Shown here: piece by piece, positions 1-64,000 of the stretch | Layout: each line of letters opens with the position of its first letter | How positions within the stretch are numbered: the stretch's first letter is position 1 | Origin: Tagaea sp. | Lineage (GTDB): Bacteria; Pseudomonadota; Alphaproteobacteria; CACIAM-22H2 | Assembly: GCA_965279525.1 (NCBI GenBank) | Contig: CBDIIB010000005.1 | Coordinates: 363,998 to 427,997 of the forward strand | Length of the DNA stretch: 64,000 nucleotides | Direction: 5' to 3' | The notes under the pieces: model-generated | What the model saw: only the letters and a program-made list of their open reading frames with translations | Told to the model about the DNA's origin: nothing | Database searches by the model: none | Made by a program: the position numbers and the translations under genes

Positions 1-431
1 CGCATCGGGAAGATCGTCTGGATGGCGGCGGTCGCCATGGCACCCAGCGCCAGTTCGACCAGGTGCGTGCAGCCCTGCACGCCGCCGAGCTTCTCCTTGA
101 CCTGGCCGTACCAGCCCTTGCCGATGCGCATGCCGACCAGCTTGCGGAATTCCGGCACGATCGCCGGACAGATCTCGAACGGGCTGTTGTCGGTCGCGGC
201 CGCGACGTCGTGGACGAGAAGATCGTCGTCGAGCGTCAGGCGCAGCCACATCTCGTGGATGGGAACGCCGGGATGCACGGTCCCGCGCCACGCGTTCTCG
301 AACGGATAGGCCTTCGTGTCGACGAGATAGCCTTCGATGTCCCACAGCCCGTCGTCGCGCCGGAAGCCGTTGCACTCGATGCGTCTGGTATGGATCGGCT
401 TGCGCGGGGCGGCGGGCGGGGGCAGCGGCAT
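1..431 (-). CDS. Conserved hypothetical protein (DUF2889-like). The 5' part lies in the window and the C-terminus runs past the window start.
   Basis: Manual reverse-complement translation from ATG at 431: MPLPPPAAPRKPIHTRRIECNGFRRDDGLWDIEGYLVDTKAY...GCTHLVELALGAMATAAIQ is coherent. The plus-strand ORFs 22-467 are antisense artefacts. Confidence 0.5.
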   Translation of the reverse strand, partial: MPLPPPAAPRKPIHTRRIECNGFRRDDGLWDIEGYLVDTKAYPFENAWRGTVHPGVPIHEMWLRLTLDDDLLVHDVAAATDNSPFEICPAIVPEFRKLVGMRIGKGWYGQVKEKLGGVQGCTHLVELALGAMATAAIQTIFPM

Positions 432-498
432 GGGAAGCGGTCTCCGGGCGGGGTTGCCGCCCGATGATCGCGCGTCCGCGGACCGAACGCAAAAGCCT

Positions 499-1014
499 TC
501 AGGTCAGCCCGTAGCCGGCCGAACCCGAAATGAACGCGTCGCGTTCCTTGAGCCCTTCCTCGAGCTCGCCAAGGGCGGTCGAGTAGAGATCGCGCACCGA
601 AACCATGCCGATCAGCCGGCCCGCGTCCATCACCGGCAGGTGGCGGTAGCCGCGCTTGCGCATCATGTCGAGTGCGGCGAACGCCGTCTCGTCCGGGCCG
701 ATCGTGTCGGGATCGCGCGTCATCACTTCGGCAAGGCGGAGCGTGTCGGGGTCGCGCTTCATGGCGACGACCTTCGAGAGCAGGTCGCGCTCGGTGAAGA
801 TCCCGACCAGCCGCGCCCCGTCGATCACCATCACGGCGCCGATGCGCCGCTGGGCCATCGCCAGGGCTGCTTCGCGGACGGTCATGTTTGCACTGGCCGT
901 GGCCAGGTTCTGGGTCCCGGAAATTACGTCGGGCACGATCTTGCGGATCATCTGTTTCTCCCTTCGTCGGACTGTCGCCACGTCGAGGGACGGTCTTGCG
1001 CCGCCTTTGGACAT
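499..1014 (-). CDS. CBS domain-containing protein
   Basis: Tandem CBS-like motifs (RIGAVMVIDGARLVGIFTERDLL / HLPVMDAGRLIGMVSVRDL). Start set at internal Met (MSKGG) rather than the Arg-rich ORF extension. Confidence 0.7.
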   Translation of the reverse strand: MSKGGARPSLDVATVRRREKQMIRKIVPDVISGTQNLATASANMTVREAALAMAQRRIGAVMVIDGARLVGIFTERDLLSKVVAMKRDPDTLRLAEVMTRDPDTIGPDETAFAALDMMRKRGYRHLPVMDAGRLIGMVSVRDLYSTALGELEEGLKERDAFISGSAGYGLT

Positions 1015-1072
1015 GATGATAGCGCCCGGAAGGGCGGCATTGGCAAGTCCAGAGTCAGGGGCAAGCCCCGAG

Positions 1073-2443
1073 TCAGGCGACCGATTCGGGTGCCGATTCA
1101 GCGGCCTTGGCTGCAGACGGCACCTTTTGCGTCGCCGCATCCGCGATGACGCTGATGCGCAGCGTCGCGACCTGATTTCTCTTGCGGCGCAATATCTCGA
1201 AGCGCAGCCCGTGGAACAGGAAAACCTGGCCCACCTCGGGGATCCGGCGCGACTCGTAGAGGACCAGTCCCGCGATCGTCGCGGCGTCGGCGTCGGGCAG
1301 GCGCCAGTCGAACTGGCGGTTGATGTCGCGGATCGTCACGCTGCCGTCCACGACGAAGCTGCCGTCGGTCTGCGGGCGCACGCCGGGCACGCGGAACTCG
1401 TGCTTCTCGTCGATGTCCCCGACGATCTCCTCGAGGATGTCCTCCAGCGTCACGACGCCCATCAGCCCGCCATACTCGTCCACGACAAGCGCGAAATGCT
1501 CGCGCCGGCGGCGGAACGCCTCGAGCTGGTCGAGCAGGCTGGTCGAGTCCGGGATGAACCAGGGTCGCGTGGCGATCTGGGTGATGTCGATCGTGGACGG
1601 ATCGCCGCCGTTGGCACGAAGCGCGGAAAGCAGCGCCTTGGCATGCAGCACGCCCACCACGTTGTCCGGCGTTCCGCGCCAGAGCGGGATGCGCGTATGC
1701 GGGCTCGACAACGCCTGCTCGAGGATCGCTTCGGGCTTCTGGTCGGCGTCGATCGCCACGACGAGCCGGCGATGGACCATGATGTCCGACACGCTGACGT
1801 CGGCAAGGTCCAGCACCGAGCGCAGCATCTGGCGCTCCTTGCGCACCGTGGCGTCGCGGTGGGCGGCCCCGTGCAGTTCGATGGCGCCGCGAAGCTCCTC
1901 GGCGGCCGCTTCGGCTTCCTCGTCGGCTTCCCGCACGCGCACGCCCAGCAGCCAAAGCATGCCGCGGGCGGCGCCGCCGGTCGCATTGGCAAGCGGCGAC
2001 AGGACGGCGACCATGCCGCGCGCGAAGGGGGCAAGGATCAGCGCCACGCGGTCGGCATGCGCGAAGGCCCAGAGCTTGGGCATCACCTCGCCGAAGACGA
2101 CGACCAGAACGGTCATGATGACGGTCGCGTAGAGCACGCCGGCGTCGCCGAAGAGCGCGATGAGGGCGCTCGTCGTCAGGGCCGATCCCAGGATGTTGAC
2201 GAGGTTGTTGCCGAGCAGCACGGCGCTGATGAACTTGTCGCGCTGGACGCGCAGGCGGTTGACGAGGCCGGCCCGCTTCGACCCGCGGCGCTCCATCTCG
2301 GCCAGCCGCGGACGCGAAGCCGACGTGATCGACGTCTCGACGGCCGAAAGCAGGGCCGCGATCACAAGCAGCGTCAGAACGGCCGCGATCGTGAACCAGC
2401 CGGGAAGATCGGGAAACTCGAAGCTCATGCCGTCCATGCTCAT
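1073..2443 (-). CDS. HlyC/CorC (CNNM) family transporter: DUF21 membrane domain, CBS pair and CorC_HlyC C-terminal domain
   Basis: N-terminal TM segments from [27 protein letters not shown], a CBS pair and a transporter-associated C-terminus. Start at 2443 overlaps the aroB stop (ATGA). Confidence 0.8.
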   Translation of the reverse strand: MSMDGMSFEFPDLPGWFTIAAVLTLLVIAALLSAVETSITSASRPRLAEMERRGSKRAGLVNRLRVQRDKFISAVLLGNNLVNILGSALTTSALIALFGDAGVLYATVIMTVLVVVFGEVMPKLWAFAHADRVALILAPFARGMVAVLSPLANATGGAARGMLWLLGVRVREADEEAEAAAEELRGAIELHGAAHRDATVRKERQMLRSVLDLADVSVSDIMVHRRLVVAIDADQKPEAILEQALSSPHTRIPLWRGTPDNVVGVLHAKALLSALRANGGDPSTIDITQIATRPWFIPDSTSLLDQLEAFRRRREHFALVVDEYGGLMGVVTLEDILEEIVGDIDEKHEFRVPGVRPQTDGSFVVDGSVTIRDINRQFDWRLPDADAATIAGLVLYESRRIPEVGQVFLFHGLRFEILRRKRNQVATLRISVIADAATQKVPSAAKAAESAPESVA

Positions 2444-3552
2444 GCCGCGGCCTCTTCGGCCAACATATCGCGCACGCGCGCGATGTCGACGCCGGTCGCG
2501 ACGAACGACCTGCCGATGCCGCGCGCGAGGATGAACGTGACCTTGCCGTCGCGCACCTTCTTGTCGTGTCCCATATGGACGACGAGATCGTCGGCGCGCC
2601 AGGCGCGCTGTCGGGCGAGGCCGACCGGCAGGCCGGTCGCGTCCAGATGCCGGCGCACGCGCACCGCATCGTCCGACGGGCAGAAGCCGAGGCGGACGGA
2701 CAGGTCGAAGGCCATGCGCATGCCGATCGCCACGGCCTCGCCGTGCAGCAGTTCGGCACCAAAGCCGGTCTCGGCTTCGAGCGCGTGACCGAACGTGTGG
2801 CCCAGATTGAGGAGGGCGCGCACGCCGTTCTCGCGCTCGTCGGCGGCGACGATGCGCGCCTTGGCGCGGCACGACACGGCCACCGCATGCGCGCGAAGCG
2901 CCACGTCGCCCGCAAGCATCTCAGCCGAATTTTTCTCGCACCAGTCGAAGAAACCCGGCTCGTCGATCAGGCCGTACTTCACCACTTCGGCGTAGCCGGC
3001 GAGGAGTTCGCGCTGGGGCAGCGTGTCGAGCGTACCAAGGTCGCACAGCACGAGGCGTGGCTGGTGGAAGGCGCCGATCAGGTTCTTGCCATGGCGCGTG
3101 TTGACGCCGGTCTTGCCGCCGACCGAACTGTCGACCTGGGAGAGCAGCGTCGTCGGGCACTGGACGAAATCCACGCCGCGCAGGAGCAGCGAGGCGGCGA
3201 CACCCGTCATGTCGCCGACCACGCCGCCGCCAAGGGCCAGCAGCAGGTCGCCGCGCTCGGGCCGGCGTTCGAGGATGCGGTCGAGCAGCACGCCCAGATG
3301 CGCGAAATCCTTCGACGTCTCGCCGGGGGCCTGGAGGAACGTCTCGCTCGCGATCCCCGCCTTGGCGAGGCCCGCTTCGAGGCGCGGCAGGTGGGCCGCC
3401 GCCACACGCGTGTCGCTGACGACGAAGACGCGCCGGACGGCGCGTACCGCACGGATCGACTCGCCCGCGGTCTCGAGCAGGCCGTTGCCGATCAGGATGT
3501 CGTAGCCGCGCTCGCCAAGTTCGACGCGCACGCGTTCGGTCGAACCGCTCAT
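2440..3552 (-). CDS. aroB: 3-dehydroquinate synthase
   Basis: [22 protein letters not shown]... with [14 protein letters not shown] nucleotide-binding and HTFGHALE metal motifs. Same 581-aa ORF as aroK but in a different frame. Confidence 0.85.
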
Positions 3553-4142
3553 GTCCGGTCCGCCGTTTCGAAATGCCGGGTCAGTGCATCGACGACGCGC
3601 GACGTCGTCTCGTCGGGCGGCGATTCGAGCGACTGCACGTGGATGTCGGCTTGCGCATAGACCGGATAGCGCGTCTCCATCAGGCCCGCGAGGATCTCGC
3701 GCGGGTCGCCGCTGTGCAGCAGCGGCCGGTTCGTGCGCCGCGCGGTCCGCCGGACCAGCGTGTCGAGATCGGCCCGGAGCCAAATCGAAAGGCCGGCCGC
3801 CTTGACCGCCGCACGCGTGTCCGCGTCCATGAAGGCGCCGCCGCCCGTCGCCAGCACGCAGCGTGGGCCCGCGAGCAGGCGCGCGATCACGCGCCGTTCG
3901 CCGTCGCGGAAGGCCGGTTCGCCGAAGCGCGCGAAGATTTCCGGGATGGTGCAGCCGGCAGCCTGTTCGATTTCCTTGTCTGTGTCGACGAAGGGCAGAT
4001 CCAGGCGTGCGGCCAGTCGCTTGCCGATCGCGGTCTTGCCTGCCCCCATCAGCCCGACCATGACGATCGAGCGGTCGACCGGCGGCAGTCCGGAGCGCAC
4101 CGCCGGGGAAGCCGGCAGTTCGTTTTGGGTCGCATCGATCAT
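3549..4142 (-). CDS. aroK: Shikimate kinase
   Basis: Walker [16 protein letters not shown], 197 aa, stop overlaps the aroB start. Confidence 0.85.
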
Positions 4143-4269
4143 GGCGGCTAGACCGGGGACGCGAATCGCCGTTCCGGTGTTTCAAACCGGGTCTGGGCTT
4201 CGCCTTTCCTCTTGCACGGGCGCGTCATAAACCGGAGTGTAGCAAAGCACGGCCCGACTCGCACGGCTC

Positions 4270-4317
4270 GCCGTTCGAATCCCGTGTTATGATTTTAAAA
4301 CAAGGACTTGTACGGAT
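4270..4317. promoter_or_regulatory. AT-rich spacer (ttatgattttaaaacaaggacttgtacggat) between divergent aroK and downstream plus-strand genes. Likely promoter region.
   Basis: Local AT-rich patch in an otherwise ~68% GC context, immediately upstream of an ATG at 4318. Confidence 0.3.
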
Positions 4318-4458
4318 ATGCGTCGCCCGCTTGCGCTGGCTCTGATCGGCCTTCTGGTCATTCTCGCCGGCTTCGTGGCCTTCCTCGCCACCTGGGAAAT
4401 CCCCGCGCCGACCGCGCGCATCGAAAAGACCATCCCCAATGACCGCCTTCCCCGCTAG
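4318..4458 (+). CDS. Small (46 aa) single-TM membrane protein, hypothetical
   Basis: ATG at 4318 after the AT-rich spacer: MRRPLALALIGLLVILAGFVAFLATWEIPAPTARIEKTIPNDRLPR. Below ORF-track size cutoff. Overlaps the next gene start by 20 nt. Confidence 0.35.
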   Translation: MRRPLALALIGLLVILAGFVAFLATWEIPAPTARIEKTIPNDRLPR

Positions 4459-6217
4459 GCCCCGCCCCCTCGTGCTTGCCCTGCTGGCCGGCCTCGCCGC
4501 CGGCCCGGCCTTCGGCCAGGGCACGCCGATGCCCCTGCTGGTGCCGCCGGGCCGCGAAGCGCCGCGACCGGCCGCTCCGCCGGAGCCGGCCGCAGGCCCG
4601 GCCCTGCGCGGTCCCGCCGGCATCGAGATCGAGAACGCGCGGCCGATGGACACCGAAGGCGTGGGCCTCATCGATGCGGCCAATGGCGGTCTTGCCGCCG
4701 AAGCCTGGGCGACCAGCAACCGCGCCCTGGCCGAGCGGCTGGTCCGCGACCTGCCGGCCCCCATCGCCTCGACGCCGGCGCGGGCACTCGCGACGCGCGC
4801 CCTCGTCTCGGCAAGCGGTGCGCCGGCCGGCGACAGCAAGACGAATTTCGCCGCCCTTCGCGCCCTCAAGCTGCGCCAGATCGGCGACATCGCTGCGGCG
4901 GCGGATCTCGCCGGGCGCATCCCGCAGCGCACCGGCGACGAGAACCTGCTGCGCATCCTGATCGACGAAGCCTGGCTTGCCGGGGCCGACGAGCGCGCCT
5001 GCGGCCATGTGCGCGAAGCGCTCGCCGTCTCGCGCCACGCGGATTTCCAGAAGGCGCTGATGTTCTGCCAGGCGCTTGCCGGCGATTCCAACCGCGCCCA
5101 GCTCGGCCTTGCCATGCTGCGCGACCAGGGCGTGCCGGAAGACGCCGCCTTCGTCACGCTGCTGCTTGCCGCCGGCGGCGACGGCAAGGGCATCAAGGTC
5201 GATACCTTGCGCAACGCAAGCCCGCTGTCGCTGGCGATGCTGCGTTCGGCGAAGGTCGCGCCGCCGGCCGATACGGCCCAGTCGGCCGATCCTGCGGTGC
5301 TCGCGAGCCTTGCCAAAGGCAGCCTCGGCACGCCGGAGTTCCGCCTTGCGGCCGGCGAGCGCGCCGAAGCCTTCGGCGTGCTTGCCGCCGAGGCACTGGG
5401 CGAACTCTACGCGGCCATCGAACTCACGCCGGCCCAGATGAACGATGCCGCCGCCTTCGCGCGCCAGGACGGCGGGCCGAAGGGGCGGGCCGCCCTCTAT
5501 AAGGCCGCGAAGGCGGCGACGGATCCGGCCCAGCGCCTGGCCGCCCTCCAGCGCCTGTGGCGTCATGGCCGCGAACGCGGCGGCTATGCCACGCTCGCGC
5601 GCGTCAGCCTTGGCCTGCTCGCCGATGTCCCGGCATCGCCCGAGCATGCGGCCGCCGCCGGCGACGTCGCGCGTGCCCTGCTGATGGCGGGGCGCGAGGA
5701 CGACGCACTTGGCTGGATGCGCTTCGCGCGCGCCGCCCAGATCGGCGGCAACGCCGATGCCGAGACGCAGGTCGCCGGCTTCTGGCTGCTGGCCACGCTG
5801 GGCGGATTGCAGTGGGACGGCCCGCGCGATCCCGCCCGCCTCGACGCGTGGCGCCAGGCACAGGAACGCATCGACGCGCGCGCGGCACCCGCACGCGCCG
5901 CACTCGGCATCACGCTGCTGAGCGGCCTTGGCCACCTGCCGCCGGGTGGTGCCGTGATCGCGCTTGTGCAAGGCCCGTTCGAACGGCTGAGCGTGCCGAT
6001 GCCAAGCCCCGTGCTGTGGACCGGCCTGCACGAAGCCGCGATCGGCGGGCGCACCGCCGAGACCGCGTTGCTGGCGGTCCATCTGCTGGGGGCCGAAGGT
6101 GCCGCAGGCGCCAGTCCCTATGCGCTGCTCGCCGTCCTCGACGGGCTGCGCGCCGTCGGCTTCGAGGAGACCGCACGCCGGCTCGCCCTCGAAGCGGCGA
6201 TCGCGTCGGGGCTCTAG
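4439..6217 (+). CDS. Secreted Ala-rich hypothetical protein (592 aa) with N-terminal signal peptide
   Basis: Signal peptide MTAFPARPRPLVLALLAGLAAGPAFGQG. Long coherent ORF. Antisense ORFs 4225-6319 judged artefacts. Confidence 0.6.
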   Translation: MTAFPARPRPLVLALLAGLAAGPAFGQGTPMPLLVPPGREAPRPAAPPEPAAGPALRGPAGIEIENARPMDTEGVGLIDAANGGLAAEAWATSNRALAERLVRDLPAPIASTPARALATRALVSASGAPAGDSKTNFAALRALKLRQIGDIAAAADLAGRIPQRTGDENLLRILIDEAWLAGADERACGHVREALAVSRHADFQKALMFCQALAGDSNRAQLGLAMLRDQGVPEDAAFVTLLLAAGGDGKGIKVDTLRNASPLSLAMLRSAKVAPPADTAQSADPAVLASLAKGSLGTPEFRLAAGERAEAFGVLAAEALGELYAAIELTPAQMNDAAAFARQDGGPKGRAALYKAAKAATDPAQRLAALQRLWRHGRERGGYATLARVSLGLLADVPASPEHAAAAGDVARALLMAGREDDALGWMRFARAAQIGGNADAETQVAGFWLLATLGGLQWDGPRDPARLDAWRQAQERIDARAAPARAALGITLLSGLGHLPPGGAVIALVQGPFERLSVPMPSPVLWTGLHEAAIGGRTAETALLAVHLLGAEGAAGASPYALLAVLDGLRAVGFEETARRLALEAAIASGL

Positions 6218-6221
6218 GCGC

Positions 6222-7163
6222 ATGGCGCGCGGCCGGCCGGCAGGTGCGAAAGCCGGCCTGTCGGCGCCCGCGGAAAACTTCATCGAGATGCTGCGCGCGA
6301 CACGCAACGCATCGGCCAATACCGAGCGCGCCTATCGCGGCGACATCGCGGATTACGAAAGCTTCCTCGGGAAACGCGGGGCAAGCGCGCTCGACGTCGA
6401 TGCCGCTGCGGCGCGTGCCTACCTGAAGCAGATCGCACAGGCGGGACTTGCGCCGCGCAGTGCGGCCCGCCGGCTTTCGGCCTTGCGCCAGATGCACCGC
6501 TTCCTCGTCTCCGAAGGGCTGCGCGCCGACGATCCGCTCGCCACGCTGGACGCACCGCGCGTGGGCCGGGCGCTCCCGAAGATCCTGTCGGAGGACGAGG
6601 TGCGCGCCCTCCTCGATGCCGCGAAGGCGCTTGACGGGATCGACGGCACGCGCCTCGTGTGCATCCTCGAGATCCTCTATTCGAGCGGGCTGCGCGTCTC
6701 CGAACTCGCGGGGCTGAAGCTTGCTTCGCTGTCGCGCGACGGGCGCTTCCTGATCGTGCGCGGCAAGGGCGACAAGGAACGCCTGATCCCGCTCGCTGCC
6801 CCGGCCCTTGCCGCCCTCGAAGCGTGGCGGGCCGCCCGCACGCGCGAGTTCCCGCTCGCCGCCAAGTCACGCTTCCTGTTCCCCACGCGCGCCGTCTCCG
6901 GCCACCTGACGCCGGCGCGCATCGCGCAGCTGCTGAAGGCGCTGGCCCCGAAGGCCGGGATCGATCCGCGCCGGCTGTCGCCCCACGTGCTGCGCCATGC
7001 CTTCGCGAGCCATCTCGTCGACCGCGGGGCGGACCTGCGCGCCGTCCAGCAGATGCTGGGCCACGCCGACATCGCGACCACGCAGATCTACACGCATGTC
7101 GGCGGCGAGCGCCTGAAACGCCTTGTCGCCACGCACCATCCGCTTGCCCGTCGGCGCCACTAG
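6222..7163 (+). CDS. xerD: Site-specific tyrosine recombinase XerD
   Basis: Phage-integrase catalytic motifs (RHAFASHL...LGHADIATTQIYTHV), ~313 aa. Start moved to MARGRP at 6222 just after the upstream stop. Confidence 0.75.
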   Translation: MARGRPAGAKAGLSAPAENFIEMLRATRNASANTERAYRGDIADYESFLGKRGASALDVDAAAARAYLKQIAQAGLAPRSAARRLSALRQMHRFLVSEGLRADDPLATLDAPRVGRALPKILSEDEVRALLDAAKALDGIDGTRLVCILEILYSSGLRVSELAGLKLASLSRDGRFLIVRGKGDKERLIPLAAPALAALEAWRAARTREFPLAAKSRFLFPTRAVSGHLTPARIAQLLKALAPKAGIDPRRLSPHVLRHAFASHLVDRGADLRAVQQMLGHADIATTQIYTHVGGERLKRLVATHHPLARRRH

Positions 7164-7204
7164 AGGCTACGTTCCAGACCTGCTCTTTTTGAGGAAATCC
7201 GCTC

Positions 7205-9223
7205 ATGGCCGCGAAGAAGAAGCCCGTCAAGAAAGCCCCCGCCAAGAAGGCCGTCAAGAAGCCTGACCCCAAGAAAGCAGCGGCCAAGAAGCCGGTCGCC
7301 AAGAAGGTGCTGCCCAAAAAGGTCGTCGCCAAAAAGCCGGCGCCCAAGCCGGTCGCGAAGAAGGTCGCCGCCAAGCCGGCCCCCAAGCTGGCGGCCAAGA
7401 AGCCCGCCCCCAAGATCGTCGCGAAGCCGGCGGCAAAGCCGGTCGCCAAAACCGTCGCCGCGAAGCCGATGCCTGTCGCCAAGCCCGTCGCCAAGCCGGT
7501 CGTGGCCGCCAAGCCCGTGCCGGTGGCAAAGCCGGTCGTGGCCAAGCCGGTGGCCCCGCCGCCGCCGCCCAAGCCCGTCGTCAAGCCGCCCGTGAAGGGG
7601 CCCGGCGGCACGGTGCTGCCCGACGACGGCGTCAAGCTCGACGCGAAGATCACGCCCGACCAGCTGACGATCCTCACGCCCGAAGCGCTCGCCTTCGTCG
7701 TCGAGCTCGAGCGCAAGTTCGGTGCCCGCCGCCATGAACTGCTCGCCGCGCGCGTCGAGCGCCAGAAGCGCCTCGATGCCGGCGAGCGGCCCGACTTCCT
7801 GCCGCAGACGCGCTCGGTGCGCGAGGCGGAATGGACCGTGGCCCCGCTGCCCAAGGACATCCTCGACCGCCGCGTCGAGATCACCGGGCCCGTCGACCGC
7901 AAGATGGTCATCAACGCGCTCAACTCCGGCGCCAACGTGTTCATGGCCGATTTCGAGGATGCCTCGACGCCGACCTGGGCCAACCTGATCGAGGGCCACG
8001 TCAACCTGCGCGACGCCAACGCCGGCACGATCGCGTTCACCGATCCCAAGACCGCCAAGGCCTACAAGCTCAACCCCAAGCATGCCGTGCTGTTCGTGCG
8101 CCCGCGCGGCTGGGCGCTGCCCGAGAAGCACCTCACCGTCGACGGCAAGCCGATGTCGGGTTCGCTGTTCGATTTCGGCATGTACTTCTTCCATAACGCC
8201 AAGCAGCTGCTGAAGAAGGGCTCGGGCCCGTATTTCTACCTGCCGAAGATGGAAAGCCATCTCGAAGCGCGCCTGTGGAACGACGTGTTCGTCCACGCGC
8301 AGGAGAAGCTCGGCGTCAAGCGCGGCTCGATCAAGGCAACAGTGTTGATCGAGACGATCCTCGCCGCGTTCGAGATGGACGAGATCCTCAACGAGCTGCG
8401 CGAGCACTCGGCCGGCCTCAATTGCGGGCGCTGGGACTACATCTTCAGTTTCATCAAGAAGTTCGCCGAGCAGCCCAACTACCTGATGCCCGACCGCGGC
8501 CAGGTGACGATGACCTCGCACTTCATGCGCTCGTACAGCCAGCTGCTGATCAAGACGTGCCACCGGCGCAACGTGCACGCGATGGGCGGCATGGCCGCCC
8601 AGATCCCGATCAAGGACGATCCGGCCGCCAACGAGGCCGCGATGGCCAAGGTGCGCGCCGACAAGGACCGCGAGGCGACCGACGGCCACGACGGCACGTG
8701 GGTGGCGCATCCGGGTCTCGTTCCCATCGCCAAGGCGGTGTTCGACGAGAAGATGAAGGACGCCAACCAGATCGCGCGCAAGCGCCAGGACGTGCATGTC
8801 GTGGCGGCCGACCTCATCCAGGTGCCGGCCGGCACGATGACGGAAGCGGGCCTGCGGCAGAACTGCGCGGTGGGCATCGGCTATCTGGAAGCGTGGCTGC
8901 GCGGCCTTGGCTGCGTGCCGCTCTACAACCTGATGGAAGACGCCGCGACCGCCGAGATCAGCCGCGCGCAGGTCTGGCAGCAGCTGCGCCACTCGGCCAC
9001 GCTCGAGGACGGGCGCGCGGTCGACAAGGCGATGATGCGCAAGATCGTCGAGGAGGAACTCGACAAGATCCGCAAGTCGGTCGGCGCCGAACGCTACGGC
9101 AAAGGGCGCTTCAAGGAAGCGGCGAAGATGTTCATCGAGCTGTGCGAGGCCGACCGCTTCCCCGACTTCCTGACGATCCCGGCCTATGACTGGATCATCG
9201 CGAACGAGTCGAAGATCGGGTGA
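7205..9223 (+). CDS. aceB: Malate synthase A with ~130-aa N-terminal Lys/Ala/Pro-rich (histone H1/AlgP-like) repeat extension
   Basis: Residues ~135-672 align to malate synthase A ([63 protein letters not shown]). Residues 1-130 are AKKP/KPVA repeats with no internal Met. Confidence 0.85.
7211..7600 (+). repeat. In-frame tandem degenerate repeats (gccaagaagccg / aagccggtcgcc units) encoding (A/V)KKP and KPVA repeats
   Basis: Visible nucleotide- and protein-level periodicity at the 5' end of aceB. Confidence 0.7.
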
Positions 9224-9232
9224 GGTCCCGGG

Positions 9233-9265
9233 AAACAGGTTACCACCGGTTACGGTAACCTGTTT
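9233..9265. terminator. Perfect 12-bp inverted repeat AAACAGGTTACC-N9-GGTAACCTGTTT 10 nt after the aceB stop. Terminator-like hairpin with no U-tract, or protein-binding palindrome.
   Basis: Read directly: aaacaggttaccaccggttacggtaacctgttt. Confidence 0.45.
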
Positions 9266-9360
9266 ATCCCGCTGGAATCGCTTGCAGGTAACTTCCGTGC
9301 GCGCGGCAACGTATGACTCCGACGTTCAGCATCGCGTGTGCATGCCATTAATTTCGCGGA

Positions 9361-9395
9361 CGGATCGATGCGACACGCGACGTCGCATCGATCCG
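9361..9395. promoter_or_regulatory. 14-bp perfect inverted repeat CGGATCGATGCGAC-N7-GTCGCATCGATCCG
   Basis: Read directly in the low-GC intergenic islet. Could be an operator or strong hairpin. Confidence 0.5.
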
Positions 9396-9442
9396 TCACG
9401 CAAATCTTGCAGTCATATTCGATTGTCAAAGAGCACGTCCCG

Positions 9443-9468
9443 AGGGTGTGAATATATTTACACACCCT
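9443..9468. promoter_or_regulatory. Inverted repeat AGGGTGTG-aatatattta-CACACCCT with AT-rich centre
   Basis: Read directly. 8-bp arms with a 10-nt AT loop, 200 nt upstream of the 9662 gene. Confidence 0.4.
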
Positions 9469-9470
9469 GC

Positions 9471-9500
9471 AATTGTCAAGATAAATAGCCTATAATATTT
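9471..9500 (+). promoter_or_regulatory. Putative sigma70-like promoter (ttgtca ... TATAAT at 9491-9496) for the 9662 gene
   Basis: Consensus -10 hexamer TATAAT. Upstream TTGTCA has suboptimal 12-nt spacing, so the -35 assignment is uncertain. Confidence 0.3.
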
Positions 9501-9503
9501 CCG

Positions 9504-9518
9504 CCGGGACAAGCCCGG
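9504..9518. repeat. Hairpin CCGGG-acaag-CCCGG, copy 1 of a 15-bp motif repeated at 10526-10540
   Basis: Identical 15-mer ccgggacaagcccgg occurs on both sides of the 9662-10450 gene. Confidence 0.5.
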
Positions 9519-9661
9519 TAAAAGTCCAGCCGGGCAATGCCCAATGCCGCGACTTCCGGAACCATCCCTATGGAAGGATGCCGGATACGGCACGCGCGGA
9601 ATTCGACTTGAATTATCCTTAGAGTGTATATAATTCAGCCGGGTAATCTGAGGTGTGTTAA

Positions 9662-10450
9662 ATGCTGAAGACTGTTTGCGTCATCGGTTCGATGCTGATT
9701 TCCGTGCTGGTACCGCAGTGCCTGGCACAGTCGATCCACGAGCAACCAAATGGCACCCGGATCCTCGGAAGCTTCCAACTCGGCTCGGTAACGGTTCCCC
9801 TGCCGCCGGGAGAGTGGGTCCTGAACGGGCGAGGCGTATTCACTGTGAACGCGTCGACCGGTCCTCTTAAGGTCGGCGAAGCCTATCTGTCCGAGTCGAA
9901 AGACGGCAAGGTGACCCGCATCATCTACGCGCGCGCGAATCTGGGCGGGGAATCGACCGGAGGCGGATGGACTCGCGACAGGAACGTCTGCGACCGGGTC
10001 AACGTGATCCACGCCGAGTTCGACCGGCACTTCAATCCCAAGGAAGCCAAGTGCTGGATGGTGACCCATTTCTTCGATGGAACGCCGAACAATCCGTCCG
10101 ACGCCTTCAGGGAATTCTACGCGTCACTCGCACAAAGCAAGCTCGATACGCCGAAGCTGCGCCTCAGTGCGGTCTATTTCCTGACGGACGCGACGAACTT
10201 CGTCTACGTGAACTACGCGTTCAATCCAGAGATCGTCGGCGTTCCGCTGGGAAGTCTCGAGCGCTGGGATTCGAGCGAATGGAATATCTTGCGAATCAAC
10301 CTGTTCCCCGACCGCGTGAAATTCGCCGGAACGATCAAGTCGTTCGGTGAAGCGATGCTTCCCTTCGTCGAAAAAGGCCTGCAAGGCCGCATCAAGGCCG
10401 GCGAGTACGTTCCCGTCACGATCGAAGGCTGGCCGACCGGCGCGCAGTGA
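9662..10450 (+). CDS. Secreted hypothetical protein (262 aa) of unknown function, with signal peptide and atypical lower GC
   Basis: MLKTVCVIGSMLISVLVPQCLAQS signal, SD-like GAGG upstream. Codon usage is A/T-richer than neighbours. No family recognised. Confidence 0.65.
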   Translation: MLKTVCVIGSMLISVLVPQCLAQSIHEQPNGTRILGSFQLGSVTVPLPPGEWVLNGRGVFTVNASTGPLKVGEAYLSESKDGKVTRIIYARANLGGESTGGGWTRDRNVCDRVNVIHAEFDRHFNPKEAKCWMVTHFFDGTPNNPSDAFREFYASLAQSKLDTPKLRLSAVYFLTDATNFVYVNYAFNPEIVGVPLGSLERWDSSEWNILRINLFPDRVKFAGTIKSFGEAMLPFVEKGLQGRIKAGEYVPVTIEGWPTGAQ

Positions 10451-10519
10451 CCGAGGCAGCCTGCCGCCGGCGGCAGACCAATTCCCGTGATCGGCAGGGT
10501 ACTTCATGCAACCGAACTC

Positions 10520-10558
10520 GTGGATGCCCGGGACAAGCCCGGGCATCCACGGCTTTTG
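10520..10558 (+). terminator. Rho-independent terminator: 13-bp stem GTGGATGCCCGGG-acaag-CCCGGGCATCCAC followed by GGCTTTTGTGATTT
   Basis: Perfect stem-loop plus T-rich tail 70 nt after the stop of the 9662 gene. Contains copy 2 of the ccgggacaagcccgg motif. Confidence 0.7.
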
Positions 10559-10564
10559 TGATTT

Positions 10565-11266
10565 CTACCCGCCCGGCTTCAGCGCCGCCGCCCCCATCAC
10601 GCGGCCATCCGCGCCCTGCACGAGCACGGCGAAGCCGGGGCCGGTTTCGGCCGGCACACGCCATTCGCCGGCGACCGTGCCGGCGACGCCCAGCGTTTCG
10701 ACCGAGCGCACGATGTTGGTGTTGGCAAGTGCCCGCCCGCCATTCTCGCCGGTGGTCACGCGCGTGACGTGGGCGGGCACGAACGAAACGAGCTGCACGC
10801 TGGTGCGTCCCATCCCTTCGACCGGCCCGACCTGCACGACGAGCTCGCCCGCCTCGCGCACGAGCTTCACGTCGACGGTCTGGCGGGCGCGCGCCGCCGC
10901 GATCGCGCGCGCGACGGCCCGGCGGTCGGAGCCGACCATCTCGGCCGTGCCGTCCACGACGGCCTGTGGCGTATAGACGGTGCGCAGGCCCAGCCTGTGC
11001 GCGTAGGCACGCTGGCGGGCCGTGGCCATCGGCGAGGAGAACGGGTCCTTCCAGCCGAGCCGGTCCCAGTAATCGACATGGAACGACAGCGCCAGCACGT
11101 CGTCGCGCCGGGCAAGCTCGCCCAGCAGCAGGTCGGCCGGCGGGCAGGACGAACAGCCCTGCGAGGTGAAAAGCTCGACCACGACCGGCCGGTCGGCCGC
11201 CGAAGCCGCAGGGATGGCGCCCAGGGCCGCAAAGCCTGCGAATGCCGCGAGGATATAGCTGTTCAT
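10565..11266 (-). CDS. DUF1223 domain-containing secreted protein
   Basis: MNSYILAAFAGFAALGAIPAASA signal then ELFTSQGCSSCPPAD motif typical of DUF1223. Start set at internal Met (11266). Confidence 0.7.
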   Translation of the reverse strand: MNSYILAAFAGFAALGAIPAASAADRPVVVELFTSQGCSSCPPADLLLGELARRDDVLALSFHVDYWDRLGWKDPFSSPMATARQRAYAHRLGLRTVYTPQAVVDGTAEMVGSDRRAVARAIAAARARQTVDVKLVREAGELVVQVGPVEGMGRTSVQLVSFVPAHVTRVTTGENGGRALANTNIVRSVETLGVAGTVAGEWRVPAETGPGFAVLVQGADGRVMGAAALKPGG

Positions 11267-11351
11267 GCCTTCCGGTTCGCGCGTCCGGCCCCCGGAGTTA
11301 CGGGCGATTCCCTTTGAATCTCCCCGGAAAATGCGGTGAATATCGGCCGGC

Positions 11352-12296
11352 ATGACCGACCCCATCCCCAGCCGCCTCAACCGCACCGAACTGGCCGTTC
11401 CGGCCAGCCGGCCCGAGCTGTTCGCCAAGGCGGCCCGCTCGGCCGCCGACGTCGTGTTCCTCGATCTCGAGGACGCGGTCGCCCCGGGCGACAAGGCCAA
11501 GGCGCGCAAGAACGCGGTCGAGGGGCTCAACGACATCGACTGGGAGGCGGTCGGCAAGACCGTTTCCGTGCGCGTCAACGGCTTCGACAGCGAATGGCTC
11601 TACCGCGATCTCGTCGATCTGGTGGAGAAGGCCGGCGACCGTCTGCACATGATCATGCTGCCCAAGGTCACGCGGCCCGAGGAGGTCATCGCGGTCGATC
11701 TGTGGATCTCGCAGATCGAGCGCGCGAAGAAACTCACGCGGCGCATCGGGCTCGAACTGCTGGTCGAGTCCGCGCAGGGCATCGCCAATGCCGAGGCGAT
11801 CGCTTCGGCAAGCAGCCGGACCGAATCGCTCGTGTTCGGCGTGGGCGATTTCGCCGCATCCACCGGCATGCGCACGACCAATATCGGCGGCCTGTCGCGC
11901 CAGTACATGGTCGAGGGGCGCATGGCCGACATCTGGCACTACGCGCTCGCCCGCCTTGTCGTGGCCGCGCGTGCCGCCGGCAAGCGGCCGATCGACGGAC
12001 CTTATGCCGATTTCAACGATTCGATCGGCATGAAGGAATCGGCCCTGCGTGCGGCGGCCCTGGGCTGCGAGGGCAAGATGGTGATCCACCCCTCGCAGAT
12101 CGACGAAGTCAACGAGGTCTTCACGCCCGACCCGATGGAGATCGAGCGCGCGCGCGCGATTCTGCTGGCCATGGAAGAGGCCGCCGCGAAGGGCCAGGGT
12201 GCGGCCGCCTTCGAGGGCCGGCTCATCGACATCGCCTCGATCCGCCAGGCCGAGGCGCTGGTCGCCAAGGCGGCCCGGATCCGCTCGGGCATGTAG
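11352..12296 (+). CDS. HpcH/HpaI-CitE family CoA-ester lyase (citrate lyase beta / malyl-CoA lyase-thioesterase-like)
   Basis: 314 aa, ELAVPASRPELFAKAARSAADVVFLDLEDAV and EGKMVIHPSQI motifs of CitE-like lyases. Confidence 0.75.
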   Translation: MTDPIPSRLNRTELAVPASRPELFAKAARSAADVVFLDLEDAVAPGDKAKARKNAVEGLNDIDWEAVGKTVSVRVNGFDSEWLYRDLVDLVEKAGDRLHMIMLPKVTRPEEVIAVDLWISQIERAKKLTRRIGLELLVESAQGIANAEAIASASSRTESLVFGVGDFAASTGMRTTNIGGLSRQYMVEGRMADIWHYALARLVVAARAAGKRPIDGPYADFNDSIGMKESALRAAALGCEGKMVIHPSQIDEVNEVFTPDPMEIERARAILLAMEEAAAKGQGAAAFEGRLIDIASIRQAEALVAKAARIRSGM

Positions 12297-12345
12297 CGGG
12301 CGAATGCTCGTGACCCCCCCTTCCCTTGTGCTATAGACCCCCGCC

Positions 12346-13299
12346 ATGGCGCACTATCTGGAATTCGAAAAGCCGATCGCCGAACTCGAAGGCAAGATCG
12401 AGGAGCTGAAACGCCTCACCGGCGACGGCACCCTCAACATCGCCGACGAGGTCGCGAAGCTTCAGGGCAAGGTCGACCGGCAGATCCGCGCGGTCTACGG
12501 CAAGCTGACCGCATGGCAGAAGGTGCAGGTCGCCCGCCATCCCGAGCGGCCGCACTGCTCGGATTACATCGCCGGACTGATCGAGGAATTCACGCCGCTC
12601 GCCGGCGACCGGCTGTTCGCCGACGACAAGGCGATCATCGGCGGCATCGGCCGCCTGCAGGGCCGCTCGGTCGTCGTGTTGGGCCACGAGAAGGGCTCGG
12701 ACACCGAATCGCGCATCAAGCACAATTTCGGCATGGCGCGGCCCGAGGGCTACCGCAAGGCCCAGCGCCTGTTCGAGCTTGCCGACCGCTTCAAGCTGCC
12801 GGTCGTCGCCCTCGTCGACACCGCCGGCGCCTATCCCGGCATCGACGCCGAGGCGCGCGGCCAGGCCGAGGCCATCGCCAAGACGATCGAGGTTTCCTTG
12901 CGCGTGCGCGTGCCCTTCGTGGCGGCCATCGTGGGCGAAGGCGGCTCGGGCGGCGCCATCGCCATCGCGTCGGCCAACAAGGTGCTGATGCTCGAGCATT
13001 CGATCTATTCGGTCATCTCGCCGGAAGGCTGCGCCTCGATCCTGTGGCGTGCGGGCGACCAGGCGCAGACGGCGGCCGAAGCGCTGAAGCTGACGGCCCA
13101 GGATCTCTACAAGCTCGGCATCATCGACGGAATCGTGTCCGAGCCGCTCGGCGGCGGGCATCGCGGCAAGGCCGAGACGATCGCGGCCCTCGGCGAAGCG
13201 ATCGGCCGGGCGCTTGGCGAGATGAAGGGTGTCGACGGCGGCGTGCTGCGCGCGCGCCGGCGCGAGAAGTTCCTCGACATGGGCCGCAAGGGCCTGTGA
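12346..13299 (+). CDS. accA: Acetyl-CoA carboxylase carboxyltransferase subunit alpha
   Basis: [22 protein letters not shown]...[11 protein letters not shown]...[13 protein letters not shown], 317 aa. Confidence 0.9.
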
Positions 13300-14285
13300 G
13301 CGGGCCGGGCGCCCTCTCGGCGCTTGCGGCTTCGATCCGCGCCGGCGACCGGCGCGCACTCGCCCGCGCGATCACGACGGTCGAGTCCACGCTGCCCGAG
13401 CATCGCGTGCAGGCCGATGCCCTGCTGTCCGAGCTGCGGCCCCATTCGGGCCATGCGGTGCGCGTGGGCATTTCCGGCCCGCCGGGTGCCGGCAAATCCA
13501 CCTTCATCGAGGCGTTCGGCCTGCATCTGCTGTCCCTGGGCCGGAAGCCCGCCGTGCTGGCGGTCGATCCGTCCTCGCCGGTTTCGGGCGGCTCGATCCT
13601 GGGCGACAAGACGCGCATGGAACTGCTGGCGCGCGATGAACGCGCGTTCATCCGCCCGTCGCCGTCAGGCGGCACGCTTGGCGGCGTGGCCCGGCGCACG
13701 CGCGAAGCCTCGTTCGTGTGCGAGGCGGCCGGCTTCGACACGGTGCTGATCGAGACGGTCGGCGTGGGCCAGTCGGAAACCGCCGTCGCCGAGATGGTCG
13801 ATCTCTTCATGCTGCTGCTGCCGCCGGCGGGCGGCGACGAGCTGCAGGGGATCAAGAAGGGCATCGTGGAGCTGGCCGACCTCGTGGTCATCAACAAGGC
13901 CGACGGGGACCTGTTGGCCGCCGCCGGGCGCACCGCGTCGGACTACACGGCCGCCCTCCACATGCTGCGCCCGGCCAACGCCGCCTGGCACCCCCCGGTC
14001 CTGAAGATTTCCGCCCTGGAACGGCGCGGGATCGACGGGGTCTGGACGGCCATCGAGGCGCACGGCAAGGCGCTGGGACCGGCCGGGATCGCGGCAAGGC
14101 GGGCCGCCCAGGCCAAGGCGACCCTGTGGCGGGAAATCGGCGATCTGGTGCGCGAAACCCTGACCGGGGAGCCGGCCCTCGCGGCCTTGGTAAAATCCCT
14201 GGAAACCAAGGTTTCCCAAGGGCTTGAAAGCCCCTACGGGGCCGCCGGGCGGGTCGTGGCGGCCCTGCGCGAAGGCGGCGGTTGA
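13296..14285 (+). CDS. meaB: Methylmalonyl-CoA mutase-associated GTPase MeaB/ArgK. Probable GTG start overlapping the accA stop.
   Basis: [18 protein letters not shown] Walker A, VINKADG G4 motif, ~329 aa from GTG at 13296. The longer 12513-14285 ORF is a 5' artefact overlapping accA in another frame. Confidence 0.75.
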
Positions 14286-14365
14286 CGGCGCCCCCCGAAG
14301 CCCGTAAAACCGCGCCTCTTCGCTTTCGCCCCCCAAAGGGGGCCATTTCCACGGGGATTCGTAAC

Positions 14366-14659
14366 ATGGCGCGCCGCTGCATGGTTACCGGCAAGGGTCC
14401 GATGGTCGGGAACAACGTCTCGCACGCGAACAACAAGACGAAGCGCCGCTTCCTGCCCAACCTGCAGGACGCCACGCTGCTGTCCGACGTGCTGGGCCGC
14501 TCGGTGCGCGTGCGCATCTCCACCAACGGTCTCAAGACCGTCGAACATGCCGGCGGCCTCGACGCGTGGCTGTCCAAGACTCCGGGCGCAAAGCTCGACA
14601 AGGAAATGCGCCGTCTCAAGGTTCAGGTCGAGACGGCCCTCGAGAAGCGCGCTGCCTGA
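14366..14659 (+). CDS. rpmB: 50S ribosomal protein L28
   Basis: [34 protein letters not shown], 97 aa. Confidence 0.9.
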
Positions 14660-14720
14660 GCGGGCGGCGCGTGACGGTATAAGCAGAAAACGTCACTCCT
14701 TGTTTCCGATACAAGAACTT

Positions 14721-14758
14721 CGGGCCCGCCGGCGACGGCGGGCCCGCTTCATTTGAGC
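14721..14758. terminator. Bidirectional rho-independent terminator between convergent rpmB and the chemoreceptor gene
   Basis: CGGGCCCGCC-ggcgac-GGCGGGCCCG hairpin followed by CTTCATTT on plus. T-rich on the minus strand too. Confidence 0.6.
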
Positions 14759-14782
14759 TTCTGCATACGATCGTAAGTCGAC

Positions 14783-16957
14783 CTAGCCCTGGCGCACGGA
14801 TGCCAGGAACCGGTCGGCCTCGCTGCGCAGGTTCTCGCCAAGGCGCGCGAACTGGGCCGCCACACCCGACACGTTCGCCGCCGCGTCGCCCGTGCGCCCG
14901 GCCGCGTCGTTGACCCCGCCGATCATCGTCGAGACGCGCGCCGTCCCGTCGGCCGCGACCTCCAGATCGCGCCCGATCCCGCGCGTGGCGGCCGTCTGCT
15001 CCTCCACCGCCGCCGAAACCGCCGCCGCGATCTCGCGCATCTGGCGGATCGTGCGCGCGATGGTGCCGATGGCGCTCGCCGTGTCGCCCGTCGCCACGCG
15101 GATGCTGTCGATCTGCTGGGCGATCTCGCCGGTCGCACTCGCGGTCTGGGTCGCCAGCGTCTTCACCTCGTTCGCCACGACCGCGAAGCCCTTGCCCGCA
15201 TCGCCCGCGCGCGCCGCCTCGATGGTGGCGTTGAGGGCGAGCAGGTTCGTCTGCCCGGCGATCGCGTTGATGAGCTTGACCACGTCGCCCACCTTCTGTG
15301 CGGCTTCCTCCAGCGCCTTCACGCAGGCATCCGTGCGCTCGGCCTGCACGCCGGCCTCGTCGGCGATGCGCGCACTCTCGCCCACGCGCCGCGCGATCTC
15401 GTCGGTCGAGCCGGCAAGCTGCGTGGTCGCCGTGGCGACCGACTGCACGCTGGCCGCCGCCTGCCCGACCGCACCGGCGGCCGACGCGGTCTGGGCGCGG
15501 GTGTCCTCGGCCGTATGCGTCATCGATCCGGCGGCCTGCTCGAGTTCGGCCGACGAAGTTCCGATATCGCGCACGACGGCCCCGATGCTCGCCTCGAAGG
15601 CACCGGCGAGCCGCTCAAGCGCTTCGCGTTTCTCGGCGTCGGCCGCTTGCTTGGCGGCCGCCTCGCGCCGGGCCGCGTCGCGCGCCAGAAGTGCGGCCGC
15701 GCGGAACGATTCCAGCGCCGCCGTCAGCGTGCCGATCTCGTCCGGCCGGGCGGGCGGAATCGCGGCGGCAAGATCGCCGCCGGCGATGGCGCGCATGCCG
15801 GCGGCAAAGGAGTCGAGGCGGGAAAGCACGCGCCGCCCGACATAGAACCACGCGATCCCGACCGCCAGCAGCAGGCTTGCGGCCGCGATCGCCGCGACAA
15901 GCCGGATGCCGTCGTCGATGGCACGCCCGGCATCCGCTGCCGCCGAACGGCCGGCGGCCTGTGCTTCGGCCGCGAGGGCATCCACCCGGACGACGAGTTC
16001 GGCCGATATGGCACGGCCCTGCTCGAGGGCGGCACGCGCCTGGCGGTCCATGTCGATTTCCTGCTCGCGCAATTCGAACAGGTTGCGGTAACCGTCGCCG
16101 AAATCGGCGACGGTGAGCGCGGCATCCTTGAGCTCGGTCCCGTCGAGGCCTTCGACCTTCAGCCCCGCGAACACGGCATCGATCGCCGCAAGGAAGCGTT
16201 CGCGCACCGCTTCGAGTGCCGCAGGCGTATCGGCCGCGGTCGCCTCGTTGAGGATGGCGACCGACTGGTTGATGCCCGCCAGCGCCTTCATCGCGTTGTC
16301 GTAGACCACGAGATCGGTGTCCGCGAGGGCTGCGGCGCGCGCGGCAAGCTCGGCCGGACCGGCCTTCGCGAGACCGCCGATGCCGGACTTCAACGCCGCG
16401 GCGCGCGTCGCGACGAACGGGACGGCGAGTTCGACGAACCTGTCTTTCGCGGCGGCAAGCTGGGCTTCGAGCGTCACGCGCTCCGTCTGGCTGGCCACGC
16501 GCCGCTCGGCCGTCTTGTCGATCGCGGCGATCCGCTCGGCGACGGCGCCGGCAAGCTCGCGCAACGCCTGCACGTCCGTCTCGGCACCGCCCTGCCCGAT
16601 CTCGACGAACAGTTCCGCGAGCCGCTCCTGGCTGCCGGCAAGCTTCGAGAGGATCTCGCTGCGGGCCTGTTCTTCGACGACGGACGCGAGAACCGGCGCG
16701 AACGCCGAGATCTCCGCCGCGACCTGCGCCATGCGAAGCGACGCGGCGACGACGGGCATGCGCCGTTCGGTCATCGTCCCGATCGTGCCGCCCACGCCGG
16801 AAAGCAGCAGCGCCGCGACGAGTGCTGCGACGCCGGAGCCGGCGGCGATGGCGCCCATCGCGAGGAAGATCTTGAGGCGGATGCTCGAACGCAGCGGAAC
16901 GCGGACTTCGTGCAAAGGGGCGGCAGGGCCTGACGGCGGCTCGGTCTGATCTGTCAT
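14783..16957 (-). CDS. Methyl-accepting chemotaxis protein
   Basis: 724 aa with N-terminal TM/sensor region and HAMP, and the highly conserved MCP signalling domain ([32 protein letters not shown]). Confidence 0.9.
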
Positions 16958-17017
16958 GACGCGCGAAGTCTAGGCGCGTCGGGTAAACAATCTGTTATCT
17001 TAAATTGTAGTACGTCG

Positions 17018-18017
17018 TCATGGCGCAACGCGGATCGTAAAGACCGCAAGTAGCGTCCGCTGGAGCAGGCTGTAGTTATCGTCGGACACGAGCCACAACA
17101 GATCGGATCCGTCGGATGCGCGCGTCGTCGCAATACCTTCGTAGTTGTCGACGGCCAAAGGCGGGCGCAGGCGGGCCAGTTCAGCACCCTCCGTCACTGC
17201 ACCTTCGCCCCAGGCGCCGGCGGCCACCCGCACGATGCGCGTGCCGAACCCGCCGAAGAACGAGAACGACCGCTCGAGTACGGCCGTGTCGCCGCCGGCA
17301 AGCGTGCATGCACCGACCGGCACGAAGCCCGGGGCCGCGCGATAGCCGATCTTCGTCCAGCCGCCGTTTGCACCGACGAAGCCGACATGCACGCCGTCCT
17401 CGACGAGATCCTCGATGAGGAACAAGAAGCGCCCGTCGGCAAGCCGTGTGAGCGTCTCGATCCCGCCATTGCGCGGGGCGGCAGCGAGCGCCGGCGGCAG
17501 CGCCATCGCGCGCGGCCGCCGCGCGAACGGCGGCTCGGACGGCGGATAGACGAGGATGCGGTGCTGGCGCTCGAAGCTGACGGCAAAGCCGCCATCCGCC
17601 AGGCGGATCAGCCCTTCGGCGTCGGCGGCCGGCCCTTCCAGCACCTTGCCGTCCGGTCCGATCAGCCGGCCGAGCTTCGCGTGCGACAGGCCGCGCAGGG
17701 TTCCGTCGAACGCGATGCGCGCATCGAGCGTCCAGCCATTGTCGGAAATCGCGACCAGCCGCGAGGCATCGGACGAGACCCACAGGTCCGACCAGCCGCC
17801 GAAGCGCCGGTCGGAGGAGCCCAGCAGCAGGCCGCCGCGCCATTCGAGCGCACCGGCGGTCGTGCGGTCGGCGGTCGTCTCGTCGAAGGGGATGGGGGCC
17901 GCGTAGAGGGGGAATTCCTCGACGCCCGCGGCACGGGCGGCGGGAGCGAAGGTCCACGCGGCAAGCGCACCGCCCGCAAGGGCAAGTGCGCCGCGCCGCG
18001 TGGACGCGACTTCGATC
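17018..18017 (-). CDS. Phytase-like / esterase-like-activity-of-phytase family secreted protein. Tat signal, probable TTG start.
   Basis: Coherent reading from (L/M)IEVASTRRGALALAGGALAAWTFAPAARA (twin-Arg signal) onward. Upstream part of the 527-aa ORF is Arg-rich artefact overlapping the DLH gene. Start codon uncertain. Confidence 0.55.
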
Positions 18018-18921
18018 AAGCGATGTTGCGCGAGAACCAGACTTCCAGGCGCTTCCAGCCGTCCTTGGCGGGACCGTCGCGATAGGTCGGGCGGTAGTCG
18101 GCGTGGAAGGCGTGCGGCGTGTCGGGATAGAGCACGATTTCGGAGTTCTTGCCGGCCGCACGCAGGGCGTCGCGCATGCGCTCCACGCCATCGTTCGGGA
18201 TGCCGGCATCGGCACCGCCGTAGAGGCCGAGAACCGGCGCGTTGATGCGAGCGACGAGCTGGATCGGATGCTGCGGACGCATCGCGTTGTTCTCGCCGAC
18301 GAGCGGCCCGTACCACGCCACCCCGGCCTTCACGCCCGGATTGTGCGCCGCATAGAGCCATGTCACGCGGCCGCCGAAGCAGAAGCCCGTGATGCCGAGC
18401 TTGCGGGTGTCGCCCTGGGCAACCCTGCCGCCGGCCCATTTCACCGTCGAATCGATGTCGGACATGATCTGCGCGTCCGACACCTTCGAGATGACCTCGC
18501 GGATGATCGTCGCGTTGTCCGGCAGCTTCGACGGATCGCCCTGGCGGAAATAATAGCCGGGCGCGATGGCGAGGTAGCCGATCTTCGCGAGGCGGCGGCA
18601 CACGTCCTTGATGTGCTCGTGCACGCCGAAGATTTCCTGCGCCACGATGACGGTCGCGAAATTCTTTCCGTCCCTCGGGCGCGCGTAATAGACCTCCATG
18701 CGCTTGCCGTCGGCGGTCGGGATCATGGCTGTCCCGGCGGTGAGGCCGTTGGTGTCGGTCGTGATGATCGTCTGGGCGGTCACCGGGTGGGCTGCAAGCG
18801 CGAAGCCCGTGGCGATGCCGGCTCCGGCGAGGAAACCGCGACGGCCGACCGGAAGGGCGGCCGGTTCGAGCGACGTCTTCTGGGAATCGAGCAGATCGGG
18901 TGTCCGGATATCGTCGGGCAT
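18016..18921 (-). CDS. Dienelactone hydrolase family protein (Tat-secreted)
   Basis: RRGFLAGAGIATGFALAAHPVTA Tat signal and the DLH alpha/beta hydrolase core (GFCFGG nucleophile elbow), 301 aa. Confidence 0.8.
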   Translation of the reverse strand: MPDDIRTPDLLDSQKTSLEPAALPVGRRGFLAGAGIATGFALAAHPVTAQTIITTDTNGLTAGTAMIPTADGKRMEVYYARPRDGKNFATVIVAQEIFGVHEHIKDVCRRLAKIGYLAIAPGYYFRQGDPSKLPDNATIIREVISKVSDAQIMSDIDSTVKWAGGRVAQGDTRKLGITGFCFGGRVTWLYAAHNPGVKAGVAWYGPLVGENNAMRPQHPIQLVARINAPVLGLYGGADAGIPNDGVERMRDALRAAGKNSEIVLYPDTPHAFHADYRPTYRDGPAKDGWKRLEVWFSRNIA

Positions 18922-18946
18922 GGGCGCTCCTCGGAAGCTTCTGGGG

Positions 18947-20563
18947 TTATCGGTTCACTATACGGCCGTCGGTGGCGATGCGCACCGGGCTGTTGGCGCG
19001 GATGTAGCTGGCGAGCGCGTCGTCGAGACCCGGACCGAAATCGTAGGGATCGACCGCACGGTCGCGGAACACCACATAGCCGTCGCCGCCCTTGCGCATG
19101 AAGTCGTTCGTCGCGACCGTATATAGGGCGTCCGGATCGACGGGCAAGAAGCTGCCGTCGGGGCGGCGCACTTCGAGCGAGATCACGCGGCTGCCGACCG
19201 GGCGCGACAGCGCCCACGTCAGGCGCGCACCGGCGAGCTGCGGGAAGCGCCCGCCATTCTCGGCGACCTGCGACAGGCCGTTCTCCAGTGCGGCAACCAG
19301 ATCGCGGCCGCGCAGCTTCAGCGTGGCGATGTTGTTCTGGAAAGGCAGCGTCGTCAGCACGTTACCCAGCGTGATCGGACCTTCCGCGATGCCGGCGCGC
19401 AGGCCGCCGCCGTTCTGCACGGCGATGGTGGTGCCGGCCGCGCGCGTGGCGACGAGCATCGCCTCGGCGACGAGATTGCCCAGCGCGCACTCGCGCGCCC
19501 GGCAACCATCCAGCGAATAGGTTACGGCACCCGACCCGACCGGCTGGTTGCGGACCTGGATCAGCGGCGCGTCGAGCCGGTCGACCGCCGCCTGGATGAC
19601 GGCGTTGGGCACGATCGACTGGACGACCGGGATCGTGTTGCCGGCGGCCGAAACCACATTGCCGGCCGCGTCGAAATCGACGTCGATGCGCCCGATGTGG
19701 CGCGAGAACGAGCCCGCCTGCACGATCGGCACGTCGCGCCCCGTGGGCCCCTTGACGACGACCGGATACGGCGCCTCGGCACCCTGGATGCCGTTGCCCA
19801 GCAGCGTGTGCGAATGACCGCCGACGATCACGTCGATGCCGTCGATCTTCTCGGCAAGCTGGCGGTCGCGCGACAGGCCCATGTGCCCGACGACGACGAC
19901 GTGGCTGACGCCCTGCGAACGCAGCTTCGCGATCAGGGCCGGCAGCACCGTCTCGGCCAGCACGAACTTCAGGCGCGAGCCGGGCGACGAGATCTCGGGC
20001 GTGTCTTCGGTCGTGGCGCCGATGATGCCGATCTTCACGCCCGCACGCTCGACGACGATGTGGTCGCGGAACATGCCGCGGATCGTCGGCTCGTCCGACG
20101 CGTCGACATTGGCCGACAGGACCGGGAATTTCGCACCCGACAGATAGCGCGCGAGGTTTGCCGGGCCGTCGTCGAACTCGTGGTTGCCGATCGCCATCGC
20201 GTCGTAGCCGATCAGGTTGGCCATCTCGAGTTCGGCCATTCCCTTGTAGTGGGAATAGAACAGCGAGCCCTGGAACTCGTCGCCGGCGTTGAGCACCAGC
20301 ACCTGCCGGCCGGCGGCGAGCGCTTCGCGCTTCTGCGCCTCGAACAGGGATGCGATGCGTGCCACGCCGCCGAAGCAGCGGTTCTGCGTCGCTTCCTGCG
20401 CCGAGCAGTTCGAGCCCTGCGCGTTGACCATCTGCAGGCGCGAATGCACGTCGTTGGAGTGCAGGATCGTCAGCTTCAGCGGTGCGGGGGGTGTCGTCGT
20501 GCAGGCGGCGAGCAGCGCCAGGGAAGCGGCGGCGAACAGGCGGAGGGGGCGGAAACTCTTCAT
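18947..20563 (-). CDS. Bifunctional metallophosphatase / 5'-nucleotidase (UshA-like) lipoprotein
   Basis: Lipobox LALLAAC. Calcineurin-like motifs NDVHSRL, GDEFQG, GNHEFD. C-terminal 5'-nucleotidase domain. 538 aa. Confidence 0.85.
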   Translation of the reverse strand: MKSFRPLRLFAAASLALLAACTTTPPAPLKLTILHSNDVHSRLQMVNAQGSNCSAQEATQNRCFGGVARIASLFEAQKREALAAGRQVLVLNAGDEFQGSLFYSHYKGMAELEMANLIGYDAMAIGNHEFDDGPANLARYLSGAKFPVLSANVDASDEPTIRGMFRDHIVVERAGVKIGIIGATTEDTPEISSPGSRLKFVLAETVLPALIAKLRSQGVSHVVVVGHMGLSRDRQLAEKIDGIDVIVGGHSHTLLGNGIQGAEAPYPVVVKGPTGRDVPIVQAGSFSRHIGRIDVDFDAAGNVVSAAGNTIPVVQSIVPNAVIQAAVDRLDAPLIQVRNQPVGSGAVTYSLDGCRARECALGNLVAEAMLVATRAAGTTIAVQNGGGLRAGIAEGPITLGNVLTTLPFQNNIATLKLRGRDLVAALENGLSQVAENGGRFPQLAGARLTWALSRPVGSRVISLEVRRPDGSFLPVDPDALYTVATNDFMRKGGDGYVVFRDRAVDPYDFGPGLDDALASYIRANSPVRIATDGRIVNR

Positions 20564-20594
20564 CGCGGGACTCCGTTATGTGAAACCGTTCAGA

Positions 20595-22457
20595 TCAGGC
20601 GCGCCGGCGGGCACCCTTGGGCGCAGTGTCTTCCTCGAAGAGTTCGGCAAGCTTCTCCATCACCGTGCCGCCGAGCTGCTCGGCATCGACGATGGTGACG
20701 GCGCGCCGGTAATAGCGCGTCACGTCGTGGCCGATGCCGATGGCCAGCAGCTCGACCGGCGAGCGCGTCTCGATGTACTCGATCGACTCGCGCAAGTGGC
20801 GCTCCAGATAGTTGCCGGGATTGACCGACAGCGTCGAATCGTCGACGGGTGCCCCGTCGGAGATGACCATCAGGATCTTGCGCTGCTCGGTGCGCGCGAT
20901 CAGGCGCGAATGCGCCCACATCAAGGCCTCGCCGTCGATGTTCTCTTTCAGCAGGCCCTCGCGCAGCATCAGGCCCAGCGACTTGCGCGCCCGGCGCCAG
21001 GGCGCATCGGCACCCTTGTAGACGATGTGGCGCAGGTCGTTGAGACGGCCGGGGTTGGCGGGCTTGCCGGCGGCAAGCCAGCGCTCGCGGCTCTGCCCGC
21101 CCTTCCAGGCGCGCGTCGTGAAACCGAGGATCTCGACCTTGACCGCGCAGCGCTCGAGCGTGCGCGCGAGGATGTCGGCCGACATCGCGGCGACCGTGAT
21201 CGGCCGGCCGCGCATCGAGCCCGAATTGTCGATCAGCAGCGAAACGACCGTATCGCGGAACTTGGTGTCGAGCTCGCGCTTGTAGGAAAGCGGGAAGGCC
21301 GGGTTGGCGACGACACGCGCGAGGCGCGCGGCATCGAGGGTGCCTTCTTCGAGATCGAACTCCCACGCGCGGTTCTGGCGCGCCAGCAGGCGGCGCTGCA
21401 GCCGGTTGGCAAGGCGCGCGATGACGCCCGTGAGATGGCTGAGCTGCTGGTCGAGATGGGCGCGCAGGCGCGTGAGCTCGTCGGCATCGCAAAGCGCGTC
21501 GGCATCGACGGTCTCGTCGAATTCGGACGTGTAGGCGCGGTACATCGGCGCGTCGGCCGAGTTGCGCATGTCGTTTGGCGGGCGCCAGCGCTTGCCCGGA
21601 CGTTCCGGGCCGTCCTCGCCCATGCCGTCGGAATCCTCGCCCTCGCGTTCCTCGCCCTCGCCTTCGCCGCCGTCTTCACCGGCGGCGTCGCGCGTCTCGG
21701 AACCCATCATCGCTTCGGAGTCCGACTGGTCGCCCGAATCCTCGGCCTCGCCCGACTTCTGGCCTTCCTCGTCGTTCTCGCCGTCGCTGTCCTGGTCCTC
21801 GGACTCGGTGGCCTGGCCTTCTTCCTCGCCAAGCTCCAGATCCGCGATCAGCTTGCGCGCGACTTCGGCGAAGGCGGCCTGGTCGTCGAGCGAACGGGAA
21901 AGCTGCGTCAAATCCTGGCCCGCCTTGCCCTCGATCCACGGGCGCCACAGATCGACCATGCGGCGGGCCGATTCCGGCGGCATCTGGCCGGTGAAGGTCT
22001 CGCGCGCGAGCAGCGCCACCGCCTCGACGATGGGGGCCGCCTCGCGGTCGGCGATGCGCGAATAGCCCGCCTGCCGGCAGCGTTCTTCGAGGGCGGCGGA
22101 AAGATTGCCCGCCACGCCCGACATCAGGTTGGAGCCGAGCGCTTCGCAGCGCGCCTGCTCGACCGCGTCGTAGATCGCCCGGCCCATCGTGCCGGTGGGT
22201 GAGCGCTTCGCGTGCACGCCCGCGTCGTGGTGCCGGATCTTGAGCGCGATCGAATCCGCCTCGCCGCGCACGATGGCCACTTCGCCCGCCGGCAGGTCGC
22301 GCGAAGGCACGGGCAGGCGCGCCTCGTTGCCGCGCAGGCCGGGTTGTTCGGGCACGAAGGCGACCGAAAGCTCGACCTCGCGCGCGACCGCGCGCATCGC
22401 CGCGGCCGTGACCTGGCGGAACTGCTCGACCGGACCGTCGTTGTTGCGCGGCGGCAT
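20595..22457 (-). CDS. cobT: Aerobic cobaltochelatase subunit CobT
   Basis: 620 aa with central poly-acidic region ([21 protein letters not shown]...) and C-terminal vWA domain (LIDNSGSM), typical CobT. Confidence 0.85.
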
Positions 22458-22464
22458 GGGCCGG

Positions 22465-23469
22465 TCAGCCCGCCTTGCGCACGCTCAGGTTGGCACCGCC
22501 CTGCAACTCGGTGCCGAAGCAGCGCTGGTAGTATTCGGCGACCGTCGTGCGCTCGACCTCGTCGCACTTGTTGAGGAATGTGAGGCGGAACGCGAAGCCG
22601 ACATCGCCGAATATCTTGGCGTTCTCGGCCCAGGTCAGCACGGTGCGCGGGCTCATCACCGTCGAGATGTCGCCCGCCATGAAGCCGGCGCGCGTGAGAT
22701 CGGCCAACGCGACCATCGCCGAGACGATCTCGCGCCCTTCCTTGGTGTCGTAGCCCGACGCCTTGGCCAGCACGATCTTCGTCTCCTGCTCGTGCGGCAG
22801 GTAGTTGAGCGTCGTGACGACGTTCCAGCGGTCCATCTGGCCCTGGTTGATCTGCTGCGTGCCGTGATAGAGGCCCGTCGTGTCGCCGAGGCCGACCGTA
22901 TTGGCTGTCGCAAAGAGCCGGAAAGCCGGGTGCGGATGCAGCACGCGGTTCTGGTCGAGCAGCGTGAGCTTGCCGTCGACTTCCAGCACGCGCTGGATGA
23001 CGAACATCACGTCGGCGCGGCCGGCGTCGTATTCGTCGAACACGAGCGCGCAGGGATGCTGGAGCGCCCAGGGCAGCAGCCCCTCGCGGAACTCGGTCAC
23101 CTGCTTGCCGTCGCGCACGACGATGGCGTCGCGCCCGACGAGGTCGATGCGGCTGATGTGGCTGTCGAGATTGATGCGGATGCACGGCCAGTTGAGGCGG
23201 GCGGCGACCTGCTCGATATGCGTCGACTTGCCCGTGCCGTGGTAACCCTGGACCATCACGCGCCGGTTGAAGGCGAAGCCTGCGATGATGGCGAGCGTCG
23301 TCTCCTTGTCGAAGCGGTAATTCTCGTCGACGTTGGGGACGTGCTCGGTCGGGGCGACCGAGAAGGCGGGAACCTCGAGATCGGAATCGATGCCGAAGGT
23401 CTGGCGGACCTTCACCTTGATGTCGGGAACGCGCGCGTAATCGGCGGACGCAGTCGTCACTGTGGCCAT
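22465..23469 (-). CDS. cobS: Aerobic cobaltochelatase subunit CobS (AAA+ ATPase)
   Basis: [31 protein letters not shown] Walker A region, 334 aa, directly upstream of cobT. Confidence 0.85.
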
Positions 23470-23533
23470 GGTCTGGGAAACTCCGCGATCGGAACGTCGA
23501 AAGGACCGGCGCAGAAACCCGCCGGTCGGGACC

Positions 23534-24157
23534 CTAGGGTCCGGCCGTCGGCTTGGCTTGCTGCGCCTTCAGGAACGTATAAGCCTGATTGATGGATTTT
23601 AGACGTTCTTCCGCCGCCTTGTCGCCCCCGTTCGCGTCCGGATGATGGCGTTTGACGAGGGACTTGTATCGAGACTTTATCTCGTCGGGACTGGCGGTCC
23701 AGTCGAGCTCCAGCACGGCAAGTGCTTCTTCGACCTGCGTTGCCGGGCGGCGGCGGGGTGGCGGGGCTTCCGTTTTGGCGGACGCGTCGAACCCCGGGAT
23801 GTCGGATTGCGCAAACCAGCGGCGCATTGCCTCTTCGATGGCCTCGGCCCCGCCCCGGTTGCGGCCGCGCCTTCCCACGCCCATCGGCCAGGTCGGGCGC
23901 CGTCCGATCACGTCGGCGCGCTTTTCCTGCTCGAGCGCGTCGGCGCCCATGCCCTTGTAGAAATCCCACGACGCGTTGTAGGCGCGCACGTGCGGCAGGC
24001 AGAACCAATAGAAATCGTTGAGCTTTTTCCGATCGCGCGGAGCGCGGAACTCGCCTGTCGCGGCACAGCCGGGATGGTCGCACCGCTTGGGAGCGGCATG
24101 GGGGTCGACCTGGGGGCGGTCATAGGGACGGGCGCGGACGCGAGCCATGGCATCCAA
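23534..24157 (-). CDS. J-domain-containing protein (DnaJ-like), conserved partner of cobS-cobT in alphaproteobacteria
   Basis: C-terminal J domain ([34 protein letters not shown] with HPD motif). Confidence 0.75.
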
Positions 24158-24357
24158 GTATGGGCGAGGTTCGGGCCCGCGACAACATCCGGCACCGATT
24201 CTGGCAGCCTTTTGAGCCGTCTATCTGTTTACAGAAGTTTTCTAAAATTGTAGATTTATTGTGGACAAGTCGTGCAGTGGCGGGAATCCGTGCAAACCAT
24301 TAGGATTGTGGCCCAATCGCGGCAATGGCCGCCTTGCGGGGTTCAGAGGAAGAGGCG

Positions 24358-24744
24358 ATGGCGAGCGAGTACCGTCTGATCTTCTTCGACCAGAACGAGC
24401 TGTGCCGCGCGCTGATCGAATATAACCGCCAGCGCCGCACACCGTTCCCGCCGGGCAATCTCAAGAAGGTCGTCATCGACCGCGACCGGCTCAACGTGAC
24501 GATCCAGATCGACAAGGATTCGGGCGATCTCGACAAGGTGACGTTCGACGCCGCGTCGGTCGCCGCCGCCCTGATCGTCTATTGCCGCGACCGCAAGATC
24601 CCGCTGCCGGCGAAGTCGGCAAAGGAAATGCGCCTCGTCGCCGACCGCCTGTGCTTCCTGATCCGCATCAAGGGCACGCCCGCCGAAGCGTCGATCGCCG
24701 TCGAATACACCGGCAAGATGGTCGCGACGGAAGCAGCGGATTAG
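24358..24744 (+). CDS. Hypothetical cytoplasmic protein (128 aa)
   Basis: MASEYRLIFFDQNELCRALIEY... preceded by GAGGAAGAGG SD. No family recognised. Confidence 0.55.
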   Translation: MASEYRLIFFDQNELCRALIEYNRQRRTPFPPGNLKKVVIDRDRLNVTIQIDKDSGDLDKVTFDAASVAAALIVYCRDRKIPLPAKSAKEMRLVADRLCFLIRIKGTPAEASIAVEYTGKMVATEAAD

Positions 24745-24746
24745 TT

Positions 24747-25613
24747 CTACTGGAAGACGGCTTCCGCCGTCATCGCCTGCGCGCCGTCGGCGCGGCGGAC
24801 CCACAGCACGGCACCCGCGCGCGTCCAGACTTCCGTCGCGTCGCGCACCCACAGCGTCGCCGGATTTTCCGCAGGCTTGCCGCACAGCACGAAGGGTGCG
24901 GTGTCGACGACCGGCGCCTGAGCGCGGAAGGCGAAACGCTTCAAAGGCCGACCGGCCCGCTCGACGGCAAGATCCATCAGCATCGTCGCGAGCATCGGCC
25001 CGTGCACGACGAGGCCTTCGTAGCCTTCGACGTCGCGCGCGTAGGTGCGGTCGTAGTGGATGCGGTGGCCGTTGAACGTCAGCGCCGAATAGCGGAACAG
25101 CAGCGTGGGATCCGGCGTCACGTGGCGCGACCAGTCTTCTCCACCCGGCGCCTGCGGCGGCTTCGGAGCCGGGTGCGACGGATCAGGGTCGGCGCGATAG
25201 ACGATGTCGTGCTCTTCTTCGAGCCGCAGCGCGCCGTCGGCCGAGATCGCGTGGTGCACCGTGACGAACACGAGGGCGCCGGTCTTGCCGTGCTTCTCCT
25301 CGACCTTCGCGATGCGTGAGGCGCGCGTGGCGATGGCACCCACTGGCAGCGGCGAATGGTAGACGAGCCGCCCGCCCGCCCACATGCGGCGCGGCAGCGC
25401 CACCGGCGGCAGGAAGCCGCCGCGCTTCGGGTGCCCGTCGCGCCCCAGATCGCGCGCCTTGGCGACCGCGTTGAAAAACGCCCAGTGCCAGCCGGGCGGA
25501 ACGTGATCGCCCGGCGGATCGCGGTCGAACGTCGCGGCAAGGGCCGCGATACGTCCCGGCTCGATCGTCTCGCTCGCCGTCTCGGTGCGCCCGATCCAGT
25601 CGGCGAGGTTCAT
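24747..25613 (-). CDS. MaoC-family double-hotdog (R)-specific enoyl-CoA hydratase/dehydratase (mesaconyl/itaconyl-CoA hydratase-like)
   Basis: 288 aa, N-terminal MNLADWIGRTE start with ATGA overlap of the CoA-transferase stop. Hotdog-fold signature in C-half. Confidence 0.65.
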   Translation of the reverse strand: MNLADWIGRTETASETIEPGRIAALAATFDRDPPGDHVPPGWHWAFFNAVAKARDLGRDGHPKRGGFLPPVALPRRMWAGGRLVYHSPLPVGAIATRASRIAKVEEKHGKTGALVFVTVHHAISADGALRLEEEHDIVYRADPDPSHPAPKPPQAPGGEDWSRHVTPDPTLLFRYSALTFNGHRIHYDRTYARDVEGYEGLVVHGPMLATMLMDLAVERAGRPLKRFAFRAQAPVVDTAPFVLCGKPAENPATLWVRDATEVWTRAGAVLWVRRADGAQAMTAEAVFQ

Positions 25614-26725
25614 GCGAATTCCTTGCGGATCGCGGCCGAATGCTGGCCGACCGTCGGCACGGGTCCGAGCGAGGGTGCGCGTTCGCCATCGATGACCGGC
25701 GGGGGTGCGGGAATCGCGACCTTGCCGCCCGGTGTGTCGATCTCGACGCGACGCAGCTGCGGATGCCTGGAAAAGCGCGCAACGTCGTTGAGCTCGCCGA
25801 ACGCGATGTTGCCCTTCTTGAGTCGGGCCACCAGTTCCGCGCGCGGGTGCTTGCCGAAGAACGCGGCGATATAGGCGTCGAGAGCGGCGCGGTTCTTCAC
25901 GCGCAGGACGTTGGTGGCGAACTCGGGCTTGCCCGGTTCGCCCAGCACATGCGTGCAGAAGCCCGCCCATTCGCGGTCGTTCTGCACCGAGATGACGATC
26001 GGGATGCCGTCGGCACTGGCGAACGCGCTGTAGGGGGCGACCGACGGATGGGCGAGGCCCACGCGCGCCGGCGCCTTGCCGGCATAGTCGAAATGCAGCA
26101 GCGGGACGGCCATCCAATCGGCCATGCCGTCGAACAGCGAGACCTTGATCGAACGGCCCTCACCGGTGCGTCCGCGCGCGATCAGCGCTTCGAGGATCGC
26201 CTGGTGCGCGTACATGCCCGCCGCGATGTCGCACACCGACACGCCCACGCGCCCCGGCGCATCCGGCCCGCCGGTGATCGAGGCGAGGCCCGTCTCGGCC
26301 TGCACCAGCATGTCGTAACTCTTCATCGCCGCGTAGGGACCTTCGTCGCCATAGCCCGAGATGTCGACGACGATGAGGCGCGGATATTTCGCGCGCAGAT
26401 CTTCTGTGCCGAAGCCCGCACGCGCGGCCGCCCCCGGCATCAGGTTCTGCACGAACACGTCGGCCTTCGCGAGGATACGGTGCATCAGGGTCGCGTCCGC
26501 CGGCTCCTTGATGTCGGCGACGAGCGACTGCTTGCCGCGGTTGAGCCAGACGAAATAGCTCGCCTGCCCCTTGGCCACATCGTCGTAGCCGCGCGCGAAA
26601 TCGCCCTCGGGCCGCTCGATCTTGACGACGCGCGCACCGGCATCGGCCAGCCGCGACGTGCAATAGGGGGCCGCGACCGCCTGTTCGAGGGAGAGGACGA
26701 GGATGCCGTCGAGTGCGCCCGTCAT
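25610..26725 (-). CDS. Family III CoA-transferase (CaiB/BaiF/Frc family)
   Basis: MTGALDGILVLSLEQAVAAPYCTSRLADAGARVVKIERPEGD N-terminus typical of the family. The ORF-track start is an upstream TTG. Confidence 0.8.
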   Translation of the reverse strand: MTGALDGILVLSLEQAVAAPYCTSRLADAGARVVKIERPEGDFARGYDDVAKGQASYFVWLNRGKQSLVADIKEPADATLMHRILAKADVFVQNLMPGAAARAGFGTEDLRAKYPRLIVVDISGYGDEGPYAAMKSYDMLVQAETGLASITGGPDAPGRVGVSVCDIAAGMYAHQAILEALIARGRTGEGRSIKVSLFDGMADWMAVPLLHFDYAGKAPARVGLAHPSVAPYSAFASADGIPIVISVQNDREWAGFCTHVLGEPGKPEFATNVLRVKNRAALDAYIAAFFGKHPRAELVARLKKGNIAFGELNDVARFSRHPQLRRVEIDTPGGKVAIPAPPPVIDGERAPSLGPVPTVGQHSAAIRKEFA

Positions 26726-26726
26726 G

Positions 26727-27869
26727 TCAGTACGACCTCGGAAGATCCAGAACGTGCTCGGCAAGATAGGCGAGGATCAGGTTCGTCGAGATCGGGGCGA
26801 CCTGATAGAGCCTGGTCTCGCGGAACTTGCGCTCGACGTCGTATTCCTCGGCGAAGCCGAAGCCGCCATGCGTCTGCAGGCACGCCTCGGCGGCCTTCCA
26901 CGACGCGTCGGCCGCCAGCATCTTGGCCATGTTGGCCTGCGGCCCGCACGCCTCGCCCGCCTCGTAGAGATCGAGCGCTTCGCGCACCATCAAGGCTGCC
27001 GCCTGCCCTTCGGCATAGGCGCGCGCGATCGGGAACTGGATGCCCTGGTTCTGGCCGATGGGCCGGCCGAACACGACGCGCTCGCGCGCGTAGTTGCTGG
27101 CCTTCTCGACGAACCAGTTGAGGTCGCCCACGCATTCGGCCGCGATCAGGATGCGCTCGGCATTCATGCCGTCGAGGATGTAGCGGAAGCCCCGCCCCTC
27201 CTCGCCGATGCGGTTTTCCGCCGGCACTTCCAGATCGTCGAAGAACACTTCGGTCGTCGCGTGGTTCATCATCGCGCGCAGCGGCTTGATCGTCAGGCCC
27301 TTGGCCTCGCGCATGTCGACGACGAACACCGAGAGGCCGTCGGTCTTCTTCGCGGTCTTGTCCTTGGGCGTCGTGCGCGCGAGCAGCAGCATCAGGTCGG
27401 AATGTTCGGCGCGGCTCGTCCACACCTTCTGGCCGTTGATCACATATTTGTCGCCGCGACGTTCGGCGGTCGTGCGGATCGCGGTCGTGTCGGTACCGGC
27501 ACTTGGCTCGGTCACGCCGAAGGCCTGCAGGCGCAGATCGCCCGCCGCGATGCCGGGCAGGAAACGCTGTTTCTGTTCGGGGCTGCCGTGGCGCAGGATC
27601 GTGCCCATCGTGTACATCTGCGCGTGGCACGCCCCGCCATTGCAGCCCGACGCGTGGATCTCCTCGAGGATCGCGGCGGCCGCCGAAAGCCCCAGCCCCG
27701 ACCCGCCATATTCCTCGGGGATCAGCACGGCAAGCATGCCCGCCTTCGTCAGTTCGTCGACGAACGCCTTGGGATAGGCGCGTTCGCGGTCCAGTGCGCG
27801 CCAGTATTCGCCCGGATATTTCGCGCAGAGCGCCTTGACCGATTCGCGGATCTCCGGGTGGCTCGCCAT
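26727..27869 (-). CDS. Acyl-CoA dehydrogenase family protein
   Basis: 380 aa from MASHPEIRESV with GVTEPSAGTD and C-terminal ACAD signature. Upstream ORF start is an alternative-codon extension. Confidence 0.8.
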   Translation of the reverse strand: MASHPEIRESVKALCAKYPGEYWRALDRERAYPKAFVDELTKAGMLAVLIPEEYGGSGLGLSAAAAILEEIHASGCNGGACHAQMYTMGTILRHGSPEQKQRFLPGIAAGDLRLQAFGVTEPSAGTDTTAIRTTAERRGDKYVINGQKVWTSRAEHSDLMLLLARTTPKDKTAKKTDGLSVFVVDMREAKGLTIKPLRAMMNHATTEVFFDDLEVPAENRIGEEGRGFRYILDGMNAERILIAAECVGDLNWFVEKASNYARERVVFGRPIGQNQGIQFPIARAYAEGQAAALMVREALDLYEAGEACGPQANMAKMLAADASWKAAEACLQTHGGFGFAEEYDVERKFRETRLYQVAPISTNLILAYLAEHVLDLPRSY

Positions 27870-27873
27870 GGCG

Positions 27874-28875
27874 CTAGCCCGCCCGTTTGCGCAGGTCGGC
27901 AAGCAGGTCGGCCGGCACCTTGATGCCGCCGGCGGCGGACGCGGCCCGCAGCTTCAGCCGCCGCTCGCCGGGCAGGCGCGTGCCGGATTGCGCGAGGATG
28001 GCGCCCAGCAGCACCTCCAGCCGCGTGGCGAACGCAGGGCCGGCGAAACGCTGGGGATCGATCAGCAGGAAGAACTGGCCCACGCGCGGCGGCCCGCCCT
28101 TGGCGTCGAAGAACGAGCTGGCTTCGTAGCCGAAATTCGATGCGGTGAGTGCGGCCGCGAGGATCTCGACCATCAGCACCAGCGCCGCCCCCTTGGCGTC
28201 GCCCAGCGGGAGCATCGTGCCGGCCATCGCCTTCTTGGGATCGGTCGTCGGATTGCCGTCGGGATCGAGCGCCCAGCCTTCGGGGATCGTCTCGCCTTTC
28301 TGGGCGGCCACCATGATCTTGCCGCGCGCGACCTTCGACAGCGACAGGTCGACGACGAGTGGCGCCTTGCCCGCGCGCGGAGCCGCGAACGCGATGGGGT
28401 TGGTGCCGAACAGTGCCTTCGACCCGCCCCACGGGGCGATGGCCGACGGCGAGTTGCCGAACAGGAGGGCGACCAGCCCTGCCTTCGCCGCCGCCTCGAC
28501 GTGATAGCCGGCCGCCCCGAAATGATGCGAGTTGCCGATCCCGACGCCCACGACACCGGCCGTCTTCGCCATGTCGATGCCCTTCGCGATGCCGGCGGCG
28601 ATGGCCGGATAGGCGAACCCGTCCTTCGCGTCGACGAACAGCGCGCCGGGCGCGTTGACGCGCAGCTCGGGCACGGCCGTACCCGCGACCTTGCCGGCCT
28701 TGGCCTGGTCGGCATAGGCGGCGACACGGCTCAGACCGTGGCTGGCGAGCCCGTCGGCTTCCGCCGCGACGAGCGCGTCGGCGACGGCGCCCGCGTTGGC
28801 GGGTACCGTACCGGCGGCGACAAGTGCCTTCAGCACCAGCGCATGCGCGTCGGCCAGCGAAATGGTCTCGCTCAT
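27874..28875 (-). CDS. Ldh2-family oxidoreductase (malate/L-lactate/sulfolactate dehydrogenase family, ComC-like)
   Basis: 333 aa from MSETISLADAHALVLKAL. Ldh_2 core (GNSHHFGAAGYH). ATGA overlap with the upstream 2-HADH stop. Confidence 0.75.
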   Translation of the reverse strand: MSETISLADAHALVLKALVAAGTVPANAGAVADALVAAEADGLASHGLSRVAAYADQAKAGKVAGTAVPELRVNAPGALFVDAKDGFAYPAIAAGIAKGIDMAKTAGVVGVGIGNSHHFGAAGYHVEAAAKAGLVALLFGNSPSAIAPWGGSKALFGTNPIAFAAPRAGKAPLVVDLSLSKVARGKIMVAAQKGETIPEGWALDPDGNPTTDPKKAMAGTMLPLGDAKGAALVLMVEILAAALTASNFGYEASSFFDAKGGPPRVGQFFLLIDPQRFAGPAFATRLEVLLGAILAQSGTRLPGERRLKLRAASAAGGIKVPADLLADLRKRAG

Positions 28876-29822
28876 TTCGACCCCTTGATGCCGAGATTCG
28901 CCAACGCACTGCGCACGTTGGCGACCGTCACGCTGGAAACGCGCACGTTGCCCTCGGCGGTCACGCCGGCGATGTGCGGCGTCAGCCACAGGCGCGGAGC
29001 ACCTTCGAGCACCGAGCCCGCCTTCAGCGGCTCCTTGTCGAAGACGTCGATCGCGGCGCCGCCGAGCGTGCCGGCCTTCAGGGCGGCGGCCAGAGCGGCC
29101 TCGTCGATGATGCCGCCGCGCGACGTGTTGATCAGGATGGCGGACTTCTTCATCTTCGCGAGGCGCGCCGCGTCGATCAGGTTGCGCGTCTGCGGCGTCA
29201 AGGGCACATGCAGCGAGATCACGTCGGACGTGGCGCAAAGCTCCTCGACCGTGGCGATGCGTGTCACGCCGTACTGCTTCCACGCCGGATCGTCCGGCTT
29301 CAGCATCGGGTCGTAGGCCGCAAGATCCATTTCCAGCGCCTTCGCGCGCGTCGCGACCGCGCGCGCGATCCCGCCGAAGCCCACGAAGCCGAGGCGCTTG
29401 CCCATCGCCTCGCCCAGCATCAGGTCGTTGCGCGGCCACTTGCCGGCGAGCACGTCGGCATTGGCCTTCCAAACGTCGCGAAGGCACACGAGCGTTGCCG
29501 CGATCACGTATTCGGCGACCGAAACGGTGTTGGCCCCCGTCGCCGGGAAGACCTGGATGCCGCGCTTCGCGCATTCGTCCATGTCGATATTGTCGAGCCC
29601 GACGCCCAGCCGGCCGATCACCTTCAGGTTCTTCATCGCGGCAAGCACGGGGCCGCGGACCTGCGTGAGGTTGCGCACGATGATCGCCGGGCTTTCCGCG
29701 GCAAGCTTCGCGAGTTCCTCGGGCTTCGACACGAGGGTGCGGTCGTAATGGACCTTGTAATCCTTCGCCAGATCGTCGACCGCCCACTGGTCGACGAATT
29801 CGCTCACGACGATGTCGTACAT
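28872..29822 (-). CDS. D-isomer-specific 2-hydroxyacid dehydrogenase (NAD-binding)
   Basis: 316 aa from MYDIVVSEF. Rossmann GFVGFGGIARAV. Catalytic RGGIIDE and PH motif. Confidence 0.8.
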   Translation of the reverse strand: MYDIVVSEFVDQWAVDDLAKDYKVHYDRTLVSKPEELAKLAAESPAIIVRNLTQVRGPVLAAMKNLKVIGRLGVGLDNIDMDECAKRGIQVFPATGANTVSVAEYVIAATLVCLRDVWKANADVLAGKWPRNDLMLGEAMGKRLGFVGFGGIARAVATRAKALEMDLAAYDPMLKPDDPAWKQYGVTRIATVEELCATSDVISLHVPLTPQTRNLIDAARLAKMKKSAILINTSRGGIIDEAALAAALKAGTLGGAAIDVFDKEPLKAGSVLEGAPRLWLTPHIAGVTAEGNVRVSSVTVANVRSALANLGIKGSK

Positions 29823-29823
29823 T

Positions 29824-31437
29824 CTACATCTGCTCCATGTATTCGGCCGGATCGACGATTGCGTCGATGACCGTGAATTTGCGCGACGAAACGGCCGCCG
29901 CAAAGGCTTTTTCGAAGTCGGCCAGCGTTTCGACGCGCACGCCGACGGCCCCGCACGCCTGCCCGATCTGGTCGAAGCGCGGTCCCTTGAAGTCGACGGC
30001 ACGCGGTGCCATCTGCATCTTGGCTTGCTTGAGCTTGATCAGCGACAGCGCCCCGTCATTGAGCACGACGACGACGATCGGCAGGCCCAGTTCGGCCGCC
30101 AGCGGCAGCTCGCCCGCCGTCATCAGCATGCAGCCGTCGCCGACCAGCGCCACGACGGGCGCATCCGGACAGGCAAGCTGCGCGCCGATGGCCGCCGGCA
30201 CCGCATAGCCCATGCAGCACAGGCCGTTGGATTGCAGCAGCTGGCCGGACGACCGGCACTTGACCGAATGGTTGGCAAGGATGCGATGCGCGCCGACATC
30301 GACCGTCAGTTTCCAGTCGGGTGCCACGCGGTCCGACACGGCCTTGAACAGGCCGGCGGGCGAAATGCCCTTGGCCGGAGCGCGCGGCCGCACGATGTGC
30401 GCGACCGCATCGCGGCAGGCCTTGAGTGTCGCCGCGGGCCATGCACCCGCCCCTGGCTCGCCCGACGACGAAAGCTGGCCGAGCATCGCCGGCAGGTCGC
30501 CGTAGCATTCGGTGCCCAGCGGGAAAATGCGGTGGTTGAGCGGCCCCCAGTCGAGCGTGAGCACCGCGCGATCCTGCGGCCACGCATCAAGCCACGCATC
30601 GCGCAGCTCGATCGGATCGAAGCCGACGCACACGATCCGGTCCGCTTCGCGCACGATCTTCATGTTTTCGCCGTCCACGACCGGCGACAGGCCGACCGCG
30701 CCCAGGCACAGCGGATGGGCTTCGTCGATCACGCCCTTGGCCTTGTAGGTGGCGAAGAACGGCAGGCGCCAGGATTCGGCGAAACGGCGCAGCATGTCGG
30801 GCACGCCTTCATGCACCGCCCCGCGCCCGACCAGCAGCAGCGGGCGCTTGGCGCGCGCGATCGCGAGGCGAGCCGCAACCGCCGCATCGCCGGCAAGTGC
30901 GGTGCGCGCGACCGCGACCGGGCGGGCATCGAAATTCTCGGTCGATTCCGCACGGCCCAGATCGGCCGGGATATTCAGCATCACCGGGCCGGCCGGATAG
31001 GCCATCGCGATGTCGAGCGCGCGCGCCATCTGCTGGGCGGGGCGTGCCGCGTTGAGCGTGGCGGCATATTTGGTGACGGGTGTGGCCAGCGCCACATGGT
31101 CGAAGACCTGGTGGTTGTAGATCTGCGCGTTGGATGTGGCCATCTCGCCGGTCAGCACCGCAAGCGGCGAGCGCTCCATCAGTGCACCCGCGATGCCCGC
31201 CGTCGCGTTGGCGATGCCGGGGCCGAGTGCGGGGATCAGCACCTGCGGCCTGCCGGTGATCTGGCAAACCGCATCGGCCATGAACGCGGCAGCGGGTTCG
31301 GATTTCGCCAGCACGAAGCGGATGCCGGCTTCCTCGCACGCGCGCACGGTTTCCAGCACGTCGTTGCCGGGGATGCCGAACGCGAACGTGGCCCCCCAGT
31401 TGCGCAAGGTGGCGGCAAGCTTGTCGGCGACTTTCAA
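29824..31437 (-). CDS. Thiamine-diphosphate-dependent enzyme (acetolactate synthase large subunit / 2-ketoacid decarboxylase-lyase-like)
   Basis: 537 aa. TTG start with AGGAG SD gives MKVADKLAATLRNWGATFAFGIPG. C-terminal TPP-binding GDGCMLM...LNDGALS motif. Confidence 0.75.
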   Translation of the reverse strand: MKVADKLAATLRNWGATFAFGIPGNDVLETVRACEEAGIRFVLAKSEPAAAFMADAVCQITGRPQVLIPALGPGIANATAGIAGALMERSPLAVLTGEMATSNAQIYNHQVFDHVALATPVTKYAATLNAARPAQQMARALDIAMAYPAGPVMLNIPADLGRAESTENFDARPVAVARTALAGDAAVAARLAIARAKRPLLLVGRGAVHEGVPDMLRRFAESWRLPFFATYKAKGVIDEAHPLCLGAVGLSPVVDGENMKIVREADRIVCVGFDPIELRDAWLDAWPQDRAVLTLDWGPLNHRIFPLGTECYGDLPAMLGQLSSSGEPGAGAWPAATLKACRDAVAHIVRPRAPAKGISPAGLFKAVSDRVAPDWKLTVDVGAHRILANHSVKCRSSGQLLQSNGLCCMGYAVPAAIGAQLACPDAPVVALVGDGCMLMTAGELPLAAELGLPIVVVVLNDGALSLIKLKQAKMQMAPRAVDFKGPRFDQIGQACGAVGVRVETLADFEKAFAAAVSSRKFTVIDAIVDPAEYMEQM

Positions 31438-31447
31438 GGCAAGGCTC

Positions 31448-33172
31448 CTATTCGGCGGCCCGGTCGAGAAGGCTCTCGCCCGGCCGCACGCGGGTGAAGG
31501 CGACGGGTTCCATCGCCACGTCGAGCGTGTCGGCGCGTGTCCGCACCAGCGTATAGCGCGACGTCGGCAGGTCACCGGCTTCCGGGTGGTCGGCGCGGAA
31601 ATGGGCGCCGCGGCTGTCGGTGCGCGCGACGGCCGCCGCCCGGATCGATTTCGACACGGCGACGAGGTTCTTGAGGTTCAGCCAGTCATGCCAGGTGAGA
31701 TTGAAGGCGCGCGTCGTCTCGGCCACGCCGGCCTCGTCGAGAGCGGCATCGAGATCGTCGAGCACGCCGCCGGCACGCGCGAGGCTGGCTGCATCGCGCA
31801 CGATGCCGACATCTTCCCACATCGTGTCGGCAAGCTTCTCGCGGATCGGCTCGAGGTCGCGCGGCTTGCGCGCGAACGGGGCAAGTGCGCGCGCGGTCGC
31901 GGCCGCGATGGCCGTTTCGTCGGGTGCACGCAGTTCGCCGCGCGCGGCCACCCAGCGCGCCATGCTGTCGCCGGCCAGCCCGCCGAACACGGTCGAGTTC
32001 GCCACGCCGTTGCCGCCCAGCCGGTTGGCGCCATGCACGCCGCCGGTATCCTCGCCGGCCGCGAACAACCCGGTAAGATCCGTCGTGCAGTCGCCGCGGA
32101 ACGGCACGCCGCCCATCATGTAGTGGGCCGTCGGCACCACTTCGACGCGCCCGCCGGCAAGATCGAAGCCGCAATCGGCGCAGCGTTCGACCATGCCTTT
32201 GAAGCTCTTGCGCACCATGTCAGGTCCCAGATGGTGCATCTGCAGATAGACGCCGCCAAGTGCGGTGCCGCGGCCCTTGCGCACGATGTCGAACACCGCG
32301 CGGCTGACGACGTCGCGCGTCGCGCGTTCGCCCTGCGCGTCGTACTCCGCCATGAAACGCGTGCCGTCCTTGTCGAGCAGCCAGCCGCCCGCCCCGCGCA
32401 GGCCCTCTTCCAGCACCGTGCCGGTCATGCGCGTGTCAGGTCCGGCGAGCAGGCCGGTGGGGTGGAACTGAACCATCTCCATGTCGCGCAAGGGCAGGCC
32501 GGCGCGCAGCGCCATCGCCATGCCGTCGCACGCCTTGTCGCCCGACGGCGTGTGGTAGCGGTACATGGTCGGTCCGCCGCCGGTTGCCAGCAAGACGGCC
32601 TTGGCGCGCACGAACACGAATTCGCCGTCGCGCATGTCGATCATCAGCACGCCGGCGAGCGCCGAGCCGTCGGCCGTGCGCACGAGCTCGATCGCGCGAT
32701 GCTCTTCCAGCCGGTCGATGCCGCGCGCCCAGACCTGCTCGGCAAGGCGGTTGACGATCTCGATGCCGGTGAGGTCGCCCTTGTGGACGGTGCGGTCGAA
32801 GGTCTGCCCGGCGAACGCCTTCTGGTGGACCGTGCCGTCCGGGTTGCGGTCGAAGAAGCAGCCCAGCTCGTTCTCCAGCTCGCGGATGCGCACCTGCGCG
32901 ACCGTGACGAGCGTCCAGGCGAGATCCTGGTCGTTGAGCCACTTGCCGCCCTCGATCGTGTCCATGAAATGGCGTTCGGCGCTGTCGCCTTGGGCGAGCG
33001 CCACGTTGTAGCCGCCCTGCACCATGCGCGTGCAGCCGCACTTGCCGAGCAGGCCCTTGACCGCGATGGTGATCTTGAGCGCCGGGTCCGCCTTGTGCGC
33101 ATGCAGCGCCGCGAACAGGCCCGCCCCGCCTGCACCCAATATCAGAATGTCGGTATCGACCCGCCTCATGCC
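31448..33172 (-). CDS. FAD-dependent fumarate reductase / succinate dehydrogenase-flavoprotein family protein (FrdA/SdhA/NadB-like)
   Basis: 574 aa from MRRVDTDILILGAGGAGL. HPTG and HYMMGG motifs and C-terminal RGAHFRADHPE. Confidence 0.8.
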   Translation of the reverse strand, partial: GMRRVDTDILILGAGGAGLFAALHAHKADPALKITIAVKGLLGKCGCTRMVQGGYNVALAQGDSAERHFMDTIEGGKWLNDQDLAWTLVTVAQVRIRELENELGCFFDRNPDGTVHQKAFAGQTFDRTVHKGDLTGIEIVNRLAEQVWARGIDRLEEHRAIELVRTADGSALAGVLMIDMRDGEFVFVRAKAVLLATGGGPTMYRYHTPSGDKACDGMAMALRAGLPLRDMEMVQFHPTGLLAGPDTRMTGTVLEEGLRGAGGWLLDKDGTRFMAEYDAQGERATRDVVSRAVFDIVRKGRGTALGGVYLQMHHLGPDMVRKSFKGMVERCADCGFDLAGGRVEVVPTAHYMMGGVPFRGDCTTDLTGLFAAGEDTGGVHGANRLGGNGVANSTVFGGLAGDSMARWVAARGELRAPDETAIAAATARALAPFARKPRDLEPIREKLADTMWEDVGIVRDAASLARAGGVLDDLDAALDEAGVAETTRAFNLTWHDWLNLKNLVAVSKSIRAAAVARTDSRGAHFRADHPEAGDLPTSRYTLVRTRADTLDVAMEPVAFTRVRPGESLLDRAAE

Positions 33173-33777
33173 TTCACGCCGACGGCGGCGAGGGCTGCCG
33201 CACGCCGGTCCTGCGCCGTGGCGCGGACCTTGTCGTAGATCGAGCCGCCATGGCTGTCCATCGCCACCAGCAGAGGCCCGAAGCCCTTCACCTGGAAATG
33301 CCACAGGCTTTCGGGATTGAGATCGTCGAGATCGACGTCGACGATGCGCTCGATCCATGTCGTCTCGAGGGCTGCCGTGCCGCCGATGATCGCCAGATAC
33401 GCCCCGCCCAGCTCCGTGAACGCCGCTTGCGAGGCCTCGCGCAGGCCGCCCTTGCCGATAATCAGGCGCACGCCGTACTGCGCCATCAGCGGCTTCGAGA
33501 AGCGCTCCATGCGGTCGGACGTCGTCGTGCCCACGCAGACCGGCTGGTAGCCGACCGGGCACTCGTTCGACAGCGGCACCTTGCGCACGTTGGGGGCCGT
33601 GTGGATCACGGCATGGCCCTTCATGTCGAAGCGCGTCGTGCGGCCGCGGTCGAACATGTGGATCTGGGTGGCGTCGCGGATGCCGAACAGCGAGCCGGTC
33701 AGCGTGACGGTATCGCCGGTCCGCAGGCTTCGCACCTGCGCCTCGTCCACCGGCATGCGGAATTCGTGGTGGGCCAT
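33166..33777 (-). CDS. Fe-S hydro-lyase beta subunit (class I fumarase C-terminal / L(+)-tartrate dehydratase TtdB-like)
   Basis: 203 aa. Aligns to the FumA/TtdB C-terminal domain (GSLFGIRDATQIHMF...). Confidence 0.75.
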   Translation of the reverse strand: MAHHEFRMPVDEAQVRSLRTGDTVTLTGSLFGIRDATQIHMFDRGRTTRFDMKGHAVIHTAPNVRKVPLSNECPVGYQPVCVGTTTSDRMERFSKPLMAQYGVRLIIGKGGLREASQAAFTELGGAYLAIIGGTAALETTWIERIVDVDLDDLNPESLWHFQVKGFGPLLVAMDSHGGSIYDKVRATAQDRRAAALAAVGVKA

Positions 33778-33781
33778 GGCG

Positions 33782-34669
33782 TCAGAACCCGATCTCGACG
33801 CCGGTCGGCGTGAAGGTGGCGCTCGCGCGCCTTGCCGAGTGGCACTGGATGTTGACGGCCACCGGATTCATCGTGATGTGCGTGGCCGCCGTCTCGACAT
33901 GCACCGCGAAGGCCGTGCCATCGCCACCAAGCCCCTGCGGGCCGATACCCAGCGAGTTGACCGCCCCCGACAGCAGCCTTTCGAGCTTGGCACCTTCTTC
34001 ATCGTCGCACACGCTGCCGAGTGCGCGCGTCGCCGCGACCTTGGCGAGATGCATGCACAGGTCGGAGGTGCCACCGATCCCCACGCCCACGATGGTCGGC
34101 GGGCAGACCTTGCCGCCGGCTTCCATCACGCGATCGATGACGAAGGTCTTGATGCCGTCGATCCCGTCGGCCGGGATCAGCATCTTCAGGAACGAGCCGT
34201 TCTCCGACCCCGATCCCTTCGGGATCATCTCGATGCGCAAGGTGCGCGGGGCGTCGATGAAATCGATGTTGATGACCGGCACGCGGATGCCCGATGAGGT
34301 GTGCTCGTTCTTGCGCGTGATCGGATGCACGACCGACGAGCGCAGCGGGTATTCCTTCGTCGCGCGCGCCGTGCCGCGCCGGATCGCTTCCTTCAGCGCG
34401 ATGCCGTCCACGTCCACGTCGCGGCCGATCTCGATGTTGAAGATCGGGATGCCGGTGTCCTGGCACAAGAGGTTGTCGGTCTTTTCGGCCACCGCGATGT
34501 TCTCGATCATCGTGGCGAGGATCGTGCGGGCCGTGCCGTCGGTCTCGGCGGCGTCCAGCCGCGTGAAGCCGCGCTTGATGTCGTCGGGCAGCAGCTTCAG
34601 CGCACGTATATAGAGGAGCTTCGCCGCCTCCTCGACCGCCGCGATGTCGATATGGAGCTTTGCGCTCAC
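33782..34669 (-). CDS. Fe-S hydro-lyase alpha subunit (class I fumarase N-terminal / TtdA-like). GTG start.
   Basis: 295 aa from (V→M)SAKLHIDIAAVEE with GGAGG SD. Cys ligands in CQDTG and GIGG. GTGA overlap with the enolase-superfamily stop. Confidence 0.75.
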   Translation of the reverse strand: MSAKLHIDIAAVEEAAKLLYIRALKLLPDDIKRGFTRLDAAETDGTARTILATMIENIAVAEKTDNLLCQDTGIPIFNIEIGRDVDVDGIALKEAIRRGTARATKEYPLRSSVVHPITRKNEHTSSGIRVPVINIDFIDAPRTLRIEMIPKGSGSENGSFLKMLIPADGIDGIKTFVIDRVMEAGGKVCPPTIVGVGIGGTSDLCMHLAKVAATRALGSVCDDEEGAKLERLLSGAVNSLGIGPQGLGGDGTAFAVHVETAATHITMNPVAVNIQCHSARRASATFTPTGVEIGF

Positions 34670-35784
34670 GACGCCTCCGCGTATCGCTTCAGGAGATCGG
34701 GGTCGGGATCGTAGCCGAGGCCGGGCCGGTCGGGCAGGTGCAGGCGCCCGGCGCGGATGTGCGGGAAATCGTCGAACACCGAATCGCGCAGCGGATTGTC
34801 CTGTGCGTCGACCTCCAGCCGCCCGTCGCCGCCGACTGCCGCCAGCAGGTGCGCGCTTGCCAGCAGGCCCACACCGCCGCCCAGATAATGCGGGCAGAAC
34901 ATGAAGCCGGCCTCGCGCACGGCACGCCCCAGCGGCACGCAAGCCGAGAAGCCGCCCCACTTGGCGATGTCGGGCTGCAACACGCCGAACGCGTTGGACG
35001 CGATGGCTTCGCGGAACTGCGCGGCCCCACGCATGTTCTCGCCGCCCGCGATGGGAGCGGCACTGAGGCCCGCGACAAGCTGCCATTCGCCTTCGGGGGC
35101 ATCGACCGCCAGCGGCTCCTCGATCCAGCCGAGATTGAAGGGTGCGAACTCGCGCACGCGGCGTGCGGCGGTCTCGGCGTCCCACGCCTGGTTGGCGTCG
35201 ACCACGATGAACGCCTTGGGCCCGAGGGCGGCACGAAGGCCCGCGATGTTCTTCAAGTCCGCCTCGGGTGCGAAGCCGACCTTGAGCTTGAAGCCGTCGT
35301 AGCTCTGCGCGAGGCGCACCAGCGCCTGCTCGACCGCACCGTCCGGACCGAGGCCGGAGGCATAGACCGCGACGTCGCTGCGCGCCCCGCCCAGATGCTT
35401 CCACAGCGGCAGGCCGGCGCGGCGCGCGCTCAGGTCCCACAGCGCCTGGTCGATGCCGGCCAGCACCTGCGCGAAGGTGCCGGGCTCGCCGCACTGGAGC
35501 GACAGGATGCGCGTCTTGCCTTCGAGGATATCGAAGGCCGCGCGCGGGTCCTCGAACGTCGCACCTTTGAGCAGCGGCGCGAAGATATCGTCGAACAGCC
35601 GGCGGCGGGCGGCACCGGCCCCGGGCGGGAAGTTGCACCAGATCTCGCCCCAACCGACGGCGCCGTCGGAATCCTCTAGACGAACGAGCAGCATCGTGCG
35701 CGCGCGCATGGCGCCGAACGCGGTGCGGATCGGCGTTGCGAGCGGATAGAGATGTAGCAGTGCCTGTGCGCGCGCGATTTTCAT
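34666..35784 (-). CDS. Enolase-superfamily (mandelate racemase / muconate lactonizing enzyme family) dehydratase/racemase
   Basis: 372 aa from MKIARAQALLHLYPLATPIRTAFG. KVG...DANQAW...EEP metal-ligand pattern. Confidence 0.75.
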   Translation of the reverse strand: MKIARAQALLHLYPLATPIRTAFGAMRARTMLLVRLEDSDGAVGWGEIWCNFPPGAGAARRRLFDDIFAPLLKGATFEDPRAAFDILEGKTRILSLQCGEPGTFAQVLAGIDQALWDLSARRAGLPLWKHLGGARSDVAVYASGLGPDGAVEQALVRLAQSYDGFKLKVGFAPEADLKNIAGLRAALGPKAFIVVDANQAWDAETAARRVREFAPFNLGWIEEPLAVDAPEGEWQLVAGLSAAPIAGGENMRGAAQFREAIASNAFGVLQPDIAKWGGFSACVPLGRAVREAGFMFCPHYLGGGVGLLASAHLLAAVGGDGRLEVDAQDNPLRDSVFDDFPHIRAGRLHLPDRPGLGYDPDPDLLKRYAEAS

Positions 35785-35786
35785 GG

Positions 35787-36671
35787 CTAGCGCTGCATGC
35801 CCCAGCGGCGGACCGTGCGCGCCTCGACGGCGCGGAAGATCACGCCCTCGACGAACAGGCCGATGACGATGACGGTCAGCAATCCGGCAAACACGTTTGC
35901 GGTCTCCAGCAGGTTGCGGTTCTCGAAGATGTACCAGCCCAGCCCGCCCGAACGTGCCGAGACGCCGAACACCAGCTCGGCCGCGATCAGCGTTCGCCAG
36001 GCGAACGCCCAGCCGATCTTGAGGCCGGCCAGGATCGACGGGAACGCCGCCGGGATCAGGATCTTCATCACGAAGCGCACGCCGCGCAGCCCGTAGTTGG
36101 TGCCCGCCATGCGCAGCGTCTCGGAGACCGACTTGAAACCGGTATGCGTGTTGAGCGCCACCGCCCACAGGACCGAATGCACGATGACGAACACCAGCGA
36201 CGGGATGCCGAGGCCGAACCACAGCAGGGCGAGCGGCAGCAACGCGATCGCCGGCAGCGGATTGAACATCGCGGTCAGCGTGGAAAGCAGGTCGTTGCCG
36301 AAGCGCGTGGAAACGGCAAGCGTCGTGAACACGGCCGCCAGTGCGAGCCCCGAGCCGTAGCCCACGAACAGCACCTGCAGTGTCGTGGCCATGCGCCCGA
36401 GCAGCGGGCCGGTTACGAACGCGTCGTAGAAGGCCTGCGCCACCTCGTGGAAGGGCGGGAACATCAGCGGATTGCCGAGCCAGCGCCCGTAGAGCTCCCA
36501 GGCACCCGCCAGCGCCAGGACGATGACGAGACGCCGGATCCAGGTCTGGTTCCAGATGCGCTCGAAGGCGGAAAGCGGCCGCTCGACCTCGCCGAACTGG
36601 GCAGCCCCCACTTCGCGGACCTCGAATTCGGCGCGGACCGGCGGCGTGATGCGTGCGGCGGCGTCAACCAT
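35787..36671 (-). CDS. ABC transporter permease (NitT/TauT family)
   Basis: 294 aa, multi-TM, EAA-like loop. Adjacent to a matching ATPase and substrate-binding protein. Confidence 0.8.
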   Translation of the reverse strand: MVDAAARITPPVRAEFEVREVGAAQFGEVERPLSAFERIWNQTWIRRLVIVLALAGAWELYGRWLGNPLMFPPFHEVAQAFYDAFVTGPLLGRMATTLQVLFVGYGSGLALAAVFTTLAVSTRFGNDLLSTLTAMFNPLPAIALLPLALLWFGLGIPSLVFVIVHSVLWAVALNTHTGFKSVSETLRMAGTNYGLRGVRFVMKILIPAAFPSILAGLKIGWAFAWRTLIAAELVFGVSARSGGLGWYIFENRNLLETANVFAGLLTVIVIGLFVEGVIFRAVEARTVRRWGMQR

Positions 36672-37479
36672 GGGCGTCCGCCTTCTCCTGCTCGATGCGT
36701 TCGGCGAACAGCATGTCGTGGATGCGCCGCTGCAGGGCCTGGAACTCGACCCCGCCCTGTGCCGTGTGGTCGAACTGGTGGCAGTTGAGCTCGGCCTTCA
36801 CGCGGCCGGGATGCGGCGACAGCACGAGGATGCGGCTGCCCACAACGATGGCTTCCTCGATCGAGTGCGTGACGAACAGCACGGTGAAGCGCACGTCGTC
36901 CCACAGCTCGAGGAGTTCTTCCTGCATCTTGCGCCGCGTCAGCGCATCGAGGGCCGCGTAGGGTTCGTCCATCAGCAGGATGTCGGGTTCCATCGCCATC
37001 GCGCGCGCGATGGCCACGCGCTGCTTCATGCCGCCCGACAGCATGTGCGGGTAGACGTCGATGAACTTGGTCAGGTTCACCTTCTCGATGAAGTGGCGCG
37101 CACGCGCCGCCGCCTCGGTCTTGTTCCACTTGCCCGCGCACAGCATCGGGAACATGACGTTCTCGAGCACGGTCTTCCACGGCAGCAGCTGGTCGAATTC
37201 CTGGAAGACCATCATGCGGTCAGGACCCGGCCGGTCGATCGTGCGCCCGTTGAGCGCCATGGTGCCTTCGACCGGCGTCATGAAGCCGGCCACGCCCTTC
37301 AGCAGCGTCGACTTCCCGCAGCCCGATGGCCCCAGCAGCACGAACCGGTCGCCGCGCTGCACCTCGAAACTGACGCGGTACGTCGCGGTGACCAGATGTT
37401 CGGCCGTCTTGTACTGGAGCGTCACCCCGTCGACCTTCAGGATCGGCGGGGTGACGCCGGAGGCGTCTGCCATCGTCAA
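36664..37479 (-). CDS. ABC transporter ATP-binding protein (NitT/TauT family)
   Basis: Walker A GPSGCGKST, signature LSGGMKQRVAIARA, Walker B ILLMDEP. 271 aa. Confidence 0.85.
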   Translation of the reverse strand: MTMADASGVTPPILKVDGVTLQYKTAEHLVTATYRVSFEVQRGDRFVLLGPSGCGKSTLLKGVAGFMTPVEGTMALNGRTIDRPGPDRMMVFQEFDQLLPWKTVLENVMFPMLCAGKWNKTEAAARARHFIEKVNLTKFIDVYPHMLSGGMKQRVAIARAMAMEPDILLMDEPYAALDALTRRKMQEELLELWDDVRFTVLFVTHSIEEAIVVGSRILVLSPHPGRVKAELNCHQFDHTAQGGVEFQALQRRIHDMLFAERIEQEKADAHG

Positions 37480-37489
37480 GCCGCTCCGC

Positions 37490-38509
37490 CTAGGATCCCT
37501 GCACGCCGTGCAGGCCGGGGAAGAACATCTCCTTCCAGTCGGCCGGCTTTTCCTTGACCGTGCCGGTGCGCTGCATGAACTCGGCGTACTTCATCGTGTT
37601 CTTCGGCACGACGGTGAACTCGTGCTGCGGATCGTTGAGGAGCGACATCACGAATTCCTTCGGCGGCGCTCCCTTCTCGACGCGCATGTAGATGTCGGCC
37701 GCGCGGTTCTTGTCGTTCGTGATGATGGCCTGCGCCTCGACGAGCGCATCCTGGAACGCCTTGTAGACGCGCGGGTTCTGCGTGCGGACCTTGTCGGTCG
37801 TCCAGACGAAGTTGAACGAGCACGGGCCGCCCAGCACCTCGTAGTTCGACAGCACGCGCTTCACCTTGGCGTCCTGGAGCTGCAGGTTCTGGAAGGGCGG
37901 CGAGCCGAAATGCGCCGTGATCTCGCTCTTGCCCGACATCATCGCGTTCATCGCGTCGGGGTGCGACATCGAGACGGTGATGTTGTCGAGCCTGTCGTGC
38001 TTGCCGGCACCGAAGGCCTTCTCGCAGGCCATCTGGAGCGTGATGGCCTGGATGGAGACGCGCACGGCCGGCAGGCCGATGCGGTCCTTGTCGGTGAAGT
38101 CGGCGATGGTCTTGACGGCGGGATTGACGGTGTTGAGGTAGAGCGGAAGCGAATTGAGCGAGGCCACGCCCTTGACGTTGAGCGAGCCCTTGGTGCGCGC
38201 CCACAGCACGATCATCGGCCCCACGCCGCCACCGGCGAATTCGAGATTGCCCGAGATCAGCGCGTCGTTGATGGGGGCACCGCCCGCGAACTGGAGCCAG
38301 TTCGTCTTGACGTTGGGAAGGCCCGCGGCAGCCGCGTGCTTCTCGATCAGCTTCAGGTCTTCCATGATCATCAGCGGCAGGTAGGAGATGCCGAACTGCT
38401 TGGCGATGCGCACTTCGCCGATCTCCTGCGCGTGCGCGATCCCGGGGGCGGCGAGCACGGCGGCGGCGCCGGCGACGAAGGCGCGGCGGGTCGGACGGAT
38501 ATCGGACAT
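37490..38509 (-). CDS. ABC transporter substrate-binding protein, NitT/TauT (SsuA/TauA-like aliphatic sulfonate/nitrate) family, Tat signal
   Basis: 339 aa from MSDIRPTRRAFVAGAAAVLAAPGIAHAQ. Periplasmic SsuA/TauA-like fold. Confidence 0.75.
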   Translation of the reverse strand: MSDIRPTRRAFVAGAAAVLAAPGIAHAQEIGEVRIAKQFGISYLPLMIMEDLKLIEKHAAAAGLPNVKTNWLQFAGGAPINDALISGNLEFAGGGVGPMIVLWARTKGSLNVKGVASLNSLPLYLNTVNPAVKTIADFTDKDRIGLPAVRVSIQAITLQMACEKAFGAGKHDRLDNITVSMSHPDAMNAMMSGKSEITAHFGSPPFQNLQLQDAKVKRVLSNYEVLGGPCSFNFVWTTDKVRTQNPRVYKAFQDALVEAQAIITNDKNRAADIYMRVEKGAPPKEFVMSLLNDPQHEFTVVPKNTMKYAEFMQRTGTVKEKPADWKEMFFPGLHGVQGS

Positions 38510-38588
38510 TCGGGTTTCCTCCCATTCTGTTGCGGCGGCGAAGTTCGCGGACGGTTCTGCCCTTGTCGAACAAGATTTTCTAACACGG

Positions 38589-39317
38589 TCAGGCAACGAG
38601 AACGACTCCCGAAGCCAGCAGCAATCCCAAGACGATACGCCGGAACGTCGCGTCGTCGACGCGCGCATAGAGCCGGAGGCCGATCCACACGCCCAGCGCC
38701 ACGGCCGGCAGGCACCACAGGAAATCCGAAACCGCCTGCGGGCCGATCCCGCCGTCGAAATAAAGATAGACGAGCGCCACGGCCTGCATGACGAAGATGT
38801 AAGGCTGGTAGACGCCGCGCTGCTCGTTTTTCGACCAGCCGCGCAGGCCGGTCCACGGCGTGGGGATCGCCCCCGACAGGCCGCCGAGCCCGCCCAGCAC
38901 CCCGCCGACGAAGCCGACCGCCCCGTCGAGCGGTGCCCCGCCGAAACGGATCGGCCGCGGCACCCCGCGCGCCAGCATGTAGATGGCATAGACGACGAGG
39001 AAGACGCCGATCGCGCGCTTCAGCGGCTCGGGCGACACGCTCTGCAGCAGCAGCACGCCGAGCGGGATGCCGATCACGCCACCGATCAGGAACGGGGCGA
39101 GCCGACGCCAGTCGATCGCGTCGCGCACGCCGAGAATCGAGAAGGTCTGCGCCAGCAGGCTCGCCGCCAGCACCAGGGGGGTGGCATCAACCGGCAGGCG
39201 CAGATGCAGATAGACCGCCGACGCGATCAGCGCGAAGGCGAACCCCGCCAGCCCCGACGCGATGGCCGCCACGAAAGACGCGAGCATCAGCCAGACTTCG
39301 CTCGGCACTTCGTTCAT
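38589..39317 (-). CDS. TauE/SafE family sulfite exporter (DUF81)
   Basis: 242 aa, 7-8 TM segments with Gly-rich repeats (GGVIGIPLGVLLL / GGVLGGLGGLSGAIP). Start overlaps the SdhC-like stop. Confidence 0.75.
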   Translation of the reverse strand: MNEVPSEVWLMLASFVAAIASGLAGFAFALIASAVYLHLRLPVDATPLVLAASLLAQTFSILGVRDAIDWRRLAPFLIGGVIGIPLGVLLLQSVSPEPLKRAIGVFLVVYAIYMLARGVPRPIRFGGAPLDGAVGFVGGVLGGLGGLSGAIPTPWTGLRGWSKNEQRGVYQPYIFVMQAVALVYLYFDGGIGPQAVSDFLWCLPAVALGVWIGLRLYARVDDATFRRIVLGLLLASGVVLVA

Positions 39318-39676
39318 GCCGCCATCACGTTGAACGCGAACAGCAACCCCGCCGCGATCGCGAAACCGGCACTGGCGGCGACGGCCGTCTTCTGCCGGTC
39401 GCTCCACGGCAGGAACTCGACCGCCAGCAGACGCACGCCGCCGGCCATGTGCGCGGCGAGCAGCACGACGAGACCGGTCTCGGCGAACTTGACCAATGCG
39501 TTGTCGGTCCAGCGCAGCATGCCGTCCAGTGCGGCCTCGCCGCCGATGGCCGTACCCAGCGCCCAGAAATGCAGCGGCACGAAAAGCGTCAGCGCCAGCC
39601 CGGACAACCGGTGCACGGCAAACGCCCACCACGCGGGGTGCTTGCGGTGCCGAAAAGAGGGGGGCGGCCGGTTCAT
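39314..39676 (-). CDS. Succinate dehydrogenase / fumarate reductase cytochrome b subunit-like membrane anchor (SdhC-like)
   Basis: 120 aa, 3 TM, His-containing HRLSGLAL motif. Confidence 0.6.
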   Translation of the reverse strand: MNRPPPSFRHRKHPAWWAFAVHRLSGLALTLFVPLHFWALGTAIGGEAALDGMLRWTDNALVKFAETGLVVLLAAHMAGGVRLLAVEFLPWSDRQKTAVAASAGFAIAAGLLFAFNVMAA

Positions 39677-40017
39677 GCGAACAGGCCGGCGACCGCGCGC
39701 CAGCCGAACCAGACGAGGAATGCCGCGAACGTGGCGGTCGCCAGATCAAGCGCCGGGCCGCGCCAGCCGAACGTCTCGCGCAGGATGGCGCGCAGGCCGA
39801 CGGGGGCATGGACCGCGACCGCGAGAACGAACAGGCCGTAGAACAACGCCAGGCCGAACGAACCGCGCGTGCGCGACAGGATCTCGGCGGCCGTCAGCCC
39901 GCCGCGCACCGCATAGAGGATCGTGGCCAGATGCACGAGCACGCACACGGCGAGCACGGCGGCACTGGCGCGTTGCGCCCCCCACAGCAGCGTTTCGGCG
40001 CGCGCGCGAAATCTCAT
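39673..40017 (-). CDS. Succinate dehydrogenase hydrophobic membrane anchor-like subunit (SdhD-like)
   Basis: 114 aa from MRFRARAETLLWGAQRASAAVLAVCVLVHL, 3 TM, overlaps neighbours by 4 nt. Confidence 0.55.
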   Translation of the reverse strand: MRFRARAETLLWGAQRASAAVLAVCVLVHLATILYAVRGGLTAAEILSRTRGSFGLALFYGLFVLAVAVHAPVGLRAILRETFGWRGPALDLATATFAAFLVWFGWRAVAGLFA

Positions 40018-40727
40018 GCCCCGCCCTTCCATGCCGCGCGCAGCGTGGCGCGCTTCAGCCCCGCGATCGACGCGGTGGGGTTGAGCGATTTGGGGCAGTG
40101 CTCGCGGCACGACTGGTGCGAATGGCAGGCATGGCAGCCCGCGTCGCCGGCGACCGCGTCGAGACGCTCGGCGTTGCCGGCATCGCGCACGTCGTTGACC
40201 AGCGTCCACGCGCGGTTGAGGGCGGCGGGCCCGAGATACTCGGCGTTCCACGCCACGAGATCGCAGGCCGAATAGCACACCGCACAGCCGATGCACTCGA
40301 TGCCCGCGTCGGCGGCTTTTCGTTCGGCACTTGCCGGCTCGACCACCGCGAAATCCGCACCGGCGTCGGCCGAGGGCACGAACCTTCCGCCGGCCTTCGC
40401 CCATTTGTCGAAGAACGGCGCCATGTCGGCGGCGAGATCCTTGATGCGCGGCAGGTTGCGCAGCGGCTCGACCGTCAGCGGGCCGCCTTCCAGACGCGAC
40501 ACGTGCGTGCGGCAGGTCCAGCGAGGCTTGCCGTTTACCGTCATCGCGCACGAGCCGCACATGCCCACGCGGCACGCGAATCGGTACGAGAGCGTCGGGT
40601 CGAGCTTGCGCTGGATATATGTGACCACGTCGAGCACGGTCTGGCTCGCGCGGCGCGGAACGGAAAAGGTCTCGAACCTTCCGTCCGCGCCGCCGCGCCA
40701 GATCCGCGCGTCGATCGTGTCGGCCAC
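40014..40727 (-). CDS. Succinate dehydrogenase / fumarate reductase iron-sulfur subunit-like (SdhB/FrdB-like)
   Basis: 237 aa. 2Fe-2S CRVGMCGSCAM. 4Fe-4S CIGCAVCYSAC and CHACHSHQSCREHCP. Confidence 0.8.
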   Translation of the reverse strand: MADTIDARIWRGGADGRFETFSVPRRASQTVLDVVTYIQRKLDPTLSYRFACRVGMCGSCAMTVNGKPRWTCRTHVSRLEGGPLTVEPLRNLPRIKDLAADMAPFFDKWAKAGGRFVPSADAGADFAVVEPASAERKAADAGIECIGCAVCYSACDLVAWNAEYLGPAALNRAWTLVNDVRDAGNAERLDAVAGDAGCHACHSHQSCREHCPKSLNPTASIAGLKRATLRAAWKGGA

Positions 40728-40734
40728 GAAGGGC

Positions 40735-41943
40735 CTAGGCGCTCTGGTAGAGCTTCGTCATCACGAATTCGCGATGCCCGAGGGCCTCGGCGCAGGTGTA
40801 GCGGCCGTTGCACACGCGGATCATCACGTCGATCAGACGGTCGCCCGCCTCATCGAGATCCATCTCGCGGCGCAGGATGCCGGAGACGTCGAGATCGATA
40901 TGCTCGGGCATCTCGCGCGCGGTCTTCGGGTTCGCCGTGAGCTTGATGACCGGCTCGATCGGGTTGCCGATGACGTTGCCCTGCCCCGTCGGGAACAGGT
41001 GCACGACGAAACCGGCGGCCGCCTGCAGGGTCACGCATTCGGCCGCGGCCGACGACGTGTCCATGAAGTAGAGACCTGCCCCCTTCTTGGGCATCTCGGC
41101 GGGGGCGAGCACGTCCACGTACTTCGTCTTGTGGCCGATCTTCTGGAAATTGCCGAAGGCCTTTTCCTCGATCGTCGTCAGGCCGCCCGCGATGTTGCCC
41201 TTGGTCGGCTGGGATTCCGACAGGTCGCTCGTCTTGAAGCGGTTGATCATGTCCTGGTAGGCGTTGAAGATCGTCATGAACTTGTCGGCGGTCTTCTTGT
41301 CGACCGCGCGCTTGACCATCTCCTTCTCGGCCCCGGTCAGCTCCGAGGTCTCGCCAAAGCACGTGGTGGCACCCAGCGGATCGACCTTGTCGATGAGGTT
41401 GCCGACCGTCGGGCACGAGGCGAGGCCCGACGTGGTGTCGGACTCGCCGCACTTGGTCGAGACCCACAGCTCCTCGATCGTGCACTGCTCGCGCTGCTTC
41501 TCGGTCGCCCACATGACGAACTGCTGCGCCACGCGGCTGGCGGCCTCGATCGTGCGCAGGTCGCCGTTGCCTTCGATGGCGAAGCCCTGCACGGGCTTGC
41601 CGGTCTTGGCGATGCCTTCGACCACGCGGCCCGTCCAGCCCGGCTCGATGCCGATGACGACGACGGCCGCGACGTTGGCGTTGCAGCCGGTGCCGATCAG
41701 CGTGCGGAAGTGGAGTGCGAGATCCTCGCCGAACTGCAGGCGCCCGTAGGCGTGCGGCAGCGCCATCGTGCCCTTGATGTTGTTGGCGACGGCTTCGGCC
41801 GCCGCGTTCGACAGGTCGTCGAGCGGCAGGATGATGACGTGGTTGCGGATGCCGACACGCCCGTTTTCGCGGCGATAGCCCATGAAGGGCAGCTTGCCGG
41901 TGTTCTTCGAGCGCTTCTTGATGATCGCGGGGGCCTTGGCCAT
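40735..41943 (-). CDS. UxaA-family dehydratase large subunit (altronate hydrolase C-terminal domain. SuyB-like (2R)-sulfolactate sulfo-lyase beta).
   Basis: 402 aa, UxaA C-terminal catalytic domain only. Paired with a separate SAF-domain small subunit upstream, as in SuyAB. Confidence 0.65.
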
Positions 41944-41956
41944 GTCGATCTCTCCC

Positions 41957-42241
41957 TTACCAGCGCTTGGTTTTCATGTTGTGGATATGGACGTGGTCGC
42001 CCTTCTTGGTATCCGCGACGACCTTGCCGATGTCGTGCCCGTACTTGATCACGGTGTCGCCCTTCTTGAGGTCGACCATCGCGATCTTGTGGCCGAGCGG
42101 AATGGCCTTGAGCGCCTTCACGCGCACGGTCCCGTCGCCTTCCATGAGCCAGCCTTCGAGGGCGGCACCCGGCTTGACGGTTTCGACGACGATGACACCG
42201 ACGGTGTCCTTCTTGTCGTGGACGATGAATTGGGTCGCCAT
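41957..42241 (-). CDS. SAF-domain small subunit (UxaA N-terminal domain. SuyA-like sulfo-lyase alpha).
   Basis: 94 aa [30 protein letters not shown]... SAF/flagellar-FlgA-like fold immediately upstream of the UxaA large subunit. Confidence 0.65.
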
Positions 42242-42315
42242 TTCCCCCTCGCGGTTTTTATGGGTTGTCGGATGGTCGCGAACGCTACGCCCGGCTTGCG
42301 CGACCCGTCAACCGG

Positions 42316-42329
42316 GTCTTATATAAGAC
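42316..42329. promoter_or_regulatory. Perfect 14-bp palindrome GTCTTATATAAGAC (GntR-type operator consensus GT-N10-AC) 9 nt upstream of the gntR ATG
   Basis: Read directly. Lies in the 96-nt divergent intergenic region between the SuyA-like gene and the gntR gene. Confidence 0.7.
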
Positions 42330-42337
42330 TCGAGATC

Positions 42338-43051
42338 ATGGAAACGCGCCCGCTCTACCGCCAGATCAAGGAAGCGCTGATGCGCCGTCTCGTCGACGGG
42401 CGCTGGCGTGCGGGCGAGCTGATCCCGTCCGAGCATGCGCTCGCATCCGAGCTTGGCGTGAGCCAGGGCACGGTGCGCCGGTCGCTCGACGAGCTGGCCC
42501 GCGCCAACCTCGTCGTGCGCCGGCAGGGCAAGGGCACGTTCGTGGCCGAGCACACGCGCGAGCGCGCCCTGTTCCACTTCTTCCATCTGGTCGGCGACGA
42601 CGGCAAGCGGGCTTTGCCCGGCAGCCGCGTGCTGGCCGTCAAGGCGGGGCCGGCCTCGCGCGAGGAAGCGCGCCGGCTCGAACTTGCCGCCGGCGCGAAA
42701 GTGGTGCGGCTCCATCGCCTGCGCATGCTCGACGGGCGTGCCGCGATCGTCGAGCGCATCGTGCTGCCGGCCACCCTTTATGACGGGATCGAACGGCTCG
42801 ACCGCGCGGGCCTGCCCAACGAGCTCTACAAGCTCTACCAGGACCGCTACGGCGTGTCGGTCGCGCGCGCGGCCGAAAAACTGAAGGCCGCCCCGGCGGG
42901 GCCGGAAGATGCCGCACATCTGGGCCTGCGCAGCGGGGCGGCCGTGCTGGAGATCGACCGGATCGCCTACGCGCTCGACGGCAGGCCCTGCGAATGGCGG
43001 GTATCCCGCTGCGATACGGCCGCCCACCACTACGTTTCCGAAGTGGTCTAG
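42338..43051 (+). CDS. GntR-family transcriptional regulator (HutC/UTRA subfamily)
   Basis: 237 aa. Winged HTH (LIPSEHALASELGVSQGTVRRSLDELA) and UTRA effector domain. Transcribed divergently from the 19-gene operon. Confidence 0.85.
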   Translation: METRPLYRQIKEALMRRLVDGRWRAGELIPSEHALASELGVSQGTVRRSLDELARANLVVRRQGKGTFVAEHTRERALFHFFHLVGDDGKRALPGSRVLAVKAGPASREEARRLELAAGAKVVRLHRLRMLDGRAAIVERIVLPATLYDGIERLDRAGLPNELYKLYQDRYGVSVARAAEKLKAAPAGPEDAAHLGLRSGAAVLEIDRIAYALDGRPCEWRVSRCDTAAHHYVSEVV

Positions 43052-43061
43052 AATCCCGGCC

Positions 43062-44195
43062 ATGGCGAGTCCCGAGGAAATCCGCAACGGCCTGCGCGAA
43101 CTGGATTTCGCGCTCCACGCCGCGTGGAAGCTCGGCCAGCACATGGTCGCGGGCTGGATGCACGAGGCCAACGTGGTGGCGATCTGCGCCGCCCCGGTGT
43201 GGCGCGTGCTGGCCGAAGCGCCCAACGTGCCGCGCATCCTGTCGGGCGGCCGGCACATGGGGGCATCGACCTTCGGAGAGGTGTGCAAGGCGCTGCAGGC
43301 GCGGCCCATCCGCGTCGACCTGCCCTTCACGGTGGGCGAGAACAAGGGCGAGATCGACCCGCAGGTGATCGACCAGGTCGTGCGCCGCTACGGCGTGTCG
43401 CGCTCGGAACACCGCGCCGTCATGCTGTTCGACATCGTCGGTTTCTCGAAGGTCGATCCGCTGGCGCAGATGGCCCAACTTGCCTCGCTCGAATTCTCGA
43501 TCAACAACGCGGCCAAGAAGCTTTCGGAAGCCGGGCTCGACGTGGAACTGGCGCGCTCGACGGTCGGCGACGGGTTCTATGTGTGGAACCGCGCGCGCGG
43601 CTTCGAGGCGGACCTTCGCACCTATGCCGCGATGGTGCTGATCCTGGCCGACAACGCGGTCGCGCGCACGCGCGGCGAGGCGCGCTTCGTGCCGGTGATG
43701 CGCACGTGCTTCTCGATCGGCAGCCACTACGCCTACCACCAGATCGAAGGCACGCGGCCACGCGGCTTCGAATATCTCGTGGGCGAGGTGACGATCCAGC
43801 TCGCGCGCCTGATCGGCAAGGCCCTCGCCAACCAGGTCTGCATCGGCAGCTTCGTGCGGCCGACCGAGCCGCCGGTCGTGCGCAACCTCGACACGATCCT
43901 GTTCCTGGCGCGCGCCGAAAAGCTGCTCGAGAAGCTGCAGGGCCTGTCGATCGGCGGCTACGCGATTTCCCGCGTGCGCAGCCAGGTCACCGGCGGCAAA
44001 GTCGGCGAGGCGACGCTGCCGGTGGTCATGCACCGCATCGTCGACAAGCACGGCTACAACCACGACCTGTTCAACGCGCGCGTGCTGGTCCAGCGCGACG
44101 AGACCGACCCGATCGTCGTGGGATTGAAGCCCGAGGATCTGGGCGAGTTCGAGGCGGCGGCATTGCCTTACAGGCTGCCCGATCCGGCGGCCTGA
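43062..44195 (+). CDS. Hypothetical protein with divergent class-III nucleotidyl-cyclase homology (CHD)-like core
   Basis: 377 aa. RAVMLFDIVGFSKV and TVGDGFYVWN resemble CHD beta1 (FxDIxGFT) and the metal/transition-state GDGxxAxF motifs. No other domain recognised. Confidence 0.45.
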   Translation: MASPEEIRNGLRELDFALHAAWKLGQHMVAGWMHEANVVAICAAPVWRVLAEAPNVPRILSGGRHMGASTFGEVCKALQARPIRVDLPFTVGENKGEIDPQVIDQVVRRYGVSRSEHRAVMLFDIVGFSKVDPLAQMAQLASLEFSINNAAKKLSEAGLDVELARSTVGDGFYVWNRARGFEADLRTYAAMVLILADNAVARTRGEARFVPVMRTCFSIGSHYAYHQIEGTRPRGFEYLVGEVTIQLARLIGKALANQVCIGSFVRPTEPPVVRNLDTILFLARAEKLLEKLQGLSIGGYAISRVRSQVTGGKVGEATLPVVMHRIVDKHGYNHDLFNARVLVQRDETDPIVVGLKPEDLGEFEAAALPYRLPDPAA

Positions 44196-45637
44196 CCGGG
44201 GGGTGCTTGCGAGTCGGCGAAGGCGATGCGGACTTTCAGGCCGCACCCCGAATCGCCGTCGGAAAGCGTCAATGTCGCGCCGTGCGACCGGCAAATGTCC
44301 GCGACGATCGCCAGTCCCAGTCCCGAGCCGTGGCGGTCACCCTCACCGCGCGTGGGTATCCGGTAAAATGGTTCGAGGACCCGCTCGCGTTCGGCTGGCG
44401 GAATTCCCGATCCGCTGTCCACGATCTCGATCGCGGCAGCCGGATCATGCAGGATCCGCACGACGACGGACCCGCCCGCCGGCGTGTACCGGATCGCGTT
44501 GTCGACCAGATTGACGATGGCCTCGTGCACGAGGACGGCATTGCCCTGCACGCTCCGCTCGCGGGCCGCCTGGACGTCGAGGGTCATCGCAATCCGCTTC
44601 TTCACGGCGGCCGGCGCGAGTTCGAGGCAGACCTGCCGCGCGATGTCCTCGAGCCGGATCGCGGAAAGCTCGCCGATCGCGCCGACCTGTTCGACACGGG
44701 CCAGGCTGAGAAGCTGGTTGGACAGCCGGACCGCCTGGTCGGTCGTGGCGCCCAGGGCGCGCAGGATGTCCCGCACCGATGCCGGGTCGTCGGCGCGCAG
44801 TGCCAGCTCCGAATTGGTCTTCAGCAGCGTCAGTGGCGTGCGCAGCTGATGCGACGCATCGGCGATGAATCGCCGCTGCCGGTCGATCAGCCGCCGCGAG
44901 ACGGCCATATAGTGGTTGATCGCGTCGATGAGCGGACGCACCTCCTTGTGGACGATGTTCGGATCGATCTGCGCCAGCTCCGTCGGCTCCCTGCGTTCGA
45001 CCTCTTGGCGCAGCCGGACCAGCGGACCGAGTGCAAGCCGCAAGGCGAACAGCGCGAGCAGCGCCTGGACGACGACGAGGAGCGTCAAGCGCCAGAGCGA
45101 GTCCGTCAGGATGTCGCGCGTCAGCAGATTGCGGGCGTCGAGTGTCTCGCCGACCTGGATGAGCGCCATGCCGCGCACGGTGCCGTCATAGATCGGCTGA
45201 TGGAGTGCCGCGACCCGCAGCGCGTGCCCGTCGTAGGTCTCGTCGTAGAAATGCACGAGTGCGGGATACGCGTCCGATCTCGGCGTTCCGGCCGGCACCG
45301 GCGGCAGGTCGCCGTAACCGGAAATGAACTCGCCCGCGATCCCCGTGATCTTGTAGTAGAGGCGCCCCGGCGAATCGGACTCGAATATGTCGAGCGCCAC
45401 GTACGGCACGTCGACGACGACGCGCCCGTCGAGCATCTGGACCCGTTCGGAGATCGCCCGAGCCGTCGCAAGCAGCGTCCTGTCGTAGGCGAAGTTGACC
45501 GCGGCGTGGACGTTTCCGTAGATCACGATCGAATTCACGACGATCAGTCCGGCCAGCGGCACAAGCAGCCATCGCATCAGCTGTCCGCGCAGGCTGCCGA
45601 GCGGACGGCGTGGCCCCGTCGCCTTGACGTCAGGCAT
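44168..45637 (-). CDS. Sensor histidine kinase (TctE/QseC-like)
   Basis: 489 aa. N-terminal SLRGQLMRWLLVPL pattern, 2 TM, HAMP. H-box FIADASHQLRTPL. G-boxes DSGSGIP / GSGLGLAIV. Confidence 0.85.
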   Translation of the reverse strand: MPDVKATGPRRPLGSLRGQLMRWLLVPLAGLIVVNSIVIYGNVHAAVNFAYDRTLLATARAISERVQMLDGRVVVDVPYVALDIFESDSPGRLYYKITGIAGEFISGYGDLPPVPAGTPRSDAYPALVHFYDETYDGHALRVAALHQPIYDGTVRGMALIQVGETLDARNLLTRDILTDSLWRLTLLVVVQALLALFALRLALGPLVRLRQEVERREPTELAQIDPNIVHKEVRPLIDAINHYMAVSRRLIDRQRRFIADASHQLRTPLTLLKTNSELALRADDPASVRDILRALGATTDQAVRLSNQLLSLARVEQVGAIGELSAIRLEDIARQVCLELAPAAVKKRIAMTLDVQAARERSVQGNAVLVHEAIVNLVDNAIRYTPAGGSVVVRILHDPAAAIEIVDSGSGIPPAERERVLEPFYRIPTRGEGDRHGSGLGLAIVADICRSHGATLTLSDGDSGCGLKVRIAFADSQAPPGQAAGSGSL

Positions 45638-46301
45638 CCGCGATCTCCAGCAGGTAGCCGATGCCCCGCAGGGTGACGATCTTGACGCCGCTGCCTTCAA
45701 GCTTCCGGCGGATGCGGTGGACATAGATCTCGATCGCATCCGGACTGGCGTCCGCATCCGATACGAAAATGCTTTCGAACAGGCGGTCCTTGCTGACCGC
45801 CTTGCCGGGGCGCGCGATCAGGAGCTCGAGCACCGCGCGTTCGCGCGGTGTAAAGACGAGCGGAACGCCCGCGCACGAGAAGGTGCGCTCGACGCTGTCG
45901 AAGACCAGGTTTCCGCACGCGATCAGGGCGGTGCCGTGGCCGTGGCTGCGCCTCAGAAGGGCCTTGGCCCGGGCTTCAAGCTCGGTGAGTTCGAAGGGCT
46001 TGGCGAGATAGTCGTCGGCGCCGAGATTCAGCCCCTGCACCCGGTCCGTGACCGACCCCCGCGCCGTAAGCACGAGGACGGGCGTGTCGCCGCCACGCGC
46101 GCGCAGCCGCTTCAGCACTTCCAGCCCGTCGAGGTCCGGCAGGGTCAGATCGAGTATCGCGAGCGCGTAGCTCTGGTCCCGGAGAAGCGCGTCGGCGTCG
46201 AGGCCATTGTCGGCGCACTCCACGGTAAAGCCGGCGTCGCGAAGCGCTCTCGCGAGCGAACGGGCCAGATCGCCATGGTCTTCCACGAGCAGAATTCGCA
46301 T
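45630..46301 (-). CDS. OmpR-family response regulator (TctD-like)
   Basis: 223 aa, receiver (MRILLVEDHGDLA...LDLTLPDLDG) plus winged-helix output. Confidence 0.85.
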   Translation of the reverse strand: MRILLVEDHGDLARSLARALRDAGFTVECADNGLDADALLRDQSYALAILDLTLPDLDGLEVLKRLRARGGDTPVLVLTARGSVTDRVQGLNLGADDYLAKPFELTELEARAKALLRRSHGHGTALIACGNLVFDSVERTFSCAGVPLVFTPRERAVLELLIARPGKAVSKDRLFESIFVSDADASPDAIEIYVHRIRRKLEGSGVKIVTLRGIGYLLEIADA

Positions 46302-46393
46302 CGATCTTACCCGCGCGCCAGGACGGACACGGTGATAGAGTTATCGCGGCGCCGACCAAGCCTCAAGATTCGTTTCAAAAATGGAGCATCCGG

Positions 46394-47356
46394 GTGGTTA
46401 GCCGACTGATCTGGGCCTTCGTTTGTGCCGTCGTGGCGGCGATCGCCCTTCCGGCGATCGCCCGCGCGGCGGGGCCCGAATGCATAGCGCCTGCCCGGCA
46501 GGGTGGCGGATTCGACCTGACCTGCCGGCTTGCGCAAGCGGGACTTGGCGAAGACGTCGGCTTGCGCGTCACCTACATGCCCGGCGGCGTAGGTGCTGTC
46601 GCGTACAACATGGTCGTCGCGCAGCGAACCGCCGAGCGCGACACGATCGTCGCATTTTCCGGCGGCTCTCTCCTCAATCTCGCCCAAGGCAAGTTCGGCA
46701 AGTTCTCCGGCCGCGAAGTCAGATGGATAGCGGCGATCGGTGCCGACTACGGGATGGTCGCGGTCCGCGCCGACGCGCCCTACCGGAGCCTTCAGGACCT
46801 GATCGGTGCCGTCAAGAAGTCGCCGAGGAAACGCGTGTTCGGCGGCGGCGGCACAGTCGGCAGCCAGGACTGGATGAAGGCGGCCGCACTCCTGCGCATG
46901 GCGAATGTCGACCACAGGGCGTTTCCCTACGTCTCGTTCGAAGGCGGCGGCGAGGCATCGACGGCACTGCTGAGCGGACACGTGCAGGTATACACAGGCG
47001 ACGTCTCGGAAGTCGGCCAGCTCTGGCGCGAGGGCCGGATCCGCATCCTCGCGGTCCTTTCCGACACGCGTCTTGCCGGCGAAATGGCGTCGATACCGAC
47101 GGCCCGTGAGCAGGGCTATCCGCTTGCGTGGCCGACCGTGCGGGGGTTCTACATGGGGCCCAATGTCGATCCGGGGGACTACGAGCGTTGGGTCGGACGG
47201 TTCAGGGAAATGCTCGCAAGCGAGAAATTCCGCGACGCCCGGCTTGCCAGCGCTCTCCTCCCGTTCGACAGGACCAGCGACGATCTTGCTCAGTATGTCG
47301 AACGCTCGATCGCCGAGTACCGCGAGCTCGCGCGGACATTCGGACTGGCTAACTGA
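46394..47356 (+). CDS. tctC: Tripartite tricarboxylate transporter substrate-binding protein (TctC/Bug family)
   Basis: 320 aa with signal peptide. Bug-family core (GGGFDLTCRL...GGGGTVGSQDW). Confidence 0.8.
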   Translation: MVSRLIWAFVCAVVAAIALPAIARAAGPECIAPARQGGGFDLTCRLAQAGLGEDVGLRVTYMPGGVGAVAYNMVVAQRTAERDTIVAFSGGSLLNLAQGKFGKFSGREVRWIAAIGADYGMVAVRADAPYRSLQDLIGAVKKSPRKRVFGGGGTVGSQDWMKAAALLRMANVDHRAFPYVSFEGGGEASTALLSGHVQVYTGDVSEVGQLWREGRIRILAVLSDTRLAGEMASIPTAREQGYPLAWPTVRGFYMGPNVDPGDYERWVGRFREMLASEKFRDARLASALLPFDRTSDDLAQYVERSIAEYRELARTFGLAN

Positions 47357-47384
47357 CCGGCGCACGAAGGGGCCAACGACGTCC

Positions 47385-48890
47385 CTAACCCACGCGATCG
47401 CGTCGCTCGCTGCGCGCACGCCACCGGTTCACTAGCGCCGGTGCGAACACGATCACCACCGCGCAGCACCAGAGGACCTGGGAAATGCTGCTCTCGACGA
47501 GGATCGAAAGTTCGCCGCCGCTGATCGCCAGCGCGTTGCGCAGGTTCTTCTCCGCGACGTCGCCGAGAACGAAGCCGAGGACGATGGGAGCCAGGTCGAA
47601 CTCCAGCTTCCGGGCGAGATACCCGAACACGCCGACCCCGAGCATCAGGACGATCGAGAATACGCTCGAATAGGCGCTGTAGACGCCGAGGAACGACAGC
47701 ACGAGGATGCCCGGCAGCAGGACCCAGTTGGGGACGGTCAGCATGCGCACGAACAGGCCGATCATCGGCAGGTTCATCAGCAGCAGGATCACGTTGCCGA
47801 TATACATCGACGCGATGAGTCCGCCCGCCAGTTCGGGTCTGTCGGTGAAGAGCTGCGGCCCGGGCATGATGTTATAGAGCATCAGGGCGCCCAGCATCAC
47901 CGCGGTGGTCCCGCTGCCGGGTACGCCCAGCGTGAGCATCGGGACGAACGCGCCGCCGGCGGCCGCGTTGTTCGCGGCCTCGGGGGCGGCAAGCCCGCGT
48001 ACGTCGCCCTTGCCGAACGTGCCACGGTCGAGCAGCCGCTTTTCGGTCGTGTAGGAGATCGCGCTGGCGACCGACGCGCCGGTCCCGGGCAACACGCCGA
48101 CGACGAAGCCGATCCCGGTCGAGCGCAGGGTCGGCCAGATGCAGGCGCGCAGGTCTGCCCAGCTTGGAAAGCCCTTCCCGACCTTGACCGGCTTCAGGCG
48201 GCCGTGGAATTCCTTCTCGAGCATCAGCAGGACCTCGCTGATCGAGAACAGGCCGATCACCAGGATGATGAACTCGATCCCGTCGTAGAGTTCCGGCTCG
48301 TCGAACGTGAAGCGGTAGGCACCGGAGGTCGGATCGAGCCCGATCGTGGCGAGCATGAGGCCGATCGTGCAGCCGATCATCGTCTTGACCGGCTCGGCAC
48401 CGACCATCGAGCTCAACGTCGCGAACGCGAACACCATCAGCACGAAGTACTCGGCCGGTCCGAAGCCGATCGCGAGTTTTCCGAGCAGCGGCGCGAAGAG
48501 CGTCAACCCGACGACCGCGAGCATTCCGCCGACGAACGAACTGATGGCGCTTATCGCCAGCGCCTCCGCGGCACGCCCCTGCCGCGCCATCGGATAGCCG
48601 TCGAGTGCCGTCATCACGGCACCGGCATCGCCGGGTACGTTCAGCAGGATCGATGATATCCGACCGCCGTATTCGGCGCCGTAATAGATGCCGGCGAGAA
48701 GAATCATCGTGCTCTCGGCCGGCACGCCGAGGGTGTAGAGAAGCGGCAGCAGCAGCGCGATTCCGTTGATCGGCCCGATCGCGGGCAGAGCGCCGACGAT
48801 CGTGCCGAGGAAGCAGCCGGCAAGCCCGTAGAGCAGATTCTGCCACTGGAGGGCGACGCCGAATCCGGTCCAGAGATAGTCGAGCGACAT
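47385..48890 (-). CDS. tctA: Tripartite tricarboxylate transporter permease TctA
   Basis: 501 aa polytopic membrane protein with TctA family sequence ([10 protein letters not shown]...[15 protein letters not shown]). Confidence 0.85.
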
Positions 48891-48893
48891 CGT

Positions 48894-49364
48894 TCAGCTC
48901 CCGAATCCGAATCCGAGCGGCAGCGGAACGCCGAACACGCCGGTGAAAAGGCCATACCAGATCGCCGCATTCGCGACGCCGACGGCAATGGCCTGCCGAT
49001 AGGTCGCGCGAAAGAGCAGCGCCACGCCGCCGCACAGAAGGAATGTGGCGACCGGAAAGCCCGCGATCGTGTAGAGGGCCGCCGTCCCGAAGCTCAAGCC
49101 CAGCAGCACCCCGAGCTTCCCCGCAAGGGCGCCCTTCGGCCATGGCTCGGCAAGGCCCGGCCGATACGCGTACCAGATCGACAGGGCCGCCAGCACGAAA
49201 CCCAGAAAGAGCGGGAAGGCGCGCGGCCCCCAGGGATCGGACGAGAAGCCGTATTCGATGTTGGCGGCGAAAAGGCAATAGACGAGCGCGAAAGCCAGCA
49301 GCGCAAGTCCGGGAATCCGCCGCGCGCCACCGACCGGGCCGGTCTGGCCGTGATTGTTTTCCAA
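48894..49364 (-). CDS. tctB: Tripartite tricarboxylate transporter small membrane subunit TctB
   Basis: 156 aa, 4 TM, located between tctA and tctC. Confidence 0.7.
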   Translation of the reverse strand: MENNHGQTGPVGGARRIPGLALLAFALVYCLFAANIEYGFSSDPWGPRAFPLFLGFVLAALSIWYAYRPGLAEPWPKGALAGKLGVLLGLSFGTAALYTIAGFPVATFLLCGGVALLFRATYRQAIAVGVANAAIWYGLFTGVFGVPLPLGFGFGS

Positions 49365-49442
49365 GGCAGTCTTCCTTCCCGCTGCGCCGTCGCCGGCCGG
49401 GGCCCCGTTCGCGGGCCCGGCCGGCCGGTCCGCACAGGCCCG

Positions 49443-50408
49443 TTAGAGCCCGGCTTCCTTTGCCAGAAGCTTGAAGCGCGCGACTTCCTCCTTGACGCGG
49501 GCATCGAACGCCGGACCGATCACGGTGTAGGGGAAGAGCCCGCGTGCGGCACGCTCGCGTTCGAACTCGGGAGTCGCGCTCAGCTTCGTCAGCAACTCGG
49601 TCCACCACCGGTAATCCGCGTCGCTGACCTTGGGCCCGACATAATAGCCGCGCCACACGGTCCAGATCGCGTCGTAGCCCTGCTCGCGCGCTGTCGGAAC
49701 AGCCGCAAGATCGCCGGGCAGACGCTGTTCGGACATCACGGCAAGAATCCGCACCTTGCCGGCCTTGTGGTGCTGGCCCATCTCGCCCGCGTCGCCCGAC
49801 GCGATCTTGATGTGACCGCCCTGCAGCGCCGTCATGACGGCACCGCCGCCTTCGAGCGCCGCATATCGCATCGTGCGGGGTGCCACGCCGACGGCTCTCG
49901 CGAGAACAGCCGCCTTCATCCAGTCCTGGCTGCCGACGGCACCGCCGCCGCCGACCGGCAGGCTGCCCGGATTCTGCTTGAAGGCCTGCATGAGTTCGCC
50001 GAGCGACTTGTAGGGGCTGTCGGCTGCGACCGCGATCACGCCGAAATCCGCGCCGAGGCCGGCGACCCAGCGCACGGCGTTCTCGTCGTGGCGTCCGAAC
50101 TTGCCCTGCGCGAGCAGCAGCGCCGAACCGGTCGACGCGGCGATGACAAGGCCCGGATCGCCCGGGCGCGTGCCGATGACGTGGTTGTACGCGACCGCCC
50201 CGACGCCGCCTTCCATGAAGGTGACGGCCATCGGCTTGTCGATCAGCTTGGCGGCAAGCAGCGAGTTTCCGACGAGCCGGCAGGTGAGGTCGAAGCCCCC
50301 GCCCGGCTGCGCGCCGGCGAGGCATTCGGTCTTGTCGGGTGCGGCTGCGACCGGCAGCGGACCCGCGAACATCAGAATGGCGGCGGCAGCGGCGTATATG
50401 GAACGCAT
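49443..50408 (-). CDS. tctC: Tripartite tricarboxylate transporter substrate-binding protein (second TctC paralog)
   Basis: 321 aa. Clearly a paralog of the 46394 protein (ECLAGAQPGGGFDLTCRL... vs ECIAPARQGGGFDLTCRL...). Confidence 0.8.
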   Translation of the reverse strand: MRSIYAAAAAILMFAGPLPVAAAPDKTECLAGAQPGGGFDLTCRLVGNSLLAAKLIDKPMAVTFMEGGVGAVAYNHVIGTRPGDPGLVIAASTGSALLLAQGKFGRHDENAVRWVAGLGADFGVIAVAADSPYKSLGELMQAFKQNPGSLPVGGGGAVGSQDWMKAAVLARAVGVAPRTMRYAALEGGGAVMTALQGGHIKIASGDAGEMGQHHKAGKVRILAVMSEQRLPGDLAAVPTAREQGYDAIWTVWRGYYVGPKVSDADYRWWTELLTKLSATPEFERERAARGLFPYTVIGPAFDARVKEEVARFKLLAKEAGL

Positions 50409-50508
50409 GGCGTCATCCCCTCAAAATCGTTTCCGGCAGATTTTTATCTGCCCGGGGGACAAGCTACCGGAGTCGCCTTTCAACCAGCTTTCAGCCGCAT
50501 GGCCGTGT

Positions 50509-51801
50509 CTACTTGATCCCTAGGCGCACCTTCAGGCGCGGATCGACGACGGCATCGGCAAGGTCGATTCCGGCGAACTGTTCCTCGTCGACCGTCACGT
50601 CGCGGATGTCGATGCCCGATACGCCCGCACCTGCGAACTTGGCACCACGCAGGTCGGCCGCGCGCAGCACCGCCTTGTCGAGCTTGGCCGCGAACGACCG
50701 GCCGGCGGCGAGCGGCAGCGGCGAGAAGTCGCAGTCGCGCAGGTCGGCGCGCGTGAGCTTGGCACCCGCGAGACTGACGCCGCGCATGTCGGAACCGGCC
50801 AGCTTGCAGTCGCGCAGGTCGGCCCCGGCAAGACGTGCACCCTGGAGCTGGCAGCCGCGCATGTCGAGGCCGACGAAGATCGCGCCCTCCGCGCGCAGGC
50901 CCACCAGAAGCTGGCCGCTGAGCTTGGGCAGCTTGCGGCAGTCGTAGCCGGAAAGATCGGCGACCTTGCCTTCGGCCCCGCCGGTCTGCGCCCACGCGGC
51001 ATGCAGGCGCAGCAGTTCCTCAGGCGCCACACCCTGTTCGGACAGCGCCTTGCCGGCGAGCTTGTCGTCGACGACATCGACCAGCGTGGCGCCGTCGAGC
51101 ACGGCGTTGGAAAGCTTGGTGCCGGTCATCACGGCGCCGTCGAGCGAAGCGCCCGTGCAGTTGGCGCCGGTGAGATCCGCACCCGCGAGATTGGCGCCGA
51201 CGAGCTGGGCCTTCTGCAGGTTGGCGCGCGCGAGCTTGCAGTCGCGCATGATCGCGTCGGTGAAATCGGCTTGCCCCGCGAGCATGCCGTCCATCGCGGC
51301 TTCGGAAAGGTTCGCCGCCGCCAGCTTGGCGCCCTGCAGCTCGGTTGCCCCCACCTCGCCCAGCTTCAGCGCATGCAGGTTGCCGGCCCTGTCCTTCTGC
51401 GTGATCGAGCCTTCGCGAAGATCAGCCTGGATGAGGTTGGCGCGCGTCAGGTTCGCCCCGCGCAGGCACGCCCCGCGCAGGTCCGCGCGCATCAGGCTTG
51501 CCCCTTCGAGATCGGCCTCGCGGAAATCGCAGGCGAAGAGCGTGGCGCGGTCGAGCACGCAGTCCGACATCATCGCGCCGCGGAACGAGGCCCCGGTGCA
51601 GTCGGCCTCGGTCAAGTTGGCGCCGGCCATCGCCATGCCGCCGAGATCGGCGAAAGCCAGCATCGCGCGCACGCCGCCGGGCTTGCCCGTGCGGAAGCGC
51701 TCGTGAAGCGCGATCACGTTGGCAAGTTCGGAATGCGACAGCTTCTTGCGCTGGACTTTGGCACTATGGGCCGACAGCATTGCGCCCCCGTTCGCGACCA
51801 C
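50509..51801 (-). CDS. Pentapeptide-repeat protein
   Basis: ~430 aa of A(D/N)LxG-type pentapeptide repeats (ANLTEADCTGASFRGA..., LAGADLTGANCTGASL...). Confidence 0.8.
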   Translation of the reverse strand: MVANGGAMLSAHSAKVQRKKLSHSELANVIALHERFRTGKPGGVRAMLAFADLGGMAMAGANLTEADCTGASFRGAMMSDCVLDRATLFACDFREADLEGASLMRADLRGACLRGANLTRANLIQADLREGSITQKDRAGNLHALKLGEVGATELQGAKLAAANLSEAAMDGMLAGQADFTDAIMRDCKLARANLQKAQLVGANLAGADLTGANCTGASLDGAVMTGTKLSNAVLDGATLVDVVDDKLAGKALSEQGVAPEELLRLHAAWAQTGGAEGKVADLSGYDCRKLPKLSGQLLVGLRAEGAIFVGLDMRGCQLQGARLAGADLRDCKLAGSDMRGVSLAGAKLTRADLRDCDFSPLPLAAGRSFAAKLDKAVLRAADLRGAKFAGAGVSGIDIRDVTVDEEQFAGIDLADAVVDPRLKVRLGIK

Positions 51802-51904
51802 CTCGTACGATTGCCTCAGTCCGGCATCGAAATCAAGGTGTTAGAGATGTCAGGGCCATGGCACGACGCTGTCCGAGGCCATATTTCATGCACCCGGAGA
51901 CCCC

Positions 51905-52660
51905 ATGAACACCCGTCGCGACCTGCTGCTGGCCGGCATCGGCCTCATCGTCCTCCCCGGCCCTGTCGCGGCACAGGGCCTGCTCGACCAGGGGCGCAAC
52001 CTGCTCAACCAGGGCGGCGTTTCGATCCCCGGTGCCGGCGGCGGCACCAAGGGTGCGGGCCTGTCGGTTTCCCAGATCGTGCAGGGCCTGAAGGACGCGC
52101 TCGTCAAGGGCAGCGAGGCGACCGTTGCGCGCCTGGGCAAGGCCAACGGCTTCCTCGGCGATCCCGCCGTGCGCATCCCTCTGCCCGACACGCTGCGCCA
52201 GGTGCAGTCGGCCCTGCGCACCATCGGCGCTTCCGGCATGGCCGACGATCTGGAGACGCGCATGAACCGCGCGGCCGAACAGGCGGCACCGAAAGCCAAG
52301 GACCTGTTCTTGTCCGCGATCCGCGGCATGAGCGTCTCGGATGCCCAAGGCATCCTCAACGGGCCGGCCGATGCCGCCACGCAGTATCTTCGCCGCACGA
52401 CCGGCGGCCAGCTCGGCACGCAGATCCGCCCGCTGATCGAGACGGCCCTGCAGCAGGCGGGTGCCGCGAAGGCGTACGATTCGATGCTCGGCCGCTACGC
52501 GCAGATCCCCGGCATGCCCGACGCCAAGGCGAACATCACCGACTGGACGCGCGACAAGGGCCTCGACGGCATTTTCCATTACATCGCCAAGGAAGAGGCC
52601 GATATCCGGGCAAACCCGGCCGCGCGCACGACCGAGCTGCTGAAAAAAGTGTTCGGCTGA
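51905..52660 (+). CDS. DUF4197 domain-containing protein (Tat-secreted)
   Basis: 251 aa, MNTRRDLLLAGIGLIVLPGPVAA twin-Arg signal. Composition and length typical of DUF4197. Confidence 0.6.
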   Translation: MNTRRDLLLAGIGLIVLPGPVAAQGLLDQGRNLLNQGGVSIPGAGGGTKGAGLSVSQIVQGLKDALVKGSEATVARLGKANGFLGDPAVRIPLPDTLRQVQSALRTIGASGMADDLETRMNRAAEQAAPKAKDLFLSAIRGMSVSDAQGILNGPADAATQYLRRTTGGQLGTQIRPLIETALQQAGAAKAYDSMLGRYAQIPGMPDAKANITDWTRDKGLDGIFHYIAKEEADIRANPAARTTELLKKVFG

Positions 52661-52720
52661 CGCCGGCCGCCTATATTCTCTCCATCCTCCCCTTCCCGCC
52701 CGAACAAGGTTGATCCGCCC

Positions 52721-54589
52721 ATGGCCGCGCCCTCCACCTTCACGACCCGCCCCGAAATCGCCGGCACGTTCGGCGTGGTCTCCTCCACGCACTGGATCGC
52801 CAGCCAGGTCGGCATGGGCGTGCTCGAAAAGGGCGGCAACGCGTTCGACGCGGCCGTCGCGGCCGGCTTCACGCTGCAGGTCGTCGAACCGCACATGAAC
52901 GGGCTGGGCGGCGACGCGGTCATCATCGCGTGCACCGCCGACGGCAAGCCCAAGGTGATCTGCGGCCAGGGCGTGGCGCCGGCAAAGGCGACCATCGCGC
53001 ATTACAAGGCGCAGGGCATCGAGACGATCCCCGGCACGGGCCTGCTCGCGGCCGTCGTCCCGGGTGCCTTCGACGCGTGGCTGACGATGCTGCGCGACTA
53101 CGGCACGACGACGCTCGCCGAAGTGATGGCGCCGGCCATCGGCTACGCCAAGGACGGGTTCCCGCTGCTGCCCGGCGTCGCCGGTGCGGTGCAGTCGGTT
53201 TCCGAGATCTTCAAGACCGAGTGGAAGAGCTCGGCCGCCACGTGGATGCCGGGCGGCAACGTGCCGGCCGCCGGCTCGCTGTTCACCAACCCCAAGCTCG
53301 CCGACACGCTCCAGCGCCTGCTGGCCGAGGGCGCTTCGGCCGGCCCCGACCGCGAGGCGCAGATCGAGAAGGCGCGCAACGCCTACTACAAGGGCTTCGT
53401 CGCCGAGGCGATCGACAAGTTCTGCCGCGAGAACGAGATCATGGACGTGTCGGGCAAGCGCCACAAAGGCGTGCTGTCGGCCGACGACATGGCCGCGTGG
53501 CGCGCACCCGTCGAAGATCCCACGACGTTCGACTATCGCGGCATCACCGTGTGCAAGGCCGGCCCATGGAGCCAGGGGCCGGTGTTCCTGCAGGTGCTCG
53601 CACTCCTGCAGGGCTACGACATCGCGTCGATGGACACGACGGGCCCCGAGTTCATCCATCTGCTGATCGAGGCGACCAAGATCGCCTATGCCGACCGCGA
53701 GGCGTGGTACGCCGACCCCGACTTCAACGACGTGCCGATGAAGACGATGCTGTCGGCCAAGTACAACGACGCGCGCCGCAAGCTGATCGGTGACAGCGCC
53801 AGTTTCGACCTGCGCCCCGGCTCGCCCGACGGGCGCAATCCGTCGCTGCCGAAATTCAACGTCGTCGGCACCAAGAAGATGATCCCGGGCATGGGCGGCT
53901 TCGGCGAGCCCGCGCGCGTGGAGAGCGACGCGCTGGCGACCGAGCGCTACCGCGACGGCGGCGCCTCCGCGATGGCGCGCGGCGGGCGCGCGGCGCAAGG
54001 GCCCGCCGAAGGCGACACCTGCCATCTCGACGTGATCGACCGCTGGGGCAACACGGTGGCGTGCACACCGTCGGGCGGCTGGCTGCAGAGCTCGCCGACG
54101 ATCCCCGATCTCGGCTTCTGCCTCGGGACACGCGGCCAGATGTTCTGGCTGCAGGAAGGCCTGCCGTCGAGCCTCACCCCGAAGATGCGCCCGCGCACGA
54201 CGCTGACGCCGTCGATGGCGATGAAGGACGGCAAGCCGTGGATGGCCTTCGGCTCGCCCGGCGGCGACAACCAGGACCAATGGATCGCGCAGTTCTTCCT
54301 GCGCCATGTCGACCACAAGCTCAACATGCAGGCCGCGATGGACGCGCCCATGCTGCAGACCGACCACTGGCCCAATTCGTTCTTCCCGCGCGAAGCACGC
54401 CCCGGCAAGGTGCAGGTCGAATCGCGCTTCCCGAAGGAAACGATCGAAGCGCTGAAGGCCAAGGGCCACGACATCGAGGTCGGCGGCGAATGGTCGCTGG
54501 GCCGCAACGCGGCCACCAAGCGCGAAGGCAAGGTGCTGAAGGCGGCCGCCACGCCGCGCCTCCAGCAGGCCTACGCGGTCGGGCGTTAG
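52721..54589 (+). CDS. Gamma-glutamyltransferase family protein
   Basis: 622 aa. GGT family with autoprocessing-site Thr context (GDTCHLDVIDRWGN) and MNGLGGDAV. Confidence 0.85.
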   Translation: MAAPSTFTTRPEIAGTFGVVSSTHWIASQVGMGVLEKGGNAFDAAVAAGFTLQVVEPHMNGLGGDAVIIACTADGKPKVICGQGVAPAKATIAHYKAQGIETIPGTGLLAAVVPGAFDAWLTMLRDYGTTTLAEVMAPAIGYAKDGFPLLPGVAGAVQSVSEIFKTEWKSSAATWMPGGNVPAAGSLFTNPKLADTLQRLLAEGASAGPDREAQIEKARNAYYKGFVAEAIDKFCRENEIMDVSGKRHKGVLSADDMAAWRAPVEDPTTFDYRGITVCKAGPWSQGPVFLQVLALLQGYDIASMDTTGPEFIHLLIEATKIAYADREAWYADPDFNDVPMKTMLSAKYNDARRKLIGDSASFDLRPGSPDGRNPSLPKFNVVGTKKMIPGMGGFGEPARVESDALATERYRDGGASAMARGGRAAQGPAEGDTCHLDVIDRWGNTVACTPSGGWLQSSPTIPDLGFCLGTRGQMFWLQEGLPSSLTPKMRPRTTLTPSMAMKDGKPWMAFGSPGGDNQDQWIAQFFLRHVDHKLNMQAAMDAPMLQTDHWPNSFFPREARPGKVQVESRFPKETIEALKAKGHDIEVGGEWSLGRNAATKREGKVLKAAATPRLQQAYAVGR

Positions 54590-54604
54590 TTGGGCGGGCG
54601 CTAG

Positions 54605-55213
54605 TTGCCGGACGGCACCTCCGAGATCCTCGCCCTCGCCTCGGCGGTCGCCTGGGCGAGCGGGATCAATCTCTATGCCGCCGTGCTGGCACTCGGCGCC
54701 ATGCACCATCTGGGCATCGTCACGCTGCCCGAGCACATGCAGCTCGTCGCATCGTTCCCGGTGATGGCAGCGGCGGGCGGGATGTATCTGGCCCAGTTCG
54801 TCGCCGACAAGATCCCGGGCGTGGATCTCGGCTGGGACGCGATCCATACCTTCATCCGGATTCCGGCGGGTGCTTTCCTTGCGGCCGCCGCCGTGGGCGA
54901 CGCGGACACCGGCCTCAAGCTTGCCGCCGCCCTTGCCGGCGGGGCACTTTCGCTGGGCACGCATGCGACGAAGGCGAGCGGCCGGCTCTTCGTCAATTCG
55001 CACCTGCCGTTCGTGGGCACGGCCGCCGCGTCAGTCGCCGAGGATATCGCGGTGGTCGGCGGGCTCTACGCCGCGGTCACGAATCCGGTCTGGTTCCTTG
55101 GCGCCATTGCGGTGCTGATCGTCGTCATGGGGCTGACGCTGTGGCTGCTGGCGAAATTCCTGCGCTTCGCCGCAGCGAAGATCGGCAGCCTGTTCCGCGG
55201 CACGCCGGCCTGA
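54605..55213 (+). CDS. DUF4126 family membrane protein
   Basis: 202 aa, 4-5 TM, Ala-rich. Confidence 0.55.
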   Translation: MPDGTSEILALASAVAWASGINLYAAVLALGAMHHLGIVTLPEHMQLVASFPVMAAAGGMYLAQFVADKIPGVDLGWDAIHTFIRIPAGAFLAAAAVGDADTGLKLAAALAGGALSLGTHATKASGRLFVNSHLPFVGTAAASVAEDIAVVGGLYAAVTNPVWFLGAIAVLIVVMGLTLWLLAKFLRFAAAKIGSLFRGTPA

Positions 55214-55217
55214 CGGC

Positions 55218-56189
55218 CTAGTTCGTCTGCGGCTCGATATCGTCGAACAGCAGGCCGGCCTGCAGCACGTCTTCCAGACCGAAGTTCCGCCATAGCTCGC
55301 CTGCGCGCAGGTGCCGGCGGAAATCGTCCCAGAACGCGGCCTTGCCGGGCAGACCATCAGGCCACGCACGCATGAACAGGTCGCGCGCGGTCGCCGCTTC
55401 GCCCGAATAGATCAGCATCAGCAGCGAGCGCCACGCCTGCACGGGCGGGATCGCGTGCACGTCGTCGGGCGTGCGCAGGCCAAGCGGCACATAGGCCCCG
55501 CCCGACGCGCGCCAGTTTTCCAGGGCCGTGCGCATCTCGGTCTCGAAACGCTGCAGGCGACGCGGCGATGTGGGCGCGCGCCCGACGGCATTCGCGTCGA
55601 CGACGAAGCGCCGCCCTTCCCACACGAGATTGAGGGCCGGCGTCGGGCCGTTGGACAGCGGCGCGTTCCAGCCCGCGAAGGCGCGGTCGGAGAAGACGAG
55701 GCGCTCGACCGCGCGCTCGTCGCCGTCTTCCACGCCGGCGAAGATGTCGCCGCGCCCGATCGTCTGCACCGAAAAGCCGTCGCGAAGCGCGAACGCATGC
55801 AGCGTGTCGCCGCCGGACCCGCCGCCCGGGCTTGCATCCACCAGCAGGTCGGGGCCGTCGGCGCTGCCCTCGTGGAACGCGACGACCTTGAAGATGCCCG
55901 CCGACGTCAGATGCACGATGCGCCCGCGCCGCTCGACCAGCATCAAGGCGGGATGTTCCCGGTTGGCGGGATAGAGCGAAAAGACATGGCCGCGCAGCGT
56001 GAAGCGCTGCGGGACCGGATCCTGCGCGCGCCGTTCGGTCAGTCGTTCGAAGAGCAGCCAGTCGAAGGTCGTGTCGGCGCGCGCGGTGCGCACCCAGCCG
56101 GTCAGGGCGGCGAGCAGCACGGCCGCCGCCAGACACGCGGCAAGGAAGCCGCGGGGATCGATCGCTGGGGGCCGGCGTCGATTGCGCAT
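55218..56189 (-). CDS. Hypothetical exported/membrane-anchored protein
   Basis: Start at MRNRRRPPAIDPRGFLAACLAAAVLLAAL (signal-anchor). No family recognised. Confidence 0.5.
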   Translation of the reverse strand: MRNRRRPPAIDPRGFLAACLAAAVLLAALTGWVRTARADTTFDWLLFERLTERRAQDPVPQRFTLRGHVFSLYPANREHPALMLVERRGRIVHLTSAGIFKVVAFHEGSADGPDLLVDASPGGGSGGDTLHAFALRDGFSVQTIGRGDIFAGVEDGDERAVERLVFSDRAFAGWNAPLSNGPTPALNLVWEGRRFVVDANAVGRAPTSPRRLQRFETEMRTALENWRASGGAYVPLGLRTPDDVHAIPPVQAWRSLLMLIYSGEAATARDLFMRAWPDGLPGKAAFWDDFRRHLRAGELWRNFGLEDVLQAGLLFDDIEPQTN

Positions 56190-56276
56190 CGCGCACACTG
56201 CCTTCCGTCCGGAACAACCAAGGGTCAAATCAAAGCATATTCCGTGCCGGACGGCGAGTCGGGGATGCGGGAGGGG

Positions 56277-56645
56277 TCAGGCGTCGCCCGCCAACCGCCG
56301 TCCGAACTTTCGTACACACGCCTTGAAACAGCCGACCGGATCGCAGTCGGCATGTTCGACCTGCCCGGCGGCGGGTGCAGGCGGCTGCGCTTCTGCCACC
56401 TGGCTCCCGTTGACAATCCGGACCAGGAGAAAAAGCGCGCCTCCCACCGAGCCGAATATCACCAGTCGCGCGGAGTTCTCGGCCGGAAACAGCTCGAACC
56501 ATGCGCCGATCGCCATGACGATCGCCGCAAATGCGAAAGCGCCAAGCAGCCCTTCCGTCAGAAATTCCAGAAACATCAGCAAGAGCGCCAAAACAACCCA
56601 TGCGCCGATCGGATACTCGTGCAGGTAGGCAATATAACTTTCCAT
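56277..56645 (-). CDS. NfeD-like membrane protein (OB-fold C-terminus)
   Basis: Start at MESYIAYLHEYPIGAWVVLALLLMFLEFL. 2 TM plus soluble C-terminal domain. Lies downstream of the stomatin gene. Confidence 0.5.
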   Translation of the reverse strand: MESYIAYLHEYPIGAWVVLALLLMFLEFLTEGLLGAFAFAAIVMAIGAWFELFPAENSARLVIFGSVGGALFLLVRIVNGSQVAEAQPPAPAAGQVEHADCDPVGCFKACVRKFGRRLAGDA

Positions 56646-56826
56646 TGAATGTCCACCGCAGGTTGGGATGCGAATAGTCGAAAAGGATGCTACCGGAAAT
56701 GGCTTCGACCTGTCCAACAGCTGCGCGCGACGATAGCTGGCAATACCGGGCTACCTCCAAACGACTTGGCCGGCCATGACCGAACCGAAGGAAGCCGCCG
56801 TCGGATGTCGGACTCTTGCGACCCGA

Positions 56827-57036
56827 TCAGGGTGGCGGGTTCCGGCGGACGTATCGCGCGACCGTCGCGTACATGCCGAGGCAAAGCGCCAGGAACACCG
56901 CCACCCTTGCCGCGTGGGATTCAGGGTTGAGTTCGAGCGCTTCGCCGGTCGCGAACAGGAGCAATGCCAGCAGAACGGAAAGTCCGATACGCGTCGACAG
57001 CGGCGAGAACAGCAGCTCGACGATCGGCCAGATCAT
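56827..57036 (-). CDS. Small (69 aa) two-TM membrane protein, hypothetical
   Basis: MIWPIVELLFSPLSTRIGLSVLLALLLFATGEALE... inside the stomatin/NfeD operon. Confidence 0.4.
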   Translation of the reverse strand: MIWPIVELLFSPLSTRIGLSVLLALLLFATGEALELNPESHAARVAVFLALCLGMYATVARYVRRNPPP

Positions 57037-57067
57037 TGCGCCTCGCTCGACCGGACGGGCCGGGAAC

Positions 57068-57349
57068 TCAATAGCGGTTGATGTCCGGCGTCCGGTCCGA
57101 GAACCGGCGCAGCAGCGTGCGCAGCGGCACGATCAGCGCCACACCGATCGCGGCGAAGATGACCAGCTTCAGGAGCAGCGGCTCCGGCAACATGCCGGTC
57201 CACGCACCTGCCGCCATCAGGAAGCCCGCCGTCGCGAACGGCAGGAAGAATCCGATCGTCAGCAGGATCTCGACGACGAGGAACACGACCCCGATCGCCG
57301 CCCACACGACGACCGGATAGTCCGTGAAAACCGCCTCGATGAAGTTCAT
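57068..57349 (-). CDS. NfeD-family short membrane protein
   Basis: 93 aa, 2-3 TM. Start/stop overlap (ATGA) with the stomatin gene, the classic SPFH-NfeD pair. Confidence 0.6.
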   Translation of the reverse strand: MNFIEAVFTDYPVVVWAAIGVVFLVVEILLTIGFFLPFATAGFLMAAGAWTGMLPEPLLLKLVIFAAIGVALIVPLRTLLRRFSDRTPDINRY

Positions 57350-58230
57350 TTCGACCTCAGCGCTTCGAGCACGGTGGCAAGGCTGCCCAGCGACTTCGTG
57401 ATATCGGTCGGGATGACGATGAGCTTGGAGTTTCCGGAGCGCGCGATCTCGGCGATGCTGTGGATCTGCTGCTTCATGATCTCGAAATCGACGGCGGCCT
57501 GTCCGTTCGCCTCGATCGCCTTGCCGACGGATGTCGTCGCGTAGGCTTCGGCGTCGGCAAGCACGCGCCGCGCCTCGGCCTGTTTCTGCGCGGTATAGAA
57601 CTCGCCGTCAGCCTTGTGCTGCTGCGCCTGCCGGTCGCCTTCCGCCTTGGTGACGGCGGCCCGGCGCTCGCGCTCGGCATTGAGCTGCTGCTGCATGGCC
57701 GTGCGCGTCGCGGCGTCGACCGACACGTCGAGCACTTCGGTGCGTGTGATCTCGATGCCCCAAACGGTGCAGGCTTCCGACAGCGAATCCTTGATCTTCT
57801 CGTTGATGAAGTCGCGCTTGGCCTGCACCTCGTCGAACTCCATGTGGCCGCCGGTCGCGCGCACGATGCTCGTCACCGTCGTCTTGACCGCCTGGTCGAC
57901 ATCGGTGATCCGGTAGACCGACTTCGCCGCATCGACGACGCGGAAAAACACCGCCGTCGTCAGGTGGATCTCGACGTTGTCCTTGGTGATGACGCTGATC
58001 TGCTGCGGCTCGAGCTGGCGCTCCAGGATGCTGACCTTCGCCGCGACCCGGTTGAGGATCGGCACGATGAAATTGAGACCGGGCCTCAGCGTGACCGTGT
58101 ACTTGCCGAACTGCTCGACGATGTATTCCTGCGACTGCGGGACGATCTTGATCCCGCTGATCGCGATCAGGACGAAGAGGACAAGAAGGATCAGGAAGAA
58201 GAATTCGGTCGTCAGGGAAACGGCGGACAT
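57346..58230 (-). CDS. SPFH/Band-7 (stomatin-like) protein
   Basis: 294 aa. N-terminal TM. SPFH domain (IVPQSQEYIVEQFGKY...). Coiled-coil C-terminus. Confidence 0.85.
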   Translation of the reverse strand: MSAVSLTTEFFFLILLVLFVLIAISGIKIVPQSQEYIVEQFGKYTVTLRPGLNFIVPILNRVAAKVSILERQLEPQQISVITKDNVEIHLTTAVFFRVVDAAKSVYRITDVDQAVKTTVTSIVRATGGHMEFDEVQAKRDFINEKIKDSLSEACTVWGIEITRTEVLDVSVDAATRTAMQQQLNAERERRAAVTKAEGDRQAQQHKADGEFYTAQKQAEARRVLADAEAYATTSVGKAIEANGQAAVDFEIMKQQIHSIAEIARSGNSKLIVIPTDITKSLGSLATVLEALRSK

Positions 58231-58312
58231 CGTGCGACACCTTCAAGTTGAGCCCAGCTGCACGCGACGATAGCAAGCACCCGGCCGGGACGCCACCTGA
58301 ATGCAAGGCCGC

Positions 58313-58927
58313 TCAGCTTCCCTTCGTCTTGTAGAGCGGCTCGGAAATGCCCTTGAGCGACAGCCGCTTGCGGTCGGGCTCCGGGGCCGCCAGCGCTTCG
58401 CATTCGACCAGCGTGGCGAGGCTGCGCTTGGTCAGGTTCTGGTAGTCGCGTGTACCCCCGCGCTTCCACTCGATCTCCTTGTCGGTCACCTCGCGCAGGA
58501 TCTTGGCCGGGATGCCGGCGACCAGCGTGCGCGGCGGGACGACGAAGCCCGCCTTGACGAACGCCATCGCCGCGACGATGGCGCATTCGCCGACGATTGC
58601 CCCGTCCATCACCACTGCGTTCATGCCGATCAGCGCATCGCGCTTGATGATGCAGCCATGCAGGATGGCGCCGTGGCCGATATGCGCGTCCACCTCCAGC
58701 ACCGTGTCGGTATCGGGAAAGCCGTGAACGACGCAGTTGTCCTGCAGGTTCGAGCCGTCCTGCATCACCAGCCGGCCGAAATCGCCGCGCATCGCGGCAC
58801 CGGGGCCGACATAGCAGTTCGCACCGATGATCACGTCGCCGATGAGTACGGCCGTGGGATGCACGAAGCTCGACGGATCGACCACCGGTACCATGCCGTC
58901 GATGGCGTAGACGCGCGGGCGGCTCAT
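58313..58927 (-). CDS. paaY: Hexapeptide-repeat gamma-carbonic-anhydrase-family protein. PaaY-like, adjacent to paaN.
   Basis: 204 aa left-handed beta-helix hexapeptide repeats ([25 protein letters not shown]). Context: phenylacetate cluster. Confidence 0.6.
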
Positions 58928-60597
58928 GCCGGCACCGTCGCGGCGGCCGTGCGGCGCACCTGTGCCACATGGAAGCGCGGCGTGACGAAACCTGCGTCGG
59001 TCAGCGAGGCGTTGGCCGCCGGGTTGCAGCCCGTCGCGTGATAGTCGCTGAACGCGGCCGACTGGTTGACGAACACGCCGCCGGTCAGGTTCTCCGACAG
59101 CGCCACGCCGGCATCGGCCGCGCGCTCCTCGGCCGCGGCGAGGAACGCCGCGTCGGTCGAATAGACGGCGGCCGTGATGGCCCCCTTCTTCGCGATGCTG
59201 CCGAACGCGGCGTCGAGGGCGCGCATCGGATCGGCCGACGTGACGAGATAGGCGACCGGCCCGAACATCTCCTGCCCGTAGATCGCGCTCTGGCTTTCGT
59301 CGAGAGCGACGACCAGCGGCGTGCGCACGGTGGCGTCCGCGAAATTGGGATGCGCCATCGCGGCACTGGCGCGCACGACCTTGCCCTGGCGGGCCGCCAT
59401 CTCGATGCGCCCGAGCGTCGCCTGGTTCTGGATGGCGCCCAGCACTTCGGCCGCACGTGCGGGATCGCCGAGAAGCTTGTCGATGGCGAGGCCAAGCTGC
59501 GCGCCGAAATCGGCGGACGACATAACGTGCCGTCGGGCGTCTTCACGCCGGTGGCCGGCACGAAGATGTTCTGAGGCGTGGTGCACATCTGGCCCGAATA
59601 GAGGCTGAGCGAGAAGGCGAGGTTCTGGAACATGCCCTTCGCGTTGTCGGTACTTTCCACGATCGACGGCGTTGGTCCCCGCCTTCTCGGCGAAGATCGT
59701 CGCGTGGCCCGCGTTCTTCGACAGCCAGTCGCCGAAATCCGACCCGCCGGTATAGTCGATGATCGCGAGCTCCGGGCGCTTCGCCAGCGTCTGGGCCAGC
59801 GGCGCATATATGCCGTCGGCCATCAGCTGCACGGCATCGGGATCGAGGCCGGCTTCGGTAAGCACCGTGCGCGCGACACGCACGGTCATCGCGAGCGGCA
59901 GCGTGGCGGCCGGGTGCGGCTTCACCAGCGTGGGATTGCCGGTGGCGAGGTTGGCGAAGATCGCGGGATACGTGTTCCAGGTCGGGAACGTGGCGCAGCC
60001 GATGGCAAGGGCGATGCCCTTGGGCACGATGCGGTAGTCCTTGTCGAGGACGAGCGGCGGGTTCTTGCCCTGCGGCTTTTCCCAGCGCGCGTGCGCGGGG
60101 ACGCGCGACATTTCGCGCCACGCGGTCGCGACGGCTTCAAGCCCGCGGTCCTGCGCATGCGGGCCGCCGGCCTGGAAGGCCATCACGAAGCCCTGCCCGG
60201 TCGTGTGCATGACTGCGTAGGCGATCTCGAACGACATCCTGTTGAGGCGCGCGAGGATCTCGAGGCACACGCCGACTCGCGTCTCGGTGCCCGCCTTGCG
60301 CAGGCTCGTGCGCGCATGCGCGGCGTTGCGGAATGCCGTTTCGATGTCGAGGCGCGGATAGGCGATCTTGAGGTCGAAGCCGTAGGGCGAGCGTTCGCCG
60401 CCGACCGTGCCGCTGGCGACCTGGTCAAGCGCGAAGGGCTGGCCGAGCTGGGCTTCGAACGCCTTCTTCGCGTCGTCGTTGGCGGTCTCGCCATAGATCT
60501 TGCCCGACGGCGCTTCCGGATAGGCCGACCAGTAGCCGCGCGCGTCGATGGCGGCGACGGCGGCATCGAGCGTGGCGCGATGGCGTTCGAAAAACAT
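58924..60597 (-). CDS. paaN: Phenylacetic acid degradation ring-opening aldehyde dehydrogenase PaaN. ORF open, but a ~139-nt internal segment including the catalytic Cys motif is read out of frame.
   Basis: N- and C-terminal thirds match PaaN/BoxD-type ALDH. The conserved [36 protein letters not shown] appears only in the -1 frame (ORF 59085-59807) between ~59525 and ~59663. Confidence 0.7.
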
Positions 60598-60673
60598 GCG
60601 CGTGGGTCCTTCAGGCTGGCCGTTCCGGCCGTCAGACTTAGCGCGAAATCAAGGGCTCCGGAAACCCCATTCG

Positions 60674-60689
60674 CTGACCGCCCGGTCAG
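60674..60689. promoter_or_regulatory. 16-bp palindrome CTGACCGCCCGGTCAG in the divergent paaN / paaG intergenic region. Candidate paa repressor operator.
   Basis: Read directly, centred ~75 nt upstream of the paaG ATG. Confidence 0.4.
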
Positions 60690-60754
60690 AGAACGGGGTT
60701 GCGGCATGCGCGGCGTCTTGGCATGGTCGAAGGCCACGGGGGAAACCGATCACG

Positions 60755-61534
60755 ATGGCCACCACGACGATCCGCACGGCGCTCGAGGACGGGGTCGCGA
60801 CCATAGCACTCGACCGTCCCGACAAGCTCAACGCCTTCGTGCCCGAGATGCACGCCGAACTGCGCGCGGCCCTCGAAGCCGCACCCGCATCAGGGGCGCG
60901 CGCGGTGTTCCTGACCGGCGAGGGGCGCGGCTTCTGCGCCGGCCAGGATCTGGGCCAGCGCAAGGCCGGCGACACGCCCGACCTGTCGGAGACGCTCGAG
61001 CGGCTCTACAACCCGCTGATCCGCACGATCCGCGACCTGCCGCTGCCTGTCGTGTGCGCGGTCAACGGTGTCGCCGCCGGAGCGGGCATGTCGCTCGCAC
61101 TTGCCTGCGACATCGTCTTTGCCGCGCGCTCGGCCAGCTTCATCCAGGCTTTCGTCAAGATCGGCCTTGCGCCCGACAGCGGCTCGACCTGGTTTTTGCC
61201 GCGCCTTGCCGGCAACGCGCGCGCCAAGGGGCTCGCACTGCTGGGCGAGAAGATCACGGCCCAGCAGGCGTACGACTGGGGCCTGATCTGGAAGGTCTGC
61301 GACGACGAGCGCGTCAAGGACGAAGCCCTCGGGCTTGCCCGCCATCTCGCCACGCAGCCGACCAAGGCGCTCGCGGCGATCAAGCGCGCGATCGACACCG
61401 GCATGGACCGCACGCTCGACGCCCAGCTCGACTACGAGCGCCACATCCAGGGCGAGCTTGGCCGCACGGCGGATTATCGCGAGGGCGTGGCGGCCTTCTT
61501 CGAGAAGCGCAAGCCGCGCTTCGGGGGCAACTGA
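60755..61534 (+). CDS. paaG: 1,2-epoxyphenylacetyl-CoA isomerase (enoyl-CoA hydratase family)
   Basis: 259 aa crotonase fold (FLTGEGRGFCAGQDL...CAVNGVAAGAGMSLALACDI). Start at MATTTIRT. Confidence 0.8.
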   Translation: MATTTIRTALEDGVATIALDRPDKLNAFVPEMHAELRAALEAAPASGARAVFLTGEGRGFCAGQDLGQRKAGDTPDLSETLERLYNPLIRTIRDLPLPVVCAVNGVAAGAGMSLALACDIVFAARSASFIQAFVKIGLAPDSGSTWFLPRLAGNARAKGLALLGEKITAQQAYDWGLIWKVCDDERVKDEALGLARHLATQPTKALAAIKRAIDTGMDRTLDAQLDYERHIQGELGRTADYREGVAAFFEKRKPRFGGN

Positions 61535-61535
61535 G

Positions 61536-63050
61536 ATGGCCGCGATCCAGCCCGACCGCACCGTCGGCATCGTGGGTGCCGGCGCCATGGGCACCGGCAT
61601 CGCGCAGATCGCCGCGAGTGCCGGCCACCGCGTGCGGCTCTACGACATGCGCGAGGGGGCGGTCGATACGGCCATCGCAAACCTGTCGAAGACGCTGGAT
61701 ACGCTCGTCTCCAAGGGCAAGCTTGCCGCCGACAAGGCCGACCTGATCCGCGGGCGGCTGGAGCCGGCCGAATCGCTCGGCGATTTCGACGTCTGCGCGC
61801 TGGTCGTGGAAGCCATCGCCGAGGAAGTCGAGGCCAAGCGCAAGCTCTTCGCCGACCTCGAAGGTGTCGTGGGCGCCGACTGCATCCTTGCGAGCAACAC
61901 CTCGTCGCTGTCGATCTCGGCCATCGCGCGCGGCCTTGCCAGCCCCGAGCGCGTGGCCGGATTCCATTTCTTCAATCCGGCTCCCGTCATGGCGCTGGTC
62001 GAGATCGTGTCGGGCCTTTCGACCTCGCACGACGTGGCGGCCACGCTGTTCGACACCGCGACCGCGTGGGGCAAGTCGCCCGTGCATGCGGCCTCCACGC
62101 CGGGCTTCGTCGTCAACCGCTGTGCGCGCCCGTTCTATGCCGAAGCGCTGCGCCTGCTGACCGAGCGCGCGGCCGATGCCGCCACCATCGATGCGGTGAT
62201 GCGCGATGCCGGCGGCTTCCGCATGGGGCCGTGCGAACTGATGGACCTGATCGGCCACGACGTGAACTTCGCCGTGACCAATTCGGTGTTCGACGCCTAT
62301 TTCAAGGACCCGCGCTATCTGCCCTCGGTCCTGCAGGCCGAGATGGTCGCGGCCGGAAGGCTGGGGCGCAAGAGCGGGCGCGGCTTCTTCGGCTATGGCG
62401 CACAAGCCGACAAGCCCTACCCCTCGACCGAACCGGTGGGCACGCGGCCGGCACAGGTAATCGTCGAGGGCGAACTCGATTTCCTCGAACCGCTGGTCGC
62501 GCGCGCCAAGGACGTGGAACTCGCCGTCCATCGCCGCCCCGCAGGCGCGCGGGGGCCTTCGCTGCTGGTCGACGGCGTGGCGCTGCGCCTGACCGACGGG
62601 CGCACGGCGACGGTGCGCGCCCGGCAGACGGGCGAGCATGCGCTGGTGCTGCATGATCTCGCCCTCGACTACACGGGCTGCACGCGCATCGCGGTTTCGG
62701 TCGCCGACCAGGCGACGGGCCAGGCCGCCGCGGTCGCGACCGGCTTCTTCCAGGCGTGCGGCATCGCGGTGTCGCTGATCGACGATGCGCCCGGCCTCAT
62801 CGTCATGCGCACCTTCGCCATGCTGGTCAACGAGGCGCTCGAGGCCGTGCAGCAGGGCGTGGTCACGGCCGAGGGCGTCGACATCGCGATGACCAAGGGC
62901 GTCAACTATCCCAAGGGGCCGTTCGCGTGGGGCCGCGAGATCGGCCTGCCGACGGTCAAGACCGTGCTCGACAATCTGGCGGCCCACTATGGCGAGGACC
63001 GCTACCGCGCGTCGCCGCGCCTCAACCGGCTGGTCGCGCGGGAACGATGA
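61536..63050 (+). CDS. paaH: 3-hydroxyadipyl-CoA dehydrogenase (long-form 3-hydroxyacyl-CoA dehydrogenase)
   Basis: 504 aa. N-terminal Rossmann GIVGAGAMGTGIAQ. HFFNPAPVM. Extra C-terminal domain. Start at MAAIQPDRT 2 nt after the paaG stop. Confidence 0.8.
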   Translation: MAAIQPDRTVGIVGAGAMGTGIAQIAASAGHRVRLYDMREGAVDTAIANLSKTLDTLVSKGKLAADKADLIRGRLEPAESLGDFDVCALVVEAIAEEVEAKRKLFADLEGVVGADCILASNTSSLSISAIARGLASPERVAGFHFFNPAPVMALVEIVSGLSTSHDVAATLFDTATAWGKSPVHAASTPGFVVNRCARPFYAEALRLLTERAADAATIDAVMRDAGGFRMGPCELMDLIGHDVNFAVTNSVFDAYFKDPRYLPSVLQAEMVAAGRLGRKSGRGFFGYGAQADKPYPSTEPVGTRPAQVIVEGELDFLEPLVARAKDVELAVHRRPAGARGPSLLVDGVALRLTDGRTATVRARQTGEHALVLHDLALDYTGCTRIAVSVADQATGQAAAVATGFFQACGIAVSLIDDAPGLIVMRTFAMLVNEALEAVQQGVVTAEGVDIAMTKGVNYPKGPFAWGREIGLPTVKTVLDNLAAHYGEDRYRASPRLNRLVARER

Positions 63051-63505
63051 GCGCGCGCTCCAAGGACGCGCTCGCCGCGAAGGCCGCCGATGCGATGTGG
63101 GCGCAGGACCGCGCGTCGAAGCATCTCGGCATGGAGCTGGTCTCGGCCACATCGGGCAAGGCCGTCATGCGCATGAAGGTGGTGCCTGAGTTCTGCAACG
63201 GCCACGGCACGTGCCATGGCGGCTTCATCTTCTCGCTGGCGGATTCCACGTTCGCGTTCGCGTGCAACAGCCACAACAAGGTGACGGTCGCCAACAACTG
63301 CGCGATCACGTTCGTGGCACCTGCGTTCGAGGGCGACGTGCTGACCGCAAGTGCGGTCGAGGTGCATCGCGGCGGCCGCTCGGGCGTGACGGAAGTCGAG
63401 GTGCGCGGGCAAGACGGCGGGCTCGTCGCCCTGTTCCGCGGCCATTCGACCCAGATCAAGGGCGAGCTCGTGCCGGGACTGACATCAGAGGAACCGCACA
63501 AATGA
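63047..63505 (+). CDS. paaI: Hydroxyphenylacetyl-CoA thioesterase PaaI (hotdog fold)
   Basis: 152 aa. NGHGTCHGGFIFSLADSTFAFACNS hotdog thioesterase motif. ATGA overlap with the paaH stop. Confidence 0.8.
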   Translation: MSARSKDALAAKAADAMWAQDRASKHLGMELVSATSGKAVMRMKVVPEFCNGHGTCHGGFIFSLADSTFAFACNSHNKVTVANNCAITFVAPAFEGDVLTASAVEVHRGGRSGVTEVEVRGQDGGLVALFRGHSTQIKGELVPGLTSEEPHK

Positions 63506-64000
63506 AAGACGCCTTCATCGTCGACGCGATCCGCACGCCGGTCGGCCGCTATGGCGGCGCGCTTTCGGGCGTGCGCACCGACGATCTCGCCGCCATCCCG
63601 CTCCGCGAACTCGTGAAGCGCAACGCGGGCGTGGATTTCGCCGCCGTGGACGACGTCGTGTTCGGCTGCGCCAACCAGGCGGGCGAGGACAACCGCAACG
63701 TCGCGCGCATGGCGCTGCTGCTGGCGGGGCTTCCCGTGGGCGTGTCGGGCACGACGATCAACCGGCTGTGCGGCTCGGGTCTGGATGCGCTTGCCATGGC
63801 CGCGCGCGCGATCCGCACCGGCGAATGCGACCTGATGATCGCGGGTGGCGTGGAAAGCATGAGCCGCGCGCCCTTCGTGATGGGCAAAGCGGAGACCGCT
63901 TTCAGCCGCGATGCCGCGATCTACGACACGACCATCGGCTGGCGCTTCGTCAATGCGCTGATGAAGCAGATGCACGGCATCGATTCGATGCCCGAGACGG
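63502..64000 (+). CDS. paaJ: 3-oxoadipyl-CoA thiolase PaaJ (N-terminal part. Runs past the window end.)
   Basis: MKDAFIVDAIRTPVGRYGGALS...NRLCGSGLDA thiolase N-terminus with active-site Cys. ATGA overlap with the paaI stop. Confidence 0.8.
   Translation, partial: MKDAFIVDAIRTPVGRYGGALSGVRTDDLAAIPLRELVKRNAGVDFAAVDDVVFGCANQAGEDNRNVARMALLLAGLPVGVSGTTINRLCGSGLDALAMAARAIRTGECDLMIAGGVESMSRAPFVMGKAETAFSRDAAIYDTTIGWRFVNALMKQMHGIDSMPET

Follow-up and report, generated by a model that had tools for sequence, protein, structure and literature searches.

The suyA-suyB pair and its operon

We studied a pair of adjacent genes, suyA and suyB, within a 64-kb stretch of DNA that was analysed as a whole (hereafter the window). 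Both ORFs lie on the negative strand, with exactly the coordinates and sizes (94 and 402 aa) of the original prediction. They are separated by 13 nt, and Shine-Dalgarno-like sequences precede both starts: GAGGGGGAA ahead of suyA and GGGAGAG ahead of suyB. Their third-position GC contents, 0.89 and 0.94 in a surrounding region of 67% GC, are the pattern of real genes in the host genome. The pair leads a tightly packed leftward operon of at least 16 genes, from position 42241 down to 27874, in which genes for complex-II-like and fumarase-like proteins (the module, see below) are mixed in among suyAB, tauE and the sulfonate-type ABC genes and 4-nt gene overlaps occur.

Table 1 Features of the suyAB operon and its control region, listed by descending coordinates
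Feature	Coordinates	Strand	Evidence or remark
GntR/HutC-family regulator (SuyR-like), divergent from suyA	42338..43051	+	HutC/PhnF-type NCBIfam matches
Perfect 14-bp palindrome GTCTTATATAAGAC, candidate GntR operator	42316..42329	.	suyA-gntR intergenic region
suyA, small subunit, UxaA N-terminal beta-clip/SAF homologue	41957..42241	-	94 aa, ATG start
suyB, large catalytic subunit of predicted (2R)-sulfolactate sulfo-lyase	40735..41943	-	402 aa, ATG start; PF04295 and PF20629
SdhB/FrdB-like iron-sulfur subunit	40014..40727	-	Fer2_3 and Fer4; TIGR00384 186 bits (cut-off 88)
SdhD-like membrane anchor	39673..40032	-	PF01127; exact start codon uncertain
SdhC-like cytochrome b subunit	39314..39676	-	PF01127; TIGR02970 55 bits (cut-off 52)
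TauE/SafE-family anion exporter (sulfite or sulfonate)	38589..39317	-	PF01925 1.8e-34
SsuA/TauA-type periplasmic substrate-binding protein	37490..38509	-	Tat-like signal peptide; TIGR01728 SsuA_fam 2.6e-16 (below cut-off), NMT1_2
ABC ATPase, NitT/TauT (taurine/nitrate/sulfonate) type	36664..37479	-	Best match taurine ABC ATPase model, 211 bits, below cut-off
ABC permease, SsuC/TauC type	35787..36671	-	
Enolase-superfamily (MR/MLE) protein	34666..35784	-	MR_MLE_N and MR_MLE_C; closest solved structure 3DDM (function unknown)
Class I fumarase/TtdA-like Fe-S hydro-lyase alpha subunit, proposed sulfoacrylate hydratase	33782..34669	-	PF05681 6.6e-88; NF004885 309 bits (cut-off 276)
Fumarase/TtdB-like beta subunit	33166..33777	-	PF05683; below all NCBIfam cut-offs
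SdhA/FrdA-like flavoprotein, proposed 3-sulfopropanoate dehydrogenase subunit	31448..33169	-	Best NCBIfam TfrA, 495 bits (cut-off 718)
Acetolactate-synthase-like TPP enzyme	29824..31437	-	TPP_enzyme N, M and C domains; TTG start 8 nt after GGAG
SlcC-like D-2-hydroxyacid dehydrogenase	28872..29822	-	2-Hacid_dh domains
ComC-like Ldh_2 dehydrogenase (sulfolactate/malate dehydrogenase family)	27874..28875	-	Best NCBIfam NF040650 L-sulfolactate dehydrogenase 7e-62, below cut-off

Domain searches placed both proteins in the UxaA/GarD family. SuyB contained the two catalytic domains of this family (COG2721), PF04295 GD_AH_second (2.5e-32) and PF20629 GD_AH_C (2e-85), and its only solved homologue was the galactarate dehydratase 6u7l (3.4e-34). 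For SuyA the Pfam SAF model gave no match, even at E<=10, so homology of this domain was shown through PDB 3k3s, the solved N-terminal domain of an altronate hydrolase (1.7e-10), and through TIGR03248. The description of the small subunit as a SAF protein, made in the original prediction, thus stands only by this indirect way and not by the Pfam model itself; the segment of Escherichia coli UxaA equivalent to SuyA does match Pfam SAF, at 1.4e-13. Along the 507 positions of the galactarate dehydratase model TIGR03248, SuyA covered positions 6-78 and SuyB positions 106-493. Because these parts are complementary, the two genes tile one normally fused protein, in agreement with the proposed split of a single polypeptide.

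The gene order at the head of the operon was also as predicted: suyA comes directly after the 96-bp intergenic region that lies between it and a divergent GntR gene, and suyB is the second gene. The regulator was 37-52% identical to GntR genes located beside suyAB in Paracoccus, Methylobacterium, Chelatococcus and Stellaceae loci. No promoter was recovered when this intergenic region was scanned with the sigma-70 consensus. The palindrome GTCTTATATAAGAC in this region occurs once in the 64-kb window, where 0.01 occurrences are expected, and the same or a nearly identical site was found upstream of suyA or of an sbp/sdhB module in 10 loci. In 1.56 Mb of sequence there were 20 such sites, against 1.4 in shuffled sequences, and 18 of the 20 were no more than 400 bp upstream of suyA, sbp or sdhB. 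Sites upstream of suyA were present in the alphaproteobacterial Methylobacterium, Sinorhizobium, Chelatococcus, Stellaceae and Paracoccus loci; where the sbp/sdhB module forms a separate operon, this too carries the palindrome upstream. The divergent GntR/HutC regulator probably controls the operon through this candidate operator.

Several genes of the operon suggest sulfonate metabolism. The SsuA-type ABC system would import the sulfonate substrate, and TauE would export sulfite or a sulfonate. The tauE gene is the fourth downstream of suyB, as had been noted, and had been read as a clue to sulfite release; TauE-family proteins, however, have also been proposed as exporters of sulfonates themselves (PMC11489063), so that TauE alone gives no indication of sulfite. 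The last two of these 16 genes encode SlcC-like and ComC-like dehydrogenases, which would interconvert the sulfolactate enantiomers via sulfopyruvate. The SlcC-like protein was 57% identical to the dehydrogenase of a Methylobacterium suyAB cluster and has homologues in many module loci; the ComC-like protein was 67% identical to the product of an Ldh_2 gene that follows suyAB-tauE in another locus (L007). The combination of SlcC/ComC, SuyAB and TauE is a published sulfolactate mineralisation system (PMC12421959).

Two further genes have no part in the route proposed below. The enolase-superfamily gene, whose product may be an additional lyase, or a racemase acting on the other enantiomer of sulfolactate, was rejected as a member of the conserved module, being absent from all 80 related genome loci. 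A 42% identical homologue adjoins the module in Sulfitobacter, the sole module-linked case, and the homologue in P. seriniphilus is part of a neighbouring sugar-acid cluster. For the TPP enzyme every NCBIfam match was below cut-off and an ortholog was found only in a Stellaceae locus (L079); its identification with the TPP enzyme of the Methylobacterium and Burkholderiales loci was discarded at about 27-34% identity. Likewise, the acyl-CoA dehydrogenase, family III CoA-transferase and MaoC-like genes located downstream (24750-27869) are not conserved with the system and were not retained as members of it.

SuyAB among the enzymes of the UxaA family

Sequence comparisons indicated that suyA and suyB very probably encode the subunits of a (2R)-3-sulfolactate sulfo-lyase heading a GntR-regulated sulfonate operon, with the remaining genes in putative roles. 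The alignments to characterised enzymes bore out the SuyAB reading of the original prediction. SuyA was 58% identical to Swiss-Prot Q58Y44, the SuyA of Paracoccus pantotrophus. SuyB was 68% identical over 381 aa to the SuyB of Paracoccus versutus, whose gene sits in a suyR-suyA-suyB-suyZ arrangement and whose partner SuyA falls in the same 90% cluster as Q58Y44. It was also 69% identical to Q46N58_CUPPJ of Cupriavidus pinatubonensis JMP134, encoded by a gene adjoining hpsN/hpsO (hpsNOP-suyAB locus; UniRef). Identities of SuyB across 72,556 plasmid records were bimodal: 13 records lay at 67-71%, and all the remaining ones (445 below 60%) were at 38.5% or less. With both subunits concatenated, identities were 61-86% within the SuyAB clade and 28-37% outside it. 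Clade sequence motifs were common to the window pair and the SuyAB clade, the subunit sizes are close to those of characterised suyAB loci (93+391 aa and 96+393 aa) and agree with the SuyAB pattern of one small polypeptide (about 8-10 kDa) and one large one (about 42 kDa) encoded by neighbouring genes, and the exact protein cluster of the window SuyB is already named suyB by the JGI pipeline. Judged by its sequence, this SuyAB is an ordinary member of the known two-subunit sulfite-releasing enzyme.

Alternatively, the two genes might encode a sugar-acid dehydratase that is split, with altronate, galactarate, fuconate or arabinonate as the type of substrate. The Pfam domains of the pair are those of UxaA and GarD, its sole solved homologue is a galactarate dehydratase, and split sugar-acid dehydratases do exist. 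The original prediction had taken the split architecture as a clue to SuyAB; the architecture is not specific to this enzyme, since split pairs at 33-37% identity to the window pair were found in sugar-acid and other contexts. Such pairs were seen in Metabacillus, Variovorax and Haloferax plasmids, the Metabacillus one next to genes for a KDG permease, FAH, GucD and DHDPS, and a heteromeric L-fuconate dehydratase of Paraburkholderia mimosarum was deduced from its genomic neighbourhood by authors who cite unpublished data (PMC6336799). With split UxaA genes in sugar-acid clusters, the split alone is not diagnostic of SuyAB. Against a sugar-acid dehydratase stand the low identities to such enzymes (28-37%, with 28-30% to E. 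coli UxaA and GarD, versus 61-86% within the SuyAB clade) and the galactarate dehydratase equivalog TIGR03248, for which the score was 140 bits against a cut-off of 731. The operon also contains no genes of a sugar-acid pathway, for instance a KDG kinase or aldolase, a uronate isomerase or a sugar transporter. The best characterised homologues are SuyA and SuyB and not sugar-acid dehydratases, the outcome that the original prediction had named as counting against it. We regard this alternative as very improbable, effectively refuted by the sequence. The strongest clues to a sulfo-lyase, namely orthology at the sequence level, the SlcC/ComC genes and the conserved operator, had not been used in the original prediction.

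We also inspected the cysteines conserved elsewhere in UxaA and GarD, as the loss of two of them has been reported as a SuyAB trait (PMC6336799). In the window SuyB the YGC motif reads YGR and the cysteine of GLGCE is deleted (GIEPGW); the cysteine of ECGGSD is retained, as it is in the JMP134 and Paracoccus SuyB proteins. Note that the split members of Variovorax and Haloferax are also without the first two cysteines, and the loss was rejected as a SuyB-specific marker.

The window SuyB belongs to a distinct subclade, abundant in metagenomes, whose members are 80-94% identical to each other, and it carries a 20-residue N-terminal extension absent from the JMP134 and Paracoccus proteins. Roughly 32% of the residues of this putative sulfo-lyase subunit are different in the characterised SuyB proteins, so that its substrate range may be shifted. 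JMP134 SuyAB has been described as an Fe(II)-containing (R)-sulfolactate sulfolyase (PMC12890257). By analogy with UxaA/GarD and published SuyAB work, the predicted Fe(II)-dependent SuyAB would remove the C2 proton of sulfolactate, beta-elimination would then expel sulfite from C3 with release of enol-pyruvate, and the latter would tautomerise to pyruvate.

A complex-II-like and fumarase-like module linked to suyAB

The genes located between suyAB and the SlcC-like and ComC-like dehydrogenase genes include a full complex-II-like set (SdhA, B, C and D-like) and a two-subunit fumarase-like enzyme. The SdhA-like protein scored below every curated SdhA, FrdA, TfrA and NadB cut-off in NCBIfam. It aligned to E. 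coli FrdA with H232, R287, H355 and R390 conserved, and differed at two positions: a Cys replaces the FAD-attachment residue His44 (GCTRMVQGG), and a Glu replaces Thr244 of the active-site loop (EEGLRG). Both replacements were invariant across about 82 homologues. The covalent His-FAD bond of complex II is needed for efficient succinate oxidation, and the lack of this histidine is a point against the oxidative role proposed below. In the fumarase-like enzyme, the CQD and KGSGS motifs were present in the alpha subunit, and comparison of the beta subunit with Methanocaldococcus jannaschii fumarase (7xky_B) showed that the Arg, TTSxR and GKGG substrate or catalytic residues are kept. The cluster ligand motif, the catalytic Asp and Thr and the substrate Arg and Lys were all kept, as were the residues binding both anionic ends of the substrate; their conservation does not discriminate between a sulfonate and a carboxylate.

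The SdhA-like protein is encoded in at least 598 genome stretches (one genome per species), the best 80 of which were about 70-76% identical. The sdhB-D-C, fumA-B and sdhA genes were retained in 37-39 of 40 fully flanked loci (sdhB with the module in 39, sdhD in 38). A SuyB ortholog lay at 10 kb or less from the module in 27 of these 40 genomes, which come from different orders; the other 13 loci had no SuyB in that distance. The module is widespread in Burkholderiales, Methylobacterium, Paracoccus and the roseobacter Sulfitobacter, and the SuyB proteins linked to it are ordinary members of the clade holding the JMP134 and Paracoccus enzymes. In two haloarchaeal plasmids, SdhA/B-like genes were accompanied by TauE and a split UxaA pair, and an ArgH/XcbC-like lyase stood where the fumarase would be.

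These observations led us to a tentative but plausible proposal: the genes that follow suyAB may encode aerobic 3-sulfopropanoate catabolism, in which 3-sulfopropanoate would be converted through 3-sulfoacrylate to sulfolactate and cleaved by SuyAB. We infer this function of the module from gene linkage and the shared operators. A membrane-bound complex-II-like 3-sulfopropanoate:quinone oxidoreductase, made of the SdhA/B/C/D-like subunits, would yield 3-sulfoacrylate, and the two-subunit class-I-fumarase-like Fe-S hydratase would turn this into sulfolactate, the substrate of SuyAB. Such a route would mirror succinate to fumarate to malate as a sulfonate copy of it; the haloarchaeal version would use the XcbC/ArgH-like lyase. 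In 2024, 3-sulfopropanoate was shown to be formed when bacteria ferment sulfoquinovose and DHPS, and to serve Bilophila as a sulfite source. Its degradation is stated to be unreported save in one unpublished thesis, with the mechanism unclear (PMC11489063; PMC12890257). That thesis reportedly found the sequence homotaurine to 3-sulfopropanoate to sulfoacrylate to sulfolactate in a Roseovarius strain; the secondary source that refers to it cites no genes (PMC11489063). Our literature search for the route 3-sulfopropanoate to sulfoacrylate to sulfolactate returned no assigned genes, and no sulfoacrylate hydratase or sulfopropanoate dehydrogenase.

Two other readings of the module accept a C-S lyase at the head of the operon. 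In one, SuyAB is genuine, the operon imports and cleaves sulfolactate, and the complex-II-like and fumarase-like genes are co-located passengers for C4-dicarboxylates or tartrate. The alpha subunit does pass the NCBI fumarate hydratase equivalog (309 versus 276 bits), the fumarase and FrdA catalytic and substrate-binding residues are all conserved save one, and SuyB is missing within 10 kb of 13 of the 40 fully flanked module loci. Passenger genes would, however, hardly be intermixed, at overlaps of 4 nt, with suyAB, tauE and the ABC genes, or be found with SuyB at 10 kb or less in the other 27 genomes, from different orders. Separate module and suyAB operons carry the same candidate operator, and the two haloarchaeal plasmids rebuild the partnership with a non-homologous lyase. 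The SdhA-like protein, besides, has the invariant Cys-for-His and Glu-for-Thr replacements at its flavin and substrate sites and belongs to a family claimed by no curated one. We therefore consider passengers unlikely.

The other reading keeps a SuyAB-clade C-S lyase but gives it a different 2-hydroxy-3-sulfo acid, for example 3-sulfomalate. The operon would then degrade sulfosuccinate: the complex-II-like enzyme would form sulfofumarate, the fumarase-like enzyme sulfomalate, and the lyase oxaloacetate and sulfite, by identical beta-elimination chemistry. This would suit lyase genes directly beside complex-II-like and fumarase-like genes, and the full conservation of the FrdA His/Arg/His/Arg set and of both class I fumarase carboxylate sites is a pattern that fits a substrate still with two carboxylates. 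Nevertheless, an 85% identical SuyB was found in minimal suyA-suyB-tauE-Ldh_2 (ComC) clusters from which the module is absent, module-linked SuyB proteins group in one clade with the enzymes of JMP134 and Paracoccus, and the operon's SlcC-like and ComC-like genes suggest sulfolactate and sulfopyruvate instead. Sulfosuccinate occurs chiefly as the head group of synthetic surfactants, which fits poorly with a module present in at least 598 genome stretches from one genome per species, and a literature search for genes of sulfosuccinate desulfonation returned nothing relevant. We judge this substrate to be rather improbable, and retain 3-sulfopropanoate as the preferred, if tentative, candidate.

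As an enzyme of the organosulfur cycle SuyAB is already known and widespread, and one further copy adds little; the value of the locus is in the module that it leads. Should the 3-sulfopropanoate route be correct, a respiratory-complex-type dehydrogenase and an Fe-S hydratase would join known sulfonate metabolism, and annotation could improve for genes that at present carry names such as 'FAD-binding protein', 'succinate dehydrogenase' or 'fumarate hydratase'. The conserved, co-regulated module tied to suyAB offers cultivable cases: Methylobacterium radiotolerans JCM 2831, Paracoccus versutus, Curvibacter delicatus and Polynucleobacter campilacus.

Comparison with known systems

The closest known system is SuyAB itself (EC 4.4.1.24), represented by P. 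pantotrophus NKNCYSA (Q58Y44) and JMP134 (Q46N58). The window pair resembles it in its adjacent small and large subunit genes, shared clade motifs, a divergent GntR gene with a related operator, and nearby TauE/SuyZ-type exporters and SlcC/ComC. In those organisms, however, the genes stand alone or beside hpsNOP, whereas here they head an operon with complex-II-like, fumarase-like, enolase-superfamily and TPP genes. The fused UxaA/GarD enzymes (E. coli altronate dehydratase; 6u7l) share the superfamily and fold, with GD_AH_second, GD_AH_C and a probable N-terminal beta-clip, and probably, by analogy, the same alpha-proton abstraction followed by beta-elimination. The window protein differs from them in being split in two, in its 28-30% identity, in the two absent cysteines and in its predicted leaving group, sulfite instead of hydroxide. 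Other heteromeric members of the UxaA family (the P. mimosarum L-fuconate dehydratase and the Metabacillus, Variovorax and Haloferax pairs) have the same small/large split, but their identity to the window pair is 33-37% and their contexts are sugar-acid or other ones.

The module, in turn, has the four-part subunit set of complex II (SdhABCD/FrdABCD) and keeps FrdA residues H232, R287, H355 and R390; unlike complex II, it has Cys for the FAD-linking His and Glu for Thr244, and its SdhA-like subunit falls below all curated SdhA, FrdA, TfrA and NadB cut-offs. With class I fumarase and TtdAB it shares a two-subunit Fe-S hydro-lyase with the CQD, KGxGS and TTSxR/GKGG residues. It is set apart from both complex II and fumarase/TtdAB by being encoded in sulfonate gene islands and by sharing the candidate operator of suyAB.

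The split UxaA-type pair and its relation to SuyAB

The two genes heading the operon, suyA and suyB, are 13 nt apart in high-GC DNA (locus GC ~67%) and showed third-position GC values of 0.89 and 0.94, respectively. The original prediction described them as a UxaA-type dehydratase divided in two, a candidate for SuyAB, the two-subunit (2R)-sulfolactate sulfo-lyase. The division was borne out: on the 507 positions of TIGR03248 (galactarate dehydratase) the small protein covered 6-78 and the large one 106-493, and since these are separate parts of the model the genes represent the split form of a usually fused protein. The large subunit also matched PF04295 (2.5e-32) and PF20629 (2e-85). The SAF label proposed for the small subunit stood only as homology to the UxaA N-terminal domain, i.e., to the solved altronate hydrolase structure 3k3s (1.7e-10), but not as a Pfam SAF match, which was absent even at E≤10; the equivalent segment of E. 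coli UxaA gave a clear one (1.4e-13).

A tblastn search with the large subunit against 72,556 annotated plasmids gave a bimodal distribution of identities: 13 records at 67-71% and the rest at ≤38.5%. The upper group included the Cupriavidus pinatubonensis locus LacI-hpsN-hpsO-MFS-dehydrogenase-suyA-suyB, whose SuyB is UniRef Q46N58_CUPPJ (CUPPJ is the organism code of JMP134), and the Paracoccus versutus locus GntR-suyA-suyB-'sulfate exporter', whose SuyA falls in the same 90% cluster as Swiss-Prot Q58Y44 (P. pantotrophus SuyA). Compared directly, the window small subunit was 58% identical to Q58Y44 and the large subunit 68% identical to Paracoccus SuyB over 381 aa. A 13-sequence alignment showed 61-86% identity within the SuyAB clade, whose motifs are present in the window protein, versus 28-37% between the clade and the split UxaA pairs of Variovorax, Metabacillus and Haloferax, or E. 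coli UxaA and GarD. Where the sugar-acid UxaA/GarD enzymes have the cysteines of YGC and GLGCE, window SuyB presented YGR and GIEPGW, in agreement with the statement that these UxaA-family cysteines are conserved 'except for sulfolactate sulfo-lyase' (PMC6336799). Their loss is not exclusive to SuyAB, since the Variovorax and Haloferax split proteins lack them too. The best 120 matches in a collection of 5.8 billion proteins, from Acidobacteriota, Chloroflexota-like, Rhodospirillales and other MAGs, were all ≥82% identical to window SuyB and named suyB by JGI. Judged by sequence, the pair is a routine new SuyAB family member, already auto-annotated as such.

The split architecture, which had been offered as evidence for SuyAB, also occurs among sugar-acid and other genes: the Metabacillus pair neighbours KDG permease, FAH, GucD and DHDPS genes, and the Haloferax pair sugar oxidoreductases. 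A heteromeric L-fuconate dehydratase has likewise been inferred from gene context, citing unpublished data (PMC6336799). Architecture by itself is insufficient for the SuyAB assignment, which the sequence comparison does justify; the original prediction was right, on partly insufficient grounds. A Variovorax sp. SRS16 plasmid (L094) carries a split pair 37% identical to window SuyAB, without both cysteines and flanked by GntR, hydroxyacid dehydrogenase, Ldh_2 and TTT genes. Because these flanking genes resemble a sulfolactate cluster, the Variovorax proteins may represent a second, divergent clade of lyases.

Operon organization and regulation

Gaps or overlaps between the operon genes are of a few bases, and three further genes follow the SdhA-like gene. 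SlcC and ComC with SuyAB and TauE constitute a published sulfolactate mineralisation system (PMC12421959), and a relative with 85% SuyB identity had only suyA-suyB-tauE-Ldh_2. The closest syntenic relative, a Phreatobacter sp. MAG (L006, SuyB 89% identical), has no enolase-superfamily gene in its operon.

Coordinates of the operon genes, the window flank and features of comparison loci
Feature	Location	Strand	Remarks
suyA	41957-42241	-	94-aa ORF; ATG start; Shine-Dalgarno-like sequence before start
suyB	40735-41943	-	402-aa ORF; ATG start; Shine-Dalgarno-like sequence before start
SdhB-like	40014-40727	-	third gene, after suyB
Two Sdh_cyt membrane subunits	39673-40032, 39314-39676	-	
TauE	38589-39317	-	
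SsuA-type binding protein, ABC ATPase, permease	35787-38509	-	
Enolase-superfamily (MR/MLE) protein	34666-35784	-	
Class-I-fumarase/TtdAB-like alpha and beta subunits	33166-34669	-	
SdhA/FrdA-like flavoprotein	31448-33169	-	
Acetolactate-synthase-like TPP enzyme	29824-31437	-	directly after SdhA-like gene
D-2-hydroxyacid dehydrogenase	28872-29822	-	corresponds to SlcC
Ldh_2 protein	27874-28875	-	corresponds to ComC; top curated match L-sulfolactate dehydrogenase
Acyl-CoA dehydrogenase, family III CoA-transferase, MaoC-like hydratase	24750-27869	-	packed directly after ComC-like gene
CobS, CobT (aerobic cobaltochelatase subunits), 5'-nucleotidase	18947-23469	-	housekeeping, unrelated; downstream of sulfonate region
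AcnX-type dehydratase pair	L006 12645-14317		after sdhC-like gene, before tauE
Metallo-beta-lactamase-fold gene	L006 18681-19490		between fumA and fumB
Split UxaA pair with flanking genes	L094 2733-8285		Variovorax sp. SRS16 plasmid
Haloarchaeal module-like cluster	L098 4480-12453		Natribaculum luteum plasmid
Haloarchaeal module-like cluster	L100 1675-11413		Haloarcula sp. GH36 plasmid
Enolase-superfamily homologue	L101 13395-14534		Sulfitobacter plasmid; 42% identical; with TauE, after fumB

The enolase-superfamily gene was found in none of 80 related loci and is thus outside the conserved module, and the closest solved structure of its product, 3DDM, is of unknown function; no SuyB was found within the 21.7-kb stretch examined around the Sulfitobacter homologue. 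The protein could act as a racemase or as another beta-eliminating, desulfonating lyase. Next to the SdhA-like gene, two unrelated subfamilies of TPP enzymes are repeatedly found, that of the Methylobacterium and Burkholderiales loci being ~27-34% identical to the window's and similarly positioned; sulfopyruvate decarboxylation is one possibility for the window enzyme. The NCBIfam matches of the acyl-CoA dehydrogenase included 3-sulfinopropanoyl-CoA desulfinase (205 bits, far under cut-off), and the trio to which it belongs was not conserved with the module in other loci. Identical copies of window proteins are present on Mb-scale NCBI/ENA contigs, and the 90%-identity clusters of these proteins include members from Tagaea, Magnetospirillum and Rhodospirillales MAGs, which makes an alphaproteobacterial chromosome the probable source of the window.

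The 96-bp divergent spacer between suyA and the GntR/HutC regulator gene holds a perfect palindrome, GTCTTATATAAGAC, found once in the window versus 0.01 expected. With ≤2 mismatches allowed, 92 loci (1.56 Mb) yielded 20 sites versus 1.4 in shuffled sequence; 18 were located ≤400 bp upstream of suyA, the binding-protein gene (sbp) or sdhB, and the Paracoccus suyR-suyA spacer was among the sites. This placement supports a putative GntR control of suyAB. In Methylobacterium, Chelatococcus and Xanthobacter such sites also precede a separately transcribed sbp-sdhB module, which places the complex-II-like module in the same putative regulon as suyAB.

Distribution of the complex-II-like and fumarase-like module

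When one genome per species was scanned with the SdhA-like protein as query, at least 598 matching stretches were obtained; the best 80 were ~70-76% identical and mostly from Burkholderiales, with others from Methylobacterium, Chelatococcus, Xanthobacter, Stellaceae and marine alphaproteobacteria. Among 40 loci with ≥9 kb on either side, sdhB, sdhD, sdhC, fumA and fumB were each present in 37-39, and a SuyB ortholog (≥60% identity; median distance 7.8 kb) in 27. Frequent companions were SlcC-like, ComC-like, TPP and SsuA-type ABC genes. P. versutus pTAV3 carries the module within a single organosulfonate island, along with TauE, a YeiH/SuyZ-type exporter, SlcC/ComC, hpsN-like genes, suyR-suyAB-suyZ and sulfite oxidase.

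The two haloarchaeal clusters contain an SdhA-like gene (47-49% identical to the window protein), SdhB-like genes, TauE, a TAXI-TRAP transporter and a split UxaA pair (33-34% identity with window SuyB); only that of Haloarcula has Ldh_2. In the place expected for class I fumarase both have an ArgH-like lyase, scoring 260 bits on the model of XcbC, the coenzyme-M enzyme making sulfoacrylate. The 'fumarase' step has thus undergone non-orthologous replacement by a non-homologous enzyme there, the logic being otherwise that of the window operon.

A candidate route for 3-sulfopropanoate

Since succinate-dehydrogenase-like and fumarase-like enzymes accompany a lyase acting on malate's sulfonate analogue, we propose, tentatively and as somewhat short of probable, a three-step route: the SdhA/B/C/D-like enzyme would convert 3-sulfopropanoate to 3-sulfoacrylate, the fumarase-like enzyme would hydrate this to 3-sulfolactate, and SuyAB would release pyruvate and sulfite. 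By CIP rules (2R)-sulfolactate shares the spatial arrangement of (S)-malate, consistent with the ComC name 'L-sulfolactate dehydrogenase', so fumarase-type stereochemistry would yield the SuyAB substrate directly; with the tartrate-dehydratase type the product would be the opposite enantiomer, and conversion by SlcC/ComC could follow.

The SdhA-like family keeps FrdA H232, R287, H355 and R390. It has an invariant Cys at the position of FrdA His44, the complex II covalent-FAD position (residues 42-53 of the window protein, GCTRMVQGG), and an invariant Glu at that of Thr244 (residues 251-262 of the window protein, EEGLRG), and none of the curated models claims it; these features speak against the substrate being ordinary succinate or fumarate. 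The fumarase-like hydratase retains all class I fumarase catalytic and substrate residues, which is neutral, neither for nor against the three-step proposal. A sulfosuccinate variant of the route is a less likely reading, as is that of the module genes as passengers in the operon.

Literature searches gave no gene assignment for a 3-sulfopropanoate pathway; degradation of this compound 'has not previously been reported', a thesis excepted (PMC11489063), and a 2026 review still calls the Bilophila mechanism unclear (PMC12890257). The interest lies in the operon and regulon headed by suyAB, which provide a candidate, open to direct testing, for a sulfonate pathway that has no assigned genes. The thesis, as far as it is cited in PMC11489063, takes Roseovarius from homotaurine through 3-sulfopropanoate and sulfoacrylate to sulfolactate.

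Follow-up and report, generated by a model that had tools for sequence, protein, structure and literature searches.

A conserved AT-rich palindrome as the probable operator of an SdhR-like HutC-subfamily regulator divergent from suyAB-like genes in a Tagaea genome

SdhR, which we take to be a beta-proteobacterial regulator of the TCA cycle, is the closest described relative of the system discussed here. The regulon that Suvorova, Ravcheev and Gelfand assigned to it reportedly consists of the housekeeping sdhCDAB genes and icd, and we know of no binding, footprint, transcription start or expression data for this regulator. A full-text literature search for the 12-bp core described below returned one paper, Suvorova, Korostelev and Gelfand 2015 (PMC4494728). 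That paper lists the SdhR motif TCTTATGTCTTATATAAGACATAAGA, assigned to a HutC-subfamily GntR regulator, as an exception to the canonical HutC-subfamily consensus NyGTMTAKACNy, in which GT and AC stand 4 nt apart, and it quotes the motif as a comparative-genomics prediction from Suvorova, Ravcheev and Gelfand (2012, J Bacteriol 194:3234). Its supplements contain no SdhR sites, and a literature search on SuyR and on GntR regulators associated with suyAB or sdhCDAB found no experimental study of this type of regulator. The other useful point of reference is NagR, for which the contacts to DNA have been described: in the operator GTGGTCT/AGACCAC, Arg38 reads G-5, Arg48 reads G-4 and Gly69 of the wing contacts G-7 (PMC4333415).

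The DNA considered here, called the window throughout, is a 64-kb stretch from a Tagaea genome with a G+C content of 68%. Its intergenic region at 42242-42337, 96 nt in length, is bordered by the ATG of a minus-strand gene for a 94-aa protein (42241 down to 42239) and by the ATG of gntR at 42338. An earlier sequence-only reading had singled out a perfect 14-bp palindrome in this region, and the dyad GTCTTATATAAGAC is indeed present at 42316..42329, with no strand assigned, between the flanks CAACCGG and TCGAGAT. The 14-mer is identical to the exact centre of the published 26-mer TCTTATGTCTTATATAAGACATAAGA. The distances given with it need slight adjustment. The palindrome was placed 9 nt from the gntR ATG and is found 8 nt from it (42330-42337), and the spacing of about 75 nt to the first gene of the divergent operon holds roughly, with 74 nt as the exact distance to the start codon. 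Even with three mismatches allowed, GTCTTATATAAGAC occurs nowhere else in the 64-kb window (0.10 expected), and in a scan of the window with a weight matrix derived from orthologous sites the palindrome scored 29.2 versus 2.5 for the runner-up position. Palindromy itself was rejected as a statistical argument for the site, as perfect palindromes of 14 bp or more occur 20 times in the window versus 16.4 expected from first-order Markov simulations. GTCTTATATAAGAC is the sole AT-rich member of the 20, the other 19 being GC-rich, and base composition predicts about 9e-6 occurrences of this very word per window. The non-randomness of the palindrome therefore lies in its AT-rich wording and its conservation across species, and not in its dyad symmetry.

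The gene that starts beside the palindrome, gntR (42338..43051, plus strand), encodes a 237-aa protein with an N-terminal GntR winged helix-turn-helix (PF00392, residues 6-69, E 5.7e-21) and a C-terminal UTRA effector domain of the chorismate-lyase fold (PF07702, residues 94-229, E 2.6e-31). This pairing of domains places the regulator in the HutC subfamily, in agreement with the sequence-only reading. The same reading had fitted the palindrome to the HutC consensus GT-N-TA-N-AC (GTMTAKAC), and here it went astray: GT and AC stand 10 nt apart in the palindrome, around a central 8 bp of TTATATAA, and the HutC consensus GTNTANAC was rejected as a description of the site, being absent from 42242-42337. 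SdhR is listed as an exception in PMC4494728. The outer G/C pair of the 14-mer, the source of the "GT...AC" reading, is only moderately conserved (G 56%, A 33%), the invariant stretch being TCTTATATAAGA. The palindrome does resemble the canonical operators of HutC, PhnF, TreR and others in being a dyad with an AT-rich centre that lies in a divergent region beside the regulator gene. It differs from them in the 10-nt spacing of GT and AC where the canonical sites have 4, and the regulator of the window scores below the cut-off of both the HutC and the PhnF equivalog model.

Comparison with the nearest solved structures suggests how such a site might be read. These structures are NagR (YvoA) from Bacillus subtilis and DasR from Streptomyces (PDB 4WWC, 2WV0 and 4ZS8; E about 1e-20), which share the fold of a winged helix plus UTRA with the window protein. 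The NagR operator is likewise a 14-bp dyad with a G at -7 read by the wing glycine, while its core is GTGGTCTAGACCAC as opposed to GTCTTATATAAGAC in the window. In a gap-free HMMER alignment, Arg38, Arg48 and Gly69 of NagR correspond to His33, Gln43 and Gly64 of the window regulator. Gln43 is invariant in the aligned proteins that carry the motif, and the residue aligned with His33 varies without being Arg in any of them. The half-site in the window reads G-7 T-6 C-5 T-4 T-3 A-2 T-1, and replacement of the two arginines with retention of the wing glycine fits C-5/T-4 in place of G-5/G-4 with G-7 kept. Protein and site would thus fit a single dimer on each 14-bp dyad that reads the bases in an altered way. 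If so, replacing both guanine-reading arginines would represent a route within the HutC family to AT-rich specificity.

The connection to SdhR was made through DNA and not through a protein search. A word-indexed homologue search with the regulator returned close relatives only and did not reach SdhR, so the link was drawn from a plasmid collection and a motif scan of metagenomes. Scanning metagenomes for the exact 26-mer TCTTATGTCTTATATAAGACATAAGA gave 62 loci, and in 45 of them it adjoins a gntR homologue, either sdh-linked or suyAB-linked. About 40 loci carry the 26-mer 5' of a gntR homologue that is 38-44% identical to the window protein and is followed by sdhA/sdhB; in three, it is flanked by suyAB-like genes on one side and on the other by a gntR homologue that is closer to the window protein (48-59% identical). 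The other 17 (L082, L086, L100, L125 and 13 more) have no gntR nearby and share one arrangement of flanking ORFs, which the six loci checked with Pfam identify as a divergon of isocitrate dehydrogenase and pseudouridine synthase. The presence of the motif in this divergon points to a multi-operon TCA-cycle regulon for the sdh-linked regulators. In Burkholderia cenocepacia, the identical 14-mer lies 5' of the sdh-linked gntR, that is, upstream of the regulator's own transcription unit, as it does in the window.

The proteins tell the same story of a shared DNA-binding half. Suy-linked and sdh-linked regulators align with a common recognition helix, VSQGTVR(K/R), and a common wing, RRQGKGTFVA, and the helix-turn-helix domains of the two groups are 58-67% identical, the regulator of Burkholderia cenocepacia being one of the sdh-linked examples. 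Between their UTRA domains, identity falls to 28-33%, as compared with 41-57% inside the suy-linked group. The regulator is the sole gene that the sdh-linked and suy-linked contexts have in common. On the basis of a GntR plus UTRA architecture and a DNA-binding domain in common with sdh-linked regulators whose genes have the motif 5' of them, the window regulator belongs to an SdhR-like clade; it does not qualify as an SdhR orthologue, given its divergent UTRA domain and a conserved neighbour that is suyAB-like, a sulfo-lyase/UxaA-family pair found with the clade in alpha- and gammaproteobacteria, instead of housekeeping sdhCDAB and other TCA-cycle genes such as icd. The window regulator thus appears to be a sister of SdhR with the same DNA specificity and with a different effector domain and different targets. 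The site in the window also departs from the 26-bp SdhR motif in that the outer half-sites TCTTAT/ATAAGA, set at a 7-bp step, are absent from it. They are present in many relatives (e.g., L012, L015-L019 and L029-L041), and affinity or stoichiometry may therefore differ at the window site. The motif had been offered as a concrete one for regulon searches; it is not a new one, as the SdhR-type motif is already in print.

Conservation among relatives shows which part of the palindrome matters. We scanned one genome per species and collected 80 loci that encode relatives of the regulator, the best being a metagenome-assembled genome of Tagaea sp., a member of the Rhodospirillaceae, with a regulator 95% identical to that of the window. 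In 58 of the 80, gntR is divergent from suyA/suyB-like genes, and the regulators there are 46-95% identical to the window protein. These 58 orthologous gntR/suyA intergenic regions come from alpha- and gammaproteobacteria, and 52 of them contain the core TCTTATATAAGA with at most two mismatches (36 exactly), while the rest of these loci, 330,510 nt in all, yields 4 matches. Site and regulator thus stay together in a shared intergenic region, as in an autoregulated divergon. Each position of the core carries 1.3-1.9 bits of information, and the flank consensus of the orthologous sites contains weak half-sites at a 7-bp step. We conclude from this pattern that the 12-bp core, at 42317..42328 in the window with no strand assigned, is the stretch under selection. 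The motif tracks suyA and not gntR when the gene order changes. Where gntR and then suyA follow each other on one strand (L058, L060 and L062), the motif lies in the gap between them, just 5' of suyA. A plasmid of Methylobacterium oryzae has two copies in the interval from TauE to the UxaA-family genes, with gntR as the last gene of the operon. On pTAV3 of Paracoccus versutus, sites are found in a transporter divergon and 5' of gntR, at a locus that also has Ldh-family, hydroxyacid-dehydrogenase and HpsN-like genes. Taken together, the core in 52 of 58 regions and its tracking of suyA lend good comparative support to the earlier proposal that the palindrome is an operator of the adjacent regulator. 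As a separate observation, the suyA/gntR divergons of Lysobacterales (L052 and L054-L057) do not have the consensus core and contain a more degenerate version, CTCTTGTAGAACACATAATACA, instead, with the recognition helix unchanged; CTCTTGTAGAACACATAATACA may be a diverged or asymmetric operator.

The same intergenic regions indicate where the suyA promoter might lie. A generic sigma-70 and terminator scan gave nothing useful in the intergenic region, and the promoter proposal rests on phylogenetic conservation. In an alignment of 17 intergenic regions, few positions are invariant beyond the start codon and Shine-Dalgarno region. The most prominent are two blocks, GTCAA (42307-42311) and A.G.TA (42282-42287; columns A47, G49, T51 and A52), the second of which corresponds to T1, A2, C4 and T6 of a -10 hexamer. 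On the minus strand, these blocks are contained in a putative -35 hexamer TTGACG (42306..42311), 4 nt from the 14-mer, and a putative -10 hexamer TAGCGT (42282..42287), 18 nt downstream of it. The latter matches just 8 of 12 positions, which explains why the generic scan missed it. From this conservation we infer that TTGACG-N18-TAGCGT is the suyA promoter, with a predicted start near 42275 and the dyad centre near -47. A Shine-Dalgarno-like GAGGGGG (42244..42250, minus strand) precedes the SuyA-like start in a block that close relatives conserve. A sigma-54 promoter was considered for GGC...TTGCGC and rejected by eye, as the sequence lacks a GG/GC pair with the spacing that such a promoter needs. 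For gntR, a leaderless mRNA with its -10 inside the palindrome was considered; in relatives, AGGA stands 3-4 nt before the gntR ATG, which argues for a short leader. The region also contains a GC-rich inverted repeat, GGTCGCGAACGC / GCTTGCGCGACC (42274-42285 / 42294-42305), which is 83% complementary with an 8-nt loop and brackets the putative suyA -10. Relatives retain the potential for such a repeat with other bases, e.g., GGACGC...GCGTCC in L003, and it could be the site of a second regulator or a structure in a longer leader.

Of the 52 core-bearing loci, 45 have TTGAC at one of a few sharply quantised distances from the core, which define two geometries. In 30 loci, the window among this class, TTGAC is at +17 or at +24 to +26, so that the operator or an extra half-site abuts the -35. 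In the other 15, it is at -22/-23, which puts the core over the suyA -10, a classical repressor geometry. The geometry of the window class, with the site 5' of the -35, fits occlusion of the -35 and upstream region and is also compatible with activation. Across the loci, the spacing of the -35 from the operator array therefore seems to be held to one register, with a 7-bp step corresponding to one extra half-site.

In our view, the adjacent HutC-subfamily, SdhR-like regulator probably has its operator in the palindrome and is probably an effector-released repressor acting on both gntR and suyA. A dimer would bind the 14-bp dyad with one winged-helix domain per half-site. With 8 nt between the dyad and the gntR ATG, the promoter or start of gntR would have to overlap the operator, and the bound regulator would cover it, giving negative autoregulation; the predicted gntR start falls inside 42320-42336 or just 3' of it. 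Autoregulation of gntR had been proposed before, and the placement of the site supports it. On the other side, where the dyad ends 4 nt upstream of the suyA -35, the bound dimer would most likely block RNA polymerase at the -35 and upstream region. A small effector on the UTRA domain would then displace the DNA-binding domains, the mechanism expected from NagR and DasR (PMC4333415), and both units would be derepressed. NagR and DasR respond to amino-sugar phosphates; for the window regulator, the probable ligand would be sulfolactate, or else a C3/C4 sulfonate or hydroxy acid that is related to it and processed by the operon. A sulfonate effector had been suggested before, and the content of the operon (TauE, the Ldh-family/ComC-like gene and a sulfonate-type ABC transporter) makes it plausible. 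What the comparisons show is a site that exists, is conserved, accompanies this regulator clade and lies 5' of suyA; that the protein binds there, whether it represses, where the promoters lie, which effector it has and that all 19 genes are co-transcribed are inferred from sequence.

The sign of regulation at suyA is where this reading has its most serious competitor, namely the same regulator at the same site acting as an activator or dual regulator at suyA, with repression limited to gntR. With its centre at about -47, the dyad lies just 5' of the -35, a usual place for activators that touch RNA polymerase. In the window and 30 related loci, the conserved TTGAC is preceded at 5 nt by the end of the core or of its extra half-site, and promoters that depend on an activator typically have a -10 as weak as the predicted TAGCGT. 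A centre near -47 is, however, off the usual activator face at -41.5 or -61.5, and the 15 related loci with the motif over the suyA -10 fit repression only. Furthermore, NagR and DasR, the closest characterised HutC-family members and the closest solved relatives, are repressors (PMC4333415). We therefore regard activation at suyA as rather unlikely.

Two further explanations would leave the adjacent regulator out of the matter. The AT-rich block might be nothing but a promoter element, -10 or UP-like, for one or both divergent promoters, with an incidental dyad. It does contain two hexamers similar to a -10, TATATA and TATAAG, nothing else in the intergenic region is AT-rich, and perfect palindromes of such length are common in the window. 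A promoter element would hardly account for a full 12-bp dyad that is conserved in alpha-, beta- and gammaproteobacteria at variable distance and on both sides of TTGAC, extra half-sites at 7-bp steps would be unexpected, and the co-occurrence of the motif with one regulator clade in the unrelated contexts of sdh, icd and suyAB also speaks against it. This explanation is hardly credible. Only a little more credit, still placing it among the very improbable, is due to a different, unlinked factor of the same specificity, such as a second SdhR-type paralogue, that binds the palindrome while the adjacent GntR protein recognises another site. Sdh-linked and suy-linked regulators seem to share the motif, making cross-talk possible in genomes with both, and our analysis covers 64 kb of the host genome. 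On the other hand, the motif adjoins a member of the clade in 52 of the 58 suy-type loci and in 45 of the 62 loci with the 26-mer, and the 96-nt region offers no other conserved dyad except the weaker GC-rich inverted repeat over the putative -10.

The genes placed under the proposed repressor form a run of 19 co-directional, tightly packed genes on the minus strand, from 42241 to 24747, and the count given in the sequence-only reading is correct. Strand and frame were fixed by codon-position G+C analysis. The first gene (41957..42241) encodes the 94-aa small subunit of a split UxaA-family, SuyA-like enzyme; it has a weak match to the N-terminus of galactarate dehydratase, and PGAP names its Methylobacterium homologue "UxaA family hydrolase". 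The second (40735..41943) encodes the 402-aa SuyB-like large subunit (Pfam GD_AH_second, 2e-85, and GD_AH_C, 2.5e-32), which is 65-99% identical in related loci and always adjoins the small subunit. The labels SuyA-like and SuyB-like rest on domains, split architecture and gene context: both subunits and their domains are present, and the same clusters contain TauE, an Ldh-family gene and a hydroxyacid dehydrogenase. The other 17 genes (24747..40727), assigned by Pfam and NCBIfam matches, encode in order an SdhB-like Fe-S subunit, two Sdh_cyt subunits and the sulfite exporter TauE (genes 3-6); an NMT1-type binding protein, an ABC ATPase and a permease (genes 7-9); an enolase-superfamily dehydratase and the alpha and beta subunits of a class-I fumarase/tartrate-dehydratase-like enzyme (genes 10-12); an Sdh/Frd/TfrA-like flavoprotein, with TfrA as its best NCBIfam match, a TPP enzyme and a D-2-hydroxyacid dehydrogenase (genes 13-15); and an Ldh-family (ComC-like) dehydrogenase, an acyl-CoA dehydrogenase, a family III CoA-transferase and a MaoC-like dehydratase (genes 16-19). 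The best NCBIfam match of the Ldh-family gene is L-sulfolactate dehydrogenase, at 209 bits versus a cut-off of 500.

Intergenic gaps in the run are at most 79 nt, and a terminator scan predicted no intergenic minus-strand terminator within it, a layout that suggests co-transcription of all 19 genes. Control of the divergent operon by the palindrome had also been called probable; a conserved site upstream of suyA supports the claim at the head of the operon, and its extension to all 19 genes is a structural argument. Whether one site would control all 19 is uncertain, since the operon content 3' of suyAB varies among relatives. The sdh-like genes of the operon are about 31-37% identical to those of the sdh-linked loci and are missing from several relatives.

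The cluster is unusual in what it combines. A sulfolactate module (SuyAB-like proteins, TauE, the Ldh-family/ComC-like and D-2-hydroxyacid dehydrogenases and the sulfonate-type ABC transporter) is joined to a complete paralogous Sdh/Frd complex, the two-subunit class-I fumarase/tartrate-dehydratase-like enzyme, the enolase-superfamily dehydratase and the TPP enzyme, as well as to a set of CoA-transferase III, acyl-CoA dehydrogenase and MaoC. In Paracoccus wurundjeri, a fumarate/tartrate-type cluster with a TauE homologue has been described as induced on a sulfosugar (bioRxiv). The 19-gene cluster may encode an undescribed C4-sulfonate route. Its content is a more interesting question than the operator itself.

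For the regulator, these comparisons lead us to a tentative proposal, which we put forward as a possibility with less in its favour than against it. The SdhR-type winged helix and the TCTTATATAAGA operator would have been kept while effector domain and targets were exchanged, turning a sister clade of SdhR into a dedicated switch for the catabolism of sulfolactate or organosulfonates in alpha- and gammaproteobacteria and, in this Tagaea-like genome, placing it over a 19-gene, possibly C4-sulfonate operon. If this is true, the operon would join SuyAB and TauE to an Sdh/Tfr-like quinone oxidoreductase, a fumarase/tartrate-dehydratase-like enzyme and a set of CoA-transferase, acyl-CoA dehydrogenase and hydratase, and the undescribed C4-sulfonate route could be of the sulfosuccinate or sulfomalate type. 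One operator type would then serve regulators with different effector domains, for TCA-cycle genes in one case and sulfonate catabolism in the other. The motif has already been published as a prediction, and here it goes with a sister clade of regulators found beside suyAB-like sulfonate genes; current concepts are unchanged. In practical terms, the comparison provides a predicted, well-supported pair of cis-element and regulator for sulfolactate-type sulfonate operons in many uncultured alpha- and gammaproteobacteria, and the right probe for regulon searches is the 12-bp core and not the 14-mer or the HutC consensus. Given an effector, the pair could become a sulfonate-responsive switch.

Some minor features lie on the gntR side of the divergon. 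An ORF at 42909-44195 (plus strand), with its true start probably near 43060, follows directly 3' of gntR and may be co-transcribed with it. It has no Pfam match, and homologues 58-97% identical are present in all Tagaea-group loci. By eye, it contains LFDIVGFS...GDGFYVW, reminiscent of the catalytic domains of class III nucleotidyl cyclases. A 15-nt direct repeat, AGATCATGGAAACGC / AGATCAAGGAAGCGC, at 42333-42347 and 42363-42377, covers the gntR start and codons 9-13 and is probably a chance match.

Follow-up and report, generated by a model that had tools for sequence, protein, structure and literature searches.

Two nearby insertions put the active-site segment of an assembled Tagaea paaN gene out of frame

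The paaN locus and its surroundings

We have analysed a window of 64,000 nucleotides from a Tagaea sp. contig, in which a single long open reading frame (ORF) spans the paaN region. This ORF lies on the minus strand at positions 58924-60597 and, as assembled, encodes a 557-residue stand-alone aldehyde dehydrogenase (ALDH) of the phenylacetate pathway, of the PaaN_2/PacL type. The product scored 690.1 bits against the NCBIfam equivalog model TIGR02288 (PaaN_2), whose curated cut-off is 578.75 bits. Once the frame had been repaired by removing the insertions described below, the score rose to 791.3 bits (a gain of 101 bits), with the alignment running from model position 4 to position 550 of 551. 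The repaired protein also matched PDB entry 5uju with an E value of 1e-192 and aligned to it gap-free through the GQMCT motif. A protein search returned PaaN proteins (P0001-P0013) with 76-93% identity to the window paaN, the closest being P0001 (93%) and P0002 (91%), followed by proteins at 82-87%. One of these entries, P0003, is the window's own paaN ORF as it stands in the protein collection, with one member from one 1.87-Mb contig and with NCBI and ENA as sources. Judging by its sequence, this is predicted to be an orthodox paaN whose product, the NAD-dependent 3-oxo-5,6-dehydrosuberyl-CoA semialdehyde dehydrogenase, acts in the phenylacetate pathway.

The next gene on the minus strand is paaY (58313-58927), an intact gene for a hexapeptide-repeat thioesterase. 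It matched TIGR02287 with an E value of 2.5e-89 and 298 bits, which is under the 319.6-bit cut-off, and its start overlaps the paaN stop in the sequence ATGA (58924-58927). On the plus strand, a block transcribed divergently from paaN (60755-64000) comprises paaG (60755-61534, TIGR02280), paaH (61536-63050, TIGR02279), paaI (63047-63505, TIGR02286) and the start of paaJ, the 3-oxoadipyl-CoA thiolase gene (63502 to the window end at 64000, NF006551), all of them in frame. This arrangement, with paaY directly downstream of paaN and paaG, paaH, paaI and paaJ divergently adjacent, is the genomic linkage of PaaN_2. The gene order is common to two of the related loci (L001 and L002), where paaK comes next. 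All related loci used here (L001-L006) come from Rhodospirillales metagenome-assembled genomes (MAGs), labelled Tagaea, Azospirillum or Rhodospirillales.

The initial annotation had described paaN as part of an otherwise intact paa cluster. This holds for what can be seen, since paaY, paaG, paaH, paaI and the start of paaJ are intact; the window covers only part of the cluster, however, and paaK and paaABCDE were not seen in it. No back-up ALDH is encoded within the 64 kb.

Several other features of the window deserve a record. Between paaY and a 336-residue gene without a family match lies a minus-strand pair (57068-58230) formed by an SPFH/HflK-like gene (294 residues) and a 93-residue ORF, which is present in L004-L006 and absent from L001-L003. 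Compared with L001 and L002, the 336-residue gene itself has 4 extra nt (56192-56228) at the position of the start codon of the orthologues, which are 323-327 residues long. Its first in-frame start in the window (56228) gives 336 residues, so that the gene start probably differs from that of the orthologues. A block of about 6.3 kb (44196-50505) is missing from the otherwise syntenic L003 and L004, in which its flanks are adjacent; it contains a two-component sensor kinase and response regulator, TctA, an ORF at 48894-49442 in the same frame, and two TctC-type tricarboxylate transporter genes. Malate synthase (7205-9223, plus strand) has an N-terminal extension of about 135 residues (~7205-7620) made of Ala/Lys/Pro-rich repeats, with the Pfam domain MS_N beginning at residue 147; such a histone-H1-like AKP tail is unusual on a glyoxylate-cycle enzyme. 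Upstream of it, a XerC/D-type tyrosine recombinase gene (6099-7163, plus strand; Phage_integrase plus SAM-like N domain) is preceded by a gene for a 592-residue protein without a Pfam match (4318-6217, plus strand) that has a GC-rich first codon position, and the start of the latter is overlapped by the stop of a 46-residue putative membrane peptide. Two stretches of about 650-690 nt each (56164-56854 and 9216-9866) gave no coding signal in the frame analysis described below, no Rfam family and no tRNA; in fact, no Rfam family or tRNA was matched across the whole 64 kb.

Reading frame of the catalytic segment

We have examined the reading frame with a six-frame codon-usage hidden Markov model (HMM), for which twelve long window genes served as the training set. 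The HMM placed an excursion at 59524-59661 within the otherwise single-frame paaN. A maximum-sub-segment (Kadane) scan of the log-odds of the alternative minus the main frame yielded 76 bits at 59664-59527; among the genes lying wholly within the window (the two truncated at its ends were left aside), the runner-up reached 17.6 bits over 7 codons. The paaN excursion is thus far beyond chance. Every other frame change called by the HMM in the 64 kb coincided with a stop codon, i.e., with a gene boundary, and the HMM, a stop/start check at the junctions and the Kadane scan revealed no further excursion in the approximately 60 genes and 57 kb of other coding sequence. Likewise, blastn comparison with the relatives over approximately 18 kb detected no other coding indel of a length not divisible by three; short pairs of +/-1 gaps, which were alignment noise, either lay in intergenic DNA or had fewer than 10 nt between them.

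The two methods agreed on an out-of-frame segment of about 46-47 codons at 59527-59664 (minus strand), in which the conserved coding frame differs from that of the ORF. Translation of the three minus-strand frames over 59450-59760 showed Arg-rich nonsense in the annotated frame, with ...FGPDVHHAS... at the position of GQMCT, while the neighbouring frame (ORF 59085-59807) encodes 46 residues of conserved ALDH sequence that include this motif. The codon of the catalytic nucleophile (TGC, 59583-59585, minus strand), corresponding to Cys338 of the repaired protein in the alignment of GQMCT to 5uju, is read only in the -1-shifted frame; it is outside the assembled reading frame and returns to it when both insertions are removed. 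The general-base Glu of the ALDH superfamily (the E of EKAG, cf. ELGGK) remains in frame, within the stretch FAEKAGTN that is invariant in the homologue alignment. As assembled, paaN therefore encodes a full-length predicted product in which Arg-rich nonsense replaces the nucleophile loop and which would be unable to work as an ALDH.

All ten other aligned homologues (P0003, the window's own entry, being left out) use the hidden frame, and the shifted peptide occurs in no protein of the collection except P0003, which means that this sequence has no independent support. Together with the gain on TIGR02288 and the 5uju alignment, this bore out the two starting observations of the initial annotation, namely the Arg-rich nonsense in the annotated frame and the ALDH sequence with the Cys of GQxCT in the neighbouring one. 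The alignment to orthologous paaN that it had proposed as a check gave the same answer with the ten homologues and the six related loci. That annotation had also stressed that the ORF stays open in spite of a destroyed active site. Both features are present, but the openness is unremarkable: the genome has 68% GC, just 0.26% of the codons in the -1 frame of the window genes are stops, and stretches of 47 codons are stop-free 90% of the time. Because the -1 frame is so poor in stops, an open paaN ORF is uninformative.

DNA alignment with L001 and L002, and blastn with all six related loci (82-93% amino acid identity), resolved the two lesions, both of which are missing from six of six relatives. 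The first is an extra C at 59665 (minus strand; GCCGT[C]GATCGTG, versus GCCGT-GATYGTC in the relatives) that shifts translation to the -1 frame with respect to the conserved codons. An extra base had been predicted at about 59664, and this proved correct. The second had been taken for a missing base near 59524, whereas the alignment with the six relatives shows an insertion of two bases at 59525-59521 (minus strand; ACG-TTATG-TCG in the window, ACG-CTG-TCG in the relatives), by which the original frame is restored. The +1/-1 pair first proposed and the +1/+2 pair observed have an equal effect on the frame. The insertions are 139 bases apart and add up to +3, i.e., one extra codon, and no extra substitutions are found between them. 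Homopolymers and tandem repeats are absent from both insertion sites. We also looked for a local template for template switching, in the form of direct or inverted quasi-repeats, and no k-mer of at least 10 nt across either site recurs nearby.

A side observation concerns the bases next to the insertions. At 59661-59665, the inserted C lies directly 5' of GATC and creates CGATCG, and at 59521-59528 the inserted TA lies directly 3' of ACGT(T), so that both insertions abut 4-bp palindromes. This could be a coincidence, or else hint at a motif-linked effect of basecalling or repair; it was noticed post hoc and would arise by chance in approximately 1-2% of cases. We therefore place no weight on it, or on a possible link to a methylation-related basecalling error.

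To date the lesion, we have removed the three inserted bases and made a codon-level comparison of the gene with its relatives. Between the window and L001, the segment read in the hidden frame had dS 0.31, dN 0.019 and dN/dS 0.06, and the rest of the gene had dS 0.31, dN 0.036 and dN/dS 0.12. The corresponding values for L001 versus L002, which are both intact, were dS 0.42, dN 0.033 and dN/dS 0.08 inside the segment and dS 0.43, dN 0.068 and dN/dS 0.16 outside it. In addition, 169 alignment columns reach a conservation of 95% or more across 120 homologues, and the repaired PaaN conforms to all of them. The hidden frame is thus under strong purifying selection, and no trace of relaxed selection, be it a raised dN/dS or lost conserved residues, was seen anywhere in paaN. 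The initial annotation had considered a decaying gene, which these values do not support. Essentially all divergence of the lineage thus took place with the hidden frame in translation, and the lesion is either artefactual or extremely recent. Import of the 139-nt patch by recombination was rejected, as dS relative to L001 is the same inside and outside the segment.

Origin of the insertions

The initial annotation had left a choice between an assembly error and a genuine, recent inactivation, and the use of the other frame by the orthologues, together with the intact neighbouring paa genes, supported that these are the two explanations to be weighed. Our preference, which is a mild one, goes to a cluster of local errors in the consensus of a long-read MAG, which we regard as the most likely cause of the double insertion. 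Such errors would have put both insertions into the assembled paaN; we infer that they are absent from the DNA of the cell, where the true sequence would be GCCGTGATCGTG ... ACG(C/T)TGTCG, and that the organism would have a normal, functional paaN.

The age of the lesion speaks for an error of this kind. The hidden frame is perfectly preserved, its dN/dS resembling that of the pair of intact relatives, and the insertions have zero evolutionary age, as expected of an error. They are absent from the six relatives and from the ten aligned homologues, with P0003 as the sole entry bearing the shifted peptide. The second lesion is moreover unable to restore catalysis, which leaves no obvious selective reason for a real pair. 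The origin of the data points in the same direction: the nearest relatives are all MAGs, several of them assembled into contigs of megabase size, and a coverage of approximately 11x is given in the name of one contig, which suggests a long-read metagenome assembly as the source. MAGs on megabase contigs at such coverage are a setting for residual indels, and errors in long-read metagenome assemblies cluster at dips in coverage or read quality. There is a precedent as well, in that 28 of 73 interrupted coding sequences re-sequenced in Mycobacterium smegmatis turned out to be sequencing errors (PMC1852416).

The cleanliness of the surroundings counts against a consensus error. With no other excursion in the window genes and no other frame-changing coding indel against the relatives, it is improbable that two random errors, arising independently, should fall within 139 nt and also sum to three; we estimate approximately 0.1-0.3% under a uniform model. 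Furthermore, the usual residual consensus error of HiFi or Nanopore data falls in a homopolymer or repeat context, whereas both insertions lie outside such contexts and the 139 nt between them are free of extra substitutions.

The other explanation, to which we give somewhat less than an even chance, is that the inactivation is genuine and very recent, with the sampled population carrying both insertions and making a full-length but catalytically dead PaaN. The pair could have arisen in one mutational event, such as an error-prone repair patch, or by sequential hits, the second of which restored the downstream frame without restoring activity. The features that weigh against a consensus error are in favour here, i.e., the lack of any other frame error across 64 kb, the position of the insertions outside the homopolymer contexts typical of long-read errors and the clean sequence between them. 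A frameshift followed by a nearby second one is also classic intragenic suppression, which the +1 and +2 compensation within 139 nt resembles. In a sequential scenario, the second insertion would in addition have restored the native overlap of the paaN stop with the paaY start. If only the +1 insertion were present, the shifted frame would meet no stop for another 449 codons and would run into that of paaY, yielding a 760-residue fusion; the +2 insertion by itself would end translation at 59085 after 503 residues, 160 nt short of paaY. A second hit would therefore alter the expression of paaY, whose product hydrolyses, and so detoxifies, the CoA-bound shunt product of the pathway (PMC7497051). 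The M. smegmatis study is also a precedent for authentic lesions, as most of its re-sequenced interruptions were genuine (45 of 73; PMC1852416).

The genuine origin has to face the same lack of relaxed selection in paaN, which requires both hits to be extremely recent, and two independent insertions not due to slippage and only 139 nt apart are very unlikely. Unless selection or a single event is invoked, two real insertions in negligible time are as improbable as two errors. The selective story is in turn ad hoc, given that the compensation does not recover enzyme activity. Finally, the allele was not found in a second sample. In the protein collection, only the window's own entry exceeded 93% identity; GTDB species representatives reached at most 87%, and two DNA scans of JGI metagenomes, of which the first tolerated the indel and the second targeted the conserved core, retrieved no sequence of the same species.

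The two remaining readings are both extremely improbable. Programmed recoding, in which a +1 shift at the first site and a -1/+2 shift at the second would let the conserved protein be made from the gene as written, has in its favour that a +1 shift after GUC plus a 2-base skip after UUA gives the exact orthologous protein; it was ruled out because neither site is slippery (no X XXY YYZ heptamer and no P-site re-pairing of the CUU-U type) and the frame is uninterrupted in the relatives, with the insertions found in none of six and nothing conserved, and neither site has a stop or a rare, hungry codon. To our knowledge, no mechanism of +2 recoding exists, and a gene recoded at two separate points would be without precedent. 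That the annotated frame is the true one, the ALDH-like core in the other frame being coincidental or the annotated sequence a lineage-specific novelty, fits the uninterrupted ORF and the 690 bits with which the product still passes the PaaN_2 cut-off, but it is contradicted by the alignments, in which the ten other homologues use the other frame and no other protein has the shifted peptide, and by the 101 bits of family score, the 76 bits of codon bias and the purifying selection of the hidden frame. Orthologues that share the annotated frame had been named by the initial annotation as the finding that would overturn its proposal; the relatives use the hidden frame.

Consequences and comparison with known systems

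A real lesion would make this organism a naturally ALDH-deficient degrader of phenylacetate. In the ALDH step, the reactive ring-opened semialdehyde is oxidised via a thiohemiacetal on the catalytic Cys, which is Cys295 in Escherichia coli PaaZ, and an Azoarcus evansii pacL mutant does not grow on phenylacetate and accumulates tropone (PMC7497051). By analogy with pacL and paaZ mutants, the expectation for the Tagaea strain would be a pacL-like phenotype, with loss of growth on phenylacetate and diversion of the semialdehyde to 2-hydroxycyclohepta-1,4,6-triene-1-formyl-CoA and tropone. This would be a modest, strain-level observation.

In terms of family, the window paaN resembles the PaaN_2/PacL-type ALDHs (TIGR02288, PDB 5uju, A. 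evansii PacL) over its full length and above the cut-off; it differs from them in having approximately 46 codons around the nucleophile in the wrong frame and hence a predicted product without the Cys. A natural counterpart exists in Phaeobacter inhibens, where PaaZ2 carries a catalytic Cys-to-Arg replacement and reroutes phenylacetate catabolism to tropone products (PMC7497051). In both cases the dehydrogenase of the ring-cleavage step has no nucleophile and other pathway genes, including paaY, are intact. PaaZ2, however, is a diverged second copy that has a hydratase domain, is conserved and is linked to the tda biosynthetic cluster, whereas the window paaN is a single visible copy without hydratase domain, and its lesion is neither diverged nor conserved. 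One may still speculate that the double insertion is real and maintained, and that with a full-length, nucleophile-less PaaN and a paaY kept in its proper coupling by the second insertion, the phenylacetate pathway would yield 2-hydroxycyclohepta-1,4,6-triene-1-formyl-CoA, the tropone precursor, in a newly arisen analogue of PaaZ2. We consider this very unlikely. The window gives no sign of an evolved rerouting: tropone-tailoring genes are lacking near paaN, the lesion is not conserved, and no divergence is seen.

Whatever its origin, the lesion has consequences for databases. P0003 stands in public protein collections as a normal 557-residue protein with 46 nonsense residues at its active site. 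A compensated lesion of this type would mislead metabolic reconstruction, either because an incomplete pathway is called complete or, if it is an error, because a wrong protein is propagated. Gene callers and pseudogene flags miss such lesions, and the paaN case can serve as a useful curation flag.

A further parallel is the study of interrupted coding sequences in M. smegmatis (PMC1852416). There, as here, the indels were visible only against the orthologues, and conserved sequence continued in another frame. Among database sequences, a frameshift that is silently compensated is an ordinary finding and implies no new mechanism. The window pair differs from the M. smegmatis cases in that both lesions are insertions in a non-repeat context and in that they compensate each other, so that no stop or truncation arises by which gene callers would flag paaN.
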